Shown: positions 1 to 64,000 of the stretch, in pieces
Position numbering within the stretch: position 1 is the stretch's first letter
Layout of the letters: the number at the start of each line of letters is the position of its first letter
IMG/VR virus record: IMGVR_UViG_3300023174_000034
From: a virus
Taxonomy: Duplodnaviria > Heunggongvirae > Uroviricota > Caudoviricetes
Length of the DNA stretch: 64,000 nucleotides
Strand: one strand, 5' to 3'
The notes under the pieces: model-generated
What the model was told of the DNA's origin: nothing
Databases searched by the model: none
The model's input: the letters and a program-made list of their open reading frames with translations, nothing else
Position numbers and translations under genes: made by a program

Positions 1-285
1 GGGTATGGTGCTGCCGCCAAAGGCAACACCTTGTTGAACTTTAGCAAGATCAAACTGGACTTTATTATCGACGACAATGAACTCAAGCAAGGCACATACT
101 CACCTGGCATGAGCATTCCTGTTGTGCCTATCAGCCACTTGGACCGGTACGGTGCAGACGACAAAGTGTTGTTTATTCCTTTGGCCTGGAATTACTTTGA
201 CGATATCAAGAAAAAGATCATTGATCGCCGCCACAACACCAACGACAAGTTCCTAAAATACTTTCCTAAAGTGGACATTCAATGA
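1..285 (+). CDS. C-terminal fragment of NDP-sugar C-methyltransferase (truncated by window start)
   Basis: Frame is open from base 1: GYGAAAKGNTLLNF...IIDDNELKQG...PLAWNY, typical of the C-methyltransferase C-terminal domain. Confidence 0.8.
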   Translation, partial: GYGAAAKGNTLLNFSKIKLDFIIDDNELKQGTYSPGMSIPVVPISHLDRYGADDKVLFIPLAWNYFDDIKKKIIDRRHNTNDKFLKYFPKVDIQ

Positions 286-1142
286 CAATTAGCAACAGCA
301 ACAAAACTGCCACACGTGACGATGTTACTCTAGTAACAATCGAAACCATGTATCACGGTCTGGCCAAACGGGCCATGGAGGAATCTCTAGCCCGTGTGCC
401 ATTCAAACATGCCATGGTGTTCAGCGACCAGGACTTTTTGCCCGGCGCCAAACATGTAAAGATTGAACATGGTAACATGGAAAGCTACTGCAATCTCTTG
501 CTCAAAGGCATGTTGGAACATGTGGAAACAGAGTTTGTGATATTCCAGCAATGGGATGCCATGATTCATGATGGTAGCAAGTGGCAAGACTACTTCTTGC
601 TAAACGATTACATTGGTGCAACATGGCCCTGGCGACCACATGGCCAGAATGTGGGCAACGGTGGATTCAGTCTGCGTAGTCGTCGATTGTTGGAAGCCTT
701 GCAAGCACCACATATTCAGCTGGTTCCAACAGACCCTGAACATGGTATCCAAGAAGACAATTATATTGCTATCAAACATCGTCCGTGGCTGGAACAGCAA
801 GGTATTCGATTTGCTCTGGCACCAGTTGCCAATCAATTCAGTATTGAGCTGGCACCAGAAGCCTATGGTGCCATGGCACATCACGGATTATGGAATGTAG
901 TACAGTTCATGCCCCAGGATGTAGCAGAATACTTTATCATCAACTGTCCAGACAATACCTGGAATGAAGTACACCGTGCTCATCACACCGCGGTCACTAT
1001 TGCAGGCATGGGATACATGGAATTGTTAGAAACACAAGCTGACCGTATCAAGGCCAGCCCAGTGCATCAAGAGCTATTTGACTGGATCAGCGGTGACGAT
1101 TTCCCCAACAAAGAAGCCACACTAGCCATGTTAAAAAAGTAA
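282..1142 (+). CDS. DUF5672-like glycosyltransferase-related protein
   Basis: QWD..I and YIGATW...VGNGGFSLRSRRLL...ED motifs. Confidence 0.65.
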   Translation: MTISNSNKTATRDDVTLVTIETMYHGLAKRAMEESLARVPFKHAMVFSDQDFLPGAKHVKIEHGNMESYCNLLLKGMLEHVETEFVIFQQWDAMIHDGSKWQDYFLLNDYIGATWPWRPHGQNVGNGGFSLRSRRLLEALQAPHIQLVPTDPEHGIQEDNYIAIKHRPWLEQQGIRFALAPVANQFSIELAPEAYGAMAHHGLWNVVQFMPQDVAEYFIINCPDNTWNEVHRAHHTAVTIAGMGYMELLETQADRIKASPVHQELFDWISGDDFPNKEATLAMLKK

Positions 1143-1158
1143 TACTCTAGTACTATCT

Positions 1159-1187
1159 AAAAGCCCTTGTAAATCAAGGGCTTTTTT
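1159..1187 (+). terminator. Rho-independent terminator
   Basis: AAAAGCCCTTG-TAAAT-CAAGGGCTTTTTT right after the 1142 stop. Confidence 0.8.
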
Positions 1188-1212
1188 GTGGCTTTTTTGC
1201 AACAACAAACGG

Positions 1213-1241
1213 TTGACTGATATTTGCTCGTTTGCTATACT
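1213..1241 (+). promoter_or_regulatory. sigma70-type (early) promoter
   Basis: TTGACT-17-TATACT with TG extension; AGGAG RBS follows at ~1261. Confidence 0.8.
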
Positions 1242-1271
1242 ATAGGCTAAGTTAAACAAAAGGAGCCCAGC

Positions 1272-1601
1272 ATGAAAGAACGCGAACTAGAAACAAAAAG
1301 TGCAGGTTATTATGCTTTTGCCGCTTCACGTGATGCACGTATGAAAGCCACTGCAATGTGGAGTCATTACAGCGAAGCACAAAAGGTGCAAGCAGAACGC
1401 ATGAAGCTGGGCTTGGAACTTTGCTACTCTGCCAAAGGTATCTATGTTAACCCACGCAAGAAATTCATTGCAATTAAAATTGACAACCCTACTGTGAAAG
1501 ATCGCAAAAATCTTAGTCTACTGGAAGGCGACTACGAAAAAGCAGGTATTACCAAAGTAGTATCTGATCAGGGCGTTACCTACAGAATTGCCAAAGTATA
1601 A
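1272..1601 (+). CDS. hypothetical phage protein
   Basis: ORF with RBS directly behind a promoter. Confidence 0.7.
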   Translation: MKERELETKSAGYYAFAASRDARMKATAMWSHYSEAQKVQAERMKLGLELCYSAKGIYVNPRKKFIAIKIDNPTVKDRKNLSLLEGDYEKAGITKVVSDQGVTYRIAKV

Positions 1602-1606
1602 AACGG

Positions 1607-1635
1607 TTGACCAACAAACTCATTTCTTGTACAAT
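1607..1635 (+). promoter_or_regulatory. sigma70-type promoter
   Basis: TTGACC-17-TACAAT. Confidence 0.75.
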
Positions 1636-1662
1636 AGTGGCTTATTAAGTAAAAAGGAGTCA

Positions 1663-2037
1663 ATGATGGAAGAGTTCAAAAGCTGGGAAGAAATGTCTAC
1701 ACTAGAGCAGTATGCCTGCCAGTTCTGGGACATGTACAAGGATGCTTACGGCGTTCGTCCTCGCGGTATTGATACGTCCATGTGGACCGAAGCAGACTTT
1801 GAAAACGAGTTTGCCAGCCTGGGTGCTGTGATCCAACAAGAAGAGATTGCTCGCCGTGAAGCTGAGGCTCGTGCTGTGGTGCAGTTTGAAGACCGTGTGG
1901 CAAATCTCATGCACACTGGTACCAACCGTGAGCGTGTGATTGCATGGCTCATGGACGCTGAACACGCCAATGGCGACTCGGAGTATTTCGCTTTCACGCA
2001 GGGCTTGCCCTACGGTTATTTTCGTAAGGTAGCATAA
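1663..2037 (+). CDS. hypothetical phage protein (WDMYKDAYGVRPR type)
   Basis: Start moved from 1588 to the ATG after AAGGAG, downstream of the promoter. Confidence 0.7.
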   Translation: MMEEFKSWEEMSTLEQYACQFWDMYKDAYGVRPRGIDTSMWTEADFENEFASLGAVIQQEEIARREAEARAVVQFEDRVANLMHTGTNRERVIAWLMDAEHANGDSEYFAFTQGLPYGYFRKVA

Positions 2038-2522
2038 TGTCGCAATTGACAGTACAAGAGCAAGAACGTTTTATTGCACACCTTAAAGGTGTACGCAAGG
2101 TGGTAATCAATAGTTGCCATGGCGGCTTTGGACTCAGTCATGAAGGTATCCTGGCATATCTTGACAAGTGTGGCGTACCGGTATGGGCTGAGGCCAATGA
2201 GAAGTTTGGCGGCTTGATTCCGTTCAACTATTATCTGGTACCACCTGAAGAACGCATTCCTAGTGACCCAGACAACTGGCATGACATGACTATGTCTCAA
2301 CGTGCCGCGCACAATGCCGCATACAGCAAGACCGTGTTCCATGATCGCGACCTGGCACGTGATGATCCGTATCTTGTGCAAGTGGTTGAAGAACTGGGTG
2401 CCCGTGCAAATGGGCGTCATGCAGAACTAAAGGTTGTTGAGATCCCAGCTGAGGTCGATTGGGATATTGATGAGTATGATGGTAGCGAATGGGTGAGTGA
2501 AAAGCACCGTCGTTGGAGTTAA
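2037..2522 (+). CDS. hypothetical phage protein
   Basis: Coupled ORF; KVVINSCHGGFGLS...RDDPYLVQVVEELG. Confidence 0.7.
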   Translation: MSQLTVQEQERFIAHLKGVRKVVINSCHGGFGLSHEGILAYLDKCGVPVWAEANEKFGGLIPFNYYLVPPEERIPSDPDNWHDMTMSQRAAHNAAYSKTVFHDRDLARDDPYLVQVVEELGARANGRHAELKVVEIPAEVDWDIDEYDGSEWVSEKHRRWS

Positions 2523-2541
2523 TTTTTAACTGGAGAAATAT

Positions 2542-2739
2542 ATGAGCAAAATGGCCGAACTGGATTATGACATCCAAGAAATGTTTATTGATGGACACGA
2601 TGCACGAAGCATTGCACGGCTTCTGGATTGCCCGCTCAAAGATGTACTTGCTACACTAGAGACATTTGGCGTCAGCAATCAAGACATTGTGGATGTGCCC
2701 GAAGTGGACGAAATCTACAGCCCTTACTACGGAGCCTAA
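2542..2739 (+). CDS. small hypothetical protein
   Basis: GGAG RBS; operon context. Confidence 0.6.
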   Translation: MSKMAELDYDIQEMFIDGHDARSIARLLDCPLKDVLATLETFGVSNQDIVDVPEVDEIYSPYYGA

Positions 2740-2741
2740 TC

Positions 2742-2912
2742 ATGCCAACCAAGCAAGCGCAATGGCTTGAAGATTTGGACGATCTAATCAATCGTCTGCC
2801 TGATATCTACTTGCCCGAGCCTGTTGTTAATAGTATAATGGAACAACTGGAAACTGTCCAGGATGAAGTAACAGAGCAGATTGAGCTCAGATCAACTGAT
2901 TGGGAGGCCTAG
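2742..2912 (+). CDS. small acidic hypothetical protein
   Basis: ATG 2742 after GGAG; fills the operon gap. Confidence 0.55.
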   Translation: MPTKQAQWLEDLDDLINRLPDIYLPEPVVNSIMEQLETVQDEVTEQIELRSTDWEA

Positions 2913-3125
2913 ATGCGTAAACGTAAAATTCTTGAACTGCAATTTAACCAAGGCCTGCCTTTGCGCCAAGACTTGGAAATTGACATTGAGTCCTTGGGTC
3001 AGCGCATTGATCGAGTGCGAACGGTGCGGTCCAGCGTGGCTCCAGACACTTGGGCATTTAATTTTTGGTCACAGGTTGAAGGACAATTACTTCGCAAAAT
3101 GCAAATACTGGCACAGCCACGTTAA
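2913..3125 (+). CDS. hypothetical protein
   Basis: Abuts the previous stop; GGAGG upstream. Confidence 0.6.
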   Translation: MRKRKILELQFNQGLPLRQDLEIDIESLGQRIDRVRTVRSSVAPDTWAFNFWSQVEGQLLRKMQILAQPR

Positions 3126-3134
3126 GGAAACATT

Positions 3135-3527
3135 ATGAAACTGATGGACGTTATTACACAATGCGGCGCACGGGTCTGTGAGGGCGCTGATTACCAATGG
3201 GAATGCTACGGCCCTAATTCGCACATCATGGAGTTTGCAGACGTTACAGGCGAACCCTTTTGTTCTATTGTGTTTGACAAAAAGAACTATATGGTGTATG
3301 AGCTCGAGATCTTTATTCCTGGACAGGATCAAGTGTTCAAATGGATAGATGGTGAACATGAGCCCGCACACAATCGTGAAGCCAAAAAACGAAACGTTGA
3401 TACCACAGTAGCCTACGACGATGTTAAATATGACAGAGTGGTAGACGAAGGTACGATTTTACAGTATGCAAAAGACATAGGCGAAATGTACTATGACGAT
3501 CTGCCCATACCAGAAAGCCATGGCTGA
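3135..3527 (+). CDS. hypothetical protein
   Basis: AAGGA RBS; operon context. Confidence 0.7.
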   Translation: MKLMDVITQCGARVCEGADYQWECYGPNSHIMEFADVTGEPFCSIVFDKKNYMVYELEIFIPGQDQVFKWIDGEHEPAHNREAKKRNVDTTVAYDDVKYDRVVDEGTILQYAKDIGEMYYDDLPIPESHG

Positions 3528-4371
3528 TTTCAAACAAACCGACCTGATAGAATTATCACATGATAGAGAGCACTCTGCGCCTATACTAACCACTAGCCCT
3601 CTATTAGAGGAAACCTGGCGTCTGTGGAGCCAGAATCCACGCATGCCAGTAGAAACCTTTGCACTATTTCGTGAAAAAGCACCCGCATGGTTCAAGGATA
3701 GCAAGCTCAATGCACTTACTGGCCTAGATGAATTTCCTGTGACAGAAACTATCATGGGTGTGAATCATTACCTGGATAACCTGTTGCTAGATTACGGCAT
3801 TGATGGAGTGCAGGTGTTGGAGCATGACTATACCTACTACTGGCGCCTAGATCCAAATAAAGTGCCAGCAGTGCCTGGCAAACTAGATCCACGTAAAGCA
3901 CTGATTATCAGCATGCCGTTCGCTGGATTGAATGACATCCACCCTTACATGGACGAGTTGCTGGATGAAGCACTGACCAAAGGCATCCCTGTACACATTG
4001 ATGCAGCCTGGATCACAGCCGCCCGTGATATTACCTTTAACTTTGATCATCCTGCAATACAATCCGTTGCCATGAGCCTAAGCAAGGGTATGGCATTGTG
4101 GCAAAACCGTGTGGGCATACGTTGGACCAGGGAAACCAATCCAACTGACTCAATCACAATCTACAATCAATATCATATGATTCCGGTACTGGTTGTGGAC
4201 ATGGGCTTGCATTATATCCAAAGTGTTGCTCCAGATCATTTGTGGAATACCTATGAACAGCGTTATAATGAAGCATGTAAAGCATTGTACCTAAGACCAA
4301 CCAAAATGATCCACCTAGCACAAAGTTTAGACCGAAGCCAGACGTTTGCCATGAAGCGAGTACTTGAATGA
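3520..4371 (+). CDS. PLP-dependent enzyme-like protein (fold type I)
   Basis: PVHIDAAW and SVAMSLSKG resemble the H-x-D-A-A and Schiff-base lysine motifs. Confidence 0.55.
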   Translation: MADFKQTDLIELSHDREHSAPILTTSPLLEETWRLWSQNPRMPVETFALFREKAPAWFKDSKLNALTGLDEFPVTETIMGVNHYLDNLLLDYGIDGVQVLEHDYTYYWRLDPNKVPAVPGKLDPRKALIISMPFAGLNDIHPYMDELLDEALTKGIPVHIDAAWITAARDITFNFDHPAIQSVAMSLSKGMALWQNRVGIRWTRETNPTDSITIYNQYHMIPVLVVDMGLHYIQSVAPDHLWNTYEQRYNEACKALYLRPTKMIHLAQSLDRSQTFAMKRVLE

Positions 4372-4484
4372 AGCTCGGCGGATGGACTCTTCTTCTCATC
4401 ATGTTTGCTGTTGGGTATCACGCGATAAAGTTTTACAAAACACCATTTGATCAACGTCCAGGACACAGGCAGGTAGTAAAATGA
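4368..4484 (+). CDS. 38-aa membrane peptide (not in ORF track)
   Basis: MKLGGWTLLLIMFAVGYHAIKFYK...; ATGA overlaps with both neighbours. Confidence 0.55.
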   Translation: MKLGGWTLLLIMFAVGYHAIKFYKTPFDQRPGHRQVVK

Positions 4485-4960
4485 AAACAGGAATTTACAA
4501 AAAGGTAGGACGCCGATACGTTGAAGTAGGCGAGTACGACACTGAGCACATGGATTACATACAGAACGGTGTCACCTTGATTATCAAACGCAAGAGTTGT
4601 ACCAGTCGGTATTTCAACGTGGATCCTGACGTCGTGCCCATGCTGGCCGCGGCCAGGTACTGCGAAGACGAAATCAGTGCGGCCTTGGTACGTGCAGGTG
4701 AGCTACGAATGCAACGAAGTGACCGTGAGCGTGAGATGACACTGGGCCAACGTGCCGCGTGGGACAATCTTGTGAAGGAATTTGGAGACAGTGCCAGGCA
4801 GTTGGAGTGGCCCAGTGCTAGGGAATGTGCAGAAGCAGGTGCCCTGGCCATGGTAGAAGAAGCGCAAAAACTGCTGGCAAACGAAAGTATTAAGGCCGCG
4901 TACGACCATTTTTTGCTACTTTGCAAGCTGAGCGCAAGCAAGGATGAGCTAAGTCGTTGA
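4481..4960 (+). CDS. hypothetical protein
   Basis: Coupled ORF, 159 aa. Confidence 0.7.
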   Translation: MKTGIYKKVGRRYVEVGEYDTEHMDYIQNGVTLIIKRKSCTSRYFNVDPDVVPMLAAARYCEDEISAALVRAGELRMQRSDREREMTLGQRAAWDNLVKEFGDSARQLEWPSARECAEAGALAMVEEAQKLLANESIKAAYDHFLLLCKLSASKDELSR

Positions 4961-5001
4961 TTTTACAGCGAAAAATAGCCCAAAAAAGTGGGGTTTTTTG
5001 G

Positions 5002-5030
5002 TTGACCATTATGGCCCATTTTGCTATAAT
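5002..5030 (+). promoter_or_regulatory. sigma70-type promoter
   Basis: TTGACC-17-TATAAT with TG extension. Confidence 0.8.
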
Positions 5031-5112
5031 AATTACATGATGTGCAAAAAGCGAATCCAAAAACAGCTTGTGTTGCGTAATAGCAACAGCACAGAAAAGC
5101 AATAAAAAACGG

Positions 5113-5141
5113 TTGACGCAAAAGCCCATTTTTGCTATACT
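5113..5141 (+). promoter_or_regulatory. sigma70-type promoter
   Basis: TTGACG-17-TATACT with TG extension. Confidence 0.8.
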
Positions 5142-5185
5142 ATGTTTTGTTAGTTAGTTAATCGACATAAAAAAGGAGCCTTAAT

Positions 5186-6229
5186 ATGTCAACAGCATTT
5201 ATTCGTATCAAGTCAGGTGCTTATCGTGCAACAGACGTGTCTGGACAAGTGTTCCAGCTCGTGGAGCAGTTTAAGATGACTGGCAAAGGCGGTTACGTCA
5301 CTGTGAAAAACGGTGGCAAGTTTCCTGGCTTTCCAGAAGAAATCCGTGTCAAAATACAAGCCATGGCTGACTACGAGTTTGTGAGCGAAGGCGATTTTGA
5401 AGGTGTTGTTGCACCCATGGACTCTGATGTAGAAGCAGTTGTGCAAGCGTCACAAACAGACGAAGAGCGCATGACAGACATTGCCGAGCGTTTTGAGATG
5501 CTGACAGAGATGACCAAAGCCGCTGTGAACGGTGACATCCGTGCAATGATTGTGAGTGGCCCTCCTGGAGTTGGTAAATCTTACGGTGTTGAACTTGAGA
5601 TTGAAAAGGCTACCCTGTTTGATCACATCGCTGGACGCAAGCTTCGCGCAGAAGTTGTGAAAGGCTCTGCTACTCCTATCGGCTTGTACCAAACCCTGTA
5701 CAAGTACTCCGACGAGAATTGTGTGGTTGTGTTTGACGACTGCGACAGCATCCTGCTTGACGACGTGAGTTTGAACCTGCTGAAAGGTGCTTTAGACTCA
5801 GGCAAGAAGCGTAAGATTTCTTGGTTGGCAGAGTCCAGTGCTTTGCGCCGTGAAGGCATCCCAGACAGCTTCAACTTCAACGGTACTGTGATCTTTATCA
5901 CTAACATGAAGTTTGACAAGATGAAGAGCCAAAAGCTCAAGGACCACTTGGATGCATTGCAGTCACGTTGTCACTATCTTGACTTGACCTTGGACACCAT
6001 GCGTGACAAGTTGTTGCGTATCAAGCAGATTGCCAAGACAGGTGCTTTGTTTGAAGACATGGACATCACGGATGTTGGACAAGACATGATCATTGAGTTC
6101 ATGGACAAGAACAAGAATGCCCTGCGCGAGATGAGCTTGCGTATGGCAATCAAGATTGCTCAACTGTACAAGAGCTTTCCTAACAGCTGGGAAAAAATGG
6201 CACGTACAACCTGCATGAAGGTTGCGTAA
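5186..6229 (+). CDS. P-loop AAA-type ATPase
   Basis: Walker A SGPPGVGKS, Walker B VVVFDDCD. Confidence 0.8.
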   Translation: MSTAFIRIKSGAYRATDVSGQVFQLVEQFKMTGKGGYVTVKNGGKFPGFPEEIRVKIQAMADYEFVSEGDFEGVVAPMDSDVEAVVQASQTDEERMTDIAERFEMLTEMTKAAVNGDIRAMIVSGPPGVGKSYGVELEIEKATLFDHIAGRKLRAEVVKGSATPIGLYQTLYKYSDENCVVVFDDCDSILLDDVSLNLLKGALDSGKKRKISWLAESSALRREGIPDSFNFNGTVIFITNMKFDKMKSQKLKDHLDALQSRCHYLDLTLDTMRDKLLRIKQIAKTGALFEDMDITDVGQDMIIEFMDKNKNALREMSLRMAIKIAQLYKSFPNSWEKMARTTCMKVA

Positions 6230-6297
6230 AAGAATTAGGCGGATTACATTCCGCTTGATGGTTGTGGTTTGTTAGCTCCTTTCCACAACCCGCTCAT

Positions 6298-6333
6298 AGC
6301 CCTGCTACTGTAAAAGGTAGTGGGGCTTTTTTT
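6298..6333 (+). terminator. Rho-independent terminator
   Basis: AGCCCTGCTAC...GTAGTGGGGCT followed by a T run. Confidence 0.7.
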
Positions 6334-6351
6334 GCGGCTTAAATATTTACA

Positions 6352-7140
6352 ATGCAAATAGACTTTCAAAACAGCGTTTCAATTCCGATACAGTTACAGC
6401 ACAGCCCACTGGTGCCTGCCTACGAAAGCATGTACAAGCATCTGCAACATGTGGACATTCCTTTCCATCATTGGGACAACCCGTTTGATCAAAGTGACAA
6501 TTATGCTGAACTGCACAAGTGTGCGGCAGAGCTTGGCATAAACATAGTGCATTGGTTTGGAGACCAAGACTATTTTAATCAACTGCACCGAGCATACGAA
6601 GTTGGATACAACGGCGAGCACAAGTGGCTGGAGTTCCATGAGCTGATACACATCTGCGAAGCAACAGGACACAATCTATTTAGGCGTCAAGCACTACATA
6701 TTGACTATCGTGAACAAGCAGGCCAATTGCAAAAAGCATTTGACCCCGCATGGATAACTCAAGGGGTCACGCAAGTGTGCCGCGGAGACGTTTTTGTCAT
6801 GGAAGCAGAGCTAGGCAAGATGCCCTACAGTTACTGGGCTGATGGAGAAAACAACAGCTTGGCCAGACTGTGTGAGTTGGCCAAGCCTTGGCTCATACTC
6901 AAACCTCAACTGCTGGTTGCAGTACAAGACATAGATTTTATGATCAATGTAGACCGTGAAGGCTTTGCTGACTGGTGGGCACCGCGAGAACAAGCATGGT
7001 GCCAGCATTGGAATTTGTCCACGTGGTCAATTGAAAACATGTTTGCTGGCCTGGTAATTGGCCGGATAGATCCTGACTCAATGGAACTGTTGACAGACCA
7101 ATTGACACAAGGACATGTGCCTGCTAGGGTGCGATTATGA
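6352..7140 (+). CDS. hypothetical protein
   Basis: 262-aa ORF starting 6 nt after TAAATA. Confidence 0.7.
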   Translation: MQIDFQNSVSIPIQLQHSPLVPAYESMYKHLQHVDIPFHHWDNPFDQSDNYAELHKCAAELGINIVHWFGDQDYFNQLHRAYEVGYNGEHKWLEFHELIHICEATGHNLFRRQALHIDYREQAGQLQKAFDPAWITQGVTQVCRGDVFVMEAELGKMPYSYWADGENNSLARLCELAKPWLILKPQLLVAVQDIDFMINVDREGFADWWAPREQAWCQHWNLSTWSIENMFAGLVIGRIDPDSMELLTDQLTQGHVPARVRL

Positions 7141-7919
7141 TCTATATACAACACGGTCCTGAACTGTATGCTACCCTTAGCACGATACTGTTTGATCGTT
7201 GGGGCAGCAAGACCAACCAAGAGGTCACAGTGATCAATGCGCCTGCTGACATACAGAGTGGGCAAGTGTTTGACGACTGGCCAGGGCAGTTGCAAATGAC
7301 TGTGACTGAACATAACAAAGCCGAGTGGTTGGACACATGCAGGCCGTACAAGGACCTGGCTGAGAACCAGTTGTGGGTGTTTAACAATGAGCCGGTGCAG
7401 TTACTCAATGGTGCCAGATTGGTCATGCCAGGATCTGGCCTGTGCTGGCTAGCAAACATTGTGCAACCGCAGGTTCAAGACATACACATTGTTGATATCA
7501 GTCGACAGCAGATAAAGTTCTGTTTGGAACTTTGGGAAAACTGGGATGGAAACAACTATGCACAGTTTACATGGGACTATATCAAACGCAACCAACTACA
7601 GCACTATGAATTAGATATTGCAGACCTAGATCCTGTTGGTCGCCTGCGCTTACGCAAAGAAGAAAACTTTATCGCTTATGTCAGCGAACAATTTGAAAAA
7701 CTTTTACCCAATTTTTCATCGCAATGGACACAAGCAAAACAGCACAAGAAGCTACATGCAAGGGTAGGGTCGATAATTGATTGTGTGCTAGACGACCGGC
7801 TGAAAGAAATAGATGCTATTTGGCAATCCAACATATTGGATTATAAATGGACATTGATGCACCACACGGAGAAACAAATTGCAGAGTATGAAAAAGCAAT
7901 TGAGTCAAAGCATCTATAA
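7137..7919 (+). CDS. hypothetical protein
   Basis: 260-aa ORF with ATGA overlap. Confidence 0.7.
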   Translation: MIYIQHGPELYATLSTILFDRWGSKTNQEVTVINAPADIQSGQVFDDWPGQLQMTVTEHNKAEWLDTCRPYKDLAENQLWVFNNEPVQLLNGARLVMPGSGLCWLANIVQPQVQDIHIVDISRQQIKFCLELWENWDGNNYAQFTWDYIKRNQLQHYELDIADLDPVGRLRLRKEENFIAYVSEQFEKLLPNFSSQWTQAKQHKKLHARVGSIIDCVLDDRLKEIDAIWQSNILDYKWTLMHHTEKQIAEYEKAIESKHL

Positions 7920-8595
7920 TAAATTTGTAGGGGCTGTGCCTGTACTACCAGACTACATACCTGGTGCGGATCTAGAGACTGTACGCACAGCAGGACTCCC
8001 TTGGCTACAATTACACATACCTGTACCAGCAAAAATCATGTTAGAAGAGATAAAAGCAATACAAGACCTGTTGGTATGCCATCGTGATGCCAACGGAGAA
8101 AGCTGGGGCTGGCACAGTTTTGTAATACATGGCAAAGCCTGGGACGCCACGCGAGAAGATGAGCACTACAATGATGATAGGCCGCATGTGTGGACGGATC
8201 GTGCGCTAAAGTTGATGCCACGCACAGTTGAATATTTCCAAACTGAGTGGCCTGCTGGGCAGTATGCCCGCATTCGAATCATGCTGTTGGAGCCCGGAGG
8301 CTTTATAAATGTACACCAAGATTCTGACCAACCAGGTCTTGGGCCAATCAATATTGCTATCACTCAACCAGATGATTGCCATTTTGTCATGGCAGGACAA
8401 GGTACTGTTCCTTATCAAGCAGGACAAGCGTTTTGGTTAGACGTAAGCCATCCACATATTGTTCGAAATAACAGTGCCCAAAATCGTTTCCATATTATTA
8501 TACATCAAGACTTTGATCTCCGTTTTGCCAAAGCAGTTGATCAATCTTACAAGATACTGTATAATAAAGCATATGAAAACCTTTCCAACAGTTGA
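7888..8595 (+). CDS. Asp/Asn beta-hydroxylase-like 2OG-Fe(II) oxygenase
   Basis: RIRIMLLEPGGFINVHQD (HxD), HIVRN...RFHIIIH. Confidence 0.7.
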   Translation: MKKQLSQSIYNKFVGAVPVLPDYIPGADLETVRTAGLPWLQLHIPVPAKIMLEEIKAIQDLLVCHRDANGESWGWHSFVIHGKAWDATREDEHYNDDRPHVWTDRALKLMPRTVEYFQTEWPAGQYARIRIMLLEPGGFINVHQDSDQPGLGPINIAITQPDDCHFVMAGQGTVPYQAGQAFWLDVSHPHIVRNNSAQNRFHIIIHQDFDLRFAKAVDQSYKILYNKAYENLSNS

Positions 8596-9703
8596 AGACT
8601 ATCTTGAAGTGCTTGCTGGCAAGCGAGATCTTGTCACAGGTGCGCTAAGGGCAACTAACTGGATGGGCTATGAATTCAAGCCTATTGTGAGCCTAGCACG
8701 ATATGACGTTAACTTTCTAAACAGTGTGACAGATCATACACTAGGTGGCCATCCTCTCACTGACAAGCAGGCAGAGCTTGCAGTAAAGATGGTGCTCAAG
8801 TACACACGTCAATTGAATGTCAAAAGTGTCAGCACAGAGCCAATGGTGTATCCTAATTATCGGCATACACTTCGTGTGATTGACCGTAGCAAAAGCCTAT
8901 GGATGGATCAAGAGCATCTGTATCTGCGCTTTCCTTACAACACCGAAATGATCCAGCAACTTCGTGAACTGTTAAACACACGCCAGGGGTCTGCTAAGTT
9001 TGATAAAGATGCCAAGACCTGGAAAATTGCCATCAGCGAATACAATGTAAATTTCTTGTACACCTGGGCCACAGGACATGAGTTTAGTATCTCTCAAGAT
9101 GTGCAATCTGTGATGGCAGAAGTTTTAGATATTGAATCTAAACCATACAAGATCGAACTGGTATGCGACAGCGAAGGCATACGCATCACCAATGCTCCAG
9201 TCAGTATGATTGAGTACTTGACAAGCCGTGGCATAACATTTGTGCCAGAAGACTTGGTCAAGCTGGTTGATCTTTCCAGTGTGTTAGGTTACACTGTTGA
9301 CGCAGAAGTGCTAAAGGCTGTTGAGCTTTTGATTGGATCGGACCTTGTGGTGTTTGCCAGGTGTCGCGAATACGAATTAAACGGCGATGCTAGTCATATT
9401 GAACGACTGGTGCGGTATGCAACAGCAACCAATCGATTGCCTGTGGTAATATTTGACACCACACCCAAGAGTTCACTATCAACCTATCAAGAAATACTTG
9501 GACCGGATCAAGTGACTGTGCTGGGAAATAGAAAAATTGAAAGCCTGGATGAGATCACAACCCCAGTGGTGTTTTCTCAACGTGCAGTAAACTTCAATCA
9601 CATGCCACTTATTGTGTCACATGTGGGCCTGATTGCTGGCGGAGAAAAATCAATGATGATTCAAAACAGTGAAAAGATTGTGTACTTCAATTGCAAGTTG
9701 TAA
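8573..9703 (+). CDS. hypothetical phage protein upstream of the helicase
   Basis: Start at ATG 8573, 7 nt behind TTGATC-17-TATAAT (8537-8565). Confidence 0.7.
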   Translation: MKTFPTVEDYLEVLAGKRDLVTGALRATNWMGYEFKPIVSLARYDVNFLNSVTDHTLGGHPLTDKQAELAVKMVLKYTRQLNVKSVSTEPMVYPNYRHTLRVIDRSKSLWMDQEHLYLRFPYNTEMIQQLRELLNTRQGSAKFDKDAKTWKIAISEYNVNFLYTWATGHEFSISQDVQSVMAEVLDIESKPYKIELVCDSEGIRITNAPVSMIEYLTSRGITFVPEDLVKLVDLSSVLGYTVDAEVLKAVELLIGSDLVVFARCREYELNGDASHIERLVRYATATNRLPVVIFDTTPKSSLSTYQEILGPDQVTVLGNRKIESLDEITTPVVFSQRAVNFNHMPLIVSHVGLIAGGEKSMMIQNSEKIVYFNCKL

Positions 9704-9763
9704 ACGGAGAAAATAAATCTCAGCAGTGGTGTAAAAAACCGCTGATCTGCCGGTAAATAATAT

Positions 9764-10480
9764 ATGCGGCAGAGAAAAGAAATTGCAAAGTTTGCAAACA
9801 TTCCGGGCGTTACAAATTCCTTTGTTCGGCACCAGTCCAAACTAGTACAGCAACACACCCCTGATCCTAATGCAACAGCTGATTGGGTAGTCAACGAAAG
9901 CGGGCTAGGATACCTGCCACTGGACATTGAACTACCGTGGGAAGTCATACGCCAAGAAGCACTAGCAGTTGTGCCGGAAATGATTGCGTATCCGGCCACA
10001 GACTACGACAGTCACGGATGGTTTAACTTTGGTATTTACACTCGTGGTGCAGATGATCTGGGCGACCATGATCGAGCAGTGGTCGAACATAACGACAGTT
10101 GGACAGACCAAGCCCAACTTCTCATGCCTAGAACAGTAGAGTACTTTGCCACACACTGGCCACATCAACAGTTTCATAAAATACGATTGCTAGGACTCTA
10201 CCCACAAGGAGTAATCGGACTGCATTCAGACGACTGCAACGGGTTGCATAATATAAACATAGCCATTGATCATCCTGACTCCTGCGAATTTGTGTTAGAG
10301 AACAGTGGTGTTATACCGTTTGAAAATGGTCGTGCATTTTTAGTCAATGTTGGCCGTAAACATGCCGTGATAAACAACAGCAATCAACTACGCATTCATC
10401 TTGTTATCTACCAAGACAACGATGATGCGTTTGGAGAATTGGTTCTCCGATCATATAACAAATACACACAGGCCTCTTGA
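9764..10480 (+). CDS. Asp/Asn beta-hydroxylase-like 2OG-Fe(II) oxygenase (paralogue of 7888)
   Basis: KIRLLGLYPQGVIGLHSD, KHAVIN...RIHLVI. Confidence 0.7.
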   Translation: MRQRKEIAKFANIPGVTNSFVRHQSKLVQQHTPDPNATADWVVNESGLGYLPLDIELPWEVIRQEALAVVPEMIAYPATDYDSHGWFNFGIYTRGADDLGDHDRAVVEHNDSWTDQAQLLMPRTVEYFATHWPHQQFHKIRLLGLYPQGVIGLHSDDCNGLHNINIAIDHPDSCEFVLENSGVIPFENGRAFLVNVGRKHAVINNSNQLRIHLVIYQDNDDAFGELVLRSYNKYTQAS

Positions 10481-10513
10481 TCTTTGAGGCCGAGTGTGTT
10501 ATAGTGTTAATCT

Positions 10514-11971
10514 ATGTACGCAAAATTACACATCAAAGACGAAGTCAACGTTAAAATAGAAGGTTTGGATTTGTCAGATCGAAAAGCTCTGGTAGACAAA
10601 TACAAATACGAAATACCCGGAGCAAGGTACTTGCCCGCTGTTCGTCTTGGACGTTGGGACGGCAAGGTTAGTTTCTTCCAGCTGGGCGGTAGCAGTTACA
10701 TCAACCTGCTGCCTGAAATATTAGAGTTCCTGGACCAACGTGGATACGACATTGAAGTAGAAGACACTCGCGAATACCGAACAGTTTTCGACTTTGATCA
10801 AATTGATGAAAACAGTTTTAGTCACATCACGTGGCCCAAAGGACATCCGCTAGAAGGCCAGCCCATGGCCATGCGTGATTACCAAGTGGAGATCATCAAC
10901 AGATTCTTTGAAAATCCACAAAGCATACAGGAAGTGGCAACAGGAGCAGGCAAAACAATCGTAACAGCCGCACTGAGCAATGCTGTCACACCCTATGGTA
11001 GAAGTATTGTAATTGTTCCTAACAAGAGTCTAGTAACACAAACACACAAGGACTATGTCAACATGGGGCTTGATGTTGGGGTGTACTTTGGAGATGAAAA
11101 AGAGTTTAGTCGCCAACACACAATCTGCACATGGCAAAGTCTAAACATCTTGCTCAAGAACACAAAAAACGCAGAAGCAGATATCACCATTGGTGAGTTC
11201 TTGGAAGATGTTGTATGCGTTATTGTAGACGAAGTACACATGGCCAAAGCAGATGCTCTCAAGACCCTGCTTACAGGTGTAATGGCACATATTCCTATTC
11301 GCTGGGGACTCACAGGAACAATACCTAAAGAAGAATATGAGTGGATGAGCATCAAGTGTGCGCTCGGCGATGTTGTAGGCAGTTTGAAAGCCGCAACACT
11401 ACAGGAAGCAGGACACCTTAGTCAGTGCCACGTGAACGTGGTGCAACTTGTGGACCATGTGGAATACAACAACTATCAAAGCGAACTCAAATATCTACTA
11501 GACACACCCGAACGCCTGGACTACATTGCCAAGCTGGCAGACACTATCAAAGACTCAGGCAATACTCTTATACTTGTAGACCGGGTGGCCGCAGGGCAAG
11601 AACTGGTCAAGCGCCTGGGGGACAATGCAGTATTTGTTTCAGGTGCAACAAAAGCAAAGGACAGACAAGATGAATACGATGACGTGGCTACAGCAACAGG
11701 CAAGATCATTGTGGCCACATATGGTGTGGCTGCTGTGGGCATTAACATACCTAGGATCTTTAACTTGGTTCTGGTCGAACCTGGAAAGAGCTTTGTTAGG
11801 GTTATACAGAGTATCGGGCGCGGCATCCGCAAAGCAGAAGACAAAGACTTTGTACAGATCTGGGACATAACCAGTACCTGCAAGTTTGCCAAACGACATT
11901 TGACCAAACGCAAACAATTTTACAAAGAAGCCAATTATCCTTTTGCAGTGGAGAAGACAGAATGGAAATGA
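10514..11971 (+). CDS. uvsW: UvsW-like SF2 DNA helicase
   Basis: MRDYQ, ATGAGKT, IVDEVH, GLTGT, QSIGRGIR motifs. Confidence 0.9.
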   Translation: MYAKLHIKDEVNVKIEGLDLSDRKALVDKYKYEIPGARYLPAVRLGRWDGKVSFFQLGGSSYINLLPEILEFLDQRGYDIEVEDTREYRTVFDFDQIDENSFSHITWPKGHPLEGQPMAMRDYQVEIINRFFENPQSIQEVATGAGKTIVTAALSNAVTPYGRSIVIVPNKSLVTQTHKDYVNMGLDVGVYFGDEKEFSRQHTICTWQSLNILLKNTKNAEADITIGEFLEDVVCVIVDEVHMAKADALKTLLTGVMAHIPIRWGLTGTIPKEEYEWMSIKCALGDVVGSLKAATLQEAGHLSQCHVNVVQLVDHVEYNNYQSELKYLLDTPERLDYIAKLADTIKDSGNTLILVDRVAAGQELVKRLGDNAVFVSGATKAKDRQDEYDDVATATGKIIVATYGVAAVGINIPRIFNLVLVEPGKSFVRVIQSIGRGIRKAEDKDFVQIWDITSTCKFAKRHLTKRKQFYKEANYPFAVEKTEWK

Positions 11972-12753
11972 TAACAAACAAAATCACAATCACGCTGATT
12001 GTTTGTTCAATGGATCTAGAACTGCTAGCACGTAACATAACCAGCATACGCAATAACTTTGTTCTTGCTGATCTACACAAGGTCATCCTTATCTGCAACG
12101 AGCCTTACAGAAAGTGGGCAGAGTTTGAAGAAGCAGTTGGTCGATTGAGACGAGATGACTTTGTGATTGAAACGCATTGGAGCAACACCATATGGCCAGA
12201 ACAAGATCGCTATGACTGGTTCAGCCAACAACATCTTAAACTGCTGGTGTGTGAGCTGGTAGAAACTGAATGGTATATCATCAGCGATTGTAAAGACTTC
12301 TATACTGCCAAACTGGGACTAGCACAATTTGTTGACGAAAATAACTGTAGCTATCAACCAGTGTTCAGCACTGGGTACCAAGACCCGTGGTTGGGAGTAC
12401 ACGGATTCCACTACAAACAATACATCAATGCTTACAAGCTACTGGGCATTGATTACCTTGACTATGACATGGCCTTGCGTAACTGGACATCCAGCACCAC
12501 TCCGGTGCATACACAGACCATTCGAGACCTTGTGGATTACTTGCGTAAACAGTTCGGAACTTTGTTTCCTTTCCTGTTGCTGTTGCAAATAAATCACCAA
12601 GACGTTTTTACAGAATACGCACTCATAAGTGCATGGCACCACAAGCATAACATCATGCTTGACAGATATTGTTTGGTAAACAATACGTCCAAGGGATATC
12701 TTGGACGTATGGGTAGCAACAAAGATTTAAGAAGAAAGAAAAAAGACGTATGA
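11968..12753 (+). CDS. DUF6492-like glycosyltransferase-related protein
   Basis: QQHLKLLVCELVETEWYIISDCKDF pattern. Confidence 0.5.
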   Translation: MITNKITITLIVCSMDLELLARNITSIRNNFVLADLHKVILICNEPYRKWAEFEEAVGRLRRDDFVIETHWSNTIWPEQDRYDWFSQQHLKLLVCELVETEWYIISDCKDFYTAKLGLAQFVDENNCSYQPVFSTGYQDPWLGVHGFHYKQYINAYKLLGIDYLDYDMALRNWTSSTTPVHTQTIRDLVDYLRKQFGTLFPFLLLLQINHQDVFTEYALISAWHHKHNIMLDRYCLVNNTSKGYLGRMGSNKDLRRKKKDV

Positions 12754-13250
12754 GAATTTTAACCCTAGATAATACAGCATTTGAAATGGATGAAATTCCG
12801 GATGAAGTGGACGACTTAAGATTTTGTGTTTTTGATAATTCCAATCCCAAAGACCCAGACTACTTTTATATTCCACTGATATTTCTGGAATCGTTCAACA
12901 GTCCGGCCCTGGTGCTACGCATTGGTCCACACACAATAAAGATGCCAGTTGATTGGCAAATACTAATTGGTGAACCAGACTTTGGAGACCTAGAAGTTGT
13001 ACCGCTGACCAGTATCAACGATCGTGGCTTCAATGTATTCACATTCAACCCACTGAAGAGTTTTAAGCCAGAGTTTTTTCCAATTGAAATTGTAGACATA
13101 TATCATGATACCAAGTGGTATTTTCCTAAACTGCGTCCTGGTCAGATGCTGTGCGTACCACTAACACCGGGCGACAATCCTGTGTGTGCGTATTTTGTAA
13201 AAGACATTTCACGTCAGTGTGAGGTCGTAGACTATGGAAAGTGTTGGTAA
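12750..13250 (+). CDS. hypothetical phage protein (predicted beta-rich)
   Basis: Coupled ORF within the replication operon. Confidence 0.75.
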   Translation: MRILTLDNTAFEMDEIPDEVDDLRFCVFDNSNPKDPDYFYIPLIFLESFNSPALVLRIGPHTIKMPVDWQILIGEPDFGDLEVVPLTSINDRGFNVFTFNPLKSFKPEFFPIEIVDIYHDTKWYFPKLRPGQMLCVPLTPGDNPVCAYFVKDISRQCEVVDYGKCW

Positions 13251-13251
13251 T

Positions 13252-13590
13252 ATGAAACTTAATACACATGATATCGGCGGCGAAGTTGTCAAAGACAACG
13301 AAACTTATCAACTAAAGGACAACCGTACCCTGAACAATCTTGTGCTGAGTTCGACAAAATTGTATCGCGGACAAAGCACCAGAGGGCATAGACATGCTGG
13401 CCAAGAGGAAGTATACTTCTTTGTACAAGGATCAGGCCGGATGATTGTGGGTGACGAAGACTCAGAACCGTTCCCAGTGGTAGGCGGCGATGTTGTGCTT
13501 ATTCCAGACGGTGCTTTTCATCGTGTGATCAACGATGGCGAAATGAACTTGACATTTAACTGTGTATTCGATGGCAAACGCAACCATTAA
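13252..13590 (+). CDS. cupin-domain protein
   Basis: GHRHAGQEEVYFFVQGSG...GDVVLIPDGAFHRVIN. Confidence 0.85.
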   Translation: MKLNTHDIGGEVVKDNETYQLKDNRTLNNLVLSSTKLYRGQSTRGHRHAGQEEVYFFVQGSGRMIVGDEDSEPFPVVGGDVVLIPDGAFHRVINDGEMNLTFNCVFDGKRNH

Positions 13591-13612
13591 AAATATCACT
13601 ACAATAAACATC

Positions 13613-13810
13613 ATGCATCACACAGATGGTGCGGATACTGTGTATATCAAGCATCCAGACATGCAAGAAATGATCCAAGCAGATGCCCTATATGATCTAC
13701 CCGACTTTATTGAAATGCTGTTTGATGCTCGCTATCGGAATGATCCTGGCTTGCAAGATTGTCTGGATCGTGCTAAAATACTCTACACGCTGAAGAAACA
13801 AAATGGATAA
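13613..13810 (+). CDS. hypothetical protein
   Basis: Small ORF; start uncertain. Confidence 0.5.
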   Translation: MHHTDGADTVYIKHPDMQEMIQADALYDLPDFIEMLFDARYRNDPGLQDCLDRAKILYTLKKQNG

Positions 13811-14267
13811 GCTAAACATCAATAACGAAATGGCACAGCTGGATCGCAAGAACCGTGCGTTCTATGATGAGCTTACTGACGAAGAAAAGAAGAAGTTTAG
13901 TTTGTATCTGATGTTGCGATGGAGCAGCCAGGTACAAGCAGACAATGCTATACAAGCATACTATGTGATGAGCTGTAATGAAAATTTGAACAGCAATTAT
14001 TTTGATATCAGTAAACATCCTAAACTACAATGGCTGTGTGCAACCACAGTAAGCCCAGGCATTGGTACATTCAAACATCAGTGGATTGCCAACAAGAAAA
14101 AGAATGCAGGCTACGAAAGCAAACATCTCAAAGTGCTGGCACAGATATTTCCGTTGCTCAAACGTGATGAACTAGAAATGTTGGCAAAATTGAATTCCAA
14201 AGACGATATCAAACAGATGGCAAAAGAACATGGTTGGGATGACAAGCGAATTAAGTCAGAGCTATAA
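13803..14267 (+). CDS. putative clamp-loader small subunit (T4 gp62-like)
   Basis: FSLYLMLRWSS...N..LN.NYFDISKHPKLQW...HQWI resembles gp62-type proteins; replication context. Confidence 0.5.
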   Translation: MDKLNINNEMAQLDRKNRAFYDELTDEEKKKFSLYLMLRWSSQVQADNAIQAYYVMSCNENLNSNYFDISKHPKLQWLCATTVSPGIGTFKHQWIANKKKNAGYESKHLKVLAQIFPLLKRDELEMLAKLNSKDDIKQMAKEHGWDDKRIKSEL

Positions 14268-14940
14268 ATGCCGTTATTGTGAAAAAGAATTCCGCAAGGA
14301 GTCAACACTAGCGGCGCATCTGTGCGAACAAAAACGCAGGCACCAACAAAAAGATGAAACAGGTGTACAACTGGGACTGCGTTCTTATTTGCGATTCTAC
14401 GAAGTAACACAAGGCAGTGCTCGACTAAAAAGCTATGATGACTTTTGTACCAGCCCCTACTACGGAGCATTTGTAAAGTTTGGACGTCACTTGGTTGGTA
14501 TACGTTCAGTAGCACCCAATCATTTCATTGACTGGTTGCTCAAGAACAACAAGAAGCTGGACCAATGGTGCAAGGATGGCTTCTATGAAGAATGGTTACA
14601 CGGCCATTTGAAAAAAGAAGCACCACAAGATTCACTAGAACGTGCGCTGAAGGAGATGCAAGAGTATGCGGATGCTCACCCAGAACTCAAAAACGGGTTC
14701 CTTGACTACTTTAGGTATGGCAATAGCAATCGCGTTTGCCATCATATCGTTACCGGGCGTGTTAGTCCTTGGATTATATACAACTGTGGCTCGGGCGTGG
14801 AATTTCTTGAAACGCTGTCAGAAGAACAAATTGGAATCATAATGCCTTGGATTGACCCAGAGTATTGGCAAAAGAAGTTTGCAGACTATGTGGCAGATAC
14901 AGAATGGTGCAAACATGTATTGAAAGAAGCAGGACTATGA
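14239..14940 (+). CDS. C2H2 zinc-finger-containing phage protein
   Basis: YKCRYCEKEFRKESTLAAHLC. Confidence 0.65.
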   Translation: MTSELSQSYKCRYCEKEFRKESTLAAHLCEQKRRHQQKDETGVQLGLRSYLRFYEVTQGSARLKSYDDFCTSPYYGAFVKFGRHLVGIRSVAPNHFIDWLLKNNKKLDQWCKDGFYEEWLHGHLKKEAPQDSLERALKEMQEYADAHPELKNGFLDYFRYGNSNRVCHHIVTGRVSPWIIYNCGSGVEFLETLSEEQIGIIMPWIDPEYWQKKFADYVADTEWCKHVLKEAGL

Positions 14941-15446
14941 TCAAACACAGACCAGAATTGCCGCATTTACCACATGACATGATTGAAGAAGTATACAAGT
15001 CAATTGATGCTAGACAAAATGTCAATACACATTCCGGTACAGATCCAGAATTTGTGTACGAGTATATGAGTGCAACTGATTCGCTGGTCGATTGGTGCAA
15101 GAAAAATATTGATCACACAGTCGACTGGGCAGTACAATACATACATGGCAGTATCCCAGCTCATGCAGACTGGGCATTTGACGAACACAAATTGAATTAT
15201 CTAGTGGATCTTGGCGGAGGCCAACCAGCCACACACTGGTTTGACTTGGACGGCAAGATCATTTACACTGCCAACTGCGAGCTGGGTTGGTACGAGCTTA
15301 CTGTTAATATTCCACACACTGTGGAACATGTGTCGGGCCGGCGTATATCAGTCACACACAGAAGCCGCAGAGACACACTGGCTGACCGGGCAGGACTGAC
15401 ACGTGATGACCGCGACGTAGTTAAAGATTATGGATACAAGCTATGA
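14937..15446 (+). CDS. hypothetical protein, possible 2OG-Fe(II)/DSBH fold
   Basis: IPAHAD (HxD)...PHTVEHV...RISVT. Confidence 0.45.
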   Translation: MIKHRPELPHLPHDMIEEVYKSIDARQNVNTHSGTDPEFVYEYMSATDSLVDWCKKNIDHTVDWAVQYIHGSIPAHADWAFDEHKLNYLVDLGGGQPATHWFDLDGKIIYTANCELGWYELTVNIPHTVEHVSGRRISVTHRSRRDTLADRAGLTRDDRDVVKDYGYKL

Positions 15447-16036
15447 AGTTCCAATCAGACATTGACATTGATTTTGCTGACAGAAAGAAAATACTTGATA
15501 TAGTCAAGCATGTGCCTGCGAGTATGTTGCGTGAAGACAAACTAGTGGCGCACAACACCGGCGTGTATGTGACAGATATTCCAGAAGATCCGTTTGCCAA
15601 ACTAGCCAGCTTGCCATATGAGTATGCTGAAAGACGTGGCTACTTGAAACTGGATTTCCTTAACGTTAACTTATATCAGCAAGTGCGTAGTGAAGCACAT
15701 CTAGAACAGTTAATGGATACGCCACCCGACTGGACAAGATTTAATACAGATCAGGCGTTCTTTGAACAGCTAATACATGTAAACAATCACTGGAGTGTGC
15801 TAAAAAAGATGCTGGAGCCAGTGGATACAATTCCGCGACTGGCCATGCTTCTAGCAGTTATCAGACCTGCTAAACGTCATTTGATTGGAAAGACCTGGGC
15901 AGATGTGGCACAAGAAGTTTGGACCAAACCTGATGATGATGGGTACTATTTCAAGAAGAGCCACGCTGTAGCGTATGCACACCTGGTTATAGTGAATATG
16001 AATTTAGTCGGGGATCTTGCGAACAAGCACAATTGA
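15443..16036 (+). CDS. miniature DNA polymerase III alpha (DnaE)-like protein
   Basis: SDIDIDF, HNTGVYV, GYLKLDFL and YYFKKSHAVAYA family-C polymerase motifs. Confidence 0.75.
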   Translation: MKFQSDIDIDFADRKKILDIVKHVPASMLREDKLVAHNTGVYVTDIPEDPFAKLASLPYEYAERRGYLKLDFLNVNLYQQVRSEAHLEQLMDTPPDWTRFNTDQAFFEQLIHVNNHWSVLKKMLEPVDTIPRLAMLLAVIRPAKRHLIGKTWADVAQEVWTKPDDDGYYFKKSHAVAYAHLVIVNMNLVGDLANKHN

Positions 16037-16381
16037 ACGGCGTTTGGTTTTCTTTGCGGCAATTTCTTTTAGACTCACATAAGGTCCAAATTTAATTTCC
16101 ACATCGCGGCTGTTCATTGTTTTAAGGCTGTAGCGGAATGGTCCCCAGTCTGCTCTAAGGAACACGTTGATTGGTATGCTTCTATTAGATTCCCACCACC
16201 AAGTTTCACCCAGTGCTAGGAATGTTGTTTTTTCAAGTTCGGTTTTCAAGCTACCGAAGTCGTATACAGTGGTGAGGATATCATCCACGTTTTGTATGAT
16301 GCCGATATATTCATTACCGCCATACACCACGTAACTAATGAAGGGATACTTCTTGATAAATTCTGTTTGTTTGTCGTCCAC
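16004..16381 (-). CDS. hypothetical phage protein
   Basis: Protein-like 125-aa ORF filling the gap between the DnaE-like gene and primase; WWWESNR motif. Confidence 0.7.
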   Translation of the reverse strand: MDDKQTEFIKKYPFISYVVYGGNEYIGIIQNVDDILTTVYDFGSLKTELEKTTFLALGETWWWESNRSIPINVFLRADWGPFRYSLKTMNSRDVEIKFGPYVSLKEIAAKKTKRRSIVLVRKIPD

Positions 16382-16465
16382 GGGTTCAATCTATTTTGTG
16401 CGCCAAATTATTTAGTTCCAAAACGAACCGCTTGTTTTTTCTTGACAAGTGTGTTACAATACGCT

Positions 16466-17521
16466 ATGCACGATCTGATCCAACGAGAGCTACTTAATCT
16501 ACTACCGCCGCATAAAAAGACATCCAATAAATGGATAAGCTTCAATGCGGTTTGTTGCCCCCACAGCGGAGAAAGTGCAGACACACGCCGACGTGGCGGC
16601 GTGTTACCCAATCACGATGGCAGCGTAACCTATCACTGTTTCAACTGTGGGTTCAAAACAGGCTTCTATCCTGGACGCCCAATGAACTTCAAGTTTCGCA
16701 AACTGTTGGGCTGGTTGGGTGCAGATCCCAACACAGTACAGCGCCTGGTCATGGAAGCCATGCGTATCAAAGAGCTGGTGCCAGTAGAAGAACGTGCGCC
16801 TGTGCCCGAAGTCGAAGTCACTTACAAGCCACGCCCACTGCCAGAAGACAGCGCCAGTTTCACACAGTGGACCACCATGCTACGACTAACTGATGAAGAT
16901 TATGTTGTACCAACTCAGCTGGTTGATGCTGTGGAATATGTCAGCAGTCGTAAAATTGATATGAGTAAATATGATTTCTACATCACTGACGAGTCCAGCT
17001 ACAATCTAGACAAACGATTGATAATTCCGTTTACCTGGAAGAACAAGACAATTGGTTATACTGCCAGAGCGTTGGTAGATGGAATCAAGCCTAAATATCA
17101 CAACAGTCATGACGGTAACTATGTGTTTAACATGGATCGACAACTGGATGATGCTAGATTTGTTGTGGTGTCGGAAGGCCCATTTGATGCCATGGCCATA
17201 GACGGTGTTGCTATACTGGGCAACGAGTGTAGCGAAACACAAGCAGAGATAATCGAAAGTCTGGGACGTGATGTTATTGTTGTGCCTGACTTTGATCGAC
17301 ACACAGACAAGCGTGGTCAAGAAGTATGGCCGGGCATGATGCTGATTGAAAAAGCCATAGAGTACAGCTGGGGTGTGGCGTTTCCTGTATGGCGTGACGA
17401 TGCTGAGTGCAAGGACGTGGCCAAGGCAGTGGAAAAATACGGCAAGCTGTTTGTGCTCAAAAGCATTATAGACAGCGTGGAACGTAATCCTGTGAAGATC
17501 CGATTGAGATGCAAACAATGA
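16466..17521 (+). CDS. DNA primase (DnaG/gp61-like)
   Basis: Zn ribbon CCPH...YHCFNCG; TOPRIM VSEGPFDAM and VPDFD; start re-set to ATG 16466 behind TTGTTT-17-TACAAT. Confidence 0.85.
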   Translation: MHDLIQRELLNLLPPHKKTSNKWISFNAVCCPHSGESADTRRRGGVLPNHDGSVTYHCFNCGFKTGFYPGRPMNFKFRKLLGWLGADPNTVQRLVMEAMRIKELVPVEERAPVPEVEVTYKPRPLPEDSASFTQWTTMLRLTDEDYVVPTQLVDAVEYVSSRKIDMSKYDFYITDESSYNLDKRLIIPFTWKNKTIGYTARALVDGIKPKYHNSHDGNYVFNMDRQLDDARFVVVSEGPFDAMAIDGVAILGNECSETQAEIIESLGRDVIVVPDFDRHTDKRGQEVWPGMMLIEKAIEYSWGVAFPVWRDDAECKDVAKAVEKYGKLFVLKSIIDSVERNPVKIRLRCKQ

Positions 17522-18381
17522 AACTGACTGGATTCCATTTAGAACCAACCAATCGTTGTGTGCTAGGATGTTCTGCGTGTGAGCGCACACAGTTTATAAA
17601 CAAATTTGGCCAAAAGAACTGGCACAATCAAGACCTAGACCTGGATGCGCTGGTCCGGTTCATGGACATGGATGTGACAGGTTTGCGATGGGGATTGTGT
17701 GGTAACATAGGCGACCCTATCTACTACAGTAGATTAGAAGAACTAATTGCATACATCAAAGACCAGCGAGGCCGTATTGTGTTGACAACCAATGGTAGTT
17801 ACCGGACTGACGCATGGTGGAAACAAACACTACAAAATTTAACACAAGATGATGTTGTTGAGTTCAGCGTGGACGGGTTACCAGAAACTAGTCCTCAATA
17901 CAGAACCAACAGTGATTGGTCCACAATTGACGCTGGCATGCGTACAGCTTGTGAAACCTCTGCACAAGTTGTTTGGAAGATGGTTCCGTTTGCTTTCAAC
18001 GAACATGAAATAGATGCAGTCAGAGTAATGGCCGAGTCACGTGGTATGACCCTTAAACTAGATCCTAGCAATAGGTTTGGTGATGACGATCCGCTACGTC
18101 CACAGGAACAGACTATTATTTGGCATCGTGGCGCAGGTAACATGGATCCAATGTGTGCCACAGGTGACCAACACTACATTGGCGCAGGCGGCCAGTACTC
18201 GCCTTGCTGTTACTCAGCCAACCATGTGTTTCATTATAAGAGTCAGTTCCATGCAAACCGGGACGACTACAATATAAGTAACACTACACTAAGCCAAGTA
18301 CTAGAACAATTAGGCTCATATGATGAGCAAATGAGAATTGACCCTGCACCTGTTTGCAGTTATACTTGTAGAACACTATGA
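17518..18381 (+). CDS. radical SAM protein with C-terminal Cys-rich region
   Basis: CVLGCSAC (CxxxCxxC), GNIGDP, LTTNGS, FSVDG. Confidence 0.85.
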   Translation: MKLTGFHLEPTNRCVLGCSACERTQFINKFGQKNWHNQDLDLDALVRFMDMDVTGLRWGLCGNIGDPIYYSRLEELIAYIKDQRGRIVLTTNGSYRTDAWWKQTLQNLTQDDVVEFSVDGLPETSPQYRTNSDWSTIDAGMRTACETSAQVVWKMVPFAFNEHEIDAVRVMAESRGMTLKLDPSNRFGDDDPLRPQEQTIIWHRGAGNMDPMCATGDQHYIGAGGQYSPCCYSANHVFHYKSQFHANRDDYNISNTTLSQVLEQLGSYDEQMRIDPAPVCSYTCRTL

Positions 18382-19787
18382 CAAAAGACTATAACACAGA
18401 CCTACAAAAACTATTTTTAGAAATGATGTTGCATGATGCACAAAGCTATGTGCGTGTGCAGAACATCTTCAACGAAGAAAACTTTGACCGTAGCATCAGA
18501 GCTGCCGCAAAGTTTATCAAAGAACACAGTGACAATCATCACACACTACCCACAGTAGATCAAATTCGAGCCACGTGCCAGGTTGAACTAAAACCTATTC
18601 CAGAAATGAACGAAGGCCACACCAGCTGGTTCCTGGAAGAGTTTGAAAACTTTACAAAACAAAAAGAACTAGAACGTGCAATTCTCAAAGCCGCTGACTT
18701 GATCGAAGCTGGTGACTTTAATCCTGTGGAAAAGCTGATCAAAGATGCTGTGCAAATCAGCCTGCAGAAAGATCTAGGTACAGATTACTTTTATGATCCT
18801 AGTGCTCGTATCAACAAATACTTCAACTCAGGTGGTCAAGTATCAACAGGTTGGCCACAGCTGGACAAACTATTATACGGTGGATTCAGTCGCGGCGAGC
18901 TGAACATCTTTGCAGGTGGCTCTGGATCAGGTAAGTCACTTGTCATGATGAACATTGCACTGAACTGGGTGCAAGCAGGACTTAGTGGTGTGTATGTCAG
19001 CTTGGAACTTAGCGAAGAACTAACCAGTTTGAGAACAGATGCCATGCTGACCAGTACCAGTACCAAAGATATCCGCAAGGATATTGACACAGCCACACTC
19101 AAGGTCAAGATGGTGGGCAAGAAGTCTGGTAGCTATCAGGTCAAGGCATTGCCAGCACAGAGCAACATCAATGATATCCGTGCATTCTTGAAAGAGTATC
19201 AGATACAAACAGGCAAGAAAGTAGACTTCATGATGATTGATTACTTGGACTTGCTCATGCCTGTGAGTGCCAAAGTTAGCCCCAACGACTTGTTTGTGAA
19301 AGACAAGTACGTGAGTGAAGAACTGCGTAACTTGGCCAAAGAGCTGGGCATCTTGATGGTAACAGCAAGCCAGCTGAATCGTAGTGCAGTGGAAGAAGTG
19401 GAGTTTGACCACAGTCATATCTCGGGTGGTATTTCAAAGATTAACACAGCAGATAATGTGTTTGGTATTTTTACTTCTAGAGCCATGCGTGAGCGTGGAC
19501 GTTACCAAATCCAGTGTATGAAATCTCGCTCTTCAACAGGTGTGGGCATGAAGATTGATTTGACTTACAACATTGAAACCATGCGTATCACAGATGAGGG
19601 CGAAGACGCCAGCGGGTATCAACCACATGCTACCAGCATCATGAACCAGATCAAAAGTAGCAGTAGGGTAGTGCCCAAAAGTGACAATGTAGACTCTGAC
19701 ACAGGCGAAATTGCATCAATCAAAGCAGACGTAAATGGTAGCAAGCTGAAAAGTATGCTTGCAGGCATCAAAGCGCAGAACTCGTAA
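18378..19787 (+). CDS. replicative DNA helicase (DnaB/gp41-like)
   Basis: FAGGSGSGKS, VSLELSE, MIDYLDL, TASQLNR. Confidence 0.9.
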   Translation: MTKDYNTDLQKLFLEMMLHDAQSYVRVQNIFNEENFDRSIRAAAKFIKEHSDNHHTLPTVDQIRATCQVELKPIPEMNEGHTSWFLEEFENFTKQKELERAILKAADLIEAGDFNPVEKLIKDAVQISLQKDLGTDYFYDPSARINKYFNSGGQVSTGWPQLDKLLYGGFSRGELNIFAGGSGSGKSLVMMNIALNWVQAGLSGVYVSLELSEELTSLRTDAMLTSTSTKDIRKDIDTATLKVKMVGKKSGSYQVKALPAQSNINDIRAFLKEYQIQTGKKVDFMMIDYLDLLMPVSAKVSPNDLFVKDKYVSEELRNLAKELGILMVTASQLNRSAVEEVEFDHSHISGGISKINTADNVFGIFTSRAMRERGRYQIQCMKSRSSTGVGMKIDLTYNIETMRITDEGEDASGYQPHATSIMNQIKSSSRVVPKSDNVDSDTGEIASIKADVNGSKLKSMLAGIKAQNS

Positions 19788-19836
19788 CTATTCCGTAATC
19801 ACTGATCCACATAAATAATACAAATGGAGTCCTGCT

Positions 19837-20106
19837 GTGCTTAGGAAAACTAAGAGCATTTTAGAAGAACTTGACAGCCTTTTTGTCGATAAAGACAAAG
19901 AAAACGTGCTGGAAAGTCGTGCCGACCATGTTATACAAGGTGCAATCAACCTTATTAACACTATCCGCGAAAGCTACGATAGTGAGTCTGCTTCTGAATT
20001 AGAAAGACGTTTGCTCAATAGTATACGTGCTCAGGATCCAAAGAAATTTATTCGTGGAATCAGGAGAATACGTAGTGAAAGCCCATCATCTAACAACGAA
20101 GACTAA
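19837..20106 (+). CDS. hypothetical protein, probably late
   Basis: Follows TAAATA at 19812 and a GGAG RBS. Confidence 0.7.
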   Translation: MLRKTKSILEELDSLFVDKDKENVLESRADHVIQGAINLINTIRESYDSESASELERRLLNSIRAQDPKKFIRGIRRIRSESPSSNNED

Positions 20107-22537
20107 CCTAGTAGCAGAAGCGCATCCTATATACAAGGAAGCATACAATTTTGCTCGTGAGTTAAACAAGCTAACAGAAGGCAAGGATCTCAATCCGGGT
20201 GAACGCTTCACGCTGTTTACCAACATTGAACAAGCAATGACAGACGGCGGCGGCAATCGCACCATGATAGGCAAAGCTGGCGAAATGGCCAGCGTCGTTG
20301 GTGCCAAGATCAAAGGCCTGGCACAAGCACTACAAGACACTACACCAGTCAAGGGTGTGGATAGTATGTTTGATGACCTGAAGCGAAAAGCATCAGCCAG
20401 CATGGGCAAGAGCACACAAGGCTCTACTGTGCTTCGTGCGCTGGATCAATACAAACAAATTGTACAAAAACATCCAACTACCAGTAAGTTCTTCTGGGGC
20501 GTGGCCGGTGTACTGACAGGTTTACTAACTGGCGGCGCAGGCCCAGTTGTGGCACTAGGTGCTATCAAGATGATTGACAGCATGGTGCAAGGAAAACAAT
20601 TCAGCACATCAGTTGGTGCTGGCCTAGGTGCCGCAGGTACAGCACTAGGTGCAAAAGCTGTTGTGCAAGGTGCAGATGCTGCCGCACAAGGTATATCATC
20701 TGCCGCGGATGCAGTACAGCACGGCGTGAAATCAGCAACAGATGCTGTTCACAACTTTGACCCAAGCACACTAAACCCATTCCACAAGCCCACAGTAACA
20801 CCGGGTGGTGAAACAGTAGTACCGTCAACCGGTGGCACAGAAGTAGTGCCACCTAATGCCCCTGTTGCCCCTGGCGCAGAGACACAGGCTATTGCAATTA
20901 AAAAAGGTGACACTTTGAGTCAGTTGGCTGACAAATACAAAGTAAATCCTGATGAAATAGCAAAACTAAATCCGGGCAAGTTTGGCCCCAACGGTAATCC
21001 TAACGTGATTAACCCGGGTGATCAAATTGTATTGCCAAAGAATATTGATGCCGCTGCCTACAAAGGTGCGTACCAAGGCGACAATGCCATGACAGCGCAG
21101 AATATTTTGAACAAGCAACAGGCAGGCCAATATGGTGCAGATGGTGGTATGGCCGCCAAAGCTGTTGCCAATGCCAAAGCAGGTGCAGGCAAAGCAGTAG
21201 CAACCAAAAGTGCTACCGCGCCTGCGCAGGCAGCAGCCGGAGGTAATGACATTATTGGTACCATTGCCAATAAATCTGCACAAGCGGCCAAGGCTGCTCA
21301 AGGTGCCGTTCAGCGTGGCGGCGATATCATTGCCAATCGCCTGCCAGAAACTTTCAAGTTCAAAGCAGGCCGTGGTGTGTTAGAAGGAATCCAACTTATC
21401 ACATTGCCTACAGTTCTGATGGTAGACAAAGAGACCACGGTTCGCAAATGGGCACTGAATGAAAGTCTTGGACGCAAACGCAATTCAGTACAAATGAATG
21501 AAACTGGTGTGATGACACTGTTCATGAACCTACAACGTATCAGCGAAGCAGTCAACCCTGATCGTCCTGAAAGTCAAACGCCCGAAGCTGAAGCCAAACG
21601 CCAAGCCCGTGCTCAAGCTCGTGCTGGCAACACAAGTACCACAGCTGGCCCACTGGGTGGCCTGCCTGGGGGCAATGTAGGCGGACTAGCTACTGGTCAA
21701 GCACCAGCTGGAAATACTATGCCTTATCTGGCAGCAGATCCAGAAGGCAAGTTTGATACCAAGTACAAAGGTGGAACTAGCACAGGAGCATCAAGAGGTG
21801 TTGAAACTAGCCTGGGACGTGCGGGTAACTGGATCAAAGACAAGTGGAAAGATATGACCACTAAAGTCACTGCCGCTGGCCTAGAGCGTCATTGGAAAGA
21901 TGCAAATAGTCCTACAGACTCAGATCAAATTGCACAACAAGTGCTACAACGTCTAAAAGTTCCTAATGATGTGATAACACAAGTGTATCAACAACTGGGA
22001 TTGCCTGCACCTAACCTACCACAAGTTGCAACTGATGCACAAGGAAATGCACGTACTTACGCTGATGGCACAGTTGCCATGACAGGTGGTGCTGACGCTG
22101 GTGCCGCTGGCGGCGAAGCAGATGGTCAACAAGGTGGACAACAAGGTGGACAACAAGGTGGTGCCGCAGGTGGACAACAATCCCAAGCTGCCGTAAAACG
22201 TGAAATTGACCAAGAGATTGATGATATGATGAGATCATTGCTACGCATGGATAACCGTATGCAACCTGCAATGGTCAAGTACATTCGTGATAGACTAGAT
22301 CAACATTTTCCAGCAGCCGCTGCCGCACCGGTACCGCAAGCTACATCACAAGCCAGACCTGCACTAGGGCCACAAGCCGCAAATACATCAGGTACTGACC
22401 CACACACGATCCCGGCACCTGTTAGGACAGGCACCAACGAGTCACGCAAGCGCACATACGGCGGCAAGTACGTTAAAGAATCAGCTGATCAAAAGCTAGC
22501 ACGTGAGTTTGAAAACTTCTTACTCAAGCAGGAGTAA
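20075..22537 (+). CDS. large Ala/Gly-rich putative virion protein with LysM domain
   Basis: IAIKKGDTLSQLADKYKVNPDEIAKLNP...INPGDQIVLP is a LysM repeat; GTG start after AGGAG. Confidence 0.7.
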   Translation: MKAHHLTTKTNLVAEAHPIYKEAYNFARELNKLTEGKDLNPGERFTLFTNIEQAMTDGGGNRTMIGKAGEMASVVGAKIKGLAQALQDTTPVKGVDSMFDDLKRKASASMGKSTQGSTVLRALDQYKQIVQKHPTTSKFFWGVAGVLTGLLTGGAGPVVALGAIKMIDSMVQGKQFSTSVGAGLGAAGTALGAKAVVQGADAAAQGISSAADAVQHGVKSATDAVHNFDPSTLNPFHKPTVTPGGETVVPSTGGTEVVPPNAPVAPGAETQAIAIKKGDTLSQLADKYKVNPDEIAKLNPGKFGPNGNPNVINPGDQIVLPKNIDAAAYKGAYQGDNAMTAQNILNKQQAGQYGADGGMAAKAVANAKAGAGKAVATKSATAPAQAAAGGNDIIGTIANKSAQAAKAAQGAVQRGGDIIANRLPETFKFKAGRGVLEGIQLITLPTVLMVDKETTVRKWALNESLGRKRNSVQMNETGVMTLFMNLQRISEAVNPDRPESQTPEAEAKRQARAQARAGNTSTTAGPLGGLPGGNVGGLATGQAPAGNTMPYLAADPEGKFDTKYKGGTSTGASRGVETSLGRAGNWIKDKWKDMTTKVTAAGLERHWKDANSPTDSDQIAQQVLQRLKVPNDVITQVYQQLGLPAPNLPQVATDAQGNARTYADGTVAMTGGADAGAAGGEADGQQGGQQGGQQGGAAGGQQSQAAVKREIDQEIDDMMRSLLRMDNRMQPAMVKYIRDRLDQHFPAAAAAPVPQATSQARPALGPQAANTSGTDPHTIPAPVRTGTNESRKRTYGGKYVKESADQKLAREFENFLLKQE
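22127..22162 (+). repeat. 3 x 12-bp tandem repeat encoding QQGG
   Basis: CAACAAGGTGG(A/T) x3. Confidence 0.8.
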
Positions 22538-22539
22538 AC

Positions 22540-23313
22540 ATGCAGTTAACTGAAGGCGGCAATATTTGGCCAGATGTAGTGGACATCAAGAAAGAGTATG
22601 TTCCTGGCGTGTTGAAATTCGTGCAGGCCGCCCTGCCCAGCTTCAAGGTGGAGCCACACATTGGCTCTGCAGGTTTCAAGGTTGCAAGTGGGGACATGGA
22701 TTTGTTCCTAGACCAAGATCAAGTTATTGAAAAAGCCGGTACCAAGGACGATAAAAAAGACCCTGTAAAAGCAGCCAAGCAGTGGCTCGCTAATGCTTTG
22801 ACCGAAAAAACAGGCCTCCAGACCATAATGAAAGGGCGCAATGTACACATACGTGTGCCACTTCCTGATGGTACGTTTGGACAAGTAGACCTCATGGTCA
22901 TTCCAAATGCTACTGGGGTTGCACCTTGGCATCAACATGGACCGCGTGGTAGTTATGATGATCCTGACTTCAAAGGTAATGCCATATTCATCCTGATGAA
23001 CAGCATAGGTAAACCCCTAGGCTTGAAGTTTGATGCATTTAGTGGTAACCTGCTACGACGCGACAACAATGAACCGGTTGCCGGCCCGGATCGAGATTCT
23101 GTTGCAGACAAGTTAATTCCTGGTGCAACAGGAGCAGATTTCAACAGCGTAAAGAGTATCATAAAAGCACTGGCTGATGATCCTCAACGTGATCTTAAAC
23201 TGGCACAGGCTCGCGATGACGCTGCCAAGGGCATACTTAATTTGCACGAGCCAGTTGCTGAAGGTTCATCTACATGGTTCCGCCAGATGCAAAATATTCT
23301 GGTAGATCAATGA
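22540..23313 (+). CDS. Pol-beta-superfamily nucleotidyltransferase-like protein
   Basis: HIGSAG...GDMDLFL...QVDLM (GS, DxD, third Asp). Confidence 0.6.
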   Translation: MQLTEGGNIWPDVVDIKKEYVPGVLKFVQAALPSFKVEPHIGSAGFKVASGDMDLFLDQDQVIEKAGTKDDKKDPVKAAKQWLANALTEKTGLQTIMKGRNVHIRVPLPDGTFGQVDLMVIPNATGVAPWHQHGPRGSYDDPDFKGNAIFILMNSIGKPLGLKFDAFSGNLLRRDNNEPVAGPDRDSVADKLIPGATGADFNSVKSIIKALADDPQRDLKLAQARDDAAKGILNLHEPVAEGSSTWFRQMQNILVDQ

Positions 23314-24329
23314 AAATACATGAATTTATCAACGAAGGCGGGTGGGATACTACAGTAACACAAGGTACTGTGATCAAGCCTGCGGTGGTTAAAATTGCAC
23401 TAGGTGTTGTGCAGAAATTTGTGCAAGACTTCAATGCATGGCTAGAACAACAAGGATCCAGTCCAGTACAAATGGGCACACCAACAGGTTCTAGTGCGTA
23501 TCATGAACGTGATACACAAAACGATCCAGACAAAGTGTACGGTGACATTGATCTGCAGATGATTGCTCCTCCTGTAGAAGGGCTAACATACGGACAGTTT
23601 ACTGGTCACTGGAACAAACTAGCAGACGAGTTTGTTAAAACAACAAATCCTGGCTATGTACATCCTGTGGAAAGCAAGCCAGGGCATCCTATCATTCAAA
23701 TAGGTGACGGCGCATTTGTACAAGTAGACTTCATGTGGCATGAGCCCAAGATGCGAGCCTGGGGTGCCGCCCGTGTTACTCCAGAGCATGGTGTCAAAGG
23801 TCTACTGACAGGCAACATGTGGAGTGTGTTTGGCGAACTGCTGGACATGAGCATACAACATGCTGGCGTACAGTTAAAGGTCATTGACAATGAGCGTGTG
23901 CCTTTCAGCAAACAAAAAGACACAGAGACTGTGACAGTATCTACAAATCCTGAATCATTTATCTACGATACATTCATGTACCTGGCACAGCAAATGGGGG
24001 TGGAACGACCCAAGATTCGTCCTGCACTAAAGACATATGGTGGTGTTAATATTGCTGATGTCAAGATTGGTAAGATGGTGCAAGGACTCAAAGCATTTGC
24101 TGAAAGCTGTGAAATCAATGGCATGTTTGGCCAAGGCGACCTAAAGAACTTTGGCTCAGCGCAAGATTACTTAAATAAGTTTTGGGCACGGTATCAAGAA
24201 AAAGCCATGATAGACATCGCAGGCAAGAAACGTGACAAAGCGCAAACTCCAGATGCTATTGCTAGAGCTGACGCAGATAGAGCAAAAATACAACAGGGCC
24301 TTGACATGGTGCAGGGCTATTTCAGATGA
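23310..24329 (+). CDS. Pol-beta-superfamily nucleotidyltransferase-like protein (paralogue)
   Basis: PTGSSA...YGDIDLQM...QVDFM; start re-set to ATG 23310. Confidence 0.6.
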   Translation: MKIHEFINEGGWDTTVTQGTVIKPAVVKIALGVVQKFVQDFNAWLEQQGSSPVQMGTPTGSSAYHERDTQNDPDKVYGDIDLQMIAPPVEGLTYGQFTGHWNKLADEFVKTTNPGYVHPVESKPGHPIIQIGDGAFVQVDFMWHEPKMRAWGAARVTPEHGVKGLLTGNMWSVFGELLDMSIQHAGVQLKVIDNERVPFSKQKDTETVTVSTNPESFIYDTFMYLAQQMGVERPKIRPALKTYGGVNIADVKIGKMVQGLKAFAESCEINGMFGQGDLKNFGSAQDYLNKFWARYQEKAMIDIAGKKRDKAQTPDAIARADADRAKIQQGLDMVQGYFR

Positions 24330-25459
24330 AAATAACAGAAATATTTGCACGTAAACCACAAGTGATCAAGGAAGGCATTGTGCATCCTGAGGATGCTATT
24401 TGGACTGACGGCATTGCTGGCGCACAACAGGCCATTGCAGGCCTTGCTGCCATGGCACAAGGTAAAGAACTTACTACCATCAAGTGGGACGGATTCCCTG
24501 CACTGGTGTTTGGACGCAACGTGGACGGACAGTTGATGGTAATGGACAAACACATGTTTGAAAAGAAGTCCGGCGAAGGCCGTGTTACCAGTGCTGAAGA
24601 ATTCCAACAATATGACATCAACCGTGGTGCTGACCGTGCTGACTTGTACGGCAAGATAAACCTGCTATGGCCGGCACTGGAAACCATCATTCCTGGCAAC
24701 TTCAGGGGCTTTTACTTTGGTGATTTGCTGTACGCAGGACGCCTACAGCCCACGGATGGCTTCTATGTATTCAAGCCCAACACAGTTACCTACAAGGTTC
24801 GAGCAGACAGCGACATGGGCGCACGAGTCGGTAATAGTGTGGCAGGCATTGCTGTACACAGTTTTATTCCCAGCATTGGTGAACCAGATCAGCCATTAAA
24901 AGGCACAGGCGGCTTGCCCAAAGACGGTAATCCAATTTGGTTTGTGACAGGTGAAATGCCTGTGCCCAAGGTCAAGATGGACAAGACCGCAGTGGATGCG
25001 GCCAATGCAGAAGTTAAAAAATACAACCAAGCAGTCACTGACTTCATTGGACAACTCACGCTAATGAAAGCCAAAGGCATCATTGGCTTGGCCAGCAAGT
25101 ACATTACCAGCAAGATCTCCGCAGGCAACTTTGATAACATGCTTGACGGCTTTTATGATTACCTTGGTAAAAATCTAAGTCCAACAGCGGCTGAAAAATT
25201 ACTAGGTGGTGGCAAAGGCTGGCTGTATGGTGAAGGCCAAACAGGCCTGCAAGGTATGTTTGCAGTCTGGGTTGCTATCTACAACCTAAAGATCAACATC
25301 AAGCAACAGATTGACGGACAGCAGGCCACAGGTGATATACAAGCCTTCACTGGCCAAGATCCTGGCCATGAAGGCTATGTTGTGGGTGGTGGCGCAGACA
25401 AGTTCAAGTTGATTGACCGACTGGGATTTAGCAGAGCAAACTTTGCTAAAAATGGCTGA
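24326..25459 (+). CDS. ligase-like covalent nucleotidyltransferase-fold protein (DUF6267-like)
   Basis: TIKWDGFPALVFG (motif I KxDG), FGDLLY, HEGYVV, KLIDR. Confidence 0.55.
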   Translation: MKITEIFARKPQVIKEGIVHPEDAIWTDGIAGAQQAIAGLAAMAQGKELTTIKWDGFPALVFGRNVDGQLMVMDKHMFEKKSGEGRVTSAEEFQQYDINRGADRADLYGKINLLWPALETIIPGNFRGFYFGDLLYAGRLQPTDGFYVFKPNTVTYKVRADSDMGARVGNSVAGIAVHSFIPSIGEPDQPLKGTGGLPKDGNPIWFVTGEMPVPKVKMDKTAVDAANAEVKKYNQAVTDFIGQLTLMKAKGIIGLASKYITSKISAGNFDNMLDGFYDYLGKNLSPTAAEKLLGGGKGWLYGEGQTGLQGMFAVWVAIYNLKINIKQQIDGQQATGDIQAFTGQDPGHEGYVVGGGADKFKLIDRLGFSRANFAKNG

Positions 25460-26010
25460 TGCTAGAGTTCATACAAGATCTCAAAGAAGCTAGGATGTTT
25501 CGTGGTGCAGGCGGACTGCGTGGGCAGTCAGCACATCAGCTGGGCAAGACCTTGTATGTGGCTTTGCTAGCACTAGAACTTGCTCGCAAAATAGATGAAT
25601 ATGCTGTGCGTAACTATGCCGTTAAAACCCTACAATTTGGCGACTTTGATAGTATGCGTATGGGCACCACAGACGTTGCAAACTTAGTGTGTATACTAAA
25701 CAATCAAAGCGAATACGAAGAAAAAATTCAAGTAGATTTTGATGTCAGCGCACCCATGCTACAGATCAACAGCTACATGCAGAACCTCAAACAACGTTAT
25801 TTTTCGTCTGGCATGGTACGTCAGTTCTTTCTTAATCTAGAAGCCATGCTACAAATCAACGACAGCACCCTATGGAGTGTGCGCCGCACAGTGATAGACT
25901 GGCGCAGGGCCACAGACATGGAAAAACGCATGGCAATTGATAATATACGCAGAGAAATACACCGACACTCTTTGCTGTTGGACATAGTGGAACTACTGCC
26001 AAATATGTGA
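25459..26010 (+). CDS. hypothetical putative virion protein
   Basis: MLEFIQDLKEA leader; coupled ORF. Confidence 0.6.
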   Translation: MLEFIQDLKEARMFRGAGGLRGQSAHQLGKTLYVALLALELARKIDEYAVRNYAVKTLQFGDFDSMRMGTTDVANLVCILNNQSEYEEKIQVDFDVSAPMLQINSYMQNLKQRYFSSGMVRQFFLNLEAMLQINDSTLWSVRRTVIDWRRATDMEKRMAIDNIRREIHRHSLLLDIVELLPNM

Positions 26011-26072
26011 GATTTTTGTCTCAATCATAAATATTTACAAGCGCATAGTCGCTATATATTAGGAGAAATAAA

Positions 26073-26516
26073 ATGGCTGTATTTAACAGAGTAAATGGTG
26101 ATGCACAAAACGTAAATTTCGTTGGTGGTGATGTCACAAGAAACGCAAACAGTAAAATTATCAGCACAGGCGTTGCTGGTCCTTTGAATGTTTATAATAT
26201 TGAAATCTTGGGTAACCTGGCAGCAGAGCTAGGCGGACCAAACGGTTCTGGTGTGGCCGGTGCAGTTGAGACATTGTTGAAAACAATTTCAAGCAATGCT
26301 TCAGTTCTTGCATATCAAGTCAACCCAGCTAACACTGGCACAGCAGCCGGCGCTTTAGGTGCTAGCATGACAGTTCTAGTAGAGCGTTCAGGTTGGACCA
26401 GCAATGCCGCATTGCAAACTGTTATTCGTACACTGGGTAACATTGGTAGCACAGGTACAGTTACAGCAACCAACGCAGAAGTTGTTGACACACACTTTGC
26501 TTATCGTCGTCCATAA
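26073..26516 (+). CDS. putative structural protein
   Basis: Own TAAATA (26028), strong AGGAGA RBS and terminator; G/A/T/N-rich. Confidence 0.6.
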   Translation: MAVFNRVNGDAQNVNFVGGDVTRNANSKIISTGVAGPLNVYNIEILGNLAAELGGPNGSGVAGAVETLLKTISSNASVLAYQVNPANTGTAAGALGASMTVLVERSGWTSNAALQTVIRTLGNIGSTGTVTATNAEVVDTHFAYRRP

Positions 26517-26535
26517 TCACATTCACCGTGACATT

Positions 26536-26560
26536 AAAAGCACCCCCGGGTGCTTTTTTT
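26536..26560 (+). terminator. Rho-independent terminator
   Basis: AAAAGCACCC-C-CGGGTGCTTTTTTT. Confidence 0.75.
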
Positions 26561-26576
26561 GTGACTAAATATCTGT

Positions 26577-27017
26577 ATGAGCACTATCCACGAACGAACT
26601 GTTATAGGTTATACATTGGTTGACATCACTGAAACCAAGATGATTCGTGACCTGGATGGAAAAGAACTAGAGCGTAATCAACAACGCAACTGGGAAACAG
26701 TTTTACAATGTATTGGACTACGAGCACAGCCACAAAACATGGCCTGGCGGGTAGACGAAGTATCATTGGAAAACTATGAGTTTGGCGATCTATACAAAGG
26801 TATCCATAAGGTATGGAGTTTTGCATTCACCACAGACTACCCTGGCGTGTTTGATGACGGTAAAGATCCTATAGGATTACTTGAAAGTGATTTTGATGAA
26901 GTACCGGTAGTCACATATCTATCTGAGACTGCACGGTTCTTGTTGCCATTGTTTTACACTGCCGGAGCAATCAAAAACATATATTTTATGATTCCGGACT
27001 CTGTCGTAAATACATAA
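26577..27017 (+). CDS. hypothetical protein
   Basis: ORF starting 5 nt after TAAATA (26566). Confidence 0.7.
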   Translation: MSTIHERTVIGYTLVDITETKMIRDLDGKELERNQQRNWETVLQCIGLRAQPQNMAWRVDEVSLENYEFGDLYKGIHKVWSFAFTTDYPGVFDDGKDPIGLLESDFDEVPVVTYLSETARFLLPLFYTAGAIKNIYFMIPDSVVNT

Positions 27018-27105
27018 TAGATGTAATAAGCATCATTGGCATTTCATTACGGCACATATCAAGGCTCATCAATCACAACATCTCAACATTAAGGAGTGTA
27101 GTCCT

Positions 27106-27363
27106 GTGGCGACTAACATAGAAAAGAATAACCTTGAGGCCCATGTGGAATTATGTGCGGAAAGGTATGATAAATTGGAAACTAAACTAGATAGTCTTGA
27201 AAAGAAAGTCGAGGGGTTAGAAACTCACGTCATTGAAATCAAGCAGGTTCTAGCAGGGGCTGGAGACAAACAAAGTAAACAAATAATTGCCATTGGTACT
27301 GCGATTATCAGTGTGTTAATCACTGGACTGATCACAGTCTTGGTACACTTTATAAACAAATGA
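27106..27363 (+). CDS. coiled-coil protein with C-terminal TM helix (holin/XhlA-like architecture)
   Basis: Heptad-like region followed by IIAIGTAIISVLITGLITVLVHF. Confidence 0.5.
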   Translation: MATNIEKNNLEAHVELCAERYDKLETKLDSLEKKVEGLETHVIEIKQVLAGAGDKQSKQIIAIGTAIISVLITGLITVLVHFINK

Positions 27364-27569
27364 AAATAATAGAGGTCATGGCTGGGCTACACATGCCCAT
27401 CACAAATGAAGAATCAGACCTCTTATCAAAATTCCATGAAGGAAACAGCGTGTCTCGCAAGGATCTAAATGAAAGGCAAATTGAAGTGGCCAATCATTTA
27501 GTCAACCGAGATGTACTGTATAGAAAGAATCAAGATGGGCGCATCACATACTACAAAAAAACGCCGTAA
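27360..27569 (+). CDS. hypothetical protein
   Basis: Coupled ORF. Confidence 0.6.
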   Translation: MKIIEVMAGLHMPITNEESDLLSKFHEGNSVSRKDLNERQIEVANHLVNRDVLYRKNQDGRITYYKKTP

Positions 27570-28128
27570 AAAACACAATCCACAACTAGCAGAAAGAGCC
27601 ACATTTCAAGCGGCAGTAGAAACCACAGCAGAGATAATGGCTCGGCTGTTGGAGAAATTCACTCGAGAAGAACTTACTAGACTATCAGCATCAAAAGAAT
27701 TTGTTTGCGTAGATCTAGCACGTAATTTATACAGAGTAGGACGGTTTAATCTACAAAAAGTTTCAGCAACATGTTGGATTGTAAAAGACTCAAACGGCAG
27801 GGTCATACACGAATTTTACAACTGCCAAGCGGCAGTGTTTTACTGCTTGTACGAAAGCAGATCATTGTTCAAGAGGGCACACGAATTTCTACAAACAGAT
27901 ATAGAACTAGGGCGCACTCACCATGAAGTCAACGAATATCTGGCACATCTACGTACGGCCATGCAGAACAAAGATAGCTTCAAGCAAGATCTCTACCTAG
28001 CAAGACTAAGCTGGGTAAAACCCAGGCTAGAACAGCTGGAAAGTAATCTACAGAAAAGTATTACCAGTGCTAAATACAGTAAAGTTTGGGAAACTAACAA
28101 CCATGAAACTGCAAGAACTCGCAACTAG
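27511..28128 (+). CDS. hypothetical protein
   Basis: 205-aa ORF; start uncertain. Confidence 0.6.
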   Translation: MYCIERIKMGASHTTKKRRKKHNPQLAERATFQAAVETTAEIMARLLEKFTREELTRLSASKEFVCVDLARNLYRVGRFNLQKVSATCWIVKDSNGRVIHEFYNCQAAVFYCLYESRSLFKRAHEFLQTDIELGRTHHEVNEYLAHLRTAMQNKDSFKQDLYLARLSWVKPRLEQLESNLQKSITSAKYSKVWETNNHETARTRN

Positions 28129-28810
28129 ACCAACATCACGTAAGATCAACAAGGTCAACGAAACCCGTTTTGGGTTCCGCATTGATTATGATGCTCTTAC
28201 AATCCGCAAAGCTCGCGCATTGAGCTCAGCCTTGTCAGAAAACCTGACAAAACTAAAACAAAGTTTTGGTGTACACACCGCTGAAAAGAATCCAAAGTAC
28301 ATGGAACTTATCATGGTGCGTGAAGGCCTTAATCGCTGGCTGGACGAAAATCGTCCGCTGACAGAAAGTGAAATCGCCAAGTCTGGCGCTATCCTAGCTG
28401 CCAAAGACATTGTTGACAGCTTCCAGGACATGTTGGAAGATATCAGCAAAATGCAAAACGAACAGATGCCAGCATTGCTGGACACTATTCGTGACCAAAT
28501 TGGCCAGCCACAAGCTGACTCATTCAAAGGTACTTTGACACCACTGTTGCAAGAACTAGTAGGTAGCCTACAACAAGCTCGTGAAACTGCTGATGCAGCC
28601 GCACGTACTTTGGCTGGTGAACAAGTTGCCGCACCCATGGGCATGCCAGGTGCCGCTCCGGGTGGTATAGGACCGGATGAGATGGCTGGTATGGCCGCAG
28701 GCGAAGTACCCGGTGGTATGCCTCCAAGCGATATGGATTCCGGTGACGAGTTTGCTGCCACAGATGCTGCCGCAGGTGGCGATGAGTCACTAGGCCGCGC
28801 AAAGCGTTAA
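28103..28810 (+). CDS. hypothetical putative head/scaffold-type protein
   Basis: MKLQEL leader, internal LTE, acidic low-complexity tail. Confidence 0.6.
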   Translation: MKLQELATRPTSRKINKVNETRFGFRIDYDALTIRKARALSSALSENLTKLKQSFGVHTAEKNPKYMELIMVREGLNRWLDENRPLTESEIAKSGAILAAKDIVDSFQDMLEDISKMQNEQMPALLDTIRDQIGQPQADSFKGTLTPLLQELVGSLQQARETADAAARTLAGEQVAAPMGMPGAAPGGIGPDEMAGMAAGEVPGGMPPSDMDSGDEFAATDAAAGGDESLGRAKR

Positions 28811-28813
28811 ACA

Positions 28814-29194
28814 ATGCGTATCCGTGAACTCCTGAGAGAGGACTCGGAAGGCGATCTCGTAGCACAGATTTTGACTGTGCTTGAGTTTTTGCGTAGTCGA
28901 GATCATAACAAGAAACTCCTGCCCAAGCATTCCACGGCAGGAGTTATTAACATGATAAACAACATGTCATCCGGCGCCATGGTGACATACGAATTACTAG
29001 ACCAACTGAAGAACAGCAACAAAACAATTGGTGCTCTTGTTACCAATATGGACCGCGATAGTCTGAGTCTTAAATCATTTGGTGACGAGCCAGGTGCACC
29101 ACAAGAGCCAGCAGACACAGGTTCGGGCAACTCTAAAGATCCAACAAATATTGTCAATGCAATGGCTAAAAAAGCCGCTGCCAATCGATCCTAA
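28814..29194 (+). CDS. hypothetical putative virion protein
   Basis: MRIRELLRED leader. Confidence 0.6.
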   Translation: MRIRELLREDSEGDLVAQILTVLEFLRSRDHNKKLLPKHSTAGVINMINNMSSGAMVTYELLDQLKNSNKTIGALVTNMDRDSLSLKSFGDEPGAPQEPADTGSGNSKDPTNIVNAMAKKAAANRS

Positions 29195-29233
29195 TCCATT
29201 GACATTGCATTGCCAAATGCTGTATAATATGTT

Positions 29234-29857
29234 ATGGACACCAACGAAATTGAAAATCTAAATTTTGAAGCCTTGTCATTTCCCAACATAGGGTATGCAA
29301 TAATGGAGGCTCCTGCCATTGTGATCCAGGAAGTTCGACAAGAACTGAACTTGATCATGTCCAAGCAAAAAAAGCCTCAGCCCTGGAATAAAGAATTAGC
29401 CGGACAGATCAAAGGTGAATTCCTAATGGAGTTCAGCGCCGAGGCTCAGGCCAAGCTAGTGGAAATTGGCAAACGGTTCATGCAAAATTACGACAAGCCG
29501 GGCATCCAAGCCGAGCATGAAATGAATCATCAGAGTGCATGGATCAACCTGCAGGTCAAACACGAATACAATCCTGTACACAACCACACTGGCAAACTGA
29601 GCTGGGTGATTTGGCTGGACATCCCTTACGAACTAGAACATGAACTTGAACTATATCCCAATGCCAACTGTCAGGATGTGAGCATGTTTTCGTTCACGTA
29701 TATAACAACCGTGGGCGACATTGCAACCCACCGTCTTCCTGTTGATAAAACATGGGAAGGACGCATGTGCATGTTCCCGTCACGTATGAGTCACTCAGTG
29801 GCGCCGTTTTATACCTCCGACGGTGTGCGTATCAGTATAGCAGGTAACCTAGGATAA
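29234..29857 (+). CDS. putative 2OG-Fe(II) oxygenase
   Basis: YNPVHNH...FPSRMSHSVAPF...RISIAGN; promoter TTGACA-18-TATAAT at 29199-29228. Confidence 0.7.
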   Translation: MDTNEIENLNFEALSFPNIGYAIMEAPAIVIQEVRQELNLIMSKQKKPQPWNKELAGQIKGEFLMEFSAEAQAKLVEIGKRFMQNYDKPGIQAEHEMNHQSAWINLQVKHEYNPVHNHTGKLSWVIWLDIPYELEHELELYPNANCQDVSMFSFTYITTVGDIATHRLPVDKTWEGRMCMFPSRMSHSVAPFYTSDGVRISIAGNLG

Positions 29858-29860
29858 CCA

Positions 29861-30238
29861 ATGGCATATTCAGACAAAGTAATTGATCATTATGAAAACC
29901 CACGCAATGTGGGCAAGCTAGAAATTGACGACACAGTCGGCACAGGCATGGTAGGTGCACCTGCCTGCGGCGATGTTATGAAACTACAGATAAAGGTGCA
30001 AGATGGCATTATCACGGACGCAAAATTCAAAACATACGGTTGCGGATCAGCAATCGCCAGCTCAAGTCTTGTTACAGAGTGGGTCAAGGGAAAAACGCTT
30101 GACGAAGCGGGAAAGATTACTAATTCACGAATTGCTGAAGAACTTGCCCTCCCACCGGTTAAAATACATTGTAGCATTCTTGCAGAAGATGCTATTAAAG
30201 CGGCTGTAAATGATTACCGTAACAAGCACAGCCAGTAA
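29861..30238 (+). CDS. iscU: Fe-S cluster scaffold IscU
   Basis: YSDKVIDHYENPRNVG, GAPACGDVM, FKTYGCGSAIAS, LPPVKIHCS. Confidence 0.95.
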   Translation: MAYSDKVIDHYENPRNVGKLEIDDTVGTGMVGAPACGDVMKLQIKVQDGIITDAKFKTYGCGSAIASSSLVTEWVKGKTLDEAGKITNSRIAEELALPPVKIHCSILAEDAIKAAVNDYRNKHSQ

Positions 30239-30530
30239 AAAGATCCTGGATAGTATTGCCAAACGAGGCCATGGCATTGGCATCAAAGTTGGCATACGAA
30301 CCACTGGTTGCTCTGGACTGGCTTATGTGCTAGAATATGTTGACGAAACATGGGAAGGATCAACATCTTTTCCGCAGGATGGATTTAGCATTATCATTGA
30401 CACAAGAGATCTTGCCATCGTAGAAAATATAGAAATAGACTATGTTCGTCAGGGCCTTAACGAAGGCTTTGAATTCAATAACCCTTTGGAACGTGACCGT
30501 TGTGGTTGCGGAGAATCTTTTAGAATATGA
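30210..30530 (+). CDS. iscA: Fe-S cluster A-type carrier IscA
   Basis: TTGCSGLAY...FNNP...CGCGESF. Confidence 0.92.
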   Translation: MITVTSTASKKILDSIAKRGHGIGIKVGIRTTGCSGLAYVLEYVDETWEGSTSFPQDGFSIIIDTRDLAIVENIEIDYVRQGLNEGFEFNNPLERDRCGCGESFRI

Positions 30531-31237
30531 TCACAAACAAATTCGATTACAAACCTCTCAATAGAACCACGCTGGAAGGCAAGCGCCATTATGTATTGCC
30601 CAACGGAGATAAAGTTCCGTCAGTTACCACAATACTAGATCGTACCAAAAGCGAAGAAAGCCGAGCCGCGCTGGCCAATTGGAAAAAGCGTGTGGGTGAA
30701 CAACAAGCACAGCAGATTGTAACCGAAGCCGCGAATCGTGGCACACGTATGCACAGCTACTTGGAATCGTATATCATCAGCGATGAACTAAAACCCCTGC
30801 CAGCCAATCCGTTTGGACATGCCAGTTGGTTCATGGCCGCGGAGGTCATCCTCAAAGGACTCAGCAACGTAGACGAATTCTGGGGCACAGAAGTACCTGT
30901 GTATTATAGCGGGTTATATGCAGGTACCACAGACTGTCTGGGCCTGTGGAAAGGCCGGCCTGCTATCATGGATTTCAAGCAAAGCAACAAAGTAAAGAAA
31001 AAAGAATACATTGCTGACTACTTTACACAGCTAGCGGCCTATGCAGAAGCACACAACGAAACACATGGCACTGACATCAATACAGGTGTGATTTTGATGG
31101 CTGTACAGCCAAAACAGTTGCCAAACGGCGACTTTGACACACCACAGTACATAGAATTTGTCATCGAAGGCGACGAGTTTGAGCACTGGCGACAGGAGTG
31201 GCTCAAGCGAGTGGAGCTCTATTACCGCATGAGCTAA
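30527..31237 (+). CDS. PD-(D/E)XK exonuclease (RecB/Cas4-like fold)
   Basis: PSVTTIL, RGTRMH, YAGTTD...IMDFKQS, QLAAYA. Confidence 0.8.
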   Translation: MITNKFDYKPLNRTTLEGKRHYVLPNGDKVPSVTTILDRTKSEESRAALANWKKRVGEQQAQQIVTEAANRGTRMHSYLESYIISDELKPLPANPFGHASWFMAAEVILKGLSNVDEFWGTEVPVYYSGLYAGTTDCLGLWKGRPAIMDFKQSNKVKKKEYIADYFTQLAAYAEAHNETHGTDINTGVILMAVQPKQLPNGDFDTPQYIEFVIEGDEFEHWRQEWLKRVELYYRMS

Positions 31238-31266
31238 ATACACCATACACTGGGGTTTTTAGCAAA

Positions 31267-32883
31267 ATGGCCGTTATCCAAATATCAAGAATTCAGCACC
31301 GTAAAGGGCTACAACAAGATTTGCCACAACTAGCATCTGCAGAGCTGGGCTGGGCACTAGACACACGTCAGCTGTATATCGGAAACGGTACTATTGCTGA
31401 AGGTGCTCCAGAAATTGGACTTACTGAAATTTTGACTCAGTATTCCGATTTGTTGAACATTAGTGATGCGTACACATTCAAAGGCTCGCAGTCTGGTTAC
31501 ACCAGTCGCACAGGCCCTACAACAGATGCGCCTATCACTCGTACACTACAACAAAAGGTCGACGATTATGTCAGCGTTCGTGACTTTGGAGTAACAGGTG
31601 ACGGTAACACAGATGACACAGTTGCGCTACAACGTGCCATTGATGAAATTTACTTTGGTAACTTTGCGTTGACCACACCACGCTTGCGCCGTGTCATTCA
31701 TTTGCCAGCTGGTATCTATCTAATTACCAACAGCTTAAAAATTCCTAGCTATGCTTACTTGCAAGGCGAAGGTAAAGGCCGCACAGTCATTCGTTTGTCT
31801 GGATCAACATATCCGTTGATGCAGTTAAAGGACAGCGAAAACAAGATTAACGAACTTTATGCCACAGGTAGTTCTATTCCTGCAAAAGATATCACTGTGG
31901 TAGACATGACCATGGAACATCTTGGCACAAAGAATATCATGCAATTGGACACAACAGAACGTGTGGAGTTTGTTCGCGTTGAATTCAAAGGCAGTCAAAC
32001 AAATCCAAACTCAACCAGCACCTCGGTACAAAATGCGTTGTATGCGCGACCAACAAGTGCAACTGGTTTTATTAAAAATGTAACCATGCTAGGTTGCACA
32101 TTTACTAATTGCACACAAGGCGCTGTGGTAAATGGTACCAACGTTCGTTTCCTTGATTGTTCGTTCAATCAACTTAGTCAAGCTATTGTCATTGACTCAA
32201 CTGCCATTGCAGTGGCAACCAAGAATGTCAAGGTTCTCAACAGCACATTTGATTCTATTGCTAGAAGCGCAATCGTTGTAACCACAGCAAACACATCTGT
32301 GGTATCGTCTGTTATGAGTTCTATGAACTACTTTGGAGATGTAGGCACTGCTTATGTAGGCGCAGGTGCTGCCGCATATCCTGTCATTGCTTTTACTGGC
32401 AGTGGCAACTACAGCACAGGTGACACATTTGAACGCAGTGAACAAGACCAAGGTGTACAACCTCGTGTGAGTTATCAAGCACGTGGTGTAAGTGTAGGCT
32501 TTGATGCCAACACAGGTATCACGCTAGGCATGCAAACCATTGCACCTGCTCGCATACTCACACTCAGTGCCGCACAGACCATGGCCAATACTGGTATCGT
32601 ATTCACTGGCACCACCACAGCGGCAACTGTCAACTACTTCTTAAAACGTGAAACAGCAGGCGCTTACCGCCGAGGCACGATTGAAATTATTCGTACAGGA
32701 ACCAACATCCAGTACATAGACCAGTATTTAGAGTATCCGAACGCAACCAACTTCTTGTATCCAGGGCCGACTGGAGTTACATTCAAAGTCAACAGCGAAA
32801 GCTCCACGGTAGCCAACATTACCTATACCAGCACCGCAGGTGCAAGTGGTAACCTGACATATTCAATCACCAGCATCACCTAA
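31267..32883 (+). CDS. tail fibre/spike-like protein with pectate-lyase-3-type beta-helix
   Basis: N-terminal ELGWALDTRQLYIGNG; VSVRDFGVTGDGNTDDTVALQRAI. Confidence 0.7.
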   Translation: MAVIQISRIQHRKGLQQDLPQLASAELGWALDTRQLYIGNGTIAEGAPEIGLTEILTQYSDLLNISDAYTFKGSQSGYTSRTGPTTDAPITRTLQQKVDDYVSVRDFGVTGDGNTDDTVALQRAIDEIYFGNFALTTPRLRRVIHLPAGIYLITNSLKIPSYAYLQGEGKGRTVIRLSGSTYPLMQLKDSENKINELYATGSSIPAKDITVVDMTMEHLGTKNIMQLDTTERVEFVRVEFKGSQTNPNSTSTSVQNALYARPTSATGFIKNVTMLGCTFTNCTQGAVVNGTNVRFLDCSFNQLSQAIVIDSTAIAVATKNVKVLNSTFDSIARSAIVVTTANTSVVSSVMSSMNYFGDVGTAYVGAGAAAYPVIAFTGSGNYSTGDTFERSEQDQGVQPRVSYQARGVSVGFDANTGITLGMQTIAPARILTLSAAQTMANTGIVFTGTTTAATVNYFLKRETAGAYRRGTIEIIRTGTNIQYIDQYLEYPNATNFLYPGPTGVTFKVNSESSTVANITYTSTAGASGNLTYSITSIT

Positions 32884-32897
32884 CGATAAGTAACTGC

Positions 32898-33344
32898 ATG
32901 TGGAAGTTACCGGCAACAGACCGTCTGGAACAGTGGAAACGTTTCAGAAAAAACATCAATGAGCTAGAGTTCGAACAAGCACTTGAACAAGTCGCTACGT
33001 TTTGGGATCGAGCCCCCTTTACCCCTTTTTACCTTGAACAATCACAGCCAGAAACTTGGCCAGATCCTTGGACATTGATTGCCGAGAATTACTACTGTGA
33101 TCTTGCAAAAGCATTAGGAATCCTGTATACTATACATCTTAGCGACCATAATGATCACGACCTGCGTTTGCGGGTGTATAAACAACATGGTACGCTGTAT
33201 CAGTACAATTTAGTCTGGGTTGACGGTGGGAAATATGTTCTTAATTTAGAGACTCAAGAGGTCGTAAATAAAACATCAATACCAGACAACCTAGTACACG
33301 TAATCGAATATTCCAGTATTGAACTGAAACTGGATCGCTATTGA
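32898..33344 (+). CDS. hypothetical phage protein
   Basis: WPDPWTLIAENYYC motif. Confidence 0.7.
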   Translation: MWKLPATDRLEQWKRFRKNINELEFEQALEQVATFWDRAPFTPFYLEQSQPETWPDPWTLIAENYYCDLAKALGILYTIHLSDHNDHDLRLRVYKQHGTLYQYNLVWVDGGKYVLNLETQEVVNKTSIPDNLVHVIEYSSIELKLDRY

Positions 33345-33357
33345 ATTAGAGGAATCA

Positions 33358-35661
33358 ATGAGTCAAAATATCTTAGTAACCAAGCGAGACGGCACCAAAG
33401 AGTCACTGAATCTAGAAAAATTACATCAAGTAGTTTTTTGGGCCACAGAAGGCATAACTGGAGTGAGTGCAAGCGAAGTTGAAATCAAAAGTCACATACA
33501 ATTTTACAACGGAATCAAAACATCTGAAATTCAAGAAACGCTGATCAAGAGTGCGGCAGATCTGATCAGTGAAGAAACTCCTAACTATCAGTACGTGGCC
33601 GGCAGGCTGATAAACTACCATTTGCGTAAACAAGTTTACAACAACTATGAACCATGGACCCTGCTGGACCTTGTGAAACGCAACGTGGAGATTGGTTATT
33701 ACGATACCGGACTTCTCGCCGCCTACAATGAAGAAGAATGGAACAAGATCAACAGTTTCATCCAGCACGAACGTGATGAAAAACTAACCTATGTTGCCAT
33801 GGAGCAGATGCGTGGCAAGTATCTGGTACAAAATCGTGTGACCGGCGAGATCCTTGAAACCCCGCAAATGGGTTATATTCTCATTGCCGCTACACTGTTC
33901 CAGAAGTATCCCACAGCCACAAGACTGCAATGGGTCAAAGAATACTACGATGCCATCAGCACACACGACATCAGTTTGCCCACACCTATCATGGCCGGTC
34001 TGCGTACTCCGCAAAAACAATTCAGCTCATGTGTGTTGATTGAAACAGACGATAGTCTTGACAGTATCAATGCCACAGCCAGCGCCGTGGTCAAGTACGT
34101 TTCACAAAAAGCAGGTATTGGCATTGGTGCAGGACGAATACGTGCCCTGGGCAGTCCCATTCGACGTGGGGATGCCTATCACACCGGCGTAGTGCCTTTT
34201 TACAAACACTTTCAAACAGCTACTCGTAGCTGTAGCCAAGGTGGTGTACGCAACGGTGCCGCAACCTTGTACTATCCAATCTGGCACTTGGAAGTTGAAG
34301 ACCTATTGGTATTGAAAAACAACAAAGGCACAGAAGACAATCGTGTGCGCCACATGGACTATGGTGTGCAGTTCAACAAGCTCATGTACGAACGCTTGCT
34401 GACCAATGGTGACATCACCCTGTTCTCACCACACGACTTGCCTGAGATGTATGAAGCATTTTTCAATGATCAAGATCGTTTCAAAGAACTGTACGAACGT
34501 GCAGAACGCAATACCAAGCTTCGCAAGAAGACTATCAAAGCCGTGGCCTTGTTCTCTAACTTCATGCAAGAGCGCAAAGACACTGGCCGCATTTATTTGA
34601 TGAATGTGGATCATGCCAACACACACTCCCCGTTCAAAGAAAAAATTGCTCCAATTAAAATGAGCAATTTGTGTACTGAAATTGATTTGCCAACTGTACC
34701 ATTGAAAGATATCAATGACGAGGATGGTAGGATTGCACTGTGTACTTTGAGTGCAGCCAATTGGGGCAATGTAAAAAGCCCACATGATTTCGAACGCATT
34801 GGTCGCTTGGCAGTACGTGGCTTGGATGCCTTGTTGAGTTATCAAGACTATCCAGTTAAAGCCGCACGTTTGGCCACAGAAGAGTTCCGCCCACTGGGTG
34901 TTGGTATCATCAACCTAGCATACTTCTTGGCCAAGAACGATGTAAGTTATTCTGATCCTCGAGCACTTGCTCTAGTTGACGAATATGCAGAAGCCTGGAG
35001 TTATTACCTGATCAAAGCCAGTGCGGACCTAGCTATAGAACAAGGCCCGTGTTCGCGCTGGCAAGATCTCAAGTATGCAGATGGCTTGTTGCCCATCGAC
35101 ACACGCAAGAAAGATATTGACGAACTGGTGCCACATCAAGAGCGCATGCCATGGGGCGCATTGCGTGAGCAGATTCTCAGCACCGGTATTCGCAATGCAA
35201 CCCTGATGGCACTAATGCCTGCAGAAACATCTGCACAGATTGCCAATGCCACAAATGGTATTGAGCCACCACGTGCGTTTGTGAGTGTTAAACAAAGCAA
35301 GCACGGAGTGCTGAAACAAGTTGTTCCAGAGTTCCGTAGATTAAAAAACAAATACGAATTGTTATGGGATCAGAAAAGCCCAGAAGGTTACATGAATATC
35401 TGTGCTGTTCTACAAAAATACATCGATCAAGGCATCTCAGTCAACACCAGCTACAATCCACAACACTACGAAGAAGAAAAAATTCCATTGAGCGACATGC
35501 TAAAGCACTTGGTACAATTTTACAAGTACGGGGGCAAACAACTTTACTACTTCAACACCTATGATGGACAAGGCGAAATTGATGTGGACAAGATGATGGT
35601 CAAAGAGCCATTGGCACTGGAAGACATTGACCAAGTAGACTGTGAAAGTTGCGTTATCTAA
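33358..35661 (+). CDS. nrdA: ribonucleotide reductase class Ia alpha subunit
   Basis: ATP cone VTKRDG, PTPIM, QFSSC, SNLCTEI, C-terminal CESC. Confidence 0.97.
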   Translation: MSQNILVTKRDGTKESLNLEKLHQVVFWATEGITGVSASEVEIKSHIQFYNGIKTSEIQETLIKSAADLISEETPNYQYVAGRLINYHLRKQVYNNYEPWTLLDLVKRNVEIGYYDTGLLAAYNEEEWNKINSFIQHERDEKLTYVAMEQMRGKYLVQNRVTGEILETPQMGYILIAATLFQKYPTATRLQWVKEYYDAISTHDISLPTPIMAGLRTPQKQFSSCVLIETDDSLDSINATASAVVKYVSQKAGIGIGAGRIRALGSPIRRGDAYHTGVVPFYKHFQTATRSCSQGGVRNGAATLYYPIWHLEVEDLLVLKNNKGTEDNRVRHMDYGVQFNKLMYERLLTNGDITLFSPHDLPEMYEAFFNDQDRFKELYERAERNTKLRKKTIKAVALFSNFMQERKDTGRIYLMNVDHANTHSPFKEKIAPIKMSNLCTEIDLPTVPLKDINDEDGRIALCTLSAANWGNVKSPHDFERIGRLAVRGLDALLSYQDYPVKAARLATEEFRPLGVGIINLAYFLAKNDVSYSDPRALALVDEYAEAWSYYLIKASADLAIEQGPCSRWQDLKYADGLLPIDTRKKDIDELVPHQERMPWGALREQILSTGIRNATLMALMPAETSAQIANATNGIEPPRAFVSVKQSKHGVLKQVVPEFRRLKNKYELLWDQKSPEGYMNICAVLQKYIDQGISVNTSYNPQHYEEEKIPLSDMLKHLVQFYKYGGKQLYYFNTYDGQGEIDVDKMMVKEPLALEDIDQVDCESCVI

Positions 35662-35689
35662 TTAAAGAAAAAAGAAAAGAAAAATAAAA

Positions 35690-36814
35690 ATGTCCGTATT
35701 CAATCTTAATAAAAAATCTCACACCGATAGTTTTGCTTTTTTAGACCCAGCTGGGGCTGTGACCATCCAGCGGTATGACACACTAAAGTACAGACAGTTC
35801 GATAAACTGACAGACAAACAACTAGGCTTCTTTTGGAGACCGGAGGAAATTGACGTTGTTCACGACAGCAAAGATTTCAAAGAACTAACCAATTTTGAAC
35901 AACACATCTTTACATCAAATCTCAAACGACAAATACTACTAGACTCAGTACAAGGTCGTGCGCCAGCAATGGCGTTTGGCCCACTTGTTTCTATTCCTGA
36001 ATTAGAAACATGGATCACAACATGGACATTCAATGAAACAGTTCACAGTCGTAGCTATACTCATATTATTCGTAATGTATATTCAGACCCTAGCATCATC
36101 TTCGATGAACTCACAGACATTGAAGAGATTGTCAACTGTGCAAAAGACATCAGCAGGTACTACGACGAACTGATTGAGGCAAGTGGTTGGCACAGTATGC
36201 TGGGCGAAGGCAACCACGTGGTCAATGGAAAGAATATCACAGTTGACCGATACGAACTTAAGAAAAAATTGTGGTTGGCAATAAATTCTGTCAATGCTCT
36301 TGAAGGCATAAGATTTTATGTATCCTTTGCCTGTTCCTGGGCATTTGCCGAACTCAAGAAGATGGAAGGCAATGCAAAGATTATTAAACTGATTGCACGT
36401 GACGAGAACGTACACTTGGCTGCAACACAAACACTACTAAAAATCCTCCCCACAGATGACCCAGACTATGTGAAAATCAAGGAAGAAACACTAGAAGAAT
36501 GCGAAAAAATGTTCCTTGAGGCGGCCGAACAAGAAAAGGCCTGGGCCAAGTACTTGTTCAAGGATGGTTCAATGATTGGCTTGAATTATCAATTGTTGTG
36601 TGATTACATTGACTGGCTGACCTGCAAGCGTATGCACACGGTTGGCCTGAAGTGCGGTATCAAGACAGGGTCAAATCCCCTGCCTTGGACACAGAAGTGG
36701 ATCGCTGGGTCTGAAGTTCAAGTGGCCCCCCAGGAAACTGAGATAACTACTTATGTGATTGGCGGCACCAAGCAAGACGTCACCAATGATACATTCAAAG
36801 GATTCAGTTTATAA
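35690..36814 (+). CDS. nrdB: ribonucleotide reductase class Ia beta subunit
   Basis: FFWRPEE, ETVHSRSY, LEGIRFY, RDENVH. Confidence 0.97.
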   Translation: MSVFNLNKKSHTDSFAFLDPAGAVTIQRYDTLKYRQFDKLTDKQLGFFWRPEEIDVVHDSKDFKELTNFEQHIFTSNLKRQILLDSVQGRAPAMAFGPLVSIPELETWITTWTFNETVHSRSYTHIIRNVYSDPSIIFDELTDIEEIVNCAKDISRYYDELIEASGWHSMLGEGNHVVNGKNITVDRYELKKKLWLAINSVNALEGIRFYVSFACSWAFAELKKMEGNAKIIKLIARDENVHLAATQTLLKILPTDDPDYVKIKEETLEECEKMFLEAAEQEKAWAKYLFKDGSMIGLNYQLLCDYIDWLTCKRMHTVGLKCGIKTGSNPLPWTQKWIAGSEVQVAPQETEITTYVIGGTKQDVTNDTFKGFSL

Positions 36815-37060
36815 ATGGTAACAGTATATTCAAAAAACAACTGCCCCTTCTGCGTACAAGCAAAGAATTTGCTCAAGCTCAAAGGTGTTGACTACACAGA
36901 AGTAAAGATTGACGAAGATGCATCAGCAAAGGATTTCATACTAGCTGAAGGACATCGCACAGTACCACAGATTTACAAAGATGGTAAGCTATTGGTTGAA
37001 GGTGGCTATCAAGGGCTTGCTAAAAAAGACTCTGAATTTTTTCAAACTCTCAAAGGATAA
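36815..37060 (+). CDS. glutaredoxin
   Basis: CPFC, TVPQI. Confidence 0.92.
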   Translation: MVTVYSKNNCPFCVQAKNLLKLKGVDYTEVKIDEDASAKDFILAEGHRTVPQIYKDGKLLVEGGYQGLAKKDSEFFQTLKG

Positions 37061-37061
37061 A

Positions 37062-37382
37062 ATGTTAATTTCGAAATCAACCAAGTACGATACAAATGCA
37101 CTCGTGACATTCAAACTTGCAAACGGCGACGAGATCATTGGCCGTGTGGCAGAAGAAACAGACACTCACTACAAGCTAGAGCGCCCTTGTACTGTGGTTC
37201 CTAGCCAAAAGGGCATCATGCTGATTGCCAGTTTGTTCACAGCAGATCCAGCCATGGATATCACTGTCAGCAAGAATCATGTGCTGTTCCATGCTCCTAG
37301 CGCACGTGAAGTGCAAGATTACTACATCAAGACCACCACCGGAATTGAGTCTGTTAATCCCAGCGGTATTATAACTGTTTAA
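37062..37382 (+). CDS. hypothetical protein (possibly Sm/SH3-like beta fold)
   Basis: VTFKLANGDEIIGRV; start re-set to 37062. Confidence 0.6.
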   Translation: MLISKSTKYDTNALVTFKLANGDEIIGRVAEETDTHYKLERPCTVVPSQKGIMLIASLFTADPAMDITVSKNHVLFHAPSAREVQDYYIKTTTGIESVNPSGIITV

Positions 37383-37431
37383 TATACTCATATTTGTACC
37401 AAGATAAGTACATAATGATGGATAAAACACA

Positions 37432-39534
37432 ATGACTTCAGTAGTAATAGGCGCCCAACCCAAAGCCCCGTCACCTTACCCAAATCCGCCTCCCAAGCCG
37501 CAGATTACCTATCCACAGGCACAGGCTGTTTTGGGTTTTTTGAACGATCCTTTGGCTATCATTGCGCCAACAGGTTTTGCGGCAGCTGCCAGTGGATTAC
37601 AAAATGTAACACGTACCTGCGGGCAGTTGACATCCATTGTGAATGCCGCCAGTACCAGTGTGATCCTGGTCAACGCTATTCGCAACAATGCCAGTGGATT
37701 TGCGCTAATGGTTGGACTGAGTGCAGTCAACGCAGGGGCGCAAGCCGCTGGAGTCAATCCAAATGCTATTGTGAAGTCTGTTGTGCAACGAGTGAATGAC
37801 CTTGTGCAAAGCCCAATGAAGTTTTTGGAAAATATGTTTCGTGCCAGATCATATGCTCAGGCAAGTTTTACAGGTAATGGTTTTGCCAGCATCTTTGGTG
37901 CATTAGGTGCTGTCAGTGAATTGCTCACTGCATGTAAAACATTTGTAGATTTAATTTCTGGTGGTGTTACTGCTAATTTTGGTCCCGGTGCTGACAATAC
38001 AGAAAATGGTCGACGCCTGATAGCATCAGGGATCAGTATTAACGGAGATCAGATACGTGCAGGACTACGTGCAGTATCACAGGCCATGCGAGATATTGGT
38101 ACATTGTGGAGTCCAAACGATGCTCAATGGATTGGTACTCCTGCAGGACTGATCATTAGCTTGCGTGATCAAGGCATGTCCGAGGACGTGGGCTTGCGCG
38201 AAGCAATGTTAAAAGCATCGGTATTCATTGACGATGATGACGATGTTTATTATTCCAGCCCCTACACATTATTGCAAGGTCTAAAAAACATCACTGGAAC
38301 AAATCTGCAGGCCATCATTGAACGCACAGGATGTAACCTAGCCAAGCCTTGGAACATACAAACAGCGGCAGATTTATGTTATGCTGACAATGTTATCTCA
38401 AGACAAGCTCTGGACAATTTACCATATGGTAACATGACACAAGGTCTGGGACAAACCATTGCTACCCTGGCCATGCGTGAACGAATCACTTGGGAATTGT
38501 TTGCAGACACCTTAGATCAATTGGAATTACCAGACGTGGGATTATTGAACAATCCAAACTTTGCCAGCGACATGGCTTCACTAAAGCCGTATCTAGGTTA
38601 TGGCAACGGATTGTTTGGCGATGCCACAATACAAGACTTGATTGGCACAGCAGGCGGTGCCGCACACACTGAAGCATTTCAATTGATATCAGAAGCCAAT
38701 GACAGGCTTGAACAAACACCCGAAGGTAAAGCTCTTAAAGTTGCACTGACCTATTATGATGCACATTCTGACCCAGGAGATCCCCTGCACAGTCTGGCAG
38801 AAACAAATTTAATTGCCGCACTGGAGGCAGTTAAGTTTTCAACCAATCCTGAAGTCCAGCAAGCGGCAGCAGATGCAGAAAAAGGTATTCTTGACTCTGC
38901 ACTGCAACTGGTGGCAGAAGTTGCAAATGCAGTACAAACTGGTTATGCAATCTATACCACCATTGCAGGTATGTTGACATTTGCTATCAATCTCGGAACG
39001 AAAATTGCGTCCACAGCGGCCAGCCTGGGTGCAGATGCAGGGGTTGCTGCCGGTGAATCGGCCAACGCGGCCATAGTGAATTCAACAAAAATGCCTGAAG
39101 GATTTTGGACCTATGCCAATGGACTCAAAGCAGTGATTGCCATGGTTACTAACATTATCGAGGCTGTGGCAGATGCCACAGGGATCACAGATCTACTGTC
39201 AATCATGGCAAATCCAAACACTCGTGGTGGCCAGGCCTTGTTGGCCATGATAGCAGAAACAAAAAATAAAAGTCTACTCAAAACAATTGGAGTTGGACTT
39301 CCTGAAGTTGACGTAGAAGAAGAAGCCGCTCGACGTCGAGCCAGGTTTGGTTTTGGACTAACAACCGAACAACAAAATTTGATTAGCGCCTACGGTACTA
39401 ATCGAGGTATGAACGCAAATCAAATTCAGGAGATGCTGTTCATAAATGCCTACTATGGATACCAACGACACTTCTTTGAAAATAGTGCCGGGTACTATGA
39501 AGGCTACAGGGTCAAGAAGGCAAGAGCCTCTTAA
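37432..39534 (+). CDS. large hypothetical protein (700 aa), possibly virion
   Basis: Long Ala/Gly-rich ORF with no recognised motif. Confidence 0.7.
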   Translation: MTSVVIGAQPKAPSPYPNPPPKPQITYPQAQAVLGFLNDPLAIIAPTGFAAAASGLQNVTRTCGQLTSIVNAASTSVILVNAIRNNASGFALMVGLSAVNAGAQAAGVNPNAIVKSVVQRVNDLVQSPMKFLENMFRARSYAQASFTGNGFASIFGALGAVSELLTACKTFVDLISGGVTANFGPGADNTENGRRLIASGISINGDQIRAGLRAVSQAMRDIGTLWSPNDAQWIGTPAGLIISLRDQGMSEDVGLREAMLKASVFIDDDDDVYYSSPYTLLQGLKNITGTNLQAIIERTGCNLAKPWNIQTAADLCYADNVISRQALDNLPYGNMTQGLGQTIATLAMRERITWELFADTLDQLELPDVGLLNNPNFASDMASLKPYLGYGNGLFGDATIQDLIGTAGGAAHTEAFQLISEANDRLEQTPEGKALKVALTYYDAHSDPGDPLHSLAETNLIAALEAVKFSTNPEVQQAAADAEKGILDSALQLVAEVANAVQTGYAIYTTIAGMLTFAINLGTKIASTAASLGADAGVAAGESANAAIVNSTKMPEGFWTYANGLKAVIAMVTNIIEAVADATGITDLLSIMANPNTRGGQALLAMIAETKNKSLLKTIGVGLPEVDVEEEAARRRARFGFGLTTEQQNLISAYGTNRGMNANQIQEMLFINAYYGYQRHFFENSAGYYEGYRVKKARAS

Positions 39535-39709
39535 ACAGCCCATTTAATGGGTGTATTAACCCATTATATCTACCATTAACAATACACATAACGGGTCTGG
39601 ACTTTAATTAGCCTTGACAAGCACCGACATATAGTGTATTATTAGTGTACAATTGAGTCCGTAAATAGAACTACGGATTTAACGATCCGTGAATTGAAAG
39701 GAGAAATAT

Positions 39710-40303
39710 ATGAAAAATCTCGCCCAAGGAACACCCCGGGTGTTTACAGGAGCATTGATCCGCTTGGCATTTATAGTGACAGGCTTCGTGCTTGCATTTA
39801 TGGTAGCTTCCAAAGTCACCCAGGCCAAGATGGATTACTTGCGAGCCCAAAACGCAAGCAACCCAACCACGTTTGTTACCGCGGCTGATCGCGAGCGCGA
39901 ACTAAAATGCCTGGCACAAAACATTTACTACGAAGCAGGGTATGAGCCCTTTGAAGGTAAAGTAGCTGTGGCACAGGTCACGCTCAACCGCATGGAGTCT
40001 GGTAAATTTCCAGATGACGTGTGCGGAGTAGTGTATCAAAAGAATGCTGTTTATGGCAACACAATCTGTCAGTTCAGTTGGTATTGCAGTCAACCAGCAC
40101 TACGTAAACCAACCAACACTGCGGCTTTCAACGAAAGCATGGCAGTGGCCAAAAAGGTACTGTTAGAAGGATTCCGTTTGGACGGACTCAAGGATGCAAT
40201 GTACTATCACGCAGACTATGTAAGTCCAAAATGGGGTAAGGAAAAGATAGCCACAATTGGCCGCCATATCTTTTATTCAGACAACAAAGCTAAAATCAAT
40301 TGA
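39710..40303 (+). CDS. SleB-like cell wall hydrolase (Hydrolase_2)
   Basis: CLAQNIYYEAG...VAQVTLNR...CQFSWYC...MYYHADYV...IGRHIFY; N-terminal TM. Confidence 0.88.
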   Translation: MKNLAQGTPRVFTGALIRLAFIVTGFVLAFMVASKVTQAKMDYLRAQNASNPTTFVTAADRERELKCLAQNIYYEAGYEPFEGKVAVAQVTLNRMESGKFPDDVCGVVYQKNAVYGNTICQFSWYCSQPALRKPTNTAAFNESMAVAKKVLLEGFRLDGLKDAMYYHADYVSPKWGKEKIATIGRHIFYSDNKAKIN

Positions 40304-40311
40304 GGACAAAC

Positions 40312-40653
40312 ATGAACTTCAAAATCAAAGACGCACAAGGTCACATTGACTACGACGGATTCCGTAGCTGGATACAGAACTGGTTCAGCGAAAACTTTGC
40401 TAGACTCAGTGCCGACACACTGGGTTGGTTTGCGGCCATCTTGATCCACATGGCAACCATTCCTACCTTGATTGCCACAGCGGCAGGCCTGAGCGATCGC
40501 ATGCCACCTGTGGACATGGTATTGTTCATGTGGGCAGGACTTCTACTATTGTTTGCTAGAGCAACAATTCTCAAAGACGGCTTAAACATTATTACCATCG
40601 GACTTGGCTTTGCAATACAAGCTGTGTTGATGGCACTAATGATCTTCAAGTGA
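40312..40653 (+). CDS. multi-TM membrane protein
   Basis: Three hydrophobic segments. Confidence 0.65.
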   Translation: MNFKIKDAQGHIDYDGFRSWIQNWFSENFARLSADTLGWFAAILIHMATIPTLIATAAGLSDRMPPVDMVLFMWAGLLLLFARATILKDGLNIITIGLGFAIQAVLMALMIFK

Positions 40654-40662
40654 TGGAGTAGC

Positions 40663-41322
40663 ATGTTTCTTACCTTGCTTGAAAGGTTACTGAAACTGCA
40701 ACAACTTAGCCAGGTGATACCGGCCAGCGAGCTGACTGATATCATTCGCAAGGGCATAAAGATACCACAGGTACGACTGTACACACGCAGGAGTCCTGTG
40801 GTTGATTTTGACACAATAAGTGTTGGTGGACTCTACGACAGCTATCTTGATAGAGAAGGTGAGCCTTGTATTGAACTGTCAATCGTGTATCACCCTGACC
40901 AACAGCACATAGACCTTGCAAAACTCAACTGGGCTCAAGTGTGCTTTGATGTGGCAGAATGTGTTGGCCATGAATTTGTACACAGGGAACAACATCAACG
41001 CAAGAAGCGAGTACGCAAGTACAAGAGCCAGGACACTGACCCTGCCAAACGTGCAGAACAAGAATACCTTGGTGCCAGTGATGAGATCGAAGCCTACGGT
41101 TTTACCATTGCCGCAGAGCTGGCAGAACGGCACGACTGTTTTGAACTTGATCAAGCTAAACTAAATGACATTCTTATGTACAAGGTTTACTCCAGTACCT
41201 TTGACACTGATCAATCAGTAGTGTTAAAATTACACAAACAAATCAGTAAATACTTACGTCGACTGGAGATCGAATATGACAAAACAAATTCAAGAGCTAG
41301 AACAAGATCAAGAAGAGATTGA
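40663..41322 (+). CDS. putative zincin-like metalloprotein
   Basis: GHEFVH (HExxH)...DEIEAYG. Confidence 0.55.
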   Translation: MFLTLLERLLKLQQLSQVIPASELTDIIRKGIKIPQVRLYTRRSPVVDFDTISVGGLYDSYLDREGEPCIELSIVYHPDQQHIDLAKLNWAQVCFDVAECVGHEFVHREQHQRKKRVRKYKSQDTDPAKRAEQEYLGASDEIEAYGFTIAAELAERHDCFELDQAKLNDILMYKVYSSTFDTDQSVVLKLHKQISKYLRRLEIEYDKTNSRARTRSRRD

Positions 41323-41506
41323 GTTAGATGAAATCGGCGAAGAGGACTATGGTTTTATAATTGGTCCTGATGGTGAACTCAAGCACTTGTTTACTCCAGA
41401 TGAGTTCTTGTTAGATCCACCACCTATAGTTAAAAAAATTCTCAAACTGCTGGGCATCGCAGATATCAACTCACTGGACTTTGACGGCAACGACATCGTA
41501 CACTAG
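41276..41506 (+). CDS. acidic hypothetical protein
   Basis: Overlapping ORF ending before the terminator. Confidence 0.6.
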   Translation: MTKQIQELEQDQEEIELDEIGEEDYGFIIGPDGELKHLFTPDEFLLDPPPIVKKILKLLGIADINSLDFDGNDIVH

Positions 41507-41508
41507 CC

Positions 41509-41532
41509 AAAAAAAAGCCCTCCGAAGAGGGC
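41509..41532 (-). terminator. terminator for the minus-strand island
   Basis: On minus strand GCCCTC-TTCG-GAGGGC followed by T8. Confidence 0.8.
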
Positions 41533-41554
41533 CAAAGCAACTGCCAACCACCAC

Positions 41555-41776
41555 CTAAAACTGTGCAAGCAATTCTTGTGCTTCTGTTGTGTCTGTGATT
41601 TCGTCTGCAAATGCCAACTGCATGAGTTCAATGATTGTACGACAATCACGTTGTTGAGCAGGCGGCAAGGTGGCAACAAATGCTTCTACTGCCGCACGTT
41701 CCTGCAGATCCCACATGATGTCAGCCAAGGCCATTTGTTTTGTGCTAAGTCCGCGAATTTCGATATCCATTATCAA
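41555..41776 (-). CDS. small hypothetical protein
   Basis: Last gene of the minus-strand operon. Confidence 0.6.
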   Translation of the reverse strand: MIMDIEIRGLSTKQMALADIMWDLQERAAVEAFVATLPPAQQRDCRTIIELMQLAFADEITDTTEAQELLAQF

Positions 41777-41973
41777 GCCCTCAGTAGTTCAACGGTCATG
41801 CAATGTAGCATGTCAACTTCCTCGCGCTCCACATAGAAGTCGGTGCGTGGATCCCAGTACTCGCCTGCCCGAGCATCGTAGTACAACACCCGCCCATTTG
41901 GATAATGGAACGGACCTTCCAGCCCCTTGCGAGGGCCGTATTCTTGGTTGTGTTTGAAAACGGTATAAGCCAT
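41773..41973 (-). CDS. small hypothetical phage protein
   Basis: MAYTVFKH...GRVLYYDARAGEYWDP; start re-set from 42162. Confidence 0.65.
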   Translation of the reverse strand: MAYTVFKHNQEYGPRKGLEGPFHYPNGRVLYYDARAGEYWDPRTDFYVEREEVDMLHCMTVELLRA

Positions 41974-41974
41974 A

Positions 41975-42208
41975 TTAACCCCAATCCTTTTTGTCGCCAT
42001 ACTGTTCGTTGTAGTCATAGCCTGCCATGTAGGCTTCGTATTCAGCAGTACCTGGTTCAGCAGTGATAGGATCACTTGCATAGGTATCACCTGCAAAGTA
42101 ATGCGGACGGGCAGGACGATGGTAGTAGCTGTCTGCACTACCGCGATCAAATGCACCGCCATGGCGGGTGAACTTTTCGGCTATCTTTTTTGCGTCTACT
42201 GCAAACAT
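41975..42208 (-). CDS. small hypothetical phage protein
   Basis: HGGAFDRGSADSYY; AAGGAG RBS. Confidence 0.7.
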   Translation of the reverse strand: MFAVDAKKIAEKFTRHGGAFDRGSADSYYHRPARPHYFAGDTYASDPITAEPGTAEYEAYMAGYDYNEQYGDKKDWG

Positions 42209-42217
42209 GATATCTCC

Positions 42218-42544
42218 TTAGTGTGAGTTGAGAGTTGGGTTGTAAGTACGGATCAATTCACGCTCACGTGCATGAGCAGGCTTGCGTCCGCGGATGATTT
42301 CTACCAGCCCGTAAGTGTGAGCCAGTGTACCGTATTCACGGATGCTCTTGCACAGGTTCCAATCTTTGTTTTCTGTAACAGCACGGCGAACGTGTTTTTG
42401 GACACGCACTTTGAGTGCCTTGCGAACTGAGCCACCGCACACGGTAATACCAATGTACTGCTCACCTGTCACTGTATTGGTGATACAGTAAACAGCATGG
42501 TTAGTATCTTGGCGTCTTTTGCGGGTGGGCTTTTGTAAGTTCAT
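42218..42544 (-). CDS. stand-alone GIY-YIG nuclease-domain protein
   Basis: AVYCITNTVTGEQYIGIT...R...ARERELI...LN. Confidence 0.75.
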   Translation of the reverse strand: MNLQKPTRKRRQDTNHAVYCITNTVTGEQYIGITVCGGSVRKALKVRVQKHVRRAVTENKDWNLCKSIREYGTLAHTYGLVEIIRGRKPAHARERELIRTYNPTLNSH

Positions 42545-42550
42545 GTTATT

Positions 42551-42579
42551 ATTATAGCCGAAATGGGCTTTTTGGTCAA
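42551..42579 (-). promoter_or_regulatory. sigma70-type promoter
   Basis: Minus strand TTGACC-17-TATAAT. Confidence 0.8.
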
Positions 42580-42682
42580 CCGTTTTTTGGATGCTTTTTT
42601 GCTAAGTTAGTGGGCACTAACCTAGTGTTTATGCGGGTCAAAAAGTAGTACAAAAGTGTTACATTTTTGCAACAGTTTTTTG

Positions 42683-43252
42683 CTAGATTTTGCTGGCCAA
42701 ATCCAGGAACTTTTGTGCTTGTTTTGTATAAAATTTGTGCATTTCTAATTTGAGTTGTGCATGCCAGTCCGCTCGTGGCAAACCGGGTTGACTCATTGCT
42801 GACCAGTTGGCAATCTGCAACTGCCCTAGTCCAAGATTTTGAATGGCCAGAGCTGACCAGGGCAAGTCCCACACAGCTCGCATTTCGGTGTGCCGGACCT
42901 GTGCAGATCCATCTGCCCGCACTTCATAGTCAATCATCCAATAGTACAATTCTGTGTCAGCGTCATCCAGCAGTTTGTTCAGCTTGTCCACACTGATCAT
43001 GTTGGGCATGTTTAGATCCGTGCCCAACTGACGAGTTTTCACATCAATGTAAATGGTGCGTCCGTTTTCAACCAAGGCAAAATCCTCTGTGCTCTTGACT
43101 GACCGTGACTTGCGATACTGTTCTGCAAATTGATCCTGTGCAATGGCACAAGCACTTTCTTCTAAAAGATCAGCGTACACACGTTGATTGCCCGAACTTG
43201 GGCAGGTGATTTCAGCTGATTCCAGCAGGGTGGGTAAGGTTTGGATGTTCAT
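42683..43252 (-). CDS. PD-(D/E)XK restriction-endonuclease-like protein
   Basis: E...STEDF...IYIDVKT catalytic pattern; promoter TTGACT-17-TATAGT at 43286-43258. Confidence 0.55.
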   Translation of the reverse strand: MNIQTLPTLLESAEITCPSSGNQRVYADLLEESACAIAQDQFAEQYRKSRSVKSTEDFALVENGRTIYIDVKTRQLGTDLNMPNMISVDKLNKLLDDADTELYYWMIDYEVRADGSAQVRHTEMRAVWDLPWSALAIQNLGLGQLQIANWSAMSQPGLPRADWHAQLKLEMHKFYTKQAQKFLDLASKI

Positions 43253-43325
43253 AAAACACTATAACACAACACCGGGTCAAAGTCAATAAATACTAGATAG
43301 CAAGCCCATTATAAAGGAAAAACAA

Positions 43326-43619
43326 ATGAGTCAATATTACACGATACAAACGATTGAAGGCACCGATACGGTCAAGTTCCAGACCTTGGCAACCAGTTCG
43401 ACTGTTTCAGTTAGCAATGCTTTTACCAGTCGACGCATACTGATCACCACGGGTAACCTGGCTCATTCTGTACAATTTGGCACAGCACCGGGTGTGACCA
43501 CAGCCAATGGTTTTATTGTTCCGGCCAACACCACAATGATCTTCAACTTCAAAAGTGGAAACAAAGTAGCAGCCGCCGCTGTTGCTGCCAGCTCAATGAG
43601 CATACTTGACCTAGACTAA
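43326..43619 (+). CDS. small putative virion protein
   Basis: TAAATA at 43287, AAGGA RBS, beta-rich. Confidence 0.6.
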   Translation: MSQYYTIQTIEGTDTVKFQTLATSSTVSVSNAFTSRRILITTGNLAHSVQFGTAPGVTTANGFIVPANTTMIFNFKSGNKVAAAAVAASSMSILDLD

Positions 43620-43650
43620 CAAAAACAGACCTTGGGTCTAAGGATTATCA

Positions 43651-44061
43651 ATGAGTCAAAAAGATTACGGCATATCAACAGGATTAAGTGTAAGCGGTAA
43701 TATTACCACTGCTGGCAATCTCATTGTGAGCGGCAACATTATTGCCAATCCTGTGTTCAGCAATCTAGGCAGTTCAAATTTGACTGTAACTGGTGGTAGC
43801 CTAATAGGCATTACTGGTGCAAGCACCACATTCCTTGCTACAAATTTTTCAAGTGGAAACATTAGATTAACTGGTAATCTTACCACTACAGGTAATCTAA
43901 ACACAACCGGCAACATCAACACCACTGGTAACCTCAATTTAGTTGGCAACTTTACGCAAACTGGAAACACCAATGTGATTGGCACCTTGCTACTAAACGG
44001 TGAAAACGTCAATACCACTCGTAGCCAGCAACTGGCCTACGGTATTCTTTTTGGTAGTTAA
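43651..44061 (+). CDS. short fibre-like protein with TTGN(L/I) repeats
   Basis: GNLTTTGNLNTTGNINTTGNL. Confidence 0.6.
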   Translation: MSQKDYGISTGLSVSGNITTAGNLIVSGNIIANPVFSNLGSSNLTVTGGSLIGITGASTTFLATNFSSGNIRLTGNLTTTGNLNTTGNINTTGNLNLVGNFTQTGNTNVIGTLLLNGENVNTTRSQQLAYGILFGS

Positions 44062-44125
44062 ACCCGTTGCAATTTCAAACGGAATCGCTTATACTAGTCT
44101 AGTAAAAACTAGGTTAAATACATCT

Positions 44126-46087
44126 ATGATCTTCGGATACTTCATACTATTCATCTCTGTAATAATTTCGGCCATTGCCGCTTGGTACTCTGTTGTGGGG
44201 CTTACTGCCATCTTTGCGGCTGCTGTTGTGCCTGTGATGATCATGGGCGGTGCGCTGGAAGCAGGTAAAATCGTAGCAACTGTTTGGTTGCACAACAACT
44301 GGAAGCGAGTTGGCTACGCATTCAAACTGTACCTGGTGCCTGCTATTGTGTTCCTCATGCTACTCACAAGCATGGGTATCTTTGGCTTCCTTAGCAAAGC
44401 ACACGGTGACCAAAGTCTTGTGTCAGGTGATGCAATGGCTCGAGTTGCTATCTATGACGAAAAAATTCGAATCTCAAAGGACAATATTGATGCGAACCGG
44501 AAGGCGCTTAAACAAATGGATGAAGCTGTGGACCAAGTTATGGGTCGAAGCAGTGATGAAAAAGGTGCCGATAAAGCTGTTGCAATCCGAAGAGCACAGC
44601 AGAAAGAACGTGTCCGCCTTCAATCTGAGATTCAAGCCGAACAGAAAACTATTACCTCCCTTGGTGAAGAAGTCGCGCCACTACGTGCTGAGTTCCGAAA
44701 AGTGGAGGCAGAAGTTGGGCCTATCAAATACATCGCGGCGTTAATATATGGCGATGCGGCCAGCCAGAACATGCTGGAAGCCGCTGTGCGTTGGGTTATT
44801 ATTTTAATTGTAGTTGTGTTTGACCCACTGGCACTCACACTTATTCTTGCCGCCAACAAACAATTAGAATGGGCTCGCAAGGGCAAGGGCGGATGGATAC
44901 ATGATGAAGAAGACCGGCCTGTAGATGAAAAAACGGAAGTGAGCGAGCCCGCGGTAGTTGACGCTGAGCCCACAGTTCAGAGTGTTGCTGTCGAGCCCAC
45001 CCCTACCGAGCCTGTTGTTGAGGAACCGGAACCCACAGAGCATCCACTCACAGAAGAACAACGTGAAGCTCAAGAAATGCAAGCAGTTGAAAACTTCTTC
45101 TGGCGTGGCCGGATGATTGCCAAGGCTCTGGATCAAGAAGAAGCAGAACGTGTGGCCGCCGAAGGCAATGCACAACTGGCAGAATTAGAAACGGAACTCG
45201 ATGTTGATGCGGTACTGGCAAGCCTGGAACAATCAAGAGCTGAAGAAACACGGTTGCAAGCAGAAGCGCAACAACAGCAAGAACTGCTAGATACCTTGGC
45301 CAACGAGTTAATAATATACTCTACACAATTGGCAGATGGACAAGCTCGTAAAGCAGAACTAGAAACACAACTACAACAAAGTGAACAACTCAAGGCTGAT
45401 TTGAAAAGTGCATACGATGCGGCAAGTTCAACCAACCAGACTCTAGCACAACTCAACTCCAAGACACAAAAAGATCTAGTAGATGCTGGCAACAATGCGG
45501 CTAGACTACGCATAGACATCAACAAGCGCGACCAAGAGATTGACAAACTAAATGGGTGGGTTGATCAGCTACAAGCAGATTTACAAGCGGCTATTGCACT
45601 GGCCGCAGAACGCAACAATCGCCTAAACGAATTGCAAGCACAAATTCCTCCTCCCCCTGATGTCACAGTTGAAGAAGTAGTAGCTGAGCCAGAACCAGTT
45701 GTTGTTGAACAAGTAGCAGAGTCAGAAGCAACTGATCCAAATCCAGACTTAGGATTTGAACAACGTTACTTTGCAAAGTACACACAACCGGTGACTGATT
45801 CAACTGAAGGTCGTGCAGACTTTGGTACTGAATTTCCAGACAATCCAAACAAAGGTGACGTGTTCCTGAGAACAGATTACTTGCCAAATCGTTTGTTCAA
45901 GTGGAACAACAACAAGTGGATTGAAATTGACAAAGAGTCAAACGATCGACTGGCATACAACTCAGCTTACATTGAACATCTAATTGACAAAATCCAAAGC
46001 GGCGAATATGACATCGATGATGTGAATGATGCTGAACGCACGGAAATCGAACAGTTCCTGAAGAACAATGGCAGAACCCTACAGTAA
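44126..46087 (+). CDS. membrane-anchored coiled-coil phage protein
   Basis: N-terminal TM helices (ISAIAAWYSVVGL..., LEAGKIV), long coiled coil; start re-set to ATG 44126. Confidence 0.7.
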   Translation: MIFGYFILFISVIISAIAAWYSVVGLTAIFAAAVVPVMIMGGALEAGKIVATVWLHNNWKRVGYAFKLYLVPAIVFLMLLTSMGIFGFLSKAHGDQSLVSGDAMARVAIYDEKIRISKDNIDANRKALKQMDEAVDQVMGRSSDEKGADKAVAIRRAQQKERVRLQSEIQAEQKTITSLGEEVAPLRAEFRKVEAEVGPIKYIAALIYGDAASQNMLEAAVRWVIILIVVVFDPLALTLILAANKQLEWARKGKGGWIHDEEDRPVDEKTEVSEPAVVDAEPTVQSVAVEPTPTEPVVEEPEPTEHPLTEEQREAQEMQAVENFFWRGRMIAKALDQEEAERVAAEGNAQLAELETELDVDAVLASLEQSRAEETRLQAEAQQQQELLDTLANELIIYSTQLADGQARKAELETQLQQSEQLKADLKSAYDAASSTNQTLAQLNSKTQKDLVDAGNNAARLRIDINKRDQEIDKLNGWVDQLQADLQAAIALAAERNNRLNELQAQIPPPPDVTVEEVVAEPEPVVVEQVAESEATDPNPDLGFEQRYFAKYTQPVTDSTEGRADFGTEFPDNPNKGDVFLRTDYLPNRLFKWNNNKWIEIDKESNDRLAYNSAYIEHLIDKIQSGEYDIDDVNDAERTEIEQFLKNNGRTLQ

Positions 46088-46433
46088 CTTTATCACACCA
46101 CCATCAGCAGTCACTGACACATTTCCATCAGTGCTGATCATTGATGCTGACTGGAACGATATAGACAGCGTGGCCATCTGGTGCAAGACTGCATCAGTCA
46201 GTCTCAACATCTACTTGTACAGTGATATTTTTCTAAATGAAACATGGCTGGCCGGCGCCATAAACAAATCTGACAACATAATTATGAACATTGCATCCAG
46301 CGCAGTTGATCACATCAAGCGAGATCTTATCAAAGCACCTAATGTTTGGTACTATGGTGACAAGACATTTTTAGGCAACGATCAAAAGATCGCAGGTGTG
46401 ATGGATTGGTTCGTGACACGATATGGCAACTGA
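46068..46433 (+). CDS. hypothetical protein
   Basis: Coupled ORF. Confidence 0.65.
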   Translation: MAEPYSNFITPPSAVTDTFPSVLIIDADWNDIDSVAIWCKTASVSLNIYLYSDIFLNETWLAGAINKSDNIIMNIASSAVDHIKRDLIKAPNVWYYGDKTFLGNDQKIAGVMDWFVTRYGN

Positions 46434-47631
46434 TCCACATGTACATCATATGAGTTGTGACTTCTGCGGCAAAGCCCGTAGCGAAGTCCACAAGCTCATT
46501 GTAGCAAACGAAGCCGCTATTTGTAATGAATGTATTGAGCTGTGTGCCAATATTCTAGACAAAGAGCGCATTGACAATATCAAAACAGACCGCAAGGTAA
46601 ACCGAGTGCTGGATCCGCAAAAGGTCAAACGGTATCTGGACAACTATGTGATTGGCCAAGACATCGCAAAGATGGCACTGAGTGTTGCAGTGGTCAATCA
46701 CTACAAGCGAGTGTTCTTCAAACCCAAAATTGAATTAGAAAAAAGCAATCTGTTGATGTTTGGTCCCAGTGGCTGTGGCAAAACTTTGCTGGCCAAAAGT
46801 GTAGCACGTTATCTCAATGTGCCTTTTGTTATTGCAGATGCCACTACCCTTACCCAGGCTGGTTATGTGGGCGAAGACGTCGAAAGCCTGATAGGGCGAC
46901 TGCTTTCTGAAGCAGATAATGACATAGAACGATGCCAGCAGGGCATTGTTTTCATTGACGAGATAGACAAGATCAGCCGCAAAGGCGAAAGTGCAAGCAT
47001 CACTCGTGATGTATCAGGCGAAGGTGTACAGCAAGCACTACTCAAAATGGTAGAAGGCACCAAGTGCCGTGTCACAATGAATGGTAGCAAAAAACATCCA
47101 GCAATTGAAACAGTGGAAATTGACACCAGCAATATTTTATTCATTGCAGGTGGCGCATTTGATGGCTTGGAAAAAGTAATCGAACAGCGACAGCGTGGTT
47201 CTGGTATTGGGTTTGTCTCCAACAAAGAGCCCACCAGCGTGACACAGCATGTGACACCTGAGGACTTTATGAAGTATGGGATGATTCCAGAGTTCGTAGG
47301 ACGCTTTCCAATCTCAGTGCAACTAGAACCTTTGACATTGGAAGATTACACCAGGGTCCTAATAGAGCCAAAGAACAGTTTGTTGGAACAGATGCAATTT
47401 TATTTTCACGCAGACGATATTGCATTGACATTTGAAGACGCGGCAATCCTGGCCATAGCACAGCAAGCAATAGAACTGGGTATTGGAGCACGTGGTTTGA
47501 AGACAGTAATGGAGCACACAATGATGCCCATGATGTACAGTATCCATACCATGAAAAAGAACGGCATCAAAGAGTTATCCATTGATGAGTCAATGATAAC
47601 TAATTATACATCTATATCAGGAACCACATGA
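46423..47631 (+). CDS. clpX: ClpX AAA+ unfoldase
   Basis: Zn domain CDFC..CNEC, YVIGQ, GPSGCGKT, GYVGEDVE, IDEIDKI, RDVSGEGVQQALLK, IGF loop. Confidence 0.93.
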   Translation: MATDPHVHHMSCDFCGKARSEVHKLIVANEAAICNECIELCANILDKERIDNIKTDRKVNRVLDPQKVKRYLDNYVIGQDIAKMALSVAVVNHYKRVFFKPKIELEKSNLLMFGPSGCGKTLLAKSVARYLNVPFVIADATTLTQAGYVGEDVESLIGRLLSEADNDIERCQQGIVFIDEIDKISRKGESASITRDVSGEGVQQALLKMVEGTKCRVTMNGSKKHPAIETVEIDTSNILFIAGGAFDGLEKVIEQRQRGSGIGFVSNKEPTSVTQHVTPEDFMKYGMIPEFVGRFPISVQLEPLTLEDYTRVLIEPKNSLLEQMQFYFHADDIALTFEDAAILAIAQQAIELGIGARGLKTVMEHTMMPMMYSIHTMKKNGIKELSIDESMITNYTSISGTT

Positions 47632-47864
47632 GATACAAGCCAGAAAAAATCCAAGGATTAAAAGTAGAAGTAGTCAACGACCAAGTTGAAAAAGCCCTGC
47701 GTAAGTTCAAGAAAAAAGTAACCGAAAGCGGCCTGCTACAAAGTTTGCGTGAACGTGAGTTCTACGAGAAACCAACAACTGCTCGTAAAAAGGCCAAAAG
47801 CCAGGCCAAGCGCCGTTGGCAGAAAAAACTCCAAGCGGAAAGTTTGCCCAAAAAGATGTACTAA
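47628..47864 (+). CDS. rpsU: 30S ribosomal protein bS21
   Basis: EKALRKFKKK...LREREFYEKPTTARKK. Confidence 0.9.
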   Translation: MRYKPEKIQGLKVEVVNDQVEKALRKFKKKVTESGLLQSLREREFYEKPTTARKKAKSQAKRRWQKKLQAESLPKKMY

Positions 47865-47866
47865 AA

Positions 47867-47897
47867 TTGACATCTCCTGAGATTTCAAGTATAAATA
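47867..47897 (+). promoter_or_regulatory. overlapping sigma70 and late-type promoter of hsp20
   Basis: TTGACA-17-TATAAA, where the -10 is part of TATAAATA; UUCG-capped leader hairpin at 47902-47926. Confidence 0.65.
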
Positions 47898-47956
47898 TAC
47901 ATGTAGGACGCCTTCGGGGTCTTACAGACATACTTGCTTAATAAAGGAGAAAACTT

Positions 47957-48409
47957 ATGTCAACTCATCTATATCTAGACCTACCTGCATTGCAACGACA
48001 ATTTGTGGGCTTCGATCAACTGTTCGAAGATATCAATCGCGCATTCGCCGCGACCAAACAAGACAACTATCCCCCGCACAACATCGTACGTATTGGTGAG
48101 AACCGTTACGTGATCGAAATGGCTGTGGCTGGCTTCTTGGAAAATGAATTGGACGTAGAAACTGTCACAAACGGTTACGGTCAAAACATTCTCACCATCC
48201 GCGGAGAACGTCTTCGTGACGAAGATGCAGATCGCCAATACCTACATCGAGGTCTGGCAACTCGCAACTTTGAGCGTAGCTTTCCATTAAATGAAAATGT
48301 GGAAATTTCGGCCGCTACTGTGGCCAATGGCATTCTGACAATCACACTGGATCACAAGATTCCGGAAACGCAGAAAGCCAAGAAGGTTGCAATTACTTTC
48401 TCTAAGTAG
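47957..48409 (+). CDS. small heat-shock protein Hsp20 (IbpA-like)
   Basis: NYPPHNI...IEMAVAGF...YLHRGLATRNFERSF...NGILTI. Confidence 0.92.
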   Translation: MSTHLYLDLPALQRQFVGFDQLFEDINRAFAATKQDNYPPHNIVRIGENRYVIEMAVAGFLENELDVETVTNGYGQNILTIRGERLRDEDADRQYLHRGLATRNFERSFPLNENVEISAATVANGILTITLDHKIPETQKAKKVAITFSK

Positions 48410-48462
48410 TATAATATAGGCTATAGCTACAATCTGTAGCCTAACATTACAGAGAGAAAACA

Positions 48463-48786
48463 ATGTCCGATACAGCAATCAAACCACGTGTTGAAGGTGC
48501 TCTCAAGCACGATCCTAAACTGAACATCCAAGAGCCAAGGCAGTTCAAGGTTATCTTTGTCAATGACGAAGTGACCACCATGGAGTTTATTGTGGAATGT
48601 TTGAAAGCCATATTCCGCTACGAGGAAGAAGCGGCACATGCCAAAACTGTTCAAGTCCATGAAGAAGGATCTGGCGTGGTTGGTGTGTACCCATTTGAAA
48701 TTGCTGAACAAAAGGGCATTGAGGCAACTGTGCTTGCCCGTAACAACGGCTTCCCCTTGCAAATCAAACTAGAAGTGGACAACTAA
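48463..48786 (+). CDS. clpS: N-degron adaptor ClpS
   Basis: FKVIFVNDEVTTMEFIV...VHEEGSGVVGVY..EIAE.K...FPL. Confidence 0.9.
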   Translation: MSDTAIKPRVEGALKHDPKLNIQEPRQFKVIFVNDEVTTMEFIVECLKAIFRYEEEAAHAKTVQVHEEGSGVVGVYPFEIAEQKGIEATVLARNNGFPLQIKLEVDN

Positions 48787-48787
48787 C

Positions 48788-49339
48788 ATGGACGTGATGC
48801 TAGACTTAGAAACTCTTAGTACCCGCCCAGAATCAGTTATTGTCACTATTGGTGCAGTAAAATTCGACCCATGGGGGGAAGACGTTGATACGGACAACGG
48901 CTTGTACTATCGTGTGAACGTAGACGAGCAACTGGCCTTGGACCGCCATGTGCTAGAAAGCACCATCGAGTGGTGGGGTAATCAACCCGAGGATGTGCGT
49001 GAAGAAGCACTAGGCGAAGGCAATCGTGTGAGTCTGGATGAAATGACTCGTGGACTCAACAAGTTTTTGGTCGGCGTAGAAAACATCTGGTGCCAAGGCC
49101 CTGCGTTTGATATTGTGATCCTGGAAAACTTGTATCGTCAACTGAGCAAGCCCACACCCTGGCAGTTCTGGCAAATCCGCGACAGCCGCACCTTGTTTGG
49201 CACACACGGCGACCCACGCGAAAAAGACCGCAAGGCCGCACACAATGCCTTGATGGATTGTTATTATCAAGCCATTGGCGTACAGCATATATACAAACAA
49301 GCACGGATCCCGCACCCTAAAGAAAGATTTGCCGCATGA
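48788..49339 (+). CDS. DEDDh 3'-5' exonuclease (Rv2179c-like)
   Basis: MLDLETLST, FDIVIL, RDSRT, HNALMD. Confidence 0.8.
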   Translation: MDVMLDLETLSTRPESVIVTIGAVKFDPWGEDVDTDNGLYYRVNVDEQLALDRHVLESTIEWWGNQPEDVREEALGEGNRVSLDEMTRGLNKFLVGVENIWCQGPAFDIVILENLYRQLSKPTPWQFWQIRDSRTLFGTHGDPREKDRKAAHNALMDCYYQAIGVQHIYKQARIPHPKERFAA

Positions 49340-49572
49340 CAACTGATGAAAAAATTGACGAGATTTTAATAGCTCTCAGAGGATTAGAAATGAGAATTGG
49401 GTTTATTGAAGACGATCTAAATACTCTCAAAGAAGGAATTGTTGCTATCAATGACACCACAGTGACCATTGCACTAAATGGTGCTACTCAAAGCGGCGAT
49501 GGTGGCAAGGGTGGTGGCGCAAGCAAAAGTGCTAGAATAGCAGAGTTCCAAAAAGAATCGGCCAGGTGGTAA
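49336..49572 (+). CDS. hypothetical protein
   Basis: Coupled ORF. Confidence 0.55.
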   Translation: MTTDEKIDEILIALRGLEMRIGFIEDDLNTLKEGIVAINDTTVTIALNGATQSGDGGKGGGASKSARIAEFQKESARW

Positions 49573-49573
49573 C

Positions 49574-49912
49574 ATGCACATTGTATTGACAGAAAAAGTA
49601 GCGATGGAGTTGCGTAAAAAATACACAGTATTGGAACTTGATACCATGCACGGACCAGCAGGTCCTGTTCCTGCCTATTGTGTAGTTCCAGTAGAAAAAA
49701 TTGCATTGCAAATGTCCAGTCTAGAACAAAATGTCAAACTGCACGAACAGTTGATTGATGCAATGAAAGCAGATGATGTCAAACTAACAGAAGATCTATG
49801 CAACATATTAAAAGGTCAGTTTGGTGGAGAACTTGACAGCTTTTACGACATTGTTATCGAACGTGTGAACAAGACTAAATCCACAGTTCTTGAGCCAGAA
49901 CAAAACACCTAG
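49574..49912 (+). CDS. hypothetical phage protein
   Basis: Operon context. Confidence 0.65.
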   Translation: MHIVLTEKVAMELRKKYTVLELDTMHGPAGPVPAYCVVPVEKIALQMSSLEQNVKLHEQLIDAMKADDVKLTEDLCNILKGQFGGELDSFYDIVIERVNKTKSTVLEPEQNT

Positions 49913-49955
49913 CATAAAAACAGCACGTTAATAAATACAGTTTTAAGGAACCATT

Positions 49956-50252
49956 ATGCGTAAGCTAATAATGGCGTTCCTATTCTGCTTACACAGCGTA
50001 GCCAACGCCCAGGCATTCCAATACCAGCATCCATCACTGTGCGACAAACTTGAAACAGTGCTAGAAAGCATCACACAAAAATTCGGCGAGAGACCAGTAT
50101 GGACTGGACAAGACGTTGGAGACGGCTCGAAGTTTATGTTGTTTGAAAACACCAAACAAAACACATGGACCCTGATCAAGTACAACAAACAGGTTGCATG
50201 TGTGTTGGGTGTGGGCACTGACGCTAAATCAATGTTTGGGACACCGGTCTAA
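49956..50252 (+). CDS. secreted hypothetical protein
   Basis: Signal peptide ending VANA; TAAATA at 49932. Confidence 0.65.
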   Translation: MRKLIMAFLFCLHSVANAQAFQYQHPSLCDKLETVLESITQKFGERPVWTGQDVGDGSKFMLFENTKQNTWTLIKYNKQVACVLGVGTDAKSMFGTPV

Positions 50253-50254
50253 CA

Positions 50255-50605
50255 ATGGAAACGTTTGTTGTTCAGTCCGACAACAACGGTTTGTTTGTCC
50301 TGGTTGGAGACACACGTTGTTATCCAACCGCAGAAACTTCGTACAAGGCAGGTGAACAGGCCATTGTTGAAATAAGCGGCACCCAGGCAGTGATCAAGGA
50401 CAAGCCAACAGCAAACGCCTACAGTGAAACTTGGCATGCCGCATTGCCCAAACCCAAACCCAAACATGTGCATGTGGAAAAAGAATTTGTTTGGCTAGAC
50501 TTGATTGAAAAAGAGATCTATTTCATTCCATTCTCGGCCATGCTGATGTTATGGTCATTTGTGCTTGGATGGTTTTTAGGCTGGGCACTGATACAAATCC
50601 ACTAA
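50255..50605 (+). CDS. hypothetical protein with C-terminal TM
   Basis: Hydrophobic C-terminus. Confidence 0.55.
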   Translation: METFVVQSDNNGLFVLVGDTRCYPTAETSYKAGEQAIVEISGTQAVIKDKPTANAYSETWHAALPKPKPKHVHVEKEFVWLDLIEKEIYFIPFSAMLMLWSFVLGWFLGWALIQIH

Positions 50606-50638
50606 ATATTGCATGTTCAAAAAACTTCCACTGAGCTC

Positions 50639-51247
50639 ATGCGATTGATTGCTTTTGGCGACAGTCACACCTATGGCGAAGAATTGCCAGGTGGCGGTGG
50701 ACATGGATATGCTGGTAAGTTTGGGTATGATCGGCCAAGTCCTGCGGCTTGGCCACAGCTGGTGGCAAATCACTTGGATTGTGAGTGCATAAATGTTGCA
50801 CAGCCTGGATACAGCAATAAAGAAATACTTACAAGAGTACTGAAGTTCCAGTTCCAACCAATGGATCATGTGGTCATACTATGGACGCATGTGTCTCGTG
50901 ATGTTATTTTCGAGCATGATGGCAATGACATCAAGGTAAGTGCCAACAGGCTCAATGAAAATCCTAGAGTAAAATACTATTACATGGCACATGGCGATCA
51001 TGACATGCAAGTGTCTGCATGGTTGTACATGGATCATGCGGCATTGCATTTACAGTCACAAAACATTGAGTTTGGCATGGCAACATACGATACCTGGAAT
51101 GCAGGACGGCGTGTGGGAAAAAATCACATAAACATCAATAAAACTTTTCAAGACCTTGGCACTGATTTTGCACAAGATAAAATACATTTTGGAGTTCAAA
51201 GCCATGTTAGTTTATCCAAGCAAATGATCTCTGATCTAGGTTGGTAA
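50639..51247 (+). CDS. SGNH/GDSL hydrolase-fold protein
   Basis: AFGDSHTYG, NVAQPGYSN, DKIHF. Confidence 0.7.
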   Translation: MRLIAFGDSHTYGEELPGGGGHGYAGKFGYDRPSPAAWPQLVANHLDCECINVAQPGYSNKEILTRVLKFQFQPMDHVVILWTHVSRDVIFEHDGNDIKVSANRLNENPRVKYYYMAHGDHDMQVSAWLYMDHAALHLQSQNIEFGMATYDTWNAGRRVGKNHININKTFQDLGTDFAQDKIHFGVQSHVSLSKQMISDLGW

Positions 51248-51260
51248 CCGGAACTGGTTG

Positions 51261-52016
51261 ATGCGTAAATTTTTATTTGTAGCGTTCTTTTCTTTGTTCA
51301 TTTCAACTTGTTGTGCGTACTCAACATTTCTCACAGCCAAAAGCTGGCTGGTATCTGACATCACCGGCAAAATAATTGCCAGCGAAAATATTGACGATGT
51401 ACGTCCTATTGCATCCATTACCAAATTACTAACTGCAATGGTTGTGTTGGATGCACAACAAAACATGGATGAAGCTATCACACTAGTACCCGGTACTAAA
51501 AAGCGTCCTGGACTGGCATTTACACGCCGGCAATTGATGGAGATGAGCCTGGTTCACAGTGATAATCGTGCCAGCTTTGCACTTTGCGACCATTACCCTG
51601 GCGGACGTGACTCATGTATAACTGCAATGAACAAAAAAGCACATGGCCTGGGCATGACACAAACATCCATGAGCGATCCCACTGGACTTGATAATCGCAA
51701 TGTAAGCACTGCTAGAGAACTTGTTCTATTGGCCAGGGCCGCACGTACCTATGGCGCTATTGTGGATGCTGGCAAACAACAACGAGTAGAAATCAAACTA
51801 AAGAAGAAATGGTTGTTTTTTAACAATACCAACCCAATGATTGGCAAAGACCGTAGAATTGTGATCAGCAAAACAGGTTTTACCAATCCAGCTGGTGGGT
51901 GCATTGTTCTGTTGTTAGACACAGAACTAGGTGATAGGGTTGTTGTTGTGTTGGGTAGCAAAAATGCAAGAACACGTATACCAGAAGCAGAGTTTATTTC
52001 TAATATACAAGAATAG
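51261..52016 (+). CDS. peptidase S11 D-alanyl-D-alanine endo/carboxypeptidase (PbpG-like)
   Basis: Signal peptide; SxxK (ASITK), SxN (SDN), KTG. Confidence 0.9.
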   Translation: MRKFLFVAFFSLFISTCCAYSTFLTAKSWLVSDITGKIIASENIDDVRPIASITKLLTAMVVLDAQQNMDEAITLVPGTKKRPGLAFTRRQLMEMSLVHSDNRASFALCDHYPGGRDSCITAMNKKAHGLGMTQTSMSDPTGLDNRNVSTARELVLLARAARTYGAIVDAGKQQRVEIKLKKKWLFFNNTNPMIGKDRRIVISKTGFTNPAGGCIVLLLDTELGDRVVVVLGSKNARTRIPEAEFISNIQE

Positions 52017-52080
52017 TGGTCACTTTGTAGTTCACGGTAGCGAATCGCTCCCTACGCCCAGCACCCGGGCACCCTCGCAA

Positions 52081-52671
52081 CTAGTGCGGTCCTAAGGGTG
52101 TTCTGTTCAGTCGAGCTTGTATAATCTCAACTGTTTTGTTACTTATAACAACTTCATAGTGGTTCAATGGTAATTCAACCAATTCCATTTCTCTGCAATA
52201 GCGCATACTCTTGAGCGTGACCACACCATCGTTTTCTTCAACCATCCAGGGACTCTGTCCTCGAGTGGTCACAACATTGGTCCATGTGTCTCTAGGAAAC
52301 CTAAGTTCTTTGACTCGCGCCATGGGCTCGCAGTTGGGTCCGATATCTCGCATGAGTCTGCTGAAAGGTAAAAAATATCTAGCATAGTCTGCTTCTCTAC
52401 TGCCACCGTAGGGTGTGCTAAGGGTAACAGCGCCCAGTACTTTGTGTCGGAAATAATCTGCTAGGTGTAGTGCGTATATGCCGCCCAGGCTATGTGCCAC
52501 AAAGAATATTTTTTCTACATCGTCCAGACGTTCTTTCATGGCGCTTAGATTGTTTGCGAATCCATCGGCACTGTCGTAATCAATTGCCAAATCGGGTCGC
52601 TTGATGTGTTCTCGAATATGAACAAAACTTTCACTGGTAGCACTGGCACCATGGATGTAAACAACAGTCAT
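52081..52671 (-). CDS. alpha/beta hydrolase
   Basis: YIHGASA, AHSLGG nucleophile elbow, LSTPYGGS, NDGVV, NH. Confidence 0.85.
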   Translation of the reverse strand: MTVVYIHGASATSESFVHIREHIKRPDLAIDYDSADGFANNLSAMKERLDDVEKIFFVAHSLGGIYALHLADYFRHKVLGAVTLSTPYGGSREADYARYFLPFSRLMRDIGPNCEPMARVKELRFPRDTWTNVVTTRGQSPWMVEENDGVVTLKSMRYCREMELVELPLNHYEVVISNKTVEIIQARLNRTPLGPH

Positions 52672-52672
52672 T

Positions 52673-52819
52673 CTATATCCTTGTCAGGTATCCGAACACA
52701 AAGCCCATGATCAGCCCTGCCGCTAGTGCAGTGTACAAATCTCTATCGTGCCATAATGGCTGTGACTCTAGATATTGTTGCATCTGTGGACTTAATCCGT
52801 CCCACCACTTGTCTCTCAT
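52673..52819 (-). CDS. 48-aa membrane peptide (not in ORF track)
   Basis: MRDKWW...LAAGLIMGFVFGYL; AAGGAG RBS; minus-strand TATAAATA at 52854-52847. Confidence 0.65.
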   Translation of the reverse strand: MRDKWWDGLSPQMQQYLESQPLWHDRDLYTALAAGLIMGFVFGYLTRI

Positions 52820-52911
52820 TGACAACTCCTTATCGACTTTGTCAAGTATTTATAGACATCACTGATTCTGGGCAAGCCCAATAAATACCTTTAAGAATAG
52901 GATTTACCTAA

Positions 52912-53679
52912 ATGGATTTCATTGATTACTCGGCAATCGGGTTTGATGCTTTTTGCTACACTACCAGGCAAGAAGAAGTCACAAAGCGCAAAAAAGAAAT
53001 AATAGATGCAGTTTTCTACTACTATGCAACACAGCCCAGAAGCTTGTTATTTGTAGGATTTAACCCAGCTATCTTGACCTATGGGCCAAGCACCAATATT
53101 ACCGTGACACAGGTCGATGAGCAAACAGTTGCATACCTACGCGAACACATACCCAGCGTCAAATACATGGACTGGAATCACCTGGATGTGGGCGTGGACA
53201 AGTTTGATGCTATCGTTGCAATGGATGAGTTTTTGACCTTTGCAGAATCGGATGCTGGACAGGTGAGCATGATCAACAAATTATGTGGCCTGGCAGGTAG
53301 TGTAGTCATAACTACACTTAGAGACTACAAGAATCAAAGTTTCAAAGATCGCGAGTTCAGTACACCGAGCGTGGTCAAGGGTGAAGAATCGGATCGTTTG
53401 TTTTTGGAATACCATGATTATGACATCCAGGACCGTAATGCCTGGATACGTAACATATACCAAATTCAAGGTACTGACATGCAAGCCCACACTGGATTCC
53501 AATGTAGACAGATGTTTTTCAAACAATGCGCGAAGTTTAGTATTGACGCAGGTGCAAGTGATTTCTTGATACACAAGAACATCATGTACAAGAGCCTGAT
53601 CAAGAAAAATTACGAACATGTTATTTCAATGAGATTTGGCACAAATGGACGTAACACAACAAGTAGACAGTATAGTTGA
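52912..53679 (+). CDS. hypothetical protein, possible class I SAM methyltransferase fold
   Basis: LLFVGF..., FDAIVAM, VVITTLRDY; TAAATA at 52882. Confidence 0.4.
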   Translation: MDFIDYSAIGFDAFCYTTRQEEVTKRKKEIIDAVFYYYATQPRSLLFVGFNPAILTYGPSTNITVTQVDEQTVAYLREHIPSVKYMDWNHLDVGVDKFDAIVAMDEFLTFAESDAGQVSMINKLCGLAGSVVITTLRDYKNQSFKDREFSTPSVVKGEESDRLFLEYHDYDIQDRNAWIRNIYQIQGTDMQAHTGFQCRQMFFKQCAKFSIDAGASDFLIHKNIMYKSLIKKNYEHVISMRFGTNGRNTTSRQYS

Positions 53680-54907
53680 TGGCTTGGTACAGCAAATTGA
53701 AACACGGTTAAATGCCCGTGTTGATCAGATGGTGCAGGCCGCCCTGAACGAAAAGCTAGACACAATCGACTACGAAAAGAAACTGAACTGGCTGGCCAGC
53801 GCCAAGCTAGACAACCTTATCGCAGGCATGGAAATTGACCACACCCGTGTGCAAACTCGCCTGGACGAAGTTGCAGATCAAGTTGTCAACAGCTTTGAAG
53901 CTGAAACCAAGCGCCTGGCAACAGAACACGTAAAACACAAACTCTACAACGAAATAGACGTCAACCATGTGGTGCGTGAAATCGTCATAACAGAGATCAG
54001 TCAGAAACTTGCTACCTTTGCATTTCCACGTGGTAGTATTCCTGGCGTGGCCATCGATGCCCGTTCACTGGAACTATCCGGCGACAATGTCAAGGGCGGC
54101 ATTATCAAGAACTTTGCCAGCAACGGCATTGACGACAAAAGCACACAAGTACAAATGACCTTGCTGGATCAAGGTGTTGTGATCGAAAACAAAATCATTG
54201 CACTTGGACTAGAAGTCAAAGGACAAACCGTGATTGAAGGTGACCTGCACATCAAGGGCGATGTGCCCATGGACGGTCCTTTCTTCCAACGCATTATCAA
54301 CAACACTGTAGAAGCAACAAAGAAAAGCCTTGACACAGATCTGTTTGAGGGCTATGCCAACACTGTGTTTGAACGCATTCGTGAAAACGGCATTGACTTA
54401 AACAAGATCACTCTTGACGGCAATGAGATTGTGGCCGGCAACAAACTCAGTTACGGTATTACAGATACCAACATCACCCGCTTGGGCATGGTTCGTGACC
54501 TGCAGACCACAGGCGAGGCATTGTTTAGCCAAACCTTGTACGTGGGCGAGAAGCGTGTGGGCATCAACACCATTGAACCAGGCCATGCACTTTCTGTATG
54601 GGATCAAGAAGTCGAAGTTGGCTTCAGCAAGCGCGAACGTGATGTAGCATGGTTTGGTACACCACGTGAGCAAACATTAGTGCTCAGCGCCAACCGTAAC
54701 GATAATCTAACACTCAACCGCGATGGTAGTGTTACTGTACAAAAACTATTCATTGGCCCAGTAGAATTGGGCACAAGCAACAGCACTCCAAACGATGTGG
54801 CTCCAAAAGGAGCAGTACGTTTCAATAGTGATCCAAAATCAGGTGGACCTGCTGGTTGGGTCAGCCTGGGAGGCGGCGCTTGGAGCCGTTTTGGCACACT
54901 AGGTTGA
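53636..54907 (+). CDS. putative structural/fibre-associated protein
   Basis: N-terminal helical region, then beta repeats with RVGINT. Confidence 0.55.
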   Translation: MAQMDVTQQVDSIVDGLVQQIETRLNARVDQMVQAALNEKLDTIDYEKKLNWLASAKLDNLIAGMEIDHTRVQTRLDEVADQVVNSFEAETKRLATEHVKHKLYNEIDVNHVVREIVITEISQKLATFAFPRGSIPGVAIDARSLELSGDNVKGGIIKNFASNGIDDKSTQVQMTLLDQGVVIENKIIALGLEVKGQTVIEGDLHIKGDVPMDGPFFQRIINNTVEATKKSLDTDLFEGYANTVFERIRENGIDLNKITLDGNEIVAGNKLSYGITDTNITRLGMVRDLQTTGEALFSQTLYVGEKRVGINTIEPGHALSVWDQEVEVGFSKRERDVAWFGTPREQTLVLSANRNDNLTLNRDGSVTVQKLFIGPVELGTSNSTPNDVAPKGAVRFNSDPKSGGPAGWVSLGGGAWSRFGTLG

Positions 54908-54939
54908 CAACAATCTAGTATTTCGCGTATACTACAGGC

Positions 54940-55068
54940 ATGTTCGATTATCTTGTTACAGCTCTTATGTGTGTTGCAGGCTTAGTTATGCTCTGCGCCA
55001 TAATTATTGGCTTTGTCAAACTAATCGATCTTTTCTTAAACACTTTCAGCGATCGAGACCCATGGTAA
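54940..55068 (+). CDS. 42-aa membrane peptide (not in ORF track)
   Basis: MFDYLVTALMCVAGLVMLCAIIIGFV...; 6 nt after TTGACA-18-TATACT (54904-54933). Confidence 0.55.
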   Translation: MFDYLVTALMCVAGLVMLCAIIIGFVKLIDLFLNTFSDRDPW

Positions 55069-56099
55069 CTAAACGAATTGGCTTTGCATGTAAATGGCTC
55101 AATGATCCTAGCGAATGCGGAGGCATGAAGGTGAATGCAGTGGATCGTGAACTAAACGGACGCTCAACCACCATGCGCTGGCTCCGTGAGCACAAAGACG
55201 AAGCCGAACAACGCCAGTGGGACATCATGAACCACAATGCTGTGGCGGCTGTGAAAATGATTGAGCGTGTGGCCACACTGCCTGCAGAACGTAGAATGGT
55301 GCGTCTAGGTTCAGAAATGCTACAGGGCTATACCGAACCGTCGTGGATTGACTGGTGGCAACGACAAGAGATACAAGATCACTGTGCAAAAATCTTTGCA
55401 CCCATTGGCGAAACTGCCAGACGACTAGATGTACGTCTAAGTTTCCACCCAGGCCAGTTTTGCGTACTGGCCAGTGAGAGTGATGAGATTGTGGAACGCA
55501 GTATTTTAGAATTTGAATATCACGTTGATATGGCACGGTGGATGGGCTACGGTGCCACATGGCATGACCATGGATTCAAGATCAACGTGCATTTGTCTGG
55601 TAAAGGTGGTCCAGACAAGTTCCTTAAAACTCTAGGCAAACTCACGCCCGAAGCCAGGAATCTTATTACCATCGAGAATGATGAGATGACAAATGGATTG
55701 GACTGTACTCTTGCTGTTGGTGAACATGTGGCTCTTGTTCTTGACCTTCACCATCATTGGATCAACTCGAATGGCGATTACATCCTGGCAACGGATGATC
55801 GTGTTCGCAGGGTTATTGACAGCTGGCGTGGTACTCGTCCTGCTTTGCATTACAGCGTTAGTCGCGAAGATATTCTTGTGGATCATTGCACCCGAACTGC
55901 TCCCGATATTGTTGGACTCCTTGATGGAGGCTATAAAAAGCAAAAGCTCAGGGCACACAGTGACTTCTATTGGAATGATGCTGTGAATGAGTGGGCTGTG
56001 CAACACTTGACCTGGGGCGACATCATGTGCGAAGCCAAGGGCAAAAATCTAGCCAGTGAGCAAATATACACACTGGCTAAAGAGCTATCAATTATTTAG
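55062..56099 (+). CDS. uvsE: UV damage endonuclease UvsE/UvdE
   Basis: RIGFACK, VRLGS, RLSFHPGQF, NVHLSG, TIENDE, VLDLHHH, HSDF, CEAKGK. Confidence 0.9.
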   Translation: MVTKRIGFACKWLNDPSECGGMKVNAVDRELNGRSTTMRWLREHKDEAEQRQWDIMNHNAVAAVKMIERVATLPAERRMVRLGSEMLQGYTEPSWIDWWQRQEIQDHCAKIFAPIGETARRLDVRLSFHPGQFCVLASESDEIVERSILEFEYHVDMARWMGYGATWHDHGFKINVHLSGKGGPDKFLKTLGKLTPEARNLITIENDEMTNGLDCTLAVGEHVALVLDLHHHWINSNGDYILATDDRVRRVIDSWRGTRPALHYSVSREDILVDHCTRTAPDIVGLLDGGYKKQKLRAHSDFYWNDAVNEWAVQHLTWGDIMCEAKGKNLASEQIYTLAKELSII

Positions 56100-56106
56100 G
56101 AATCAA

Positions 56107-57207
56107 ATGAGTTATTTATTTACTAGTGAATCAGTGTCCGAAGGACATCCAGACAAAGTAGCAGACGCAATCAGTGACGCAATTCTTGATCTTGTTATGA
56201 GCAAGCAAGACCCTGCACTACGTTGTGCCTGCGAGACCCTGGTTACTACCAACCGTGTTATTGTGGCTGGAGAGTACAAAGGTATTCTACACTCAGAAGA
56301 AGTTGACGTTGCAGTACGCAAAGTTATCAAAGATATTGGGTATGAGCAAACAGGATTTGACTGGCGCACACTTGAAATCACCAACCTGCTACACGGTCAA
56401 AGCGCAGACATTGCACTGGGTACAGACACGTTTGGCGCTGGTGACCAAGGACTTATGTTTGGTTATGCTTGCAACGAAACATCTAATCACATGCCCAGTG
56501 CCATCTACTACAGTCACAAGATTGTGGAACACCTGACACAGGTACGTAAACAAGGCAAGTTACCTTGGCTTGGCCCAGATGCCAAGAGCCAAGTTACATT
56601 TGAATACAACGACGATGCCACACCCCGGCGTATTGCCAAAGTTGTGTGCTCAACACAACACAGTGATGATATGTCCATTGATGTGGTACGTGCCGCTGTA
56701 GAAGAAATTATCCGTCAAGTCTTACCAATGGAGTTTATAGATGATACCACTGAGTTTCATATTAACCCTACTGGCCGTTTTGTTATTGGTGGCCCTGATG
56801 GGGATACAGGGCTTACCGGCAGGAAAATTATTGTTGATACTTATGGCGGTTATAGCCCCCACGGTGGTGGCGCTTTTAGCGGTAAAGATCCTACTAAGGT
56901 AGATCGCTCTGCCGCATACATGATGCGCTACATTGCCAAGAACATTGTGGCAACGGGTCGCGCCAATTGGGCCACTTGCCAAATCAGTTATGCCATTGGA
57001 CTGGCACAACCCATGAGCTTCTACATTGAAGTTGCAGATGCAGAACTAGGTCGTGAACTTACTAAATGGGTGCAAGAAAACGTAGATCTCACACCAATGG
57101 GTATTATCAAACGTTTTGATCTGTTCCGTCCTATCTACAGTTCAACTACCAACTATGGACACTTTGGTAAAGCCGATTTACCATGGGAACGAATTGATTT
57201 GTTCTAA
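56107..57207 (+). CDS. metK: S-adenosylmethionine synthetase
   Basis: FTSESVSEGHPDK, GAGDQG, INPTGRFVIGGP.GD.GLTGRKII, GGGAFSGKD. Confidence 0.97.
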   Translation: MSYLFTSESVSEGHPDKVADAISDAILDLVMSKQDPALRCACETLVTTNRVIVAGEYKGILHSEEVDVAVRKVIKDIGYEQTGFDWRTLEITNLLHGQSADIALGTDTFGAGDQGLMFGYACNETSNHMPSAIYYSHKIVEHLTQVRKQGKLPWLGPDAKSQVTFEYNDDATPRRIAKVVCSTQHSDDMSIDVVRAAVEEIIRQVLPMEFIDDTTEFHINPTGRFVIGGPDGDTGLTGRKIIVDTYGGYSPHGGGAFSGKDPTKVDRSAAYMMRYIAKNIVATGRANWATCQISYAIGLAQPMSFYIEVADAELGRELTKWVQENVDLTPMGIIKRFDLFRPIYSSTTNYGHFGKADLPWERIDLF

Positions 57208-57212
57208 GCCAT

Positions 57213-57240
57213 AAAAAAAGCCCCAGAAGGGGCTTTTTTA
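57213..57240. terminator. bidirectional terminator
   Basis: A7-GCCCC-AGAA-GGGGC-T6 between convergent genes. Confidence 0.85.
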
Positions 57241-57251
57241 TTGTGTGCTAA

Positions 57252-57563
57252 TCATTTCTTAGCAACGACCTTGACTGCTTTTCTTGGAGCTGCCTTTTTA
57301 GGGGCGGCTTTTTTAGCGGCTGGTTGTTTGGCAGGTGCTACCGTTTTCTTCTTTACGGCTGCTGGGGCCTTTGGGGCACGAGCAGGTTTAGAAGCAGTTA
57401 CGGAAGTCACCTCCTTTGCGGGCTCAGCCACTGGTGTGGACTCCTGAGCAGGTGCTTCGACCTTGTATGCAACCGCAGTCTCTACGACCGTGGCGCTTGG
57501 TTGGAATGTTCTGTACAGAGCATAACCCAAACCAATGATAATAATACCAATGATAATTTCCAT
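57252..57563 (-). CDS. membrane-anchored protein with histone-H1-like Lys/Ala/Pro tail
   Basis: N-terminal TM; KKAAPKKAAPRKAVKVVAKK; AAGGAG RBS; minus-strand TAAATA at 57597-57592. Confidence 0.7.
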   Translation of the reverse strand: MEIIIGIIIIGLGYALYRTFQPSATVVETAVAYKVEAPAQESTPVAEPAKEVTSVTASKPARAPKAPAAVKKKTVAPAKQPAAKKAAPKKAAPRKAVKVVAKK

Positions 57564-57661
57564 GATGATCTCCTTCGAAGTATGGTAGAAATATTTAGTG
57601 GGTATATTTGGGCAGGTAAAATTAGTGTATGGACACTAAACATCAGTAGAAACCATAGTAA

Positions 57662-57678
57662 ATGTTGCTCTGCAACAT
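57662..57678. promoter_or_regulatory. palindromic operator candidate ATGTTGC-N3-GCAACAT (PhaR-box-like)
   Basis: Perfect 7-bp inverted repeat abutting TAAATA; second copy at 61795-61811. Confidence 0.5.
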
Positions 57679-57758
57679 AAATAAGTGTACAATAGAAACA
57701 TGATGCCTGTAGTAGGGTCATAAAGTAAATTGGAACATTCGTCTATAAGGAGAAAAAC

Positions 57759-58043
57759 ATGTTCACAGCAGATACATTCATCGACTCAATCCAAACAGCT
57801 AAAAAAGAAGCTGTTAAAACTTTGTTCGGCAAGAACGAAGCAGTTGCAAAAAGCCTAACTGAATTTGTGGATGCCCAAACAGCATACACCAAAGGTGCGG
57901 TCAAGGCAGGTACTGACGTTGCTACCAAGTTGGCCAGCGAAACAGTCAAGTACACACAAGAAGCCGCTAAATTTGATTACGCAAAGCAGTTCACTGATGT
58001 GTTTGGTTCTTTTACCAAAGCATTTGAAACTAGCAAAAAGTAA
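57759..58043 (+). CDS. phasin-like amphipathic helical protein
   Basis: 94 aa, Ala/Lys/Thr-rich and helical (FVDAQTAYTKGAVKA); strong RBS; own promoter and terminator. Confidence 0.5.
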   Translation: MFTADTFIDSIQTAKKEAVKTLFGKNEAVAKSLTEFVDAQTAYTKGAVKAGTDVATKLASETVKYTQEAAKFDYAKQFTDVFGSFTKAFETSKK

Positions 58044-58058
58044 ACAAAAGTACTATCT

Positions 58059-58085
58059 AAAACCCCCAAAGTTGGGGGTTTTTTT
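58059..58085 (+). terminator. Rho-independent terminator
   Basis: AAAACCCCCAA-AG-TTGGGGGTTTTTTT. Confidence 0.75.
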
Positions 58086-58146
58086 ACGGTTGACAACTAA
58101 TGAGACATGTTGTAAACTAGTGGCATTATTTCATAAAAGGACTCTT

Positions 58147-58326
58147 ATGTTTAAGTTCGGTTTCATACTCGGTCTCATCCTTGTTGTAATTGCAATTGGC
58201 CCAATCCTCACAATCTGGGCTTGGAACGTGCTATTCGGAGCAGGACACCCAATTCCTTATACTTTGGAAACCTGGGGTGCCACTGTTATCCTGGGCGGTT
58301 TGGTTACTGCACGAGTAAGCAAATAA
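58147..58326 (+). CDS. small membrane protein
   Basis: Two TM segments; promoter TTGACA-17-TAAACT at 58090-58118; start re-set. Confidence 0.65.
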   Translation: MFKFGFILGLILVVIAIGPILTIWAWNVLFGAGHPIPYTLETWGATVILGGLVTARVSK

Positions 58327-58365
58327 ACGGTTGACAAAAAAATCCATTTCCTGCATAATTACTAC

Positions 58366-58527
58366 ATGATGAAAAAGAACACGCCATTAAAGATCGAAAT
58401 GCCGCGCCAGCGCACTCGCGCTCACATGGTGCTGTTCTGCACTGATTCTCCGTTCAAGCCCAAAGTGGTGGAAAACAAGAAGGCTTATCGACGTCAGCAC
58501 AAGCACGTCAAAACTCAGTTAGACTAA
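58366..58527 (+). CDS. 53-aa basic ArfA-like protein (not in ORF track)
   Basis: VLFCTDSPFKPKVVENKKAYRRQHKH; 6 nt behind TTGACA-17-CATAAT (58331-58359). Confidence 0.5.
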   Translation: MMKKNTPLKIEMPRQRTRAHMVLFCTDSPFKPKVVENKKAYRRQHKHVKTQLD

Positions 58528-58536
58528 AGGGATACC

Positions 58537-58689
58537 ATGTCAACACTTGAGCAGGCCGCAAACACGGCAATCTTTCAGCGCCAAATGCCTTTCCACAGGG
58601 CAGTGCGTTTCGTGGTCCAGGAAACTGGTGTAGCGGTAGAAAAAGCCGAGCAAGCACTTCGCGGTGTAATGCTGTGGTACCGCGGGTAA
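58537..58689 (+). CDS. 50-aa hypothetical protein (not in ORF track)
   Basis: MSTLEQAANTAIFQRQMPF...; AAGGGA RBS. Confidence 0.55.
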   Translation: MSTLEQAANTAIFQRQMPFHRAVRFVVQETGVAVEKAEQALRGVMLWYRG

Positions 58690-58922
58690 TACTGGCCGTT
58701 GTTGTTCTACTTGCAGGCTGTGCAACCAGTCCGCAGGTGGACGACTTGTCAACCATGAAACCCGACTGCACCAATGCGGTGTTTCAGGTCAAGTCATTGG
58801 AACGAGAGTTGGCACATCGCGGGTACGATGCTAGTAATAGCGATTTCGAACGCAGGTATGTCAACAATGCAAAAAACATCATCTGGACGCTGAGGAGCAC
58901 ATGTTTACAAAGAATACAATAA
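58674..58922 (+). CDS. lipoprotein
   Basis: Lipobox LAGC; start uncertain. Confidence 0.6.
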   Translation: MVPRVILAVVVLLAGCATSPQVDDLSTMKPDCTNAVFQVKSLERELAHRGYDASNSDFERRYVNNAKNIIWTLRSTCLQRIQ

Positions 58923-59158
58923 TGATTCTGTTTGTTACTTGTTCCACGCTGGTGGGTTGTGGAACACTGGAACGAACACCAGTCATGACTGTGCAAGAAG
59001 CAGACAACTATCAAGTCAACTGCAACATGAAAAACGAACAACTTGAGTTCCTGTCCAGATATGTGGCAAGCAATAAGAAAACTGTATACCAGACAGATGC
59101 TTTGTCGCAGGCCGTGATCAAACGTAAGATTAACTATCTCCACAGTTGGTGCAAATGA
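58901..59158 (+). CDS. lipoprotein
   Basis: Lipobox LVGC. Confidence 0.6.
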   Translation: MFTKNTIMILFVTCSTLVGCGTLERTPVMTVQEADNYQVNCNMKNEQLEFLSRYVASNKKTVYQTDALSQAVIKRKINYLHSWCK

Positions 59159-59748
59159 AAACCCGTGCCTTGCTACTTGTCGCTATACTTGCACAACCTG
59201 CGTTTGCAGAGTGCTACCTACGGTCTAGCACACTCAATCAGTTCAAGGGCACAATTGAACGTACCGCAGACGTGGCCCGTGATGTTGTGGTCATGCCACC
59301 AGATCGGATGCAATGTACAGTGACCTTTCGTGTGATGTTGGACGGAGTCTGGCATACTGCACAAGGCCAGGCCATTGGTTCGGATTCAACAAGTGAAAAC
59401 CAATTGTGTGCCCAGGCGCAGGACATTGGTCGGTCGAGACTGATGCAAAAGATTGATGGTAGCCAAACCAGCGTAAGCCAAGAAATGGTTTGTACAGATC
59501 AGGACATTCCACAGATCCGAAGCCGCCCTGTCAAGATCGGTGACCTAGTGCGTGAAAGCGAAATGGCTCCGCATTGGGATTTGAGCAAACGAATCAGCTT
59601 TGCCCATCGTGGTATGGAATGCCGTTGGTTCATGGAAACCTTGCCCTATGGTGTGAGTGGCATGGTCCAAAGCATTGGCATGATGTGCAAATTGGATAAT
59701 AACCGTTGGCGCATCACGGACAAGTGGATCAATTCGATTGACAAGTAA
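59155..59748 (+). CDS. secreted Cys-containing protein
   Basis: Signal peptide ending PAFA/EC. Confidence 0.65.
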   Translation: MKTRALLLVAILAQPAFAECYLRSSTLNQFKGTIERTADVARDVVVMPPDRMQCTVTFRVMLDGVWHTAQGQAIGSDSTSENQLCAQAQDIGRSRLMQKIDGSQTSVSQEMVCTDQDIPQIRSRPVKIGDLVRESEMAPHWDLSKRISFAHRGMECRWFMETLPYGVSGMVQSIGMMCKLDNNRWRITDKWINSIDK

Positions 59749-59800
59749 TTGCCATTTCGTTTATAATTAACTATCGTAACTTTGTACCGAAAGGTGTTGT

Positions 59801-59923
59801 ATGAAAACTGTGTTTGTGTTGTTAGTAACTCTGGGCCTTACTGCCTGCTCAACTGTGGCAGGAATGGGTAAGGATCTTACATCCGGTGCCGAATGGACCA
59901 AAGAAAAGATAGGTGGAAAATAA
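59801..59923 (+). CDS. entericidin EcnA/B-like lipopeptide (not in ORF track)
   Basis: MKTVFVLLVTLGLTAC-STVAGMGKDLTSGAE; promoter TTGACA-18-TATAAT at 59738-59767. Confidence 0.7.
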   Translation: MKTVFVLLVTLGLTACSTVAGMGKDLTSGAEWTKEKIGGK

Positions 59924-60501
59924 TGAAACGTATTCTAATTGCTAGTGCTGTTCTTGCCGTGCTAGCCGGCTGTAGTTCAACTTCTGATCCGTATCAAAAG
60001 CGAGCAGATGCGGAGCAGGAAAAGCGTGAGAAGTATGCAGAACGAGCCATTGACAAGGCTCCCAACTGGATGACCAAATTGCCCGAAAGCAAGAGTGCAG
60101 TGTATGCCAGTGCAACTGCTACCAGCCCAGACTTTGCCATGGCAGACGAAAAAGCCAAGGTAATTGCGTTTGGTAAGATCTGTATGGCCGCTGGCGGCGA
60201 AGTGGACAAGCAGAGCCGTGTGTTCCGACAAGATGTGGGTGAAACATCCGCAGAGAACAGTGAAATGGCCATTCGCGCCATGTGCCGTAAGGTTGATGTA
60301 ACTGGCGCAGAGCTAGTGGAAGTCAAGCGGGTGAGCGAAGGCAGTCGTTTCCGTAGTTATGTGCTGGTAGCCCTGCCCATGGGCGAAGCCAACATACTGC
60401 GCCGTGAAAAAGTGGACGAAGCTGTTCGCAAAACCACAGCAGGTCGCGCACGTGAAGCTTTTGAAGAAATGGACAAACCTGTTGTTCAACCTGTGCAATA
60501 A
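59923..60501 (+). CDS. lipoprotein (LPP20-like)
   Basis: MKRILIASAVLAVLAGC lipobox; TAATG coupling. Confidence 0.65.
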   Translation: MKRILIASAVLAVLAGCSSTSDPYQKRADAEQEKREKYAERAIDKAPNWMTKLPESKSAVYASATATSPDFAMADEKAKVIAFGKICMAAGGEVDKQSRVFRQDVGETSAENSEMAIRAMCRKVDVTGAELVEVKRVSEGSRFRSYVLVALPMGEANILRREKVDEAVRKTTAGRAREAFEEMDKPVVQPVQ

Positions 60502-60576
60502 ACTGCTCAGTTAACGATTCAAGCTGTAGTTTAAGCCCTCCCTAGTGTATGTAAATACGCTAGCGGAGGGTTTCTT

Positions 60577-61083
60577 ATGGCAAGACCAAATTTGATTTCG
60601 CAATATATGAATGCTGACTTACCAAGCATCAGTGTTCAAAAACGACTACCCTTTCGACCGCACCTGGAACAGGCGGATGCACTTTATCGTGTGATCAATC
60701 GCCATATTTTTGACAATACCCTGACTCAGCCCGAAATCGATCTTTATCAAATGCAAAAAACCTGGGGACTGTGTCACTGGTTGGATCAACGTCAGAAAAG
60801 TGCCAGCTGGGGCAAGCAAGGCACATGGTGTCGCATTAGTCTAAATGACAAATGGTTTTGCCCACAGTGGTTTTGCACCACACTTGCACACGAAATGGTG
60901 CATCAGTATCAATGGGATATAGAACGATTTGATCAAACGGGTTTTAATATCTGTGAAAACTCTGGCGCACATGGACCTAGCTTCTTTGCCTGGCGCGACC
61001 GTTTTGCCCACTGGGGCATTGATCTCAAAACAGCACATGGACAACGACGTTGGTTCAGGCATCAGGACTTTAATAAATGTTGA
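60577..61083 (+). CDS. SprT-like zinc metalloprotease
   Basis: TLAHEMVHQYQ...HGPSF..W. Confidence 0.8.
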   Translation: MARPNLISQYMNADLPSISVQKRLPFRPHLEQADALYRVINRHIFDNTLTQPEIDLYQMQKTWGLCHWLDQRQKSASWGKQGTWCRISLNDKWFCPQWFCTTLAHEMVHQYQWDIERFDQTGFNICENSGAHGPSFFAWRDRFAHWGIDLKTAHGQRRWFRHQDFNKC

Positions 61084-61144
61084 CAAAGGCTCTATAGTTG
61101 TCTATAATTGACTATAATTGTATATAATTCAACTAGGAGCATCC

Positions 61145-61768
61145 ATGCCAAATTTTGTACCTTCAGTACTAGAAAAGACTTCCAACGGCGAGCGTGTTTA
61201 CGACATCTACAGCCGATTACTCAAAGACCGCATTGTCATGCTGGACACAGAGGTCAGCGAACACTCTGCCAGCCTTGTTATTGCCCAAATGCTGTTCTTA
61301 GAAAGCGAAAGTCCAAGTGCAGACATCCTGTTCTACATCAACAGCCCAGGTGGTATCGTCACTGCTGGACTGGCAATCTATGACACCATGCAGTTTATCA
61401 GGCCTGATGTTTCTACCATCGTACTTGGCCAAGCCTGTTCCATGGGCAGTTTCCTTGCACAAGCAGGTGCACCGGGCAAACGACTGGTATTGCCAGAATC
61501 ACGCACGATGATTCACCGTGTGAGTTCCGGTACTCCGGGCACACGAGGTAGCGTACACGTACAGGAACTACAGTTTGAAGACACCAAACGCTCGTTTGAA
61601 GAAAGTGTTCGAATCAACGAACGCCTGACACAGCTATATGTCAAGCACAATACCGCTGGCAAGACCTATGATGATCTGTATAGTGCAATGAAATTTGACA
61701 CTTTCTTGAGCGCACAGGAAGCAGTGGCATACGGACTTGCAGACCAGGTGGTTGAGAAACGTCCTTGA
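61145..61768 (+). CDS. clpP: ClpP protease subunit
   Basis: [45 protein letters not shown]; promoter at 61080-61108. Confidence 0.93.
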
Positions 61769-61794
61769 TTAGTGATTGCTCACTAGCAATTTCT

Positions 61795-61811
61795 ATGTTG
61801 CATTGCAACAT
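61795..61811. promoter_or_regulatory. palindromic operator candidate ATGTTGC-N3-GCAACAT (PhaR-box-like)
   Basis: Same arms as the 57662 box; TAAATA at 61819. Confidence 0.5.
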
Positions 61812-61874
61812 GTAGTGGTAAATACTATTAGTAGAAACCACTACATGTTCTACACAACAACAAAGGAATTGACT

Positions 61875-62042
61875 ATGATGCAAAACATCCTAGAAAGACT
61901 TGCAGAAATGTTTCCAAAACAAAACTACCAAAGCAAGTTGGAGCAGTACATAAACAGCAAGCACCCACAAAGCGCGGCCGATATTGAGCATTGGATTCGC
62001 CGCTACGATCAAGAAGCATCTAAATGGAGTTGGTCACTATGA
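61875..62042 (+). CDS. small protein (DUF3563-like, tentative)
   Basis: LERLAEMFPKQNYQSKLEQYI...ADIEHWIRRYD; start re-set. Confidence 0.5.
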   Translation: MMQNILERLAEMFPKQNYQSKLEQYINSKHPQSAADIEHWIRRYDQEASKWSWSL

Positions 62043-62137
62043 AACGTCTAGCACATTGGATTTGGAACAGCATGGTCGCTGTTGCAGAAGCAAGACACGC
62101 ATATCACAGGAAACATGGTTTCAGTGCGTGGTATTAA
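62039..62137 (+). CDS. 32-aa peptide
   Basis: ATGA coupling; MKRLAHWIWNSMVAVAEARHAY. Confidence 0.4.
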   Translation: MKRLAHWIWNSMVAVAEARHAYHRKHGFSAWY

Positions 62138-62276
62138 AATGACCCACCATGGTGAAAAAATTGCTGGATTCATGATCATAGCAATGATTATCTATCTGTT
62201 TATAGCACAATAATCGTCATGGGCTAACCTGCAAGCCATTTGCACCTTGCAATAAATACACAATCAGGGTGCAAAC

Positions 62277-62987
62277 ATGCGATTAAATGAATTTGATATA
62301 ACACCAGCTTTGGTGTTCCACGACCAGCTAAATCCAGCTCTATGGGAGGGTAACTTACTGCGTCCGGACGTGCAGGCCAAGCTGTTGAAAATTGCCGACG
62401 ACTTCCAAGACTTCATTGGCGTGAGCATCTACGATGTGCTAGATATCACTATATCAGGATCCAATGCAGCCTTCACTTACACACCTAGATCAGACATCGA
62501 TCTACACCTTGTGGTGATGATTCCTGGCGCACATGAAGAAGAACTGCGTGAATTATTTGATGCAAAGAAATACCAGTATAACGATACCTTTGACTTCAAG
62601 ATCCATGGATACGATGTAGAACTGTATGTGCAAGATGCTGAGCAAGAGCATCACAGCATGGGTATCTACAGCGTGAAAAACAACAAATGGTTGAGCGAGC
62701 CAAAACAGATTCGTGCCACAATCGACGACATCTCAGTTGAAAACAGATATCGCACTTACATTTCTCGTATACAGTCAGCCACAGCAGAAGATGACATGGA
62801 CAAGAGCCAAAAGCTATGGGACCACCTTAGAGGCATGCGACAAGCTGGTCTAGCACAGGGCGGCGAATTCTCGCCTGAGAATGTTACATTCAAATTATTA
62901 CGTGCCGAAGGCTATTTGCAAGACCTACGTGACCACATGGTAGCATTGAAAACCCAGGCCATGAGCATGGAGGGTGCAAATGCGTGA
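62277..62987 (+). CDS. Pol-beta-superfamily nucleotidyltransferase
   Basis: ISGSNA...SDIDLHLVV...DVELY; MRLNEF leader; TAAATA at 62253. Confidence 0.7.
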   Translation: MRLNEFDITPALVFHDQLNPALWEGNLLRPDVQAKLLKIADDFQDFIGVSIYDVLDITISGSNAAFTYTPRSDIDLHLVVMIPGAHEEELRELFDAKKYQYNDTFDFKIHGYDVELYVQDAEQEHHSMGIYSVKNNKWLSEPKQIRATIDDISVENRYRTYISRIQSATAEDDMDKSQKLWDHLRGMRQAGLAQGGEFSPENVTFKLLRAEGYLQDLRDHMVALKTQAMSMEGANA

Positions 62988-63828
62988 TCATCCAACAGAA
63001 ACAACAACCACAGATATCCTTTTACATGACAGTCACATGACTGTGAGCCTGATCAAGACCAAGCCAAGTCCACGACTGGTAGACAAACTACACCCAATCA
63101 AATGCTATCGTGATGAACCAGAAAAAGGCAAACATAGTTTTTTTGAGTCTGTGTTGCCCATTGCAGTGATCGAACCACATGCCAAATACCATGATGGTGA
63201 ACTGTATGACTACAGCGCACAAGTACATCTAAGTCACGGTGCCAATATGTGCAACGAAATCAATGAACCCATAACAGGTCTGGAGTTTCGCCGTCGTCGA
63301 CCAGACCTAGAACACTTCTTCAAGATTGAACGCCTGGCTCCAATGTTTGCCAGCGCACCTGTACTGGGTTTCCATTTTGATCTAAGTGATATAGAAACAG
63401 CATACGATATGACCATGGGCATATTCCGTCGTCTGGCTGAAGATGATTTTACAGATCAAACTACTGTTACGCTACTGAGTTATAAACTCTATTATGACCA
63501 CACTGCGGTAGAAGATCAACATCTCAACAGTGGTCGTGCTACTATATTGCCTGTTGCATTCCGCGATGAGATATCACAACACATCGGAATGATTGTCACA
63601 GAACTGACCACAGCAATGACCTTGGAGATCCAGGAGCATCGACATCAGCGCAGTCGGCTGATTGCAAGAGTAGTAAATAAGTGGTTAGATGCATCTAGCA
63701 CCAAACGCATTGCACAACGTATGATGGACCGTCCAGAACAATACATGTTCTTGTTGAGTTTCGTACTGACTGCATTCTTAGAAGATAAACTAGAACAAGC
63801 AATTTACGAAGTGATAAAAACAACATGA
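62980..63828 (+). CDS. hypothetical protein
   Basis: About 280-aa coupled ORF. Confidence 0.65.
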   Translation: MRDHPTETTTTDILLHDSHMTVSLIKTKPSPRLVDKLHPIKCYRDEPEKGKHSFFESVLPIAVIEPHAKYHDGELYDYSAQVHLSHGANMCNEINEPITGLEFRRRRPDLEHFFKIERLAPMFASAPVLGFHFDLSDIETAYDMTMGIFRRLAEDDFTDQTTVTLLSYKLYYDHTAVEDQHLNSGRATILPVAFRDEISQHIGMIVTELTTAMTLEIQEHRHQRSRLIARVVNKWLDASSTKRIAQRMMDRPEQYMFLLSFVLTAFLEDKLEQAIYEVIKTT

Positions 63829-64000
63829 ACTCAGCAGAATTTGCCTACCAAGATCAGGTACAAGACTTTATCGAGTTTGTGTTTGAAAAATTACAAATAC
63901 CCGGGGACATGCCTGAGATTGAATACGCACAGCAAAAAGAAAGCCCAGATCAAGTTCGCACAGGCTACTATGATCCCAACATCAATAAACTTTGGATCTA
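63825..64000 (+). CDS. hypothetical protein (truncated by window end)
   Basis: MNSAEFAYQDQVQDFIEFVFEKL... open to the end of the window. Confidence 0.55.
   Translation, partial: MNSAEFAYQDQVQDFIEFVFEKLQIPGDMPEIEYAQQKESPDQVRTGYYDPNINKLWI

Follow-up and report, generated by a model that had tools for sequence, protein, structure and literature searches.

The three coupled genes analysed here, called A, B and C, encode two nucleotidyltransferases derived specifically from family-X polymerases (PolX) and an enzyme predicted to have the fold of the ATP-dependent ligases, and each protein begins with a short leader ending in a site of the type cut by the T4 head protease gp21. Our tentative reading is that they form a head-processed unit for the add-and-seal repair of broken RNA, RNA being a likelier substrate than DNA. 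The genes lie in a 64-kb window (the whole stretch of DNA that was analysed) from an uncultured, T4-like giant phage. The folds, the intact catalytic residues, the genetic linkage, the register of the cut site and the detection of distant homologues in virions are observed.

All three genes are on the plus strand. A (22540..23313, 257 aa) starts 2 nt past the stop of the preceding gene; B (23310..24329, 339 aa) overlaps the stop of A by 4 nt, and C (24326..25459, 377 aa) overlaps the stop of B by the same length, so that the coupling described in the initial annotation is seen directly in the overlapping stops and starts. The stop of C in turn overlaps the start of the next gene, at 25459. A start for B at 23274 was ruled out; the true start is at 23310, as in homologues. 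Directly upstream of A, and on the same strand, is the gene for a large LysM-domain protein (20027..22537; Pfam LysM, E 3e-9), whose start codon is uncertain and whose position is conserved in close relatives. The first gene of the operon (19837..20106, plus strand) encodes a small virion-type protein (phrog_11854 'virion structural protein', E 7e-19), and is headed by a T4-type late-promoter-like box at 19810..19817, presumably functional, which is one of eight such boxes on the plus strand of the window. There is no such box directly before A at 22540, the nearest being the one at 19810, two genes upstream, and matches to sigma-70 promoters are at chance level. The description of the genes as late therefore rests on the structure of the operon, by which A, B and C probably sit in a late operon. 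Genes for a primase and a DnaB helicase are found just upstream of it.

C is followed in close relatives, as it is here, by a conserved, coupled gene of 183 aa (25459..26010, plus strand) with a leader-like N-terminus, for which no family match was obtained in Pfam, PHROG or NCBIfam searches. This gene and three further downstream genes (27360-27569, 28103-28810 and 28814-29194) are syntenic in close relatives and have similar leaders. Two of the four match PHROG 'virion structural protein' families, and the genes from 25459 to 29194 are probably a cluster of head-core proteins. In some relatives (L014, L015 and L024-L026), an extra gene of 320-570 aa lies between B and C. The window contains no tRNA, and the operon has no gene for an end-healing kinase or phosphatase; related contigs, which are up to 354 kb long, have 19-46 tRNA genes. 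A gp21-family protease is found in three of five related contigs, the Rnl2 family is absent from all five, and Rnl1 is present in one. Relatives of the phage also encode a separate, canonical ATP-dependent DNA ligase of 440-462 aa. Elsewhere in the window, at 29861-30530, 46423-48786, 55062-57207 and 61145-61768, there are host-like genes, recognised by sequence alone: these appear to be an IscU/IscA-like pair and genes for ClpX-like, ribosomal S21-like, small heat-shock, ClpS-like, UV endonuclease-like, SAM synthetase-like and ClpP-like proteins.

More than 550 homologues were found for each of A, B and C. Both A and B have the hallmarks of the Pol-beta nucleotidyltransferases (GS, DxD and a third Asp on a palm fold): G42, D52, D54, Q115 and D117 of A are invariant among 126 sequences of 25-54% identity. 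The catalytic motif of B (G60-S61, D79, D81, Q138 and D140) is invariant too. From these motifs A and B had been taken for paralogues. The relationship is not detectable pairwise (E 0.09); it is found when profile is compared with profile (probability 73, E 3e-5), in an alignment that includes the shared Lys-Gly, and distant paralogy is supported at profile level only. When used as single-sequence queries, A and B retrieved nothing from cultured phages, which were reached only with a profile or a distant homologue, and sequence searches of the PDB were uninformative.

The AF2 model of B (pLDDT 90), which includes a helical C-terminal extension, gives family-X polymerases in all of its top nine structural rows (Z 8.7-10.2 over 168-193 residues), among them Pol beta, TdT, Thermus PolX, African swine fever virus (ASFV) Pol X (Z 9.6), Pol lambda and Pol mu, and matches in Foldseek at E 6e-4. 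TUTases, OAS and CD-NTases match the palm only, at Z 8.4 or less, the CD-NTases over about 110 residues and at Z 7.1 or less. CCA-adding enzymes and MenT do not appear among the structural matches listed for B, and neither they nor the CD-NTases gave a match in Pfam or NCBIfam. For A, a profile built from diverse members matches a profile of 13 PolX sequences from viral contigs (probability 96.5-98, E 8e-10). The corresponding comparison is not significant for B, whose assignment to PolX therefore rests on structure. A PolX-type palm and thumb are thus seen in B by structure and in A by profile, and we conclude that both derive specifically from family-X polymerases, and probably not from the CCA-adding, MenT or CD-NTase types that had been suggested: Z for B is 8.7-10.2 with PolX against 8.4 or less with all others listed. 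Identification as RlaP was also rejected, there being no match to PF10127 for A, B, the unlinked enzyme D (described below) or the 126 A-family members.

Neither A nor B has fingers or an 8-kDa lyase domain, and both differ from PolX at the residues that deal with the template. In Pol beta, the nascent base pair is read by Asn279 and Arg283. In the alignment with A and B the helix-N Asn of PolX is variable, the helix-N Arg column is occupied by Ala (40%), Ser (32%) or Asn (21%) in A and by an invariant Ser in B, and the palm Arg-Arg is absent from both. The two Arg features are kept in 13 of 13 PolX sequences, and were not part of the search pattern by which those sequences were fetched. The aromatic sugar-gate/GS-turn motif is also replaced in A and B, where the sequence alignment shows a conserved Lys-Gly together with an insertion; Tyr271 of Pol beta keeps rNTPs out (PMC5537341). 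Because the sugar-gate motif and the template-reading Asn and Arg are missing, templated gap filling by A and B is doubtful, and their sequences suggest that they are PolX descendants that are probably no longer templated, dNTP-specific polymerases.

C is a member of Pfam DUF6267 (E 6e-31) and matched no other Pfam family, those of the RNA ligases included. Foldseek alone gave no significant match, and for the AF2 model of C (pLDDT 91) the top 22 structural rows are all DNA or RNA ligases, with Z of 5.2-7.3. Ligase motif I, which the initial annotation had recognised, is invariant as K53-x-D55-G56 in 40 diverse sequences, and D133 (motif III), E349-G350 (motif IV), and K361 with R365 (motif V, here a single invariant Lys and then an Arg) are conserved at 90% or more in the same set. 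Each Z value is modest by itself, but the uniform ligase list agrees with the conserved motifs, and the model gives C the nucleotidyltransferase fold of ATP-dependent ligases, in which motifs I, III, IV and V are present. The models thus have the folds that were originally claimed, nucleotidyltransferase for B and ligase for C.

The OB domain is missing from the model of C, the protein ending 16 residues past K361; there is a helical insertion at about residues 220-333, between motifs IIIa and IV, and a conserved N-terminal HxED. Rnl5 is the best structural match (Z 7.3-7.6, about 1 Z unit ahead), and the closest viral structures that have a name are RNA ligases. As these values are modest and the DNA ligases follow within about 1 Z unit, the fold does not decide between RNA and DNA, and the model leans weakly to RNA. 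A role for C as the replicative ligase was rejected: relatives of the phage encode the separate DNA ligase noted above, so that C would be accessory. No mention of DUF6267 was found in the literature searched. Records of cultured cyanophages and pelagiphages with the family number more than 100, and many uncultured giant phages also have it. An ESM Atlas cluster of 65 viral proteins has DUF6267 fused to a Cu/Zn superoxide dismutase domain.

The mechanism that we put forward tentatively would begin late in infection, when A, B and C would be made and a prohead protease of the gp21 type would remove their N-terminal leaders by cutting after Glu. The head would carry at least the nucleotidyltransferases, which would be released at an early stage of the next infection. 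A and B would extend a 3'-OH by one or a few nucleotides, reading little or no template, and C would adenylate itself on Lys53 and then seal the ends. The likeliest targets would be RNAs, such as tRNAs, that have been cleaved by nucleases of the host's defences. What we infer here is that the enzymes are packaged by this phage, injected and active, and that their substrate is RNA; the add-and-seal reading draws on the intact catalytic sets and on the frequent linkage or fusion of A to C. The lean to RNA comes from the lack of an OB domain in C, its best matches to RNA ligases, the separate DNA ligase and the many tRNA genes of relatives, and the loss from A and B of the PolX gate motif and helix-N Asn/Arg. 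Counting against an RNA substrate is the descent of A and B from DNA-repair polymerases; counting against add-and-seal repair are the lack of an end-healing gene in the operon and the occurrence of C in cyanophages, where there is no A and C pairs with a HIGH-type nucleotidyltransferase instead.

Those same polymerase origins could point to DNA: minimal PolX enzymes and an OB-less ligase might fill and seal the nicks, gaps and cuts that the phage genome has as it enters the cell or replicates. The palm and thumb that A and B share with family-X polymerases (ASFV Pol X included), the precedent of a PolX-ligase fusion (PMC5537341), the DNA ligases close behind the RNA ligases for C, and the primase and helicase next to the operon are all consistent with this, and we nevertheless consider it rather unlikely. 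Such a kit would have to work with Ala, Ser or Asn for the helix-N Arg, with a gate motif replaced and interrupted by an insertion, without the palm Arg-Arg that PolX retains, and without fingers, lyase or OB domain, in phages whose relatives already encode a canonical DNA ligase.

The repair of RNA by A-B-C as a unit draws on the linkage of its genes. A lies within 3.5 kb upstream of C at 48 of 51 distinct loci, and B at 30 of 51, the usual gene order in relatives being A-B-C. A is fused to C in 29 of 150 A-family representatives, in both orders, one of them being C-B-A. Among Pfam architectures the A-C fusion accounts for 28 of 79, against 6 or fewer for any other passenger, the rarer partners being HIGH-type nucleotidyltransferase, HAD, NUDIX, GNAT, ART and Tad3. 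A Glu site is present at the internal fusion junctions (40/40 and 20/23, against a background of 7.7%), and the fusions are therefore cuttable polyproteins. Since they take many passengers, fusion is weakened as a sign of a common pathway. Four polyproteins (P0494, P0448, P0446 and P0361) combine A-family domains with Tad3 (a Thoeris inhibitor), ART-PolyVal, NUDIX plus HIGH, or GNAT, and have protease-like sites at the borders of A; the NUDIX plus HIGH polyprotein has three copies of A. A single-protein query did not find a fused or nearby HIGH domain in a complete relative (G002).

A homologue of A with a KxDG gene adjacent or near is also found in the cultured jumbo phages PA5oct, Atu_ph07 and Phosso. 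The PA5oct neighbour, gp256, is tied to DUF6267 (profile probability 83; BFVD E 2e-4), and those in Atu_ph07 and Phosso gave no profile tie to it. In Flavobacterium phage immuto_2-6A (L205:3498-7654), the gene after a homologue of A encodes a protein of 907 aa with the annotation NadR/NMNAT, which begins with a second, weakly A-like nucleotidyltransferase, and an NT5C-type HAD phosphatase gene comes next, making this possibly a cultured example with an end-healing partner.

That three unrelated nucleotidyl-transfer folds (Pol-beta, ligase and HIGH) are co-fused, with ART-PolyVal, GNAT, Tad3 and NUDIX among the passengers, raises the question of whether the proteins share a packaging route and nucleotide chemistry and not a repair pathway. 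A, B and C would then nucleotidylate proteins or small molecules, as host take-over or anti-defence effectors like Alt, an idea with which the loss of the DNA-reading residues of PolX and the recurrence of HIGH partners in cyanophage virion proteomes would also agree. We regard it as unlikely: the linkage of A with C is far more constant than that of any passenger, C retains the ligase motif set, and the best structural matches are nucleic-acid enzymes and not AMPylases, MenT or CD-NTases. Interference with nucleotide-signalling defence, as raised in the initial annotation, found no support except in the promiscuous polyprotein neighbours. A broader proposal, which we consider decidedly unlikely, is that A and B represent nucleotidyltransferases of a widespread, injected class which lost template reading as they evolved from PolX and become active only once a fixed Gly/Ser-Gly N-terminus has been exposed by the head protease (or by removal of Met). 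Together with the DUF6267 adenylyltransferase, and within minutes of the start of infection, these would modify a non-canonical acceptor, which could be a host protein, a defence signal or the N-terminus of the enzymes themselves.

Delivery of the add-and-seal unit in the head would depend on its leaders. In T4 the internal proteins and Alt have propeptides of 7-19 residues, cut after Glu by gp21 (PMC9026906). The leader of A has 5 residues and ends at Glu5|Gly6, and those of B and C end at Glu9|Gly10 and Glu16|Gly17, so that a gp21-type site ends a short N-terminal propeptide in all three. The conserved body begins at a Glu followed by Gly, Ala or Ser in 115/119 homologues of A, 119/120 of B and 108/115 of C. 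Members of the A family have [Gly/Ser]-Gly as their mature start, preceded directly by Glu (101 proteins) or by the initiator Met (17), with about three true exceptions, and Ser replaces the first Gly in 8 of the 17 Met-start proteins compared with 1 of the 101 Glu-start proteins. The fixed register fits a real cut site, and the alignment hints that the free N-terminus of the A family matters.

In PA5oct, gp253 (A family, E 6e-23), a leaderless version of A, is flagged ESI-MS/MS in the virion annotation (PMC7318152), and the virion table of S-CREM2 lists gp156, a protein with 35% identity to D (PMC10665884). Relatives of C were undetected in the virion proteomes of S-SZBM1 (gp141), S-CREM2 and PA5oct (gp256), which counts against a packaged kit. 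The virion packaging originally proposed therefore has evidence from homologues for A and D, and none from the three proteomes for C. The versions of C in S-SZBM1 and S-PM2 have no leader, whereas C here has one. S-CREM2 (L200) has at 58914-59762 a shortened DUF6267 in an open frame of 309 aa, far from its HIGH and D genes and missing from the virion table. A loose leader pattern is present in 8/28 non-structural virion proteins of S-CREM2 and in 8/134 other ORFs (p 0.0015, partly post hoc), and the strict x-x-E-[GAS] pattern is not enriched in its virion proteins (p 0.4). The authors of these virion proteomes caution about co-purification, which is a possible explanation of the detection of homologues. 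That the module, or at least C, acts undelivered in the cytoplasm late in infection, its leaders leading to inactivation or incidental encapsidation, is very doubtful: the three undetected relatives of C, the caution over co-purification and the finding of only about half (9/17) of the leader-bearing proteins of S-CREM2 in virions would suit it, against which stand a fixed mature N-terminal register that argues for cleavage to a functional form, the homologues of A and D present in virions, and the lack of a leader on the undetected cyanophage C.

D (62277..62987, plus strand) was at first grouped with A, B and C. It is a Pol-beta-superfamily nucleotidyltransferase with Glu as third acid (phrog_36119, E 4e-44; Atlas NTP_transf_2 clusters), and does have a late-promoter-like box of its own, at 62251..62258 on the plus strand. 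Profile comparison did not match it to A, B or PolX; it lies 37 kb from A-B-C and was rejected as part of the module, being of a separate family and unlinked. Leaders containing Glu had been described for all four proteins; motif statistics bear this out for A, B and C, and the leader of D is less canonical.

If the add-and-seal unit is injected, it would provide a pre-emptive counter to host nucleases, before any phage gene is expressed. The identification of DUF6267 as a ligase-fold partner of PolX-derived nucleotidyltransferases provides a phage gene that is very common with a function that can be tested, and the cultured phages with the pair (PA5oct/Paride, Atu_ph07 and Phosso) allow that test to be made.

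Several known systems can be compared with A-B-C. The short propeptide ending in a hydrophobic-x-Glu gp21 site is shared with T4 Alt and the internal proteins (PMC9026906), and Alt is likewise an enzyme carried in the head, as we would expect of A-B-C; the enzyme classes are different. Rnl5 (Naegleria, 5COT), Rnl2 and Rnl1 share with C a KxDG adenylyltransferase core lacking an OB domain (Z 6.4-7.6), at 10-13% identity and an rmsd of about 4.7, whereas the helical insertion of about 110 residues and the N-terminal HxED are particular to C, which matches no Pfam RNA-ligase family. ASFV Pol X is, like A and B, a palm-and-thumb-only PolX with neither fingers nor 8-kDa domain, and works with an ATP-dependent ligase, the ASFV DNA ligase (PMC5537341). 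It differs in that neither the gate motif nor the helix-N Arg is present in A and B, the OB domain is missing from C, and here there are two paralogues with bacteriophage head-protease leaders. In PgVPolX of Phaeocystis globosa virus a PolX core is fused to a ligase (PMC5537341), as in the A-C fusions of relatives, but PgVPolX has the lyase, the fingers, a Tyr sugar gate and an NAD+-dependent ligase, and it is the A-C fusions that have a protease site at the junction. RlaP is a Pol-beta nucleotidyltransferase that adds 1-2 NMP to the 3'-OH of damaged RNA ahead of ligation (PMC12776372), and RlaP systems with an RNA ligase are common in jumbo phages (PMC7824862). Here too a Pol-beta nucleotidyltransferase is encoded beside a ligase; however, A, B and D have no PF10127 match, a PolX thumb is present in A and B, a DUF6267 protein takes the place of Rnl1, Rnl2 or RtcB as the ligase, and descriptions of RlaP include no leaders or protease sites. 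The A-B-C unit would thus be a functional analogue of RlaP and its RNA ligase, built from different parts. The combination was first thought to have no characterised example, and RlaP with RNA ligases (PMC12776372) and PgVPolX (PMC5537341) are in fact precedents for a Pol-beta nucleotidyltransferase with a ligase. The parts of A-B-C belong to known superfamilies and their logic has precedents; beyond the pairing of A with C, what A-B-C adds is the loss of the template-reading residues of PolX, a fixed mature N-terminus, a homologue of A in virions, and cultured model phages.

What the first reader, a model, noticed from the sequence alone, without database searches (positions are those of the whole stretch)
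57600..62137. Possible PHB-sensing regulon: PhaR-like boxes in front of a phasin-like gene and small ORFs
Seen: ATGTTGC-N3-GCAACAT at two intergenic sites (57662-57678 and 61795-61811), each at or just before a TAAATA promoter. Both regions also share AGTAGAAACCA (57645 and 61830). One precedes the phasin-like gene and the other two tiny helical ORFs. Established: PhaR represses phasin genes and is titrated off DNA by PHB granules, and a TGC-N3-GCA core has been reported for rhizobial PhaR. Inference: the phage wires late genes to host PhaR, so they are expressed only when the cell holds carbon-storage granules, and coats or mobilises those granules. The alpha/beta hydrolase at 52081 is a speculative depolymerase. 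I am not aware of this being described in phages.
Basis: partly seen in the sequence, partly recalled or inferred. Interest (0 to 1): 0.8.

Follow-up and report, generated by a model that had tools for sequence, protein, structure and literature searches.

The report
Phage promoters carrying host PHB-regulator sites
An uncultured giant phage puts the DNA site of PhaR, the bacterial sensor of stored bioplastic (PHB), plus two further host-like regulator sites, in front of a distantly phasin-like gene and a micro-protein operon, so it probably tunes these genes to its host's carbon reserve; binding and granule coating have not been tested at the bench.

Summary
A matrix built only from 30 Comamonadaceae phasin promoters ranks the two boxes first and second in the window (22.8 and 21.8 bits, next 11.4). 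They fit the published PhbF/PhaR consensus. The box recurs before the 57759 family (18/26 close relatives) and the micro-operon (16/54), against 0.5% or less in controls. No PhaR domain was found in five complete relatives, so the host regulator is the likely binder.

New here: both promoters share two further motifs with host counterparts. A TAG-N10-CTA palindrome also precedes host phasin genes (12/30). The AGTAGAAACCA box (55/56 relatives) resembles a palindrome found before bacterial DUF3563 genes (54/61), the family that ORF 61875 weakly matches.

Promoter 1 looks like a sigma70 plus late composite. Many relatives lack the box. The hydrolase has no box and is missing from 7/7 complete relatives.

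The scan found the PhaR part before on other phage DNA; I found no paper on it. Verdict: a new variant of the PhaR-phasin circuit.

The parts
57662..57678 (.). Box A1: PhaR/PhbF-type palindrome overlapping a sigma70-type -35 and the first base of TAAATA
   Evidence: TG[N]TGC[N]3GCAA; 21.8 bits, rank 2 of 64 kb
61795..61811 (.). Box A2: PhaR/PhbF-type palindrome with RNY spacer, 7 nt before TAAATA
   Evidence: (22.8 bits, rank 1)
57622..57639 (.). Box C1: TAG-N10-CTA palindrome between the divergent PAKK gene and the phasin-like gene; host phasin promoters have the same geometry; binder unknown
   Evidence: (host 12/30 vs 2/180; phage 17/26 vs 1.4%)
61769..61786 (.). Box C2: second copy of the TAG-N10-CTA palindrome, just after the ClpP stop and 8 nt before box A2
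57643..57659 (+). Box B1 (AGTAGAAACCA core), directly upstream of box A1
   Evidence: 17.2 bits, rank 2 by a matrix from relatives' micro-operon promoters
61812..61844 (.). Box B2: two inverted copies (reverse 61812-61828 over TAAATA, forward 61828-61844); degenerate look-alike of the palindrome before bacterial DUF3563 genes
57665..57693 (+). Composite promoter: -35 TTGCTC, 17 nt, -10 TACAAT (8/12 consensus matches), with late-type TAAATA at 57678-57683 in the spacer
   Evidence: relatives lacking box A show a TTGAC/TTGAT-type -35 in the same register. Promoter use is inferred
57701..57753 (+). Two-hairpin 5' leader, ROSE_3-like in relatives and degenerate in this window
   Evidence: L002 36.5 bits, below GA 43; no hit here; hairpin 1 covaries
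57759..58043 (+). 94-aa all-helical amphipathic protein, distantly phasin-like; core gene of this phage family
58058..58086 (+). Hairpin plus T run: likely intrinsic terminator, making the phasin-like gene monocistronic
   Evidence: sequence directly; not listed by the terminator scan
57252..57563 (-). Divergent gene: N-terminal hydrophobic helix and Pro/Ala/Lys-rich (PAKK) tail, with late-type TAAATA at 57592-57597 (- strand)
   Evidence: (divergent PAKK gene in 18/26 relatives; box C with it in 15/18)
61875..62042 (+). 55-aa DUF3563-like micro-protein
   Evidence: 3/66 members hit PF12086, best 1.6e-4; Atlas 0.87, 188 features; hhalign E 0.007, probability 5%
62039..62137 (+). 32-aa amphipathic helical micro-protein, coupled to ORF 61875 by an ATGA overlap
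   Evidence: ATGA-coupled ORF in 52/56 relatives
62139..62213 (+). 24-aa hydrophobic peptide, a third operon member in some relatives
   Evidence: (5/56 relatives)
52081..52671 (-). Alpha/beta serine hydrolase (S61, D148, H171 invariant); accessory, no PhaR box here; depolymerase role not shown

Best explanation
This jumbo phage probably infects a PHB-storing Burkholderiales bacterium (host inferred from motif matches). It keeps host-type operators on two promoters. When the cell has little PHB, host PhaR sits on box A. At promoter 1 it covers the -35 and the start of the late-type TAAATA; at promoter 2 it sits next to TAAATA. Transcription is damped. When PHB granules titrate PhaR off DNA, the phasin-like gene and the micro-operon are derepressed. 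Boxes C and B add further inputs, probably from the regulators that act on host phasin and host DUF3563 promoters. The B-like host site also precedes respiratory and carbon genes, so it is probably a redox/carbon-status regulator (FixJ/AccR/BphQ type, from memory). The 94-aa product is most likely an amphipathic granule- or lipid-surface protein with a phasin-like or chaperone-like role, with translation under a heat-shock-type leader. Shown: motif identity, conservation, gene specificity, host counterparts, gene linkage. Inferred: binding, direction of control, host, and protein function (granule binding about 50%).
For: Published consensus fits: H. seropedicae PhbF TG[N]TGC[N]3GCAA (PMC3206438), R. 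eutropha (PMC12849132), S. meliloti (PMC12542648). The independent host matrix ranks the two sites 1 and 2, matched by 0/200 shuffles. The box is upstream of 18/26 close and 30/69 all phasin-like genes and of 16/54 micro-operons, against 0.5% or less in controls; it is before 0/28 clpP and 0/5 metK genes. 48/51 phage boxes keep the RNY spacer. In complete relatives the strong intergenic box sits at the phasin-like gene. No PhaR domains in 5 complete relatives; PhaR is present in 5/5 Comamonadaceae genomes tested. Box C: host phasin promoters 12/30 at N10 only, phage 17/26. Box B: 55/56 relatives; host DUF3563 palindrome 54/61 vs 1/366; the phage-B matrix scores host DUF3563 promoters at median 6.0 vs -3.6 in shuffles, in register in 42/61. 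The two gene units are adjacent in 19/54 relatives. 66/99 family members have Phasin_2 as a hit, far ahead of any other family.
Against: Phasin_2 scores stay below the cut-off. There is no significant profile match to Comamonadaceae PhaP (hhalign E 0.15-0.17), no NCBIfam hit and no fold match (model pLDDT 63). Box A is lost in 8/26 close relatives and in most micro-operons. Hosts use two boxes flanking the promoter; the phage uses one. Box B scores poorly on the host matrix (ranks 67-271 of 64 kb), and its exact form is not enriched in Burkholderiales genomes. Counts over relatives share ancestry and are not independent. The host is not identified.
Confidence: 0.66

Rival explanations
1. PhaR control is real, but the products are not granule proteins. 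The phage uses PhaR only as a gauge of host carbon or stress state, and 57759 is a small chaperone-like or membrane-associated helical protein co-regulated with heat-shock functions.
For: Weak phasin homology. The leader has the same two-hairpin ROSE_3-like design as this phage's Hsp20 leader. PhaR regulons extend beyond PHB (PMC12542648), and some phasins are chaperone-like (PMC5658603).
Against: Phasin_2 is by far the commonest Pfam hit of the family (66/99). The promoter carries both A and C motifs in the host phasin arrangement, which suggests descent from a phasin gene.
Confidence: 0.3
2. The palindromes are operators of a phage-encoded regulator (autoregulation by a micro-protein or the PAKK protein) or parts of a phage promoter class, and resemble PhaR sites by chance or ancestry. 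This is most plausible for boxes B and C.
For: Box B has a fixed asymmetric form that occurs once or twice per genome, nearly always at the micro-operon, and fits the host matrix poorly. The left half of box A doubles as a -35 hexamer. Box C tracks the PAKK gene (15/18 vs 2/8, Fisher p 0.008).
Against: Box A matches host PhaR sites over 17-21 bp, including the RNY spacer that a -35 would not need. Other sigma70 promoters in the window are plain TTGACA types. No DNA-binding domain was detected in the micro-proteins.
Confidence: 0.17
3. The sites are non-functional relics carried along when the genes were captured from a bacterium.
For: The box is patchy among relatives, and host phasin and DUF3563 genes carry the same motifs.
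Against: The proteins have diverged beyond clear recognition while the motifs stayed near consensus, changed spacer letters within RNY and moved relative to the promoter. That pattern needs selection.
Confidence: 0.07
4. Full granule-mobilising module: the phasin-like protein, PAKK protein, micro-proteins and hydrolase together coat and degrade host PHB to feed phage replication.
For: The hydrolase lies within 1.5 kb downstream of the micro-operon in 8/54 relatives, is sandwiched between the DUF3563-like and phasin-like genes in L139 and L146, and has a 13.5-bit box upstream in L121. It has an intact catalytic triad.
Against: No box precedes it here or in 9/10 relatives. It is absent from 7/7 near-complete relatives. 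It has no Pfam depolymerase hit, and its structural neighbours are generic alpha/beta hydrolases.
Confidence: 0.15

Closest known systems
PhaR/PhbF-phaP1 circuit of Burkholderiales (R. eutropha PMC12849132; H. seropedicae PMC3206438)
   Same: Same palindrome, placed at the promoter of a small helical gene with Phasin_2 similarity. The upstream TAG-N10-CTA motif is shared with Comamonadaceae phasin promoters.
   Different: It lies in a phage genome with no phaR. There is one box instead of two, overlapping the -35 and a late-type TAAATA. The protein is half the length of PhaP1 and not alignable to it. It has a ROSE-like leader and a divergent PAKK gene.
PhaR (AniA) regulon of Sinorhizobium meliloti (PMC12542648)
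   Same: YGCRNYGCR core with AT-rich arms; targets include phasins, depolymerases and non-PHB genes.
   Different: Alphaproteobacterial chromosome. The phage sites fit the betaproteobacterial flanks (TGT...ACA).
Bacterial DUF3563 (PF12086) genes of Burkholderiales
   Same: Similar length and helical pattern with a weak profile match. An upstream palindrome resembles box B (54/61), and a few carry a PhaR box (3/33 at 12 bits or more, against 3/198 controls).
   Different: The function of DUF3563 is unknown (no paper found). The phage version is diverged and coupled to one or two further micro-proteins, and its operator is a fixed asymmetric variant.
Phage genes wired to host nutrient regulators, e.g. 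pho boxes before cyanophage pstS/phoA (own knowledge, not read here)
   Same: A host transcription factor gates phage auxiliary genes according to nutrient state.
   Different: The signal here would be a stored carbon polymer sensed by titration on granules, possibly combined with two other host inputs and temperature.
ROSE_3 RNA thermometer (Rfam RF02523)
   Same: Two hairpins, the second with a bulged G pairing with the Shine-Dalgarno sequence; a relative scores 36.5 bits, E 2.4e-6.
   Different: Below the gathering score, no hit for this window's leader, and it precedes a phasin-like gene rather than a small heat-shock gene.
PHA-related auxiliary genes in phages (phaC, phbB, fadJ: PMC12013262; a depolymerase in a prophage: PMC13317609)
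   Same: Phages touching PHA metabolism.
   Different: Those are enzymes found by annotation. The word phasin does not occur in either paper, and no PhaR operator is described in the passages read.

Membership tests
PhaR/PhbF operator | Palindrome with TGC-N3-GCA core and TG[N] / ACA flanks | tested here: met
   Both sites match TG[N]TGC[N]3GCAA; 22.8 and 21.8 bits against a host median of 24.5
PhaR/PhbF operator | RNY spacer (TGCRNYGCA) | tested here: met
   A2 has ATT. A1 has TCT, one deviation, whose reverse complement is also seen in relative G007. 48/51 relatives' boxes are RNY
PhaR/PhbF operator | Position at the promoter (-35 or start site) | tested here: met
   A1 overlaps the predicted -35 and TAAATA; TAAATA starts 8 nt from the box centre in 30/51 relatives. 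Promoters are predicted, not mapped
PhaR/PhbF operator | Bound by PhaR and released by PHB | not testable with these tools
   Needs EMSA or a reporter
PhaR/PhbF operator | Host encodes PhaR and makes PHB | tested here: inconclusive
   Host unknown; 5/5 Comamonadaceae genomes tested have PhaR and 41/41 a phasin match
Phasin (PF09361 Phasin_2) | Score above the Pfam cut-off of 24.9 bits | tested here: not met
   18.5 bits, E 0.0023; best family member E 4.9e-5; no NCBIfam hit
Phasin (PF09361 Phasin_2) | Profile or fold similarity to bacterial phasins | tested here: inconclusive
   hhalign E 0.15-0.17 to Comamonadaceae PhaP only; low-confidence model without a significant fold hit; Atlas lead 0.88 to a cluster with 13% Phasin_2
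Phasin (PF09361 Phasin_2) | Small, all-helical, amphipathic, Ala-rich | tested here: met
   Four helices; hydrophobic moments mostly 0.3-0.57, like host PhaP. Not specific to phasins
Phasin (PF09361 Phasin_2) | Localises to PHA granules | not testable with these tools
   Needs a GFP fusion or granule proteomics
DUF3563 (PF12086) | Score above the Pfam cut-off | tested here: not met
   No hit for the window protein; 3/66 members hit, best E 1.6e-4
DUF3563 (PF12086) | Full-length profile alignment and shared promoter motif | tested here: inconclusive
   hhalign 50 columns, E 0.007, probability 5%; Atlas 0.87 with 188 features; promoter motif related
PHB depolymerase (alpha/beta hydrolase type) | Ser-Asp-His triad in an alpha/beta fold | tested here: met
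   S61, D148, H171 invariant in 111 sequences; fold Z up to 17.1, rmsd 2.4, 178 aligned
PHB depolymerase (alpha/beta hydrolase type) | Specific similarity to PhaZ/PhaY families | tested here: inconclusive
   Only generic Abhydrolase hits; top structural matches are tied generic hydrolases
PHB depolymerase (alpha/beta hydrolase type) | PhaR box upstream in this genome | tested here: not met
   No site above 11.4 bits other than A1 and A2; 1/10 relatives
ROSE_3 thermometer (RF02523) | Rfam gathering score of 43 bits | tested here: not met
   No hit in the window leader; 36.5 bits in relative L002
ROSE_3 thermometer (RF02523) | Covarying 5' hairpin and SD-pairing bulged-G hairpin | tested here: met
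   Family level: 92% of cells paired, 7/10 pairs with double changes, 0/500 shuffles (structure taken from one member); SD-pairing motif by pattern in 25/28 leaders
FixJ/AccR/BphQ-type response regulator site (box B) | Match to an experimentally defined binding sequence | not tested
   Papers with the footprints were not held; the resemblance is from memory only

The most novel reading that the evidence does not exclude
A widespread family of ~350-kb freshwater phages carries a captured mini-regulon that reads three host regulators (PhaR for PHB store, a redox/carbon response regulator, and an unnamed phasin-promoter factor) plus temperature. It uses them to time a granule-coating protein and micro-proteins, in some lineages with a hydrolase, that take over the host's PHB reserve. 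The shared motifs would also expose an undescribed second operator of Comamonadaceae phasin genes and place DUF3563 in this network.
Probability: 0.25. Interest if true: 0.85.

Novelty: new variant of a known kind. Interest (0 to 1): 0.68.

Why it matters
PHB is the main carbon reserve of many freshwater betaproteobacteria. A phage that reads the host's granule sensor would be a case of viral gene control by a storage polymer, which I could not find in the literature searched. It would link infection outcome to host carbon status. The circuit can be tested without culturing the phage, since PhaR, E. coli reporters and PHB-producing strains exist. The comparison also yields two testable host predictions: a conserved TAG-N10-CTA site beside PhaR boxes at Comamonadaceae phasin genes, and a near-universal palindrome before DUF3563 genes that also precedes respiratory genes.

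Tried and rejected
No genome is held for the window, so genome-wide tests used relatives.

Phage-encoded PhaR: not found in 5 complete relatives. Cultured phages have no homolog of 57759 or 61875; Paride and Phosso, the nearest by ClpP, lack the phasin-like gene. The one 'bacterial' homolog (L190) reads as a phage contig inside a MAG. Hydrolase homologs were not found in 301 Pseudomonadota genomes at E 1e-10.

Fold searches of the 94-aa model gave only generic helical matches. No PHB depolymerase was listed among the top structural matches of the hydrolase; this is not an exclusion. The four-copy complex prediction gave no verdict and is not used as evidence.

Box B as an RNA hairpin: rejected, because it occurs in both orientations and on both sides of TAAATA. 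Box B as part of the PhaR site: rejected, because it is absent before phasin-like genes of relatives (0/26) and present without box A. A search for a host group that uses the exact phage B form found no enrichment over controls. My first structure count on the leader was misregistered and was redone. Rfam gathering search of the window: no hits.

Full report
Context. The window is part of a large T4-like phage, with structural and replication genes, Hsp20 and ClpP. Relatives reach 315-374 kb. The nearest cultured phages by ClpP are Pseudomonas PA5oct/Paride and Sinorhizobium Phosso. Paride and Phosso lack the phasin-like gene, and no cultured phage matched either small protein. No genome or reads were available for the window itself.

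Observation. The two 17-bp palindromes are exact at 57662 and 61795 and have no look-alike within two mismatches. The pattern was chosen after the fact, so I tested it independently. I fetched 30 phasin promoters from a bacterial family that includes Diaphorobacter, i.e. Comamonadaceae, and built a matrix from their boxes. The two window sites rank first and second of 64,000 positions (22.8 and 21.8 bits; next 11.4; host median 24.5). None of 200 shuffled windows had two such sites. Both match the footprinted PhbF consensus TG[N]TGC[N]3GCAA (PMC3206438). They also agree with the R. eutropha and S. meliloti motifs, apart from one spacer base in A1 (PMC12849132; PMC12542648).

Conservation of box A. 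A site of 12 bits or more lies upstream of 18/26 close and 30/69 of all phasin-like homologs, and of 16/54 micro-operons, against 0.07-0.5% of control stretches. It precedes 0/28 clpP and 0/5 metK homologs. Its 3/20 hits before Hsp20 were not examined. Of 51 phage boxes, 48 keep the RNY spacer typical of PhaR while the letters vary. In complete relatives the strong intergenic site is the one at the phasin-like gene. Neither PhaR domain is found in five complete relatives, whereas 5/5 Comamonadaceae genomes tested have PhaR. These counts share ancestry and are not independent events.

Promoter anatomy. Box A1 contains a -35-like TTGCTC, 17 nt before TACAAT, with TAAATA in the spacer. Relatives without the box have a TTGAC/TTGAT-type -35 in the same register. 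So promoter 1 is probably used early by host sigma70 and late by the phage, and a protein on A1 would hinder both. At promoter 2 only TAAATA is evident. TAAATA as the late promoter is inferred from T4-like phages and from its many copies before genes. Hosts use two boxes, one before the -35 and one at the start site; the phage uses one.

Two further shared motifs. Box C (TAGTG-N6-CACTA) occurs only at 57623 and 61770 in the window. TAG-N10-CTA precedes 17/26 phage phasin-like genes (1.4% in controls). It also precedes 12/30 host phasin genes (2/180 controls, other spacings 0-1), where it lies just upstream of the distal PhaR box. In complete relatives the exact C site is at the phasin-like promoter, and one relative has near-exact copies at both promoters, as here. 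It tracks the divergent PAKK gene (15/18 vs 2/8). I found no description of this site; the R. eutropha pull-down study gives no motif in the passages read (PMC11332829).

It is present before 55/56 micro-operons, in both orientations and in one or two copies around TAAATA, so it is a DNA site and more conserved than box A. Bacterial DUF3563 genes carry YTAGGGWWWWCCCTAR upstream in 54/61 cases against 1/366 controls, and one has almost the phage form (L205). The phage-B matrix scores host DUF3563 promoters at median 6.0 against -3.6 for their shuffles and -3.6 for host phasin promoters, with the best hit in register in 42/61. The reverse test is weak: the window's B sites rank only 67-271 on the host matrix. 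The host palindrome is a genome-wide site (33 sites in 4/5 genomes, 0 in controls). It lies before genes that read as cytochrome bo and bd oxidase subunits, peroxiredoxin, glutamate dehydrogenase and a CoA transferase (names from my reading of the sequences). From memory it resembles FixJ-family sites. AccR/BphQ, a redox and carbon-status system of betaproteobacteria (PMC6456745), is a candidate, but I could not read its footprint.

Proteins. 57759 belongs to a phage family (186 close and 374 distant hits; Atlas clusters are viral) present in 7/7 near-complete relatives. It is all-helical and amphipathic. Phasin_2 is hit by 66/99 members, but the window protein is below the cut-off. There is no profile match to Comamonadaceae PhaP and no fold match. 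It is therefore phasin-like by weak sequence signal and promoter context, not a proven phasin. Its leader forms a covarying hairpin and an SD-pairing hairpin. It scores as ROSE_3 below the gathering score in a relative, resembles the phage's Hsp20 leader, and is degenerate here. ORF 61875 is weakly DUF3563-like. It is followed by an ATGA-coupled helix in 52/56 relatives and by a 24-aa hydrophobic peptide in 5/56. The phasin-like gene lies within 1.5 kb downstream of this operon in 19/54 relatives, which ties the two units together independently of the boxes.

Hydrolase. 52081-52671 is an intact alpha/beta serine hydrolase with only generic neighbours. It has no box here and is absent from 7/7 near-complete relatives (6/30 records). 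In 8/54 relatives it follows the micro-operon, twice sandwiched before the phasin-like gene, and once behind a 13.5-bit box. A PHB-related role remains possible at about 15%.

Mechanism and odds. Most likely, host PhaR damps both promoters until PHB titrates it away (about 0.7 for functional PhaR control), with added input at B and C. The 94-aa product acts at granule or lipid surfaces (about 0.5) or as a chaperone. 'Only when granules are present' is too strong, because many relatives have dropped box A and PhaR can also activate (PMC12849132).

Novelty. The circuit is known in bacteria. I found no paper on phasins or PhaR sites in phages (one search was swamped by 'phasing'). The scan itself reported the PhaR part in at least 15 findings on other genomes; those notes are leads, not support. 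Verdict: a new variant of a known kind, interest 0.68.

Noticed in passing
window 47902-47962: The Hsp20 gene (47957) has a ROSE_3-like leader (21.5 bits, E 0.011) behind a TAAATA, the same design as the phasin-like family's leader.
   Followed up: partly
L308-L337 (host phasin promoters): An undescribed YTAG-N10-CTAR palindrome lies just upstream of the distal PhaR box in 12/30 Comamonadaceae phasin promoters; several appear to face a divergent gene that reads like a histone-deacetylase-family gene.
   Followed up: partly
L203-L245, L249-L277, L455-L470: A genome-wide Burkholderiales palindrome (AGGG-W4-CCCT) abuts the -10 of DUF3563 genes and precedes respiratory and carbon genes; its regulator is unidentified.
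   Followed up: partly
L139, L146, L174, L128, L159, L181 (about 600-1500 nt after the small ORF): In one clade a conserved ~90-aa protein with an NKNGYEIR motif follows the phasin-like gene in the same cassette; no such motif is in this window.
   Followed up: no
L036-L042, L045, L054-L059: A second phage group has a tiny ORF (PYTVDEL motif) just before the phasin-like gene; L036-L042 carry tandem PhaR-type boxes upstream, and L044 has a DUF3563-like ORF end there.
   Followed up: no
L121:3365 region, L131:3377 region: Extra 13.5-14.5-bit PhaR-type boxes lie downstream of the micro-operon, before the hydrolase (L121) or a cupin-like gene (L131).
   Followed up: no
L101:756-1466, L190:1114-2765: Fatty-acid-desaturase-like genes lie directly upstream of or near the phasin-like gene in some relatives.
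   Followed up: no
L190: A contig filed in an Alphaproteobacteria MAG (JBKACM010000140.1) reads as phage DNA, with the phasin-like gene, box A, box C-like site and leader.
   Followed up: yes
window 58080-60501: A cluster of short ORFs, several with lipoprotein-type signal peptides, lies behind canonical TTGACA sigma70 promoters (58090, 58331, 59738): probable early host-envelope genes.
   Followed up: no
window 62277-62987: A nucleotidyltransferase-like protein (weak PF01909, phrog_36119) behind TAAATA at 62253, directly after the micro-operon.
   Followed up: no
window 57213-57240: A bidirectional terminator-like hairpin between metK and the convergent PAKK gene.
   Followed up: no
window 29861-30530, 46423-47864, 54969-57207: Host-type auxiliary genes by my reading of the translations: IscU/IscA, ClpX, ribosomal protein S21, UV-damage endonuclease, SAM synthetase.
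   Followed up: no
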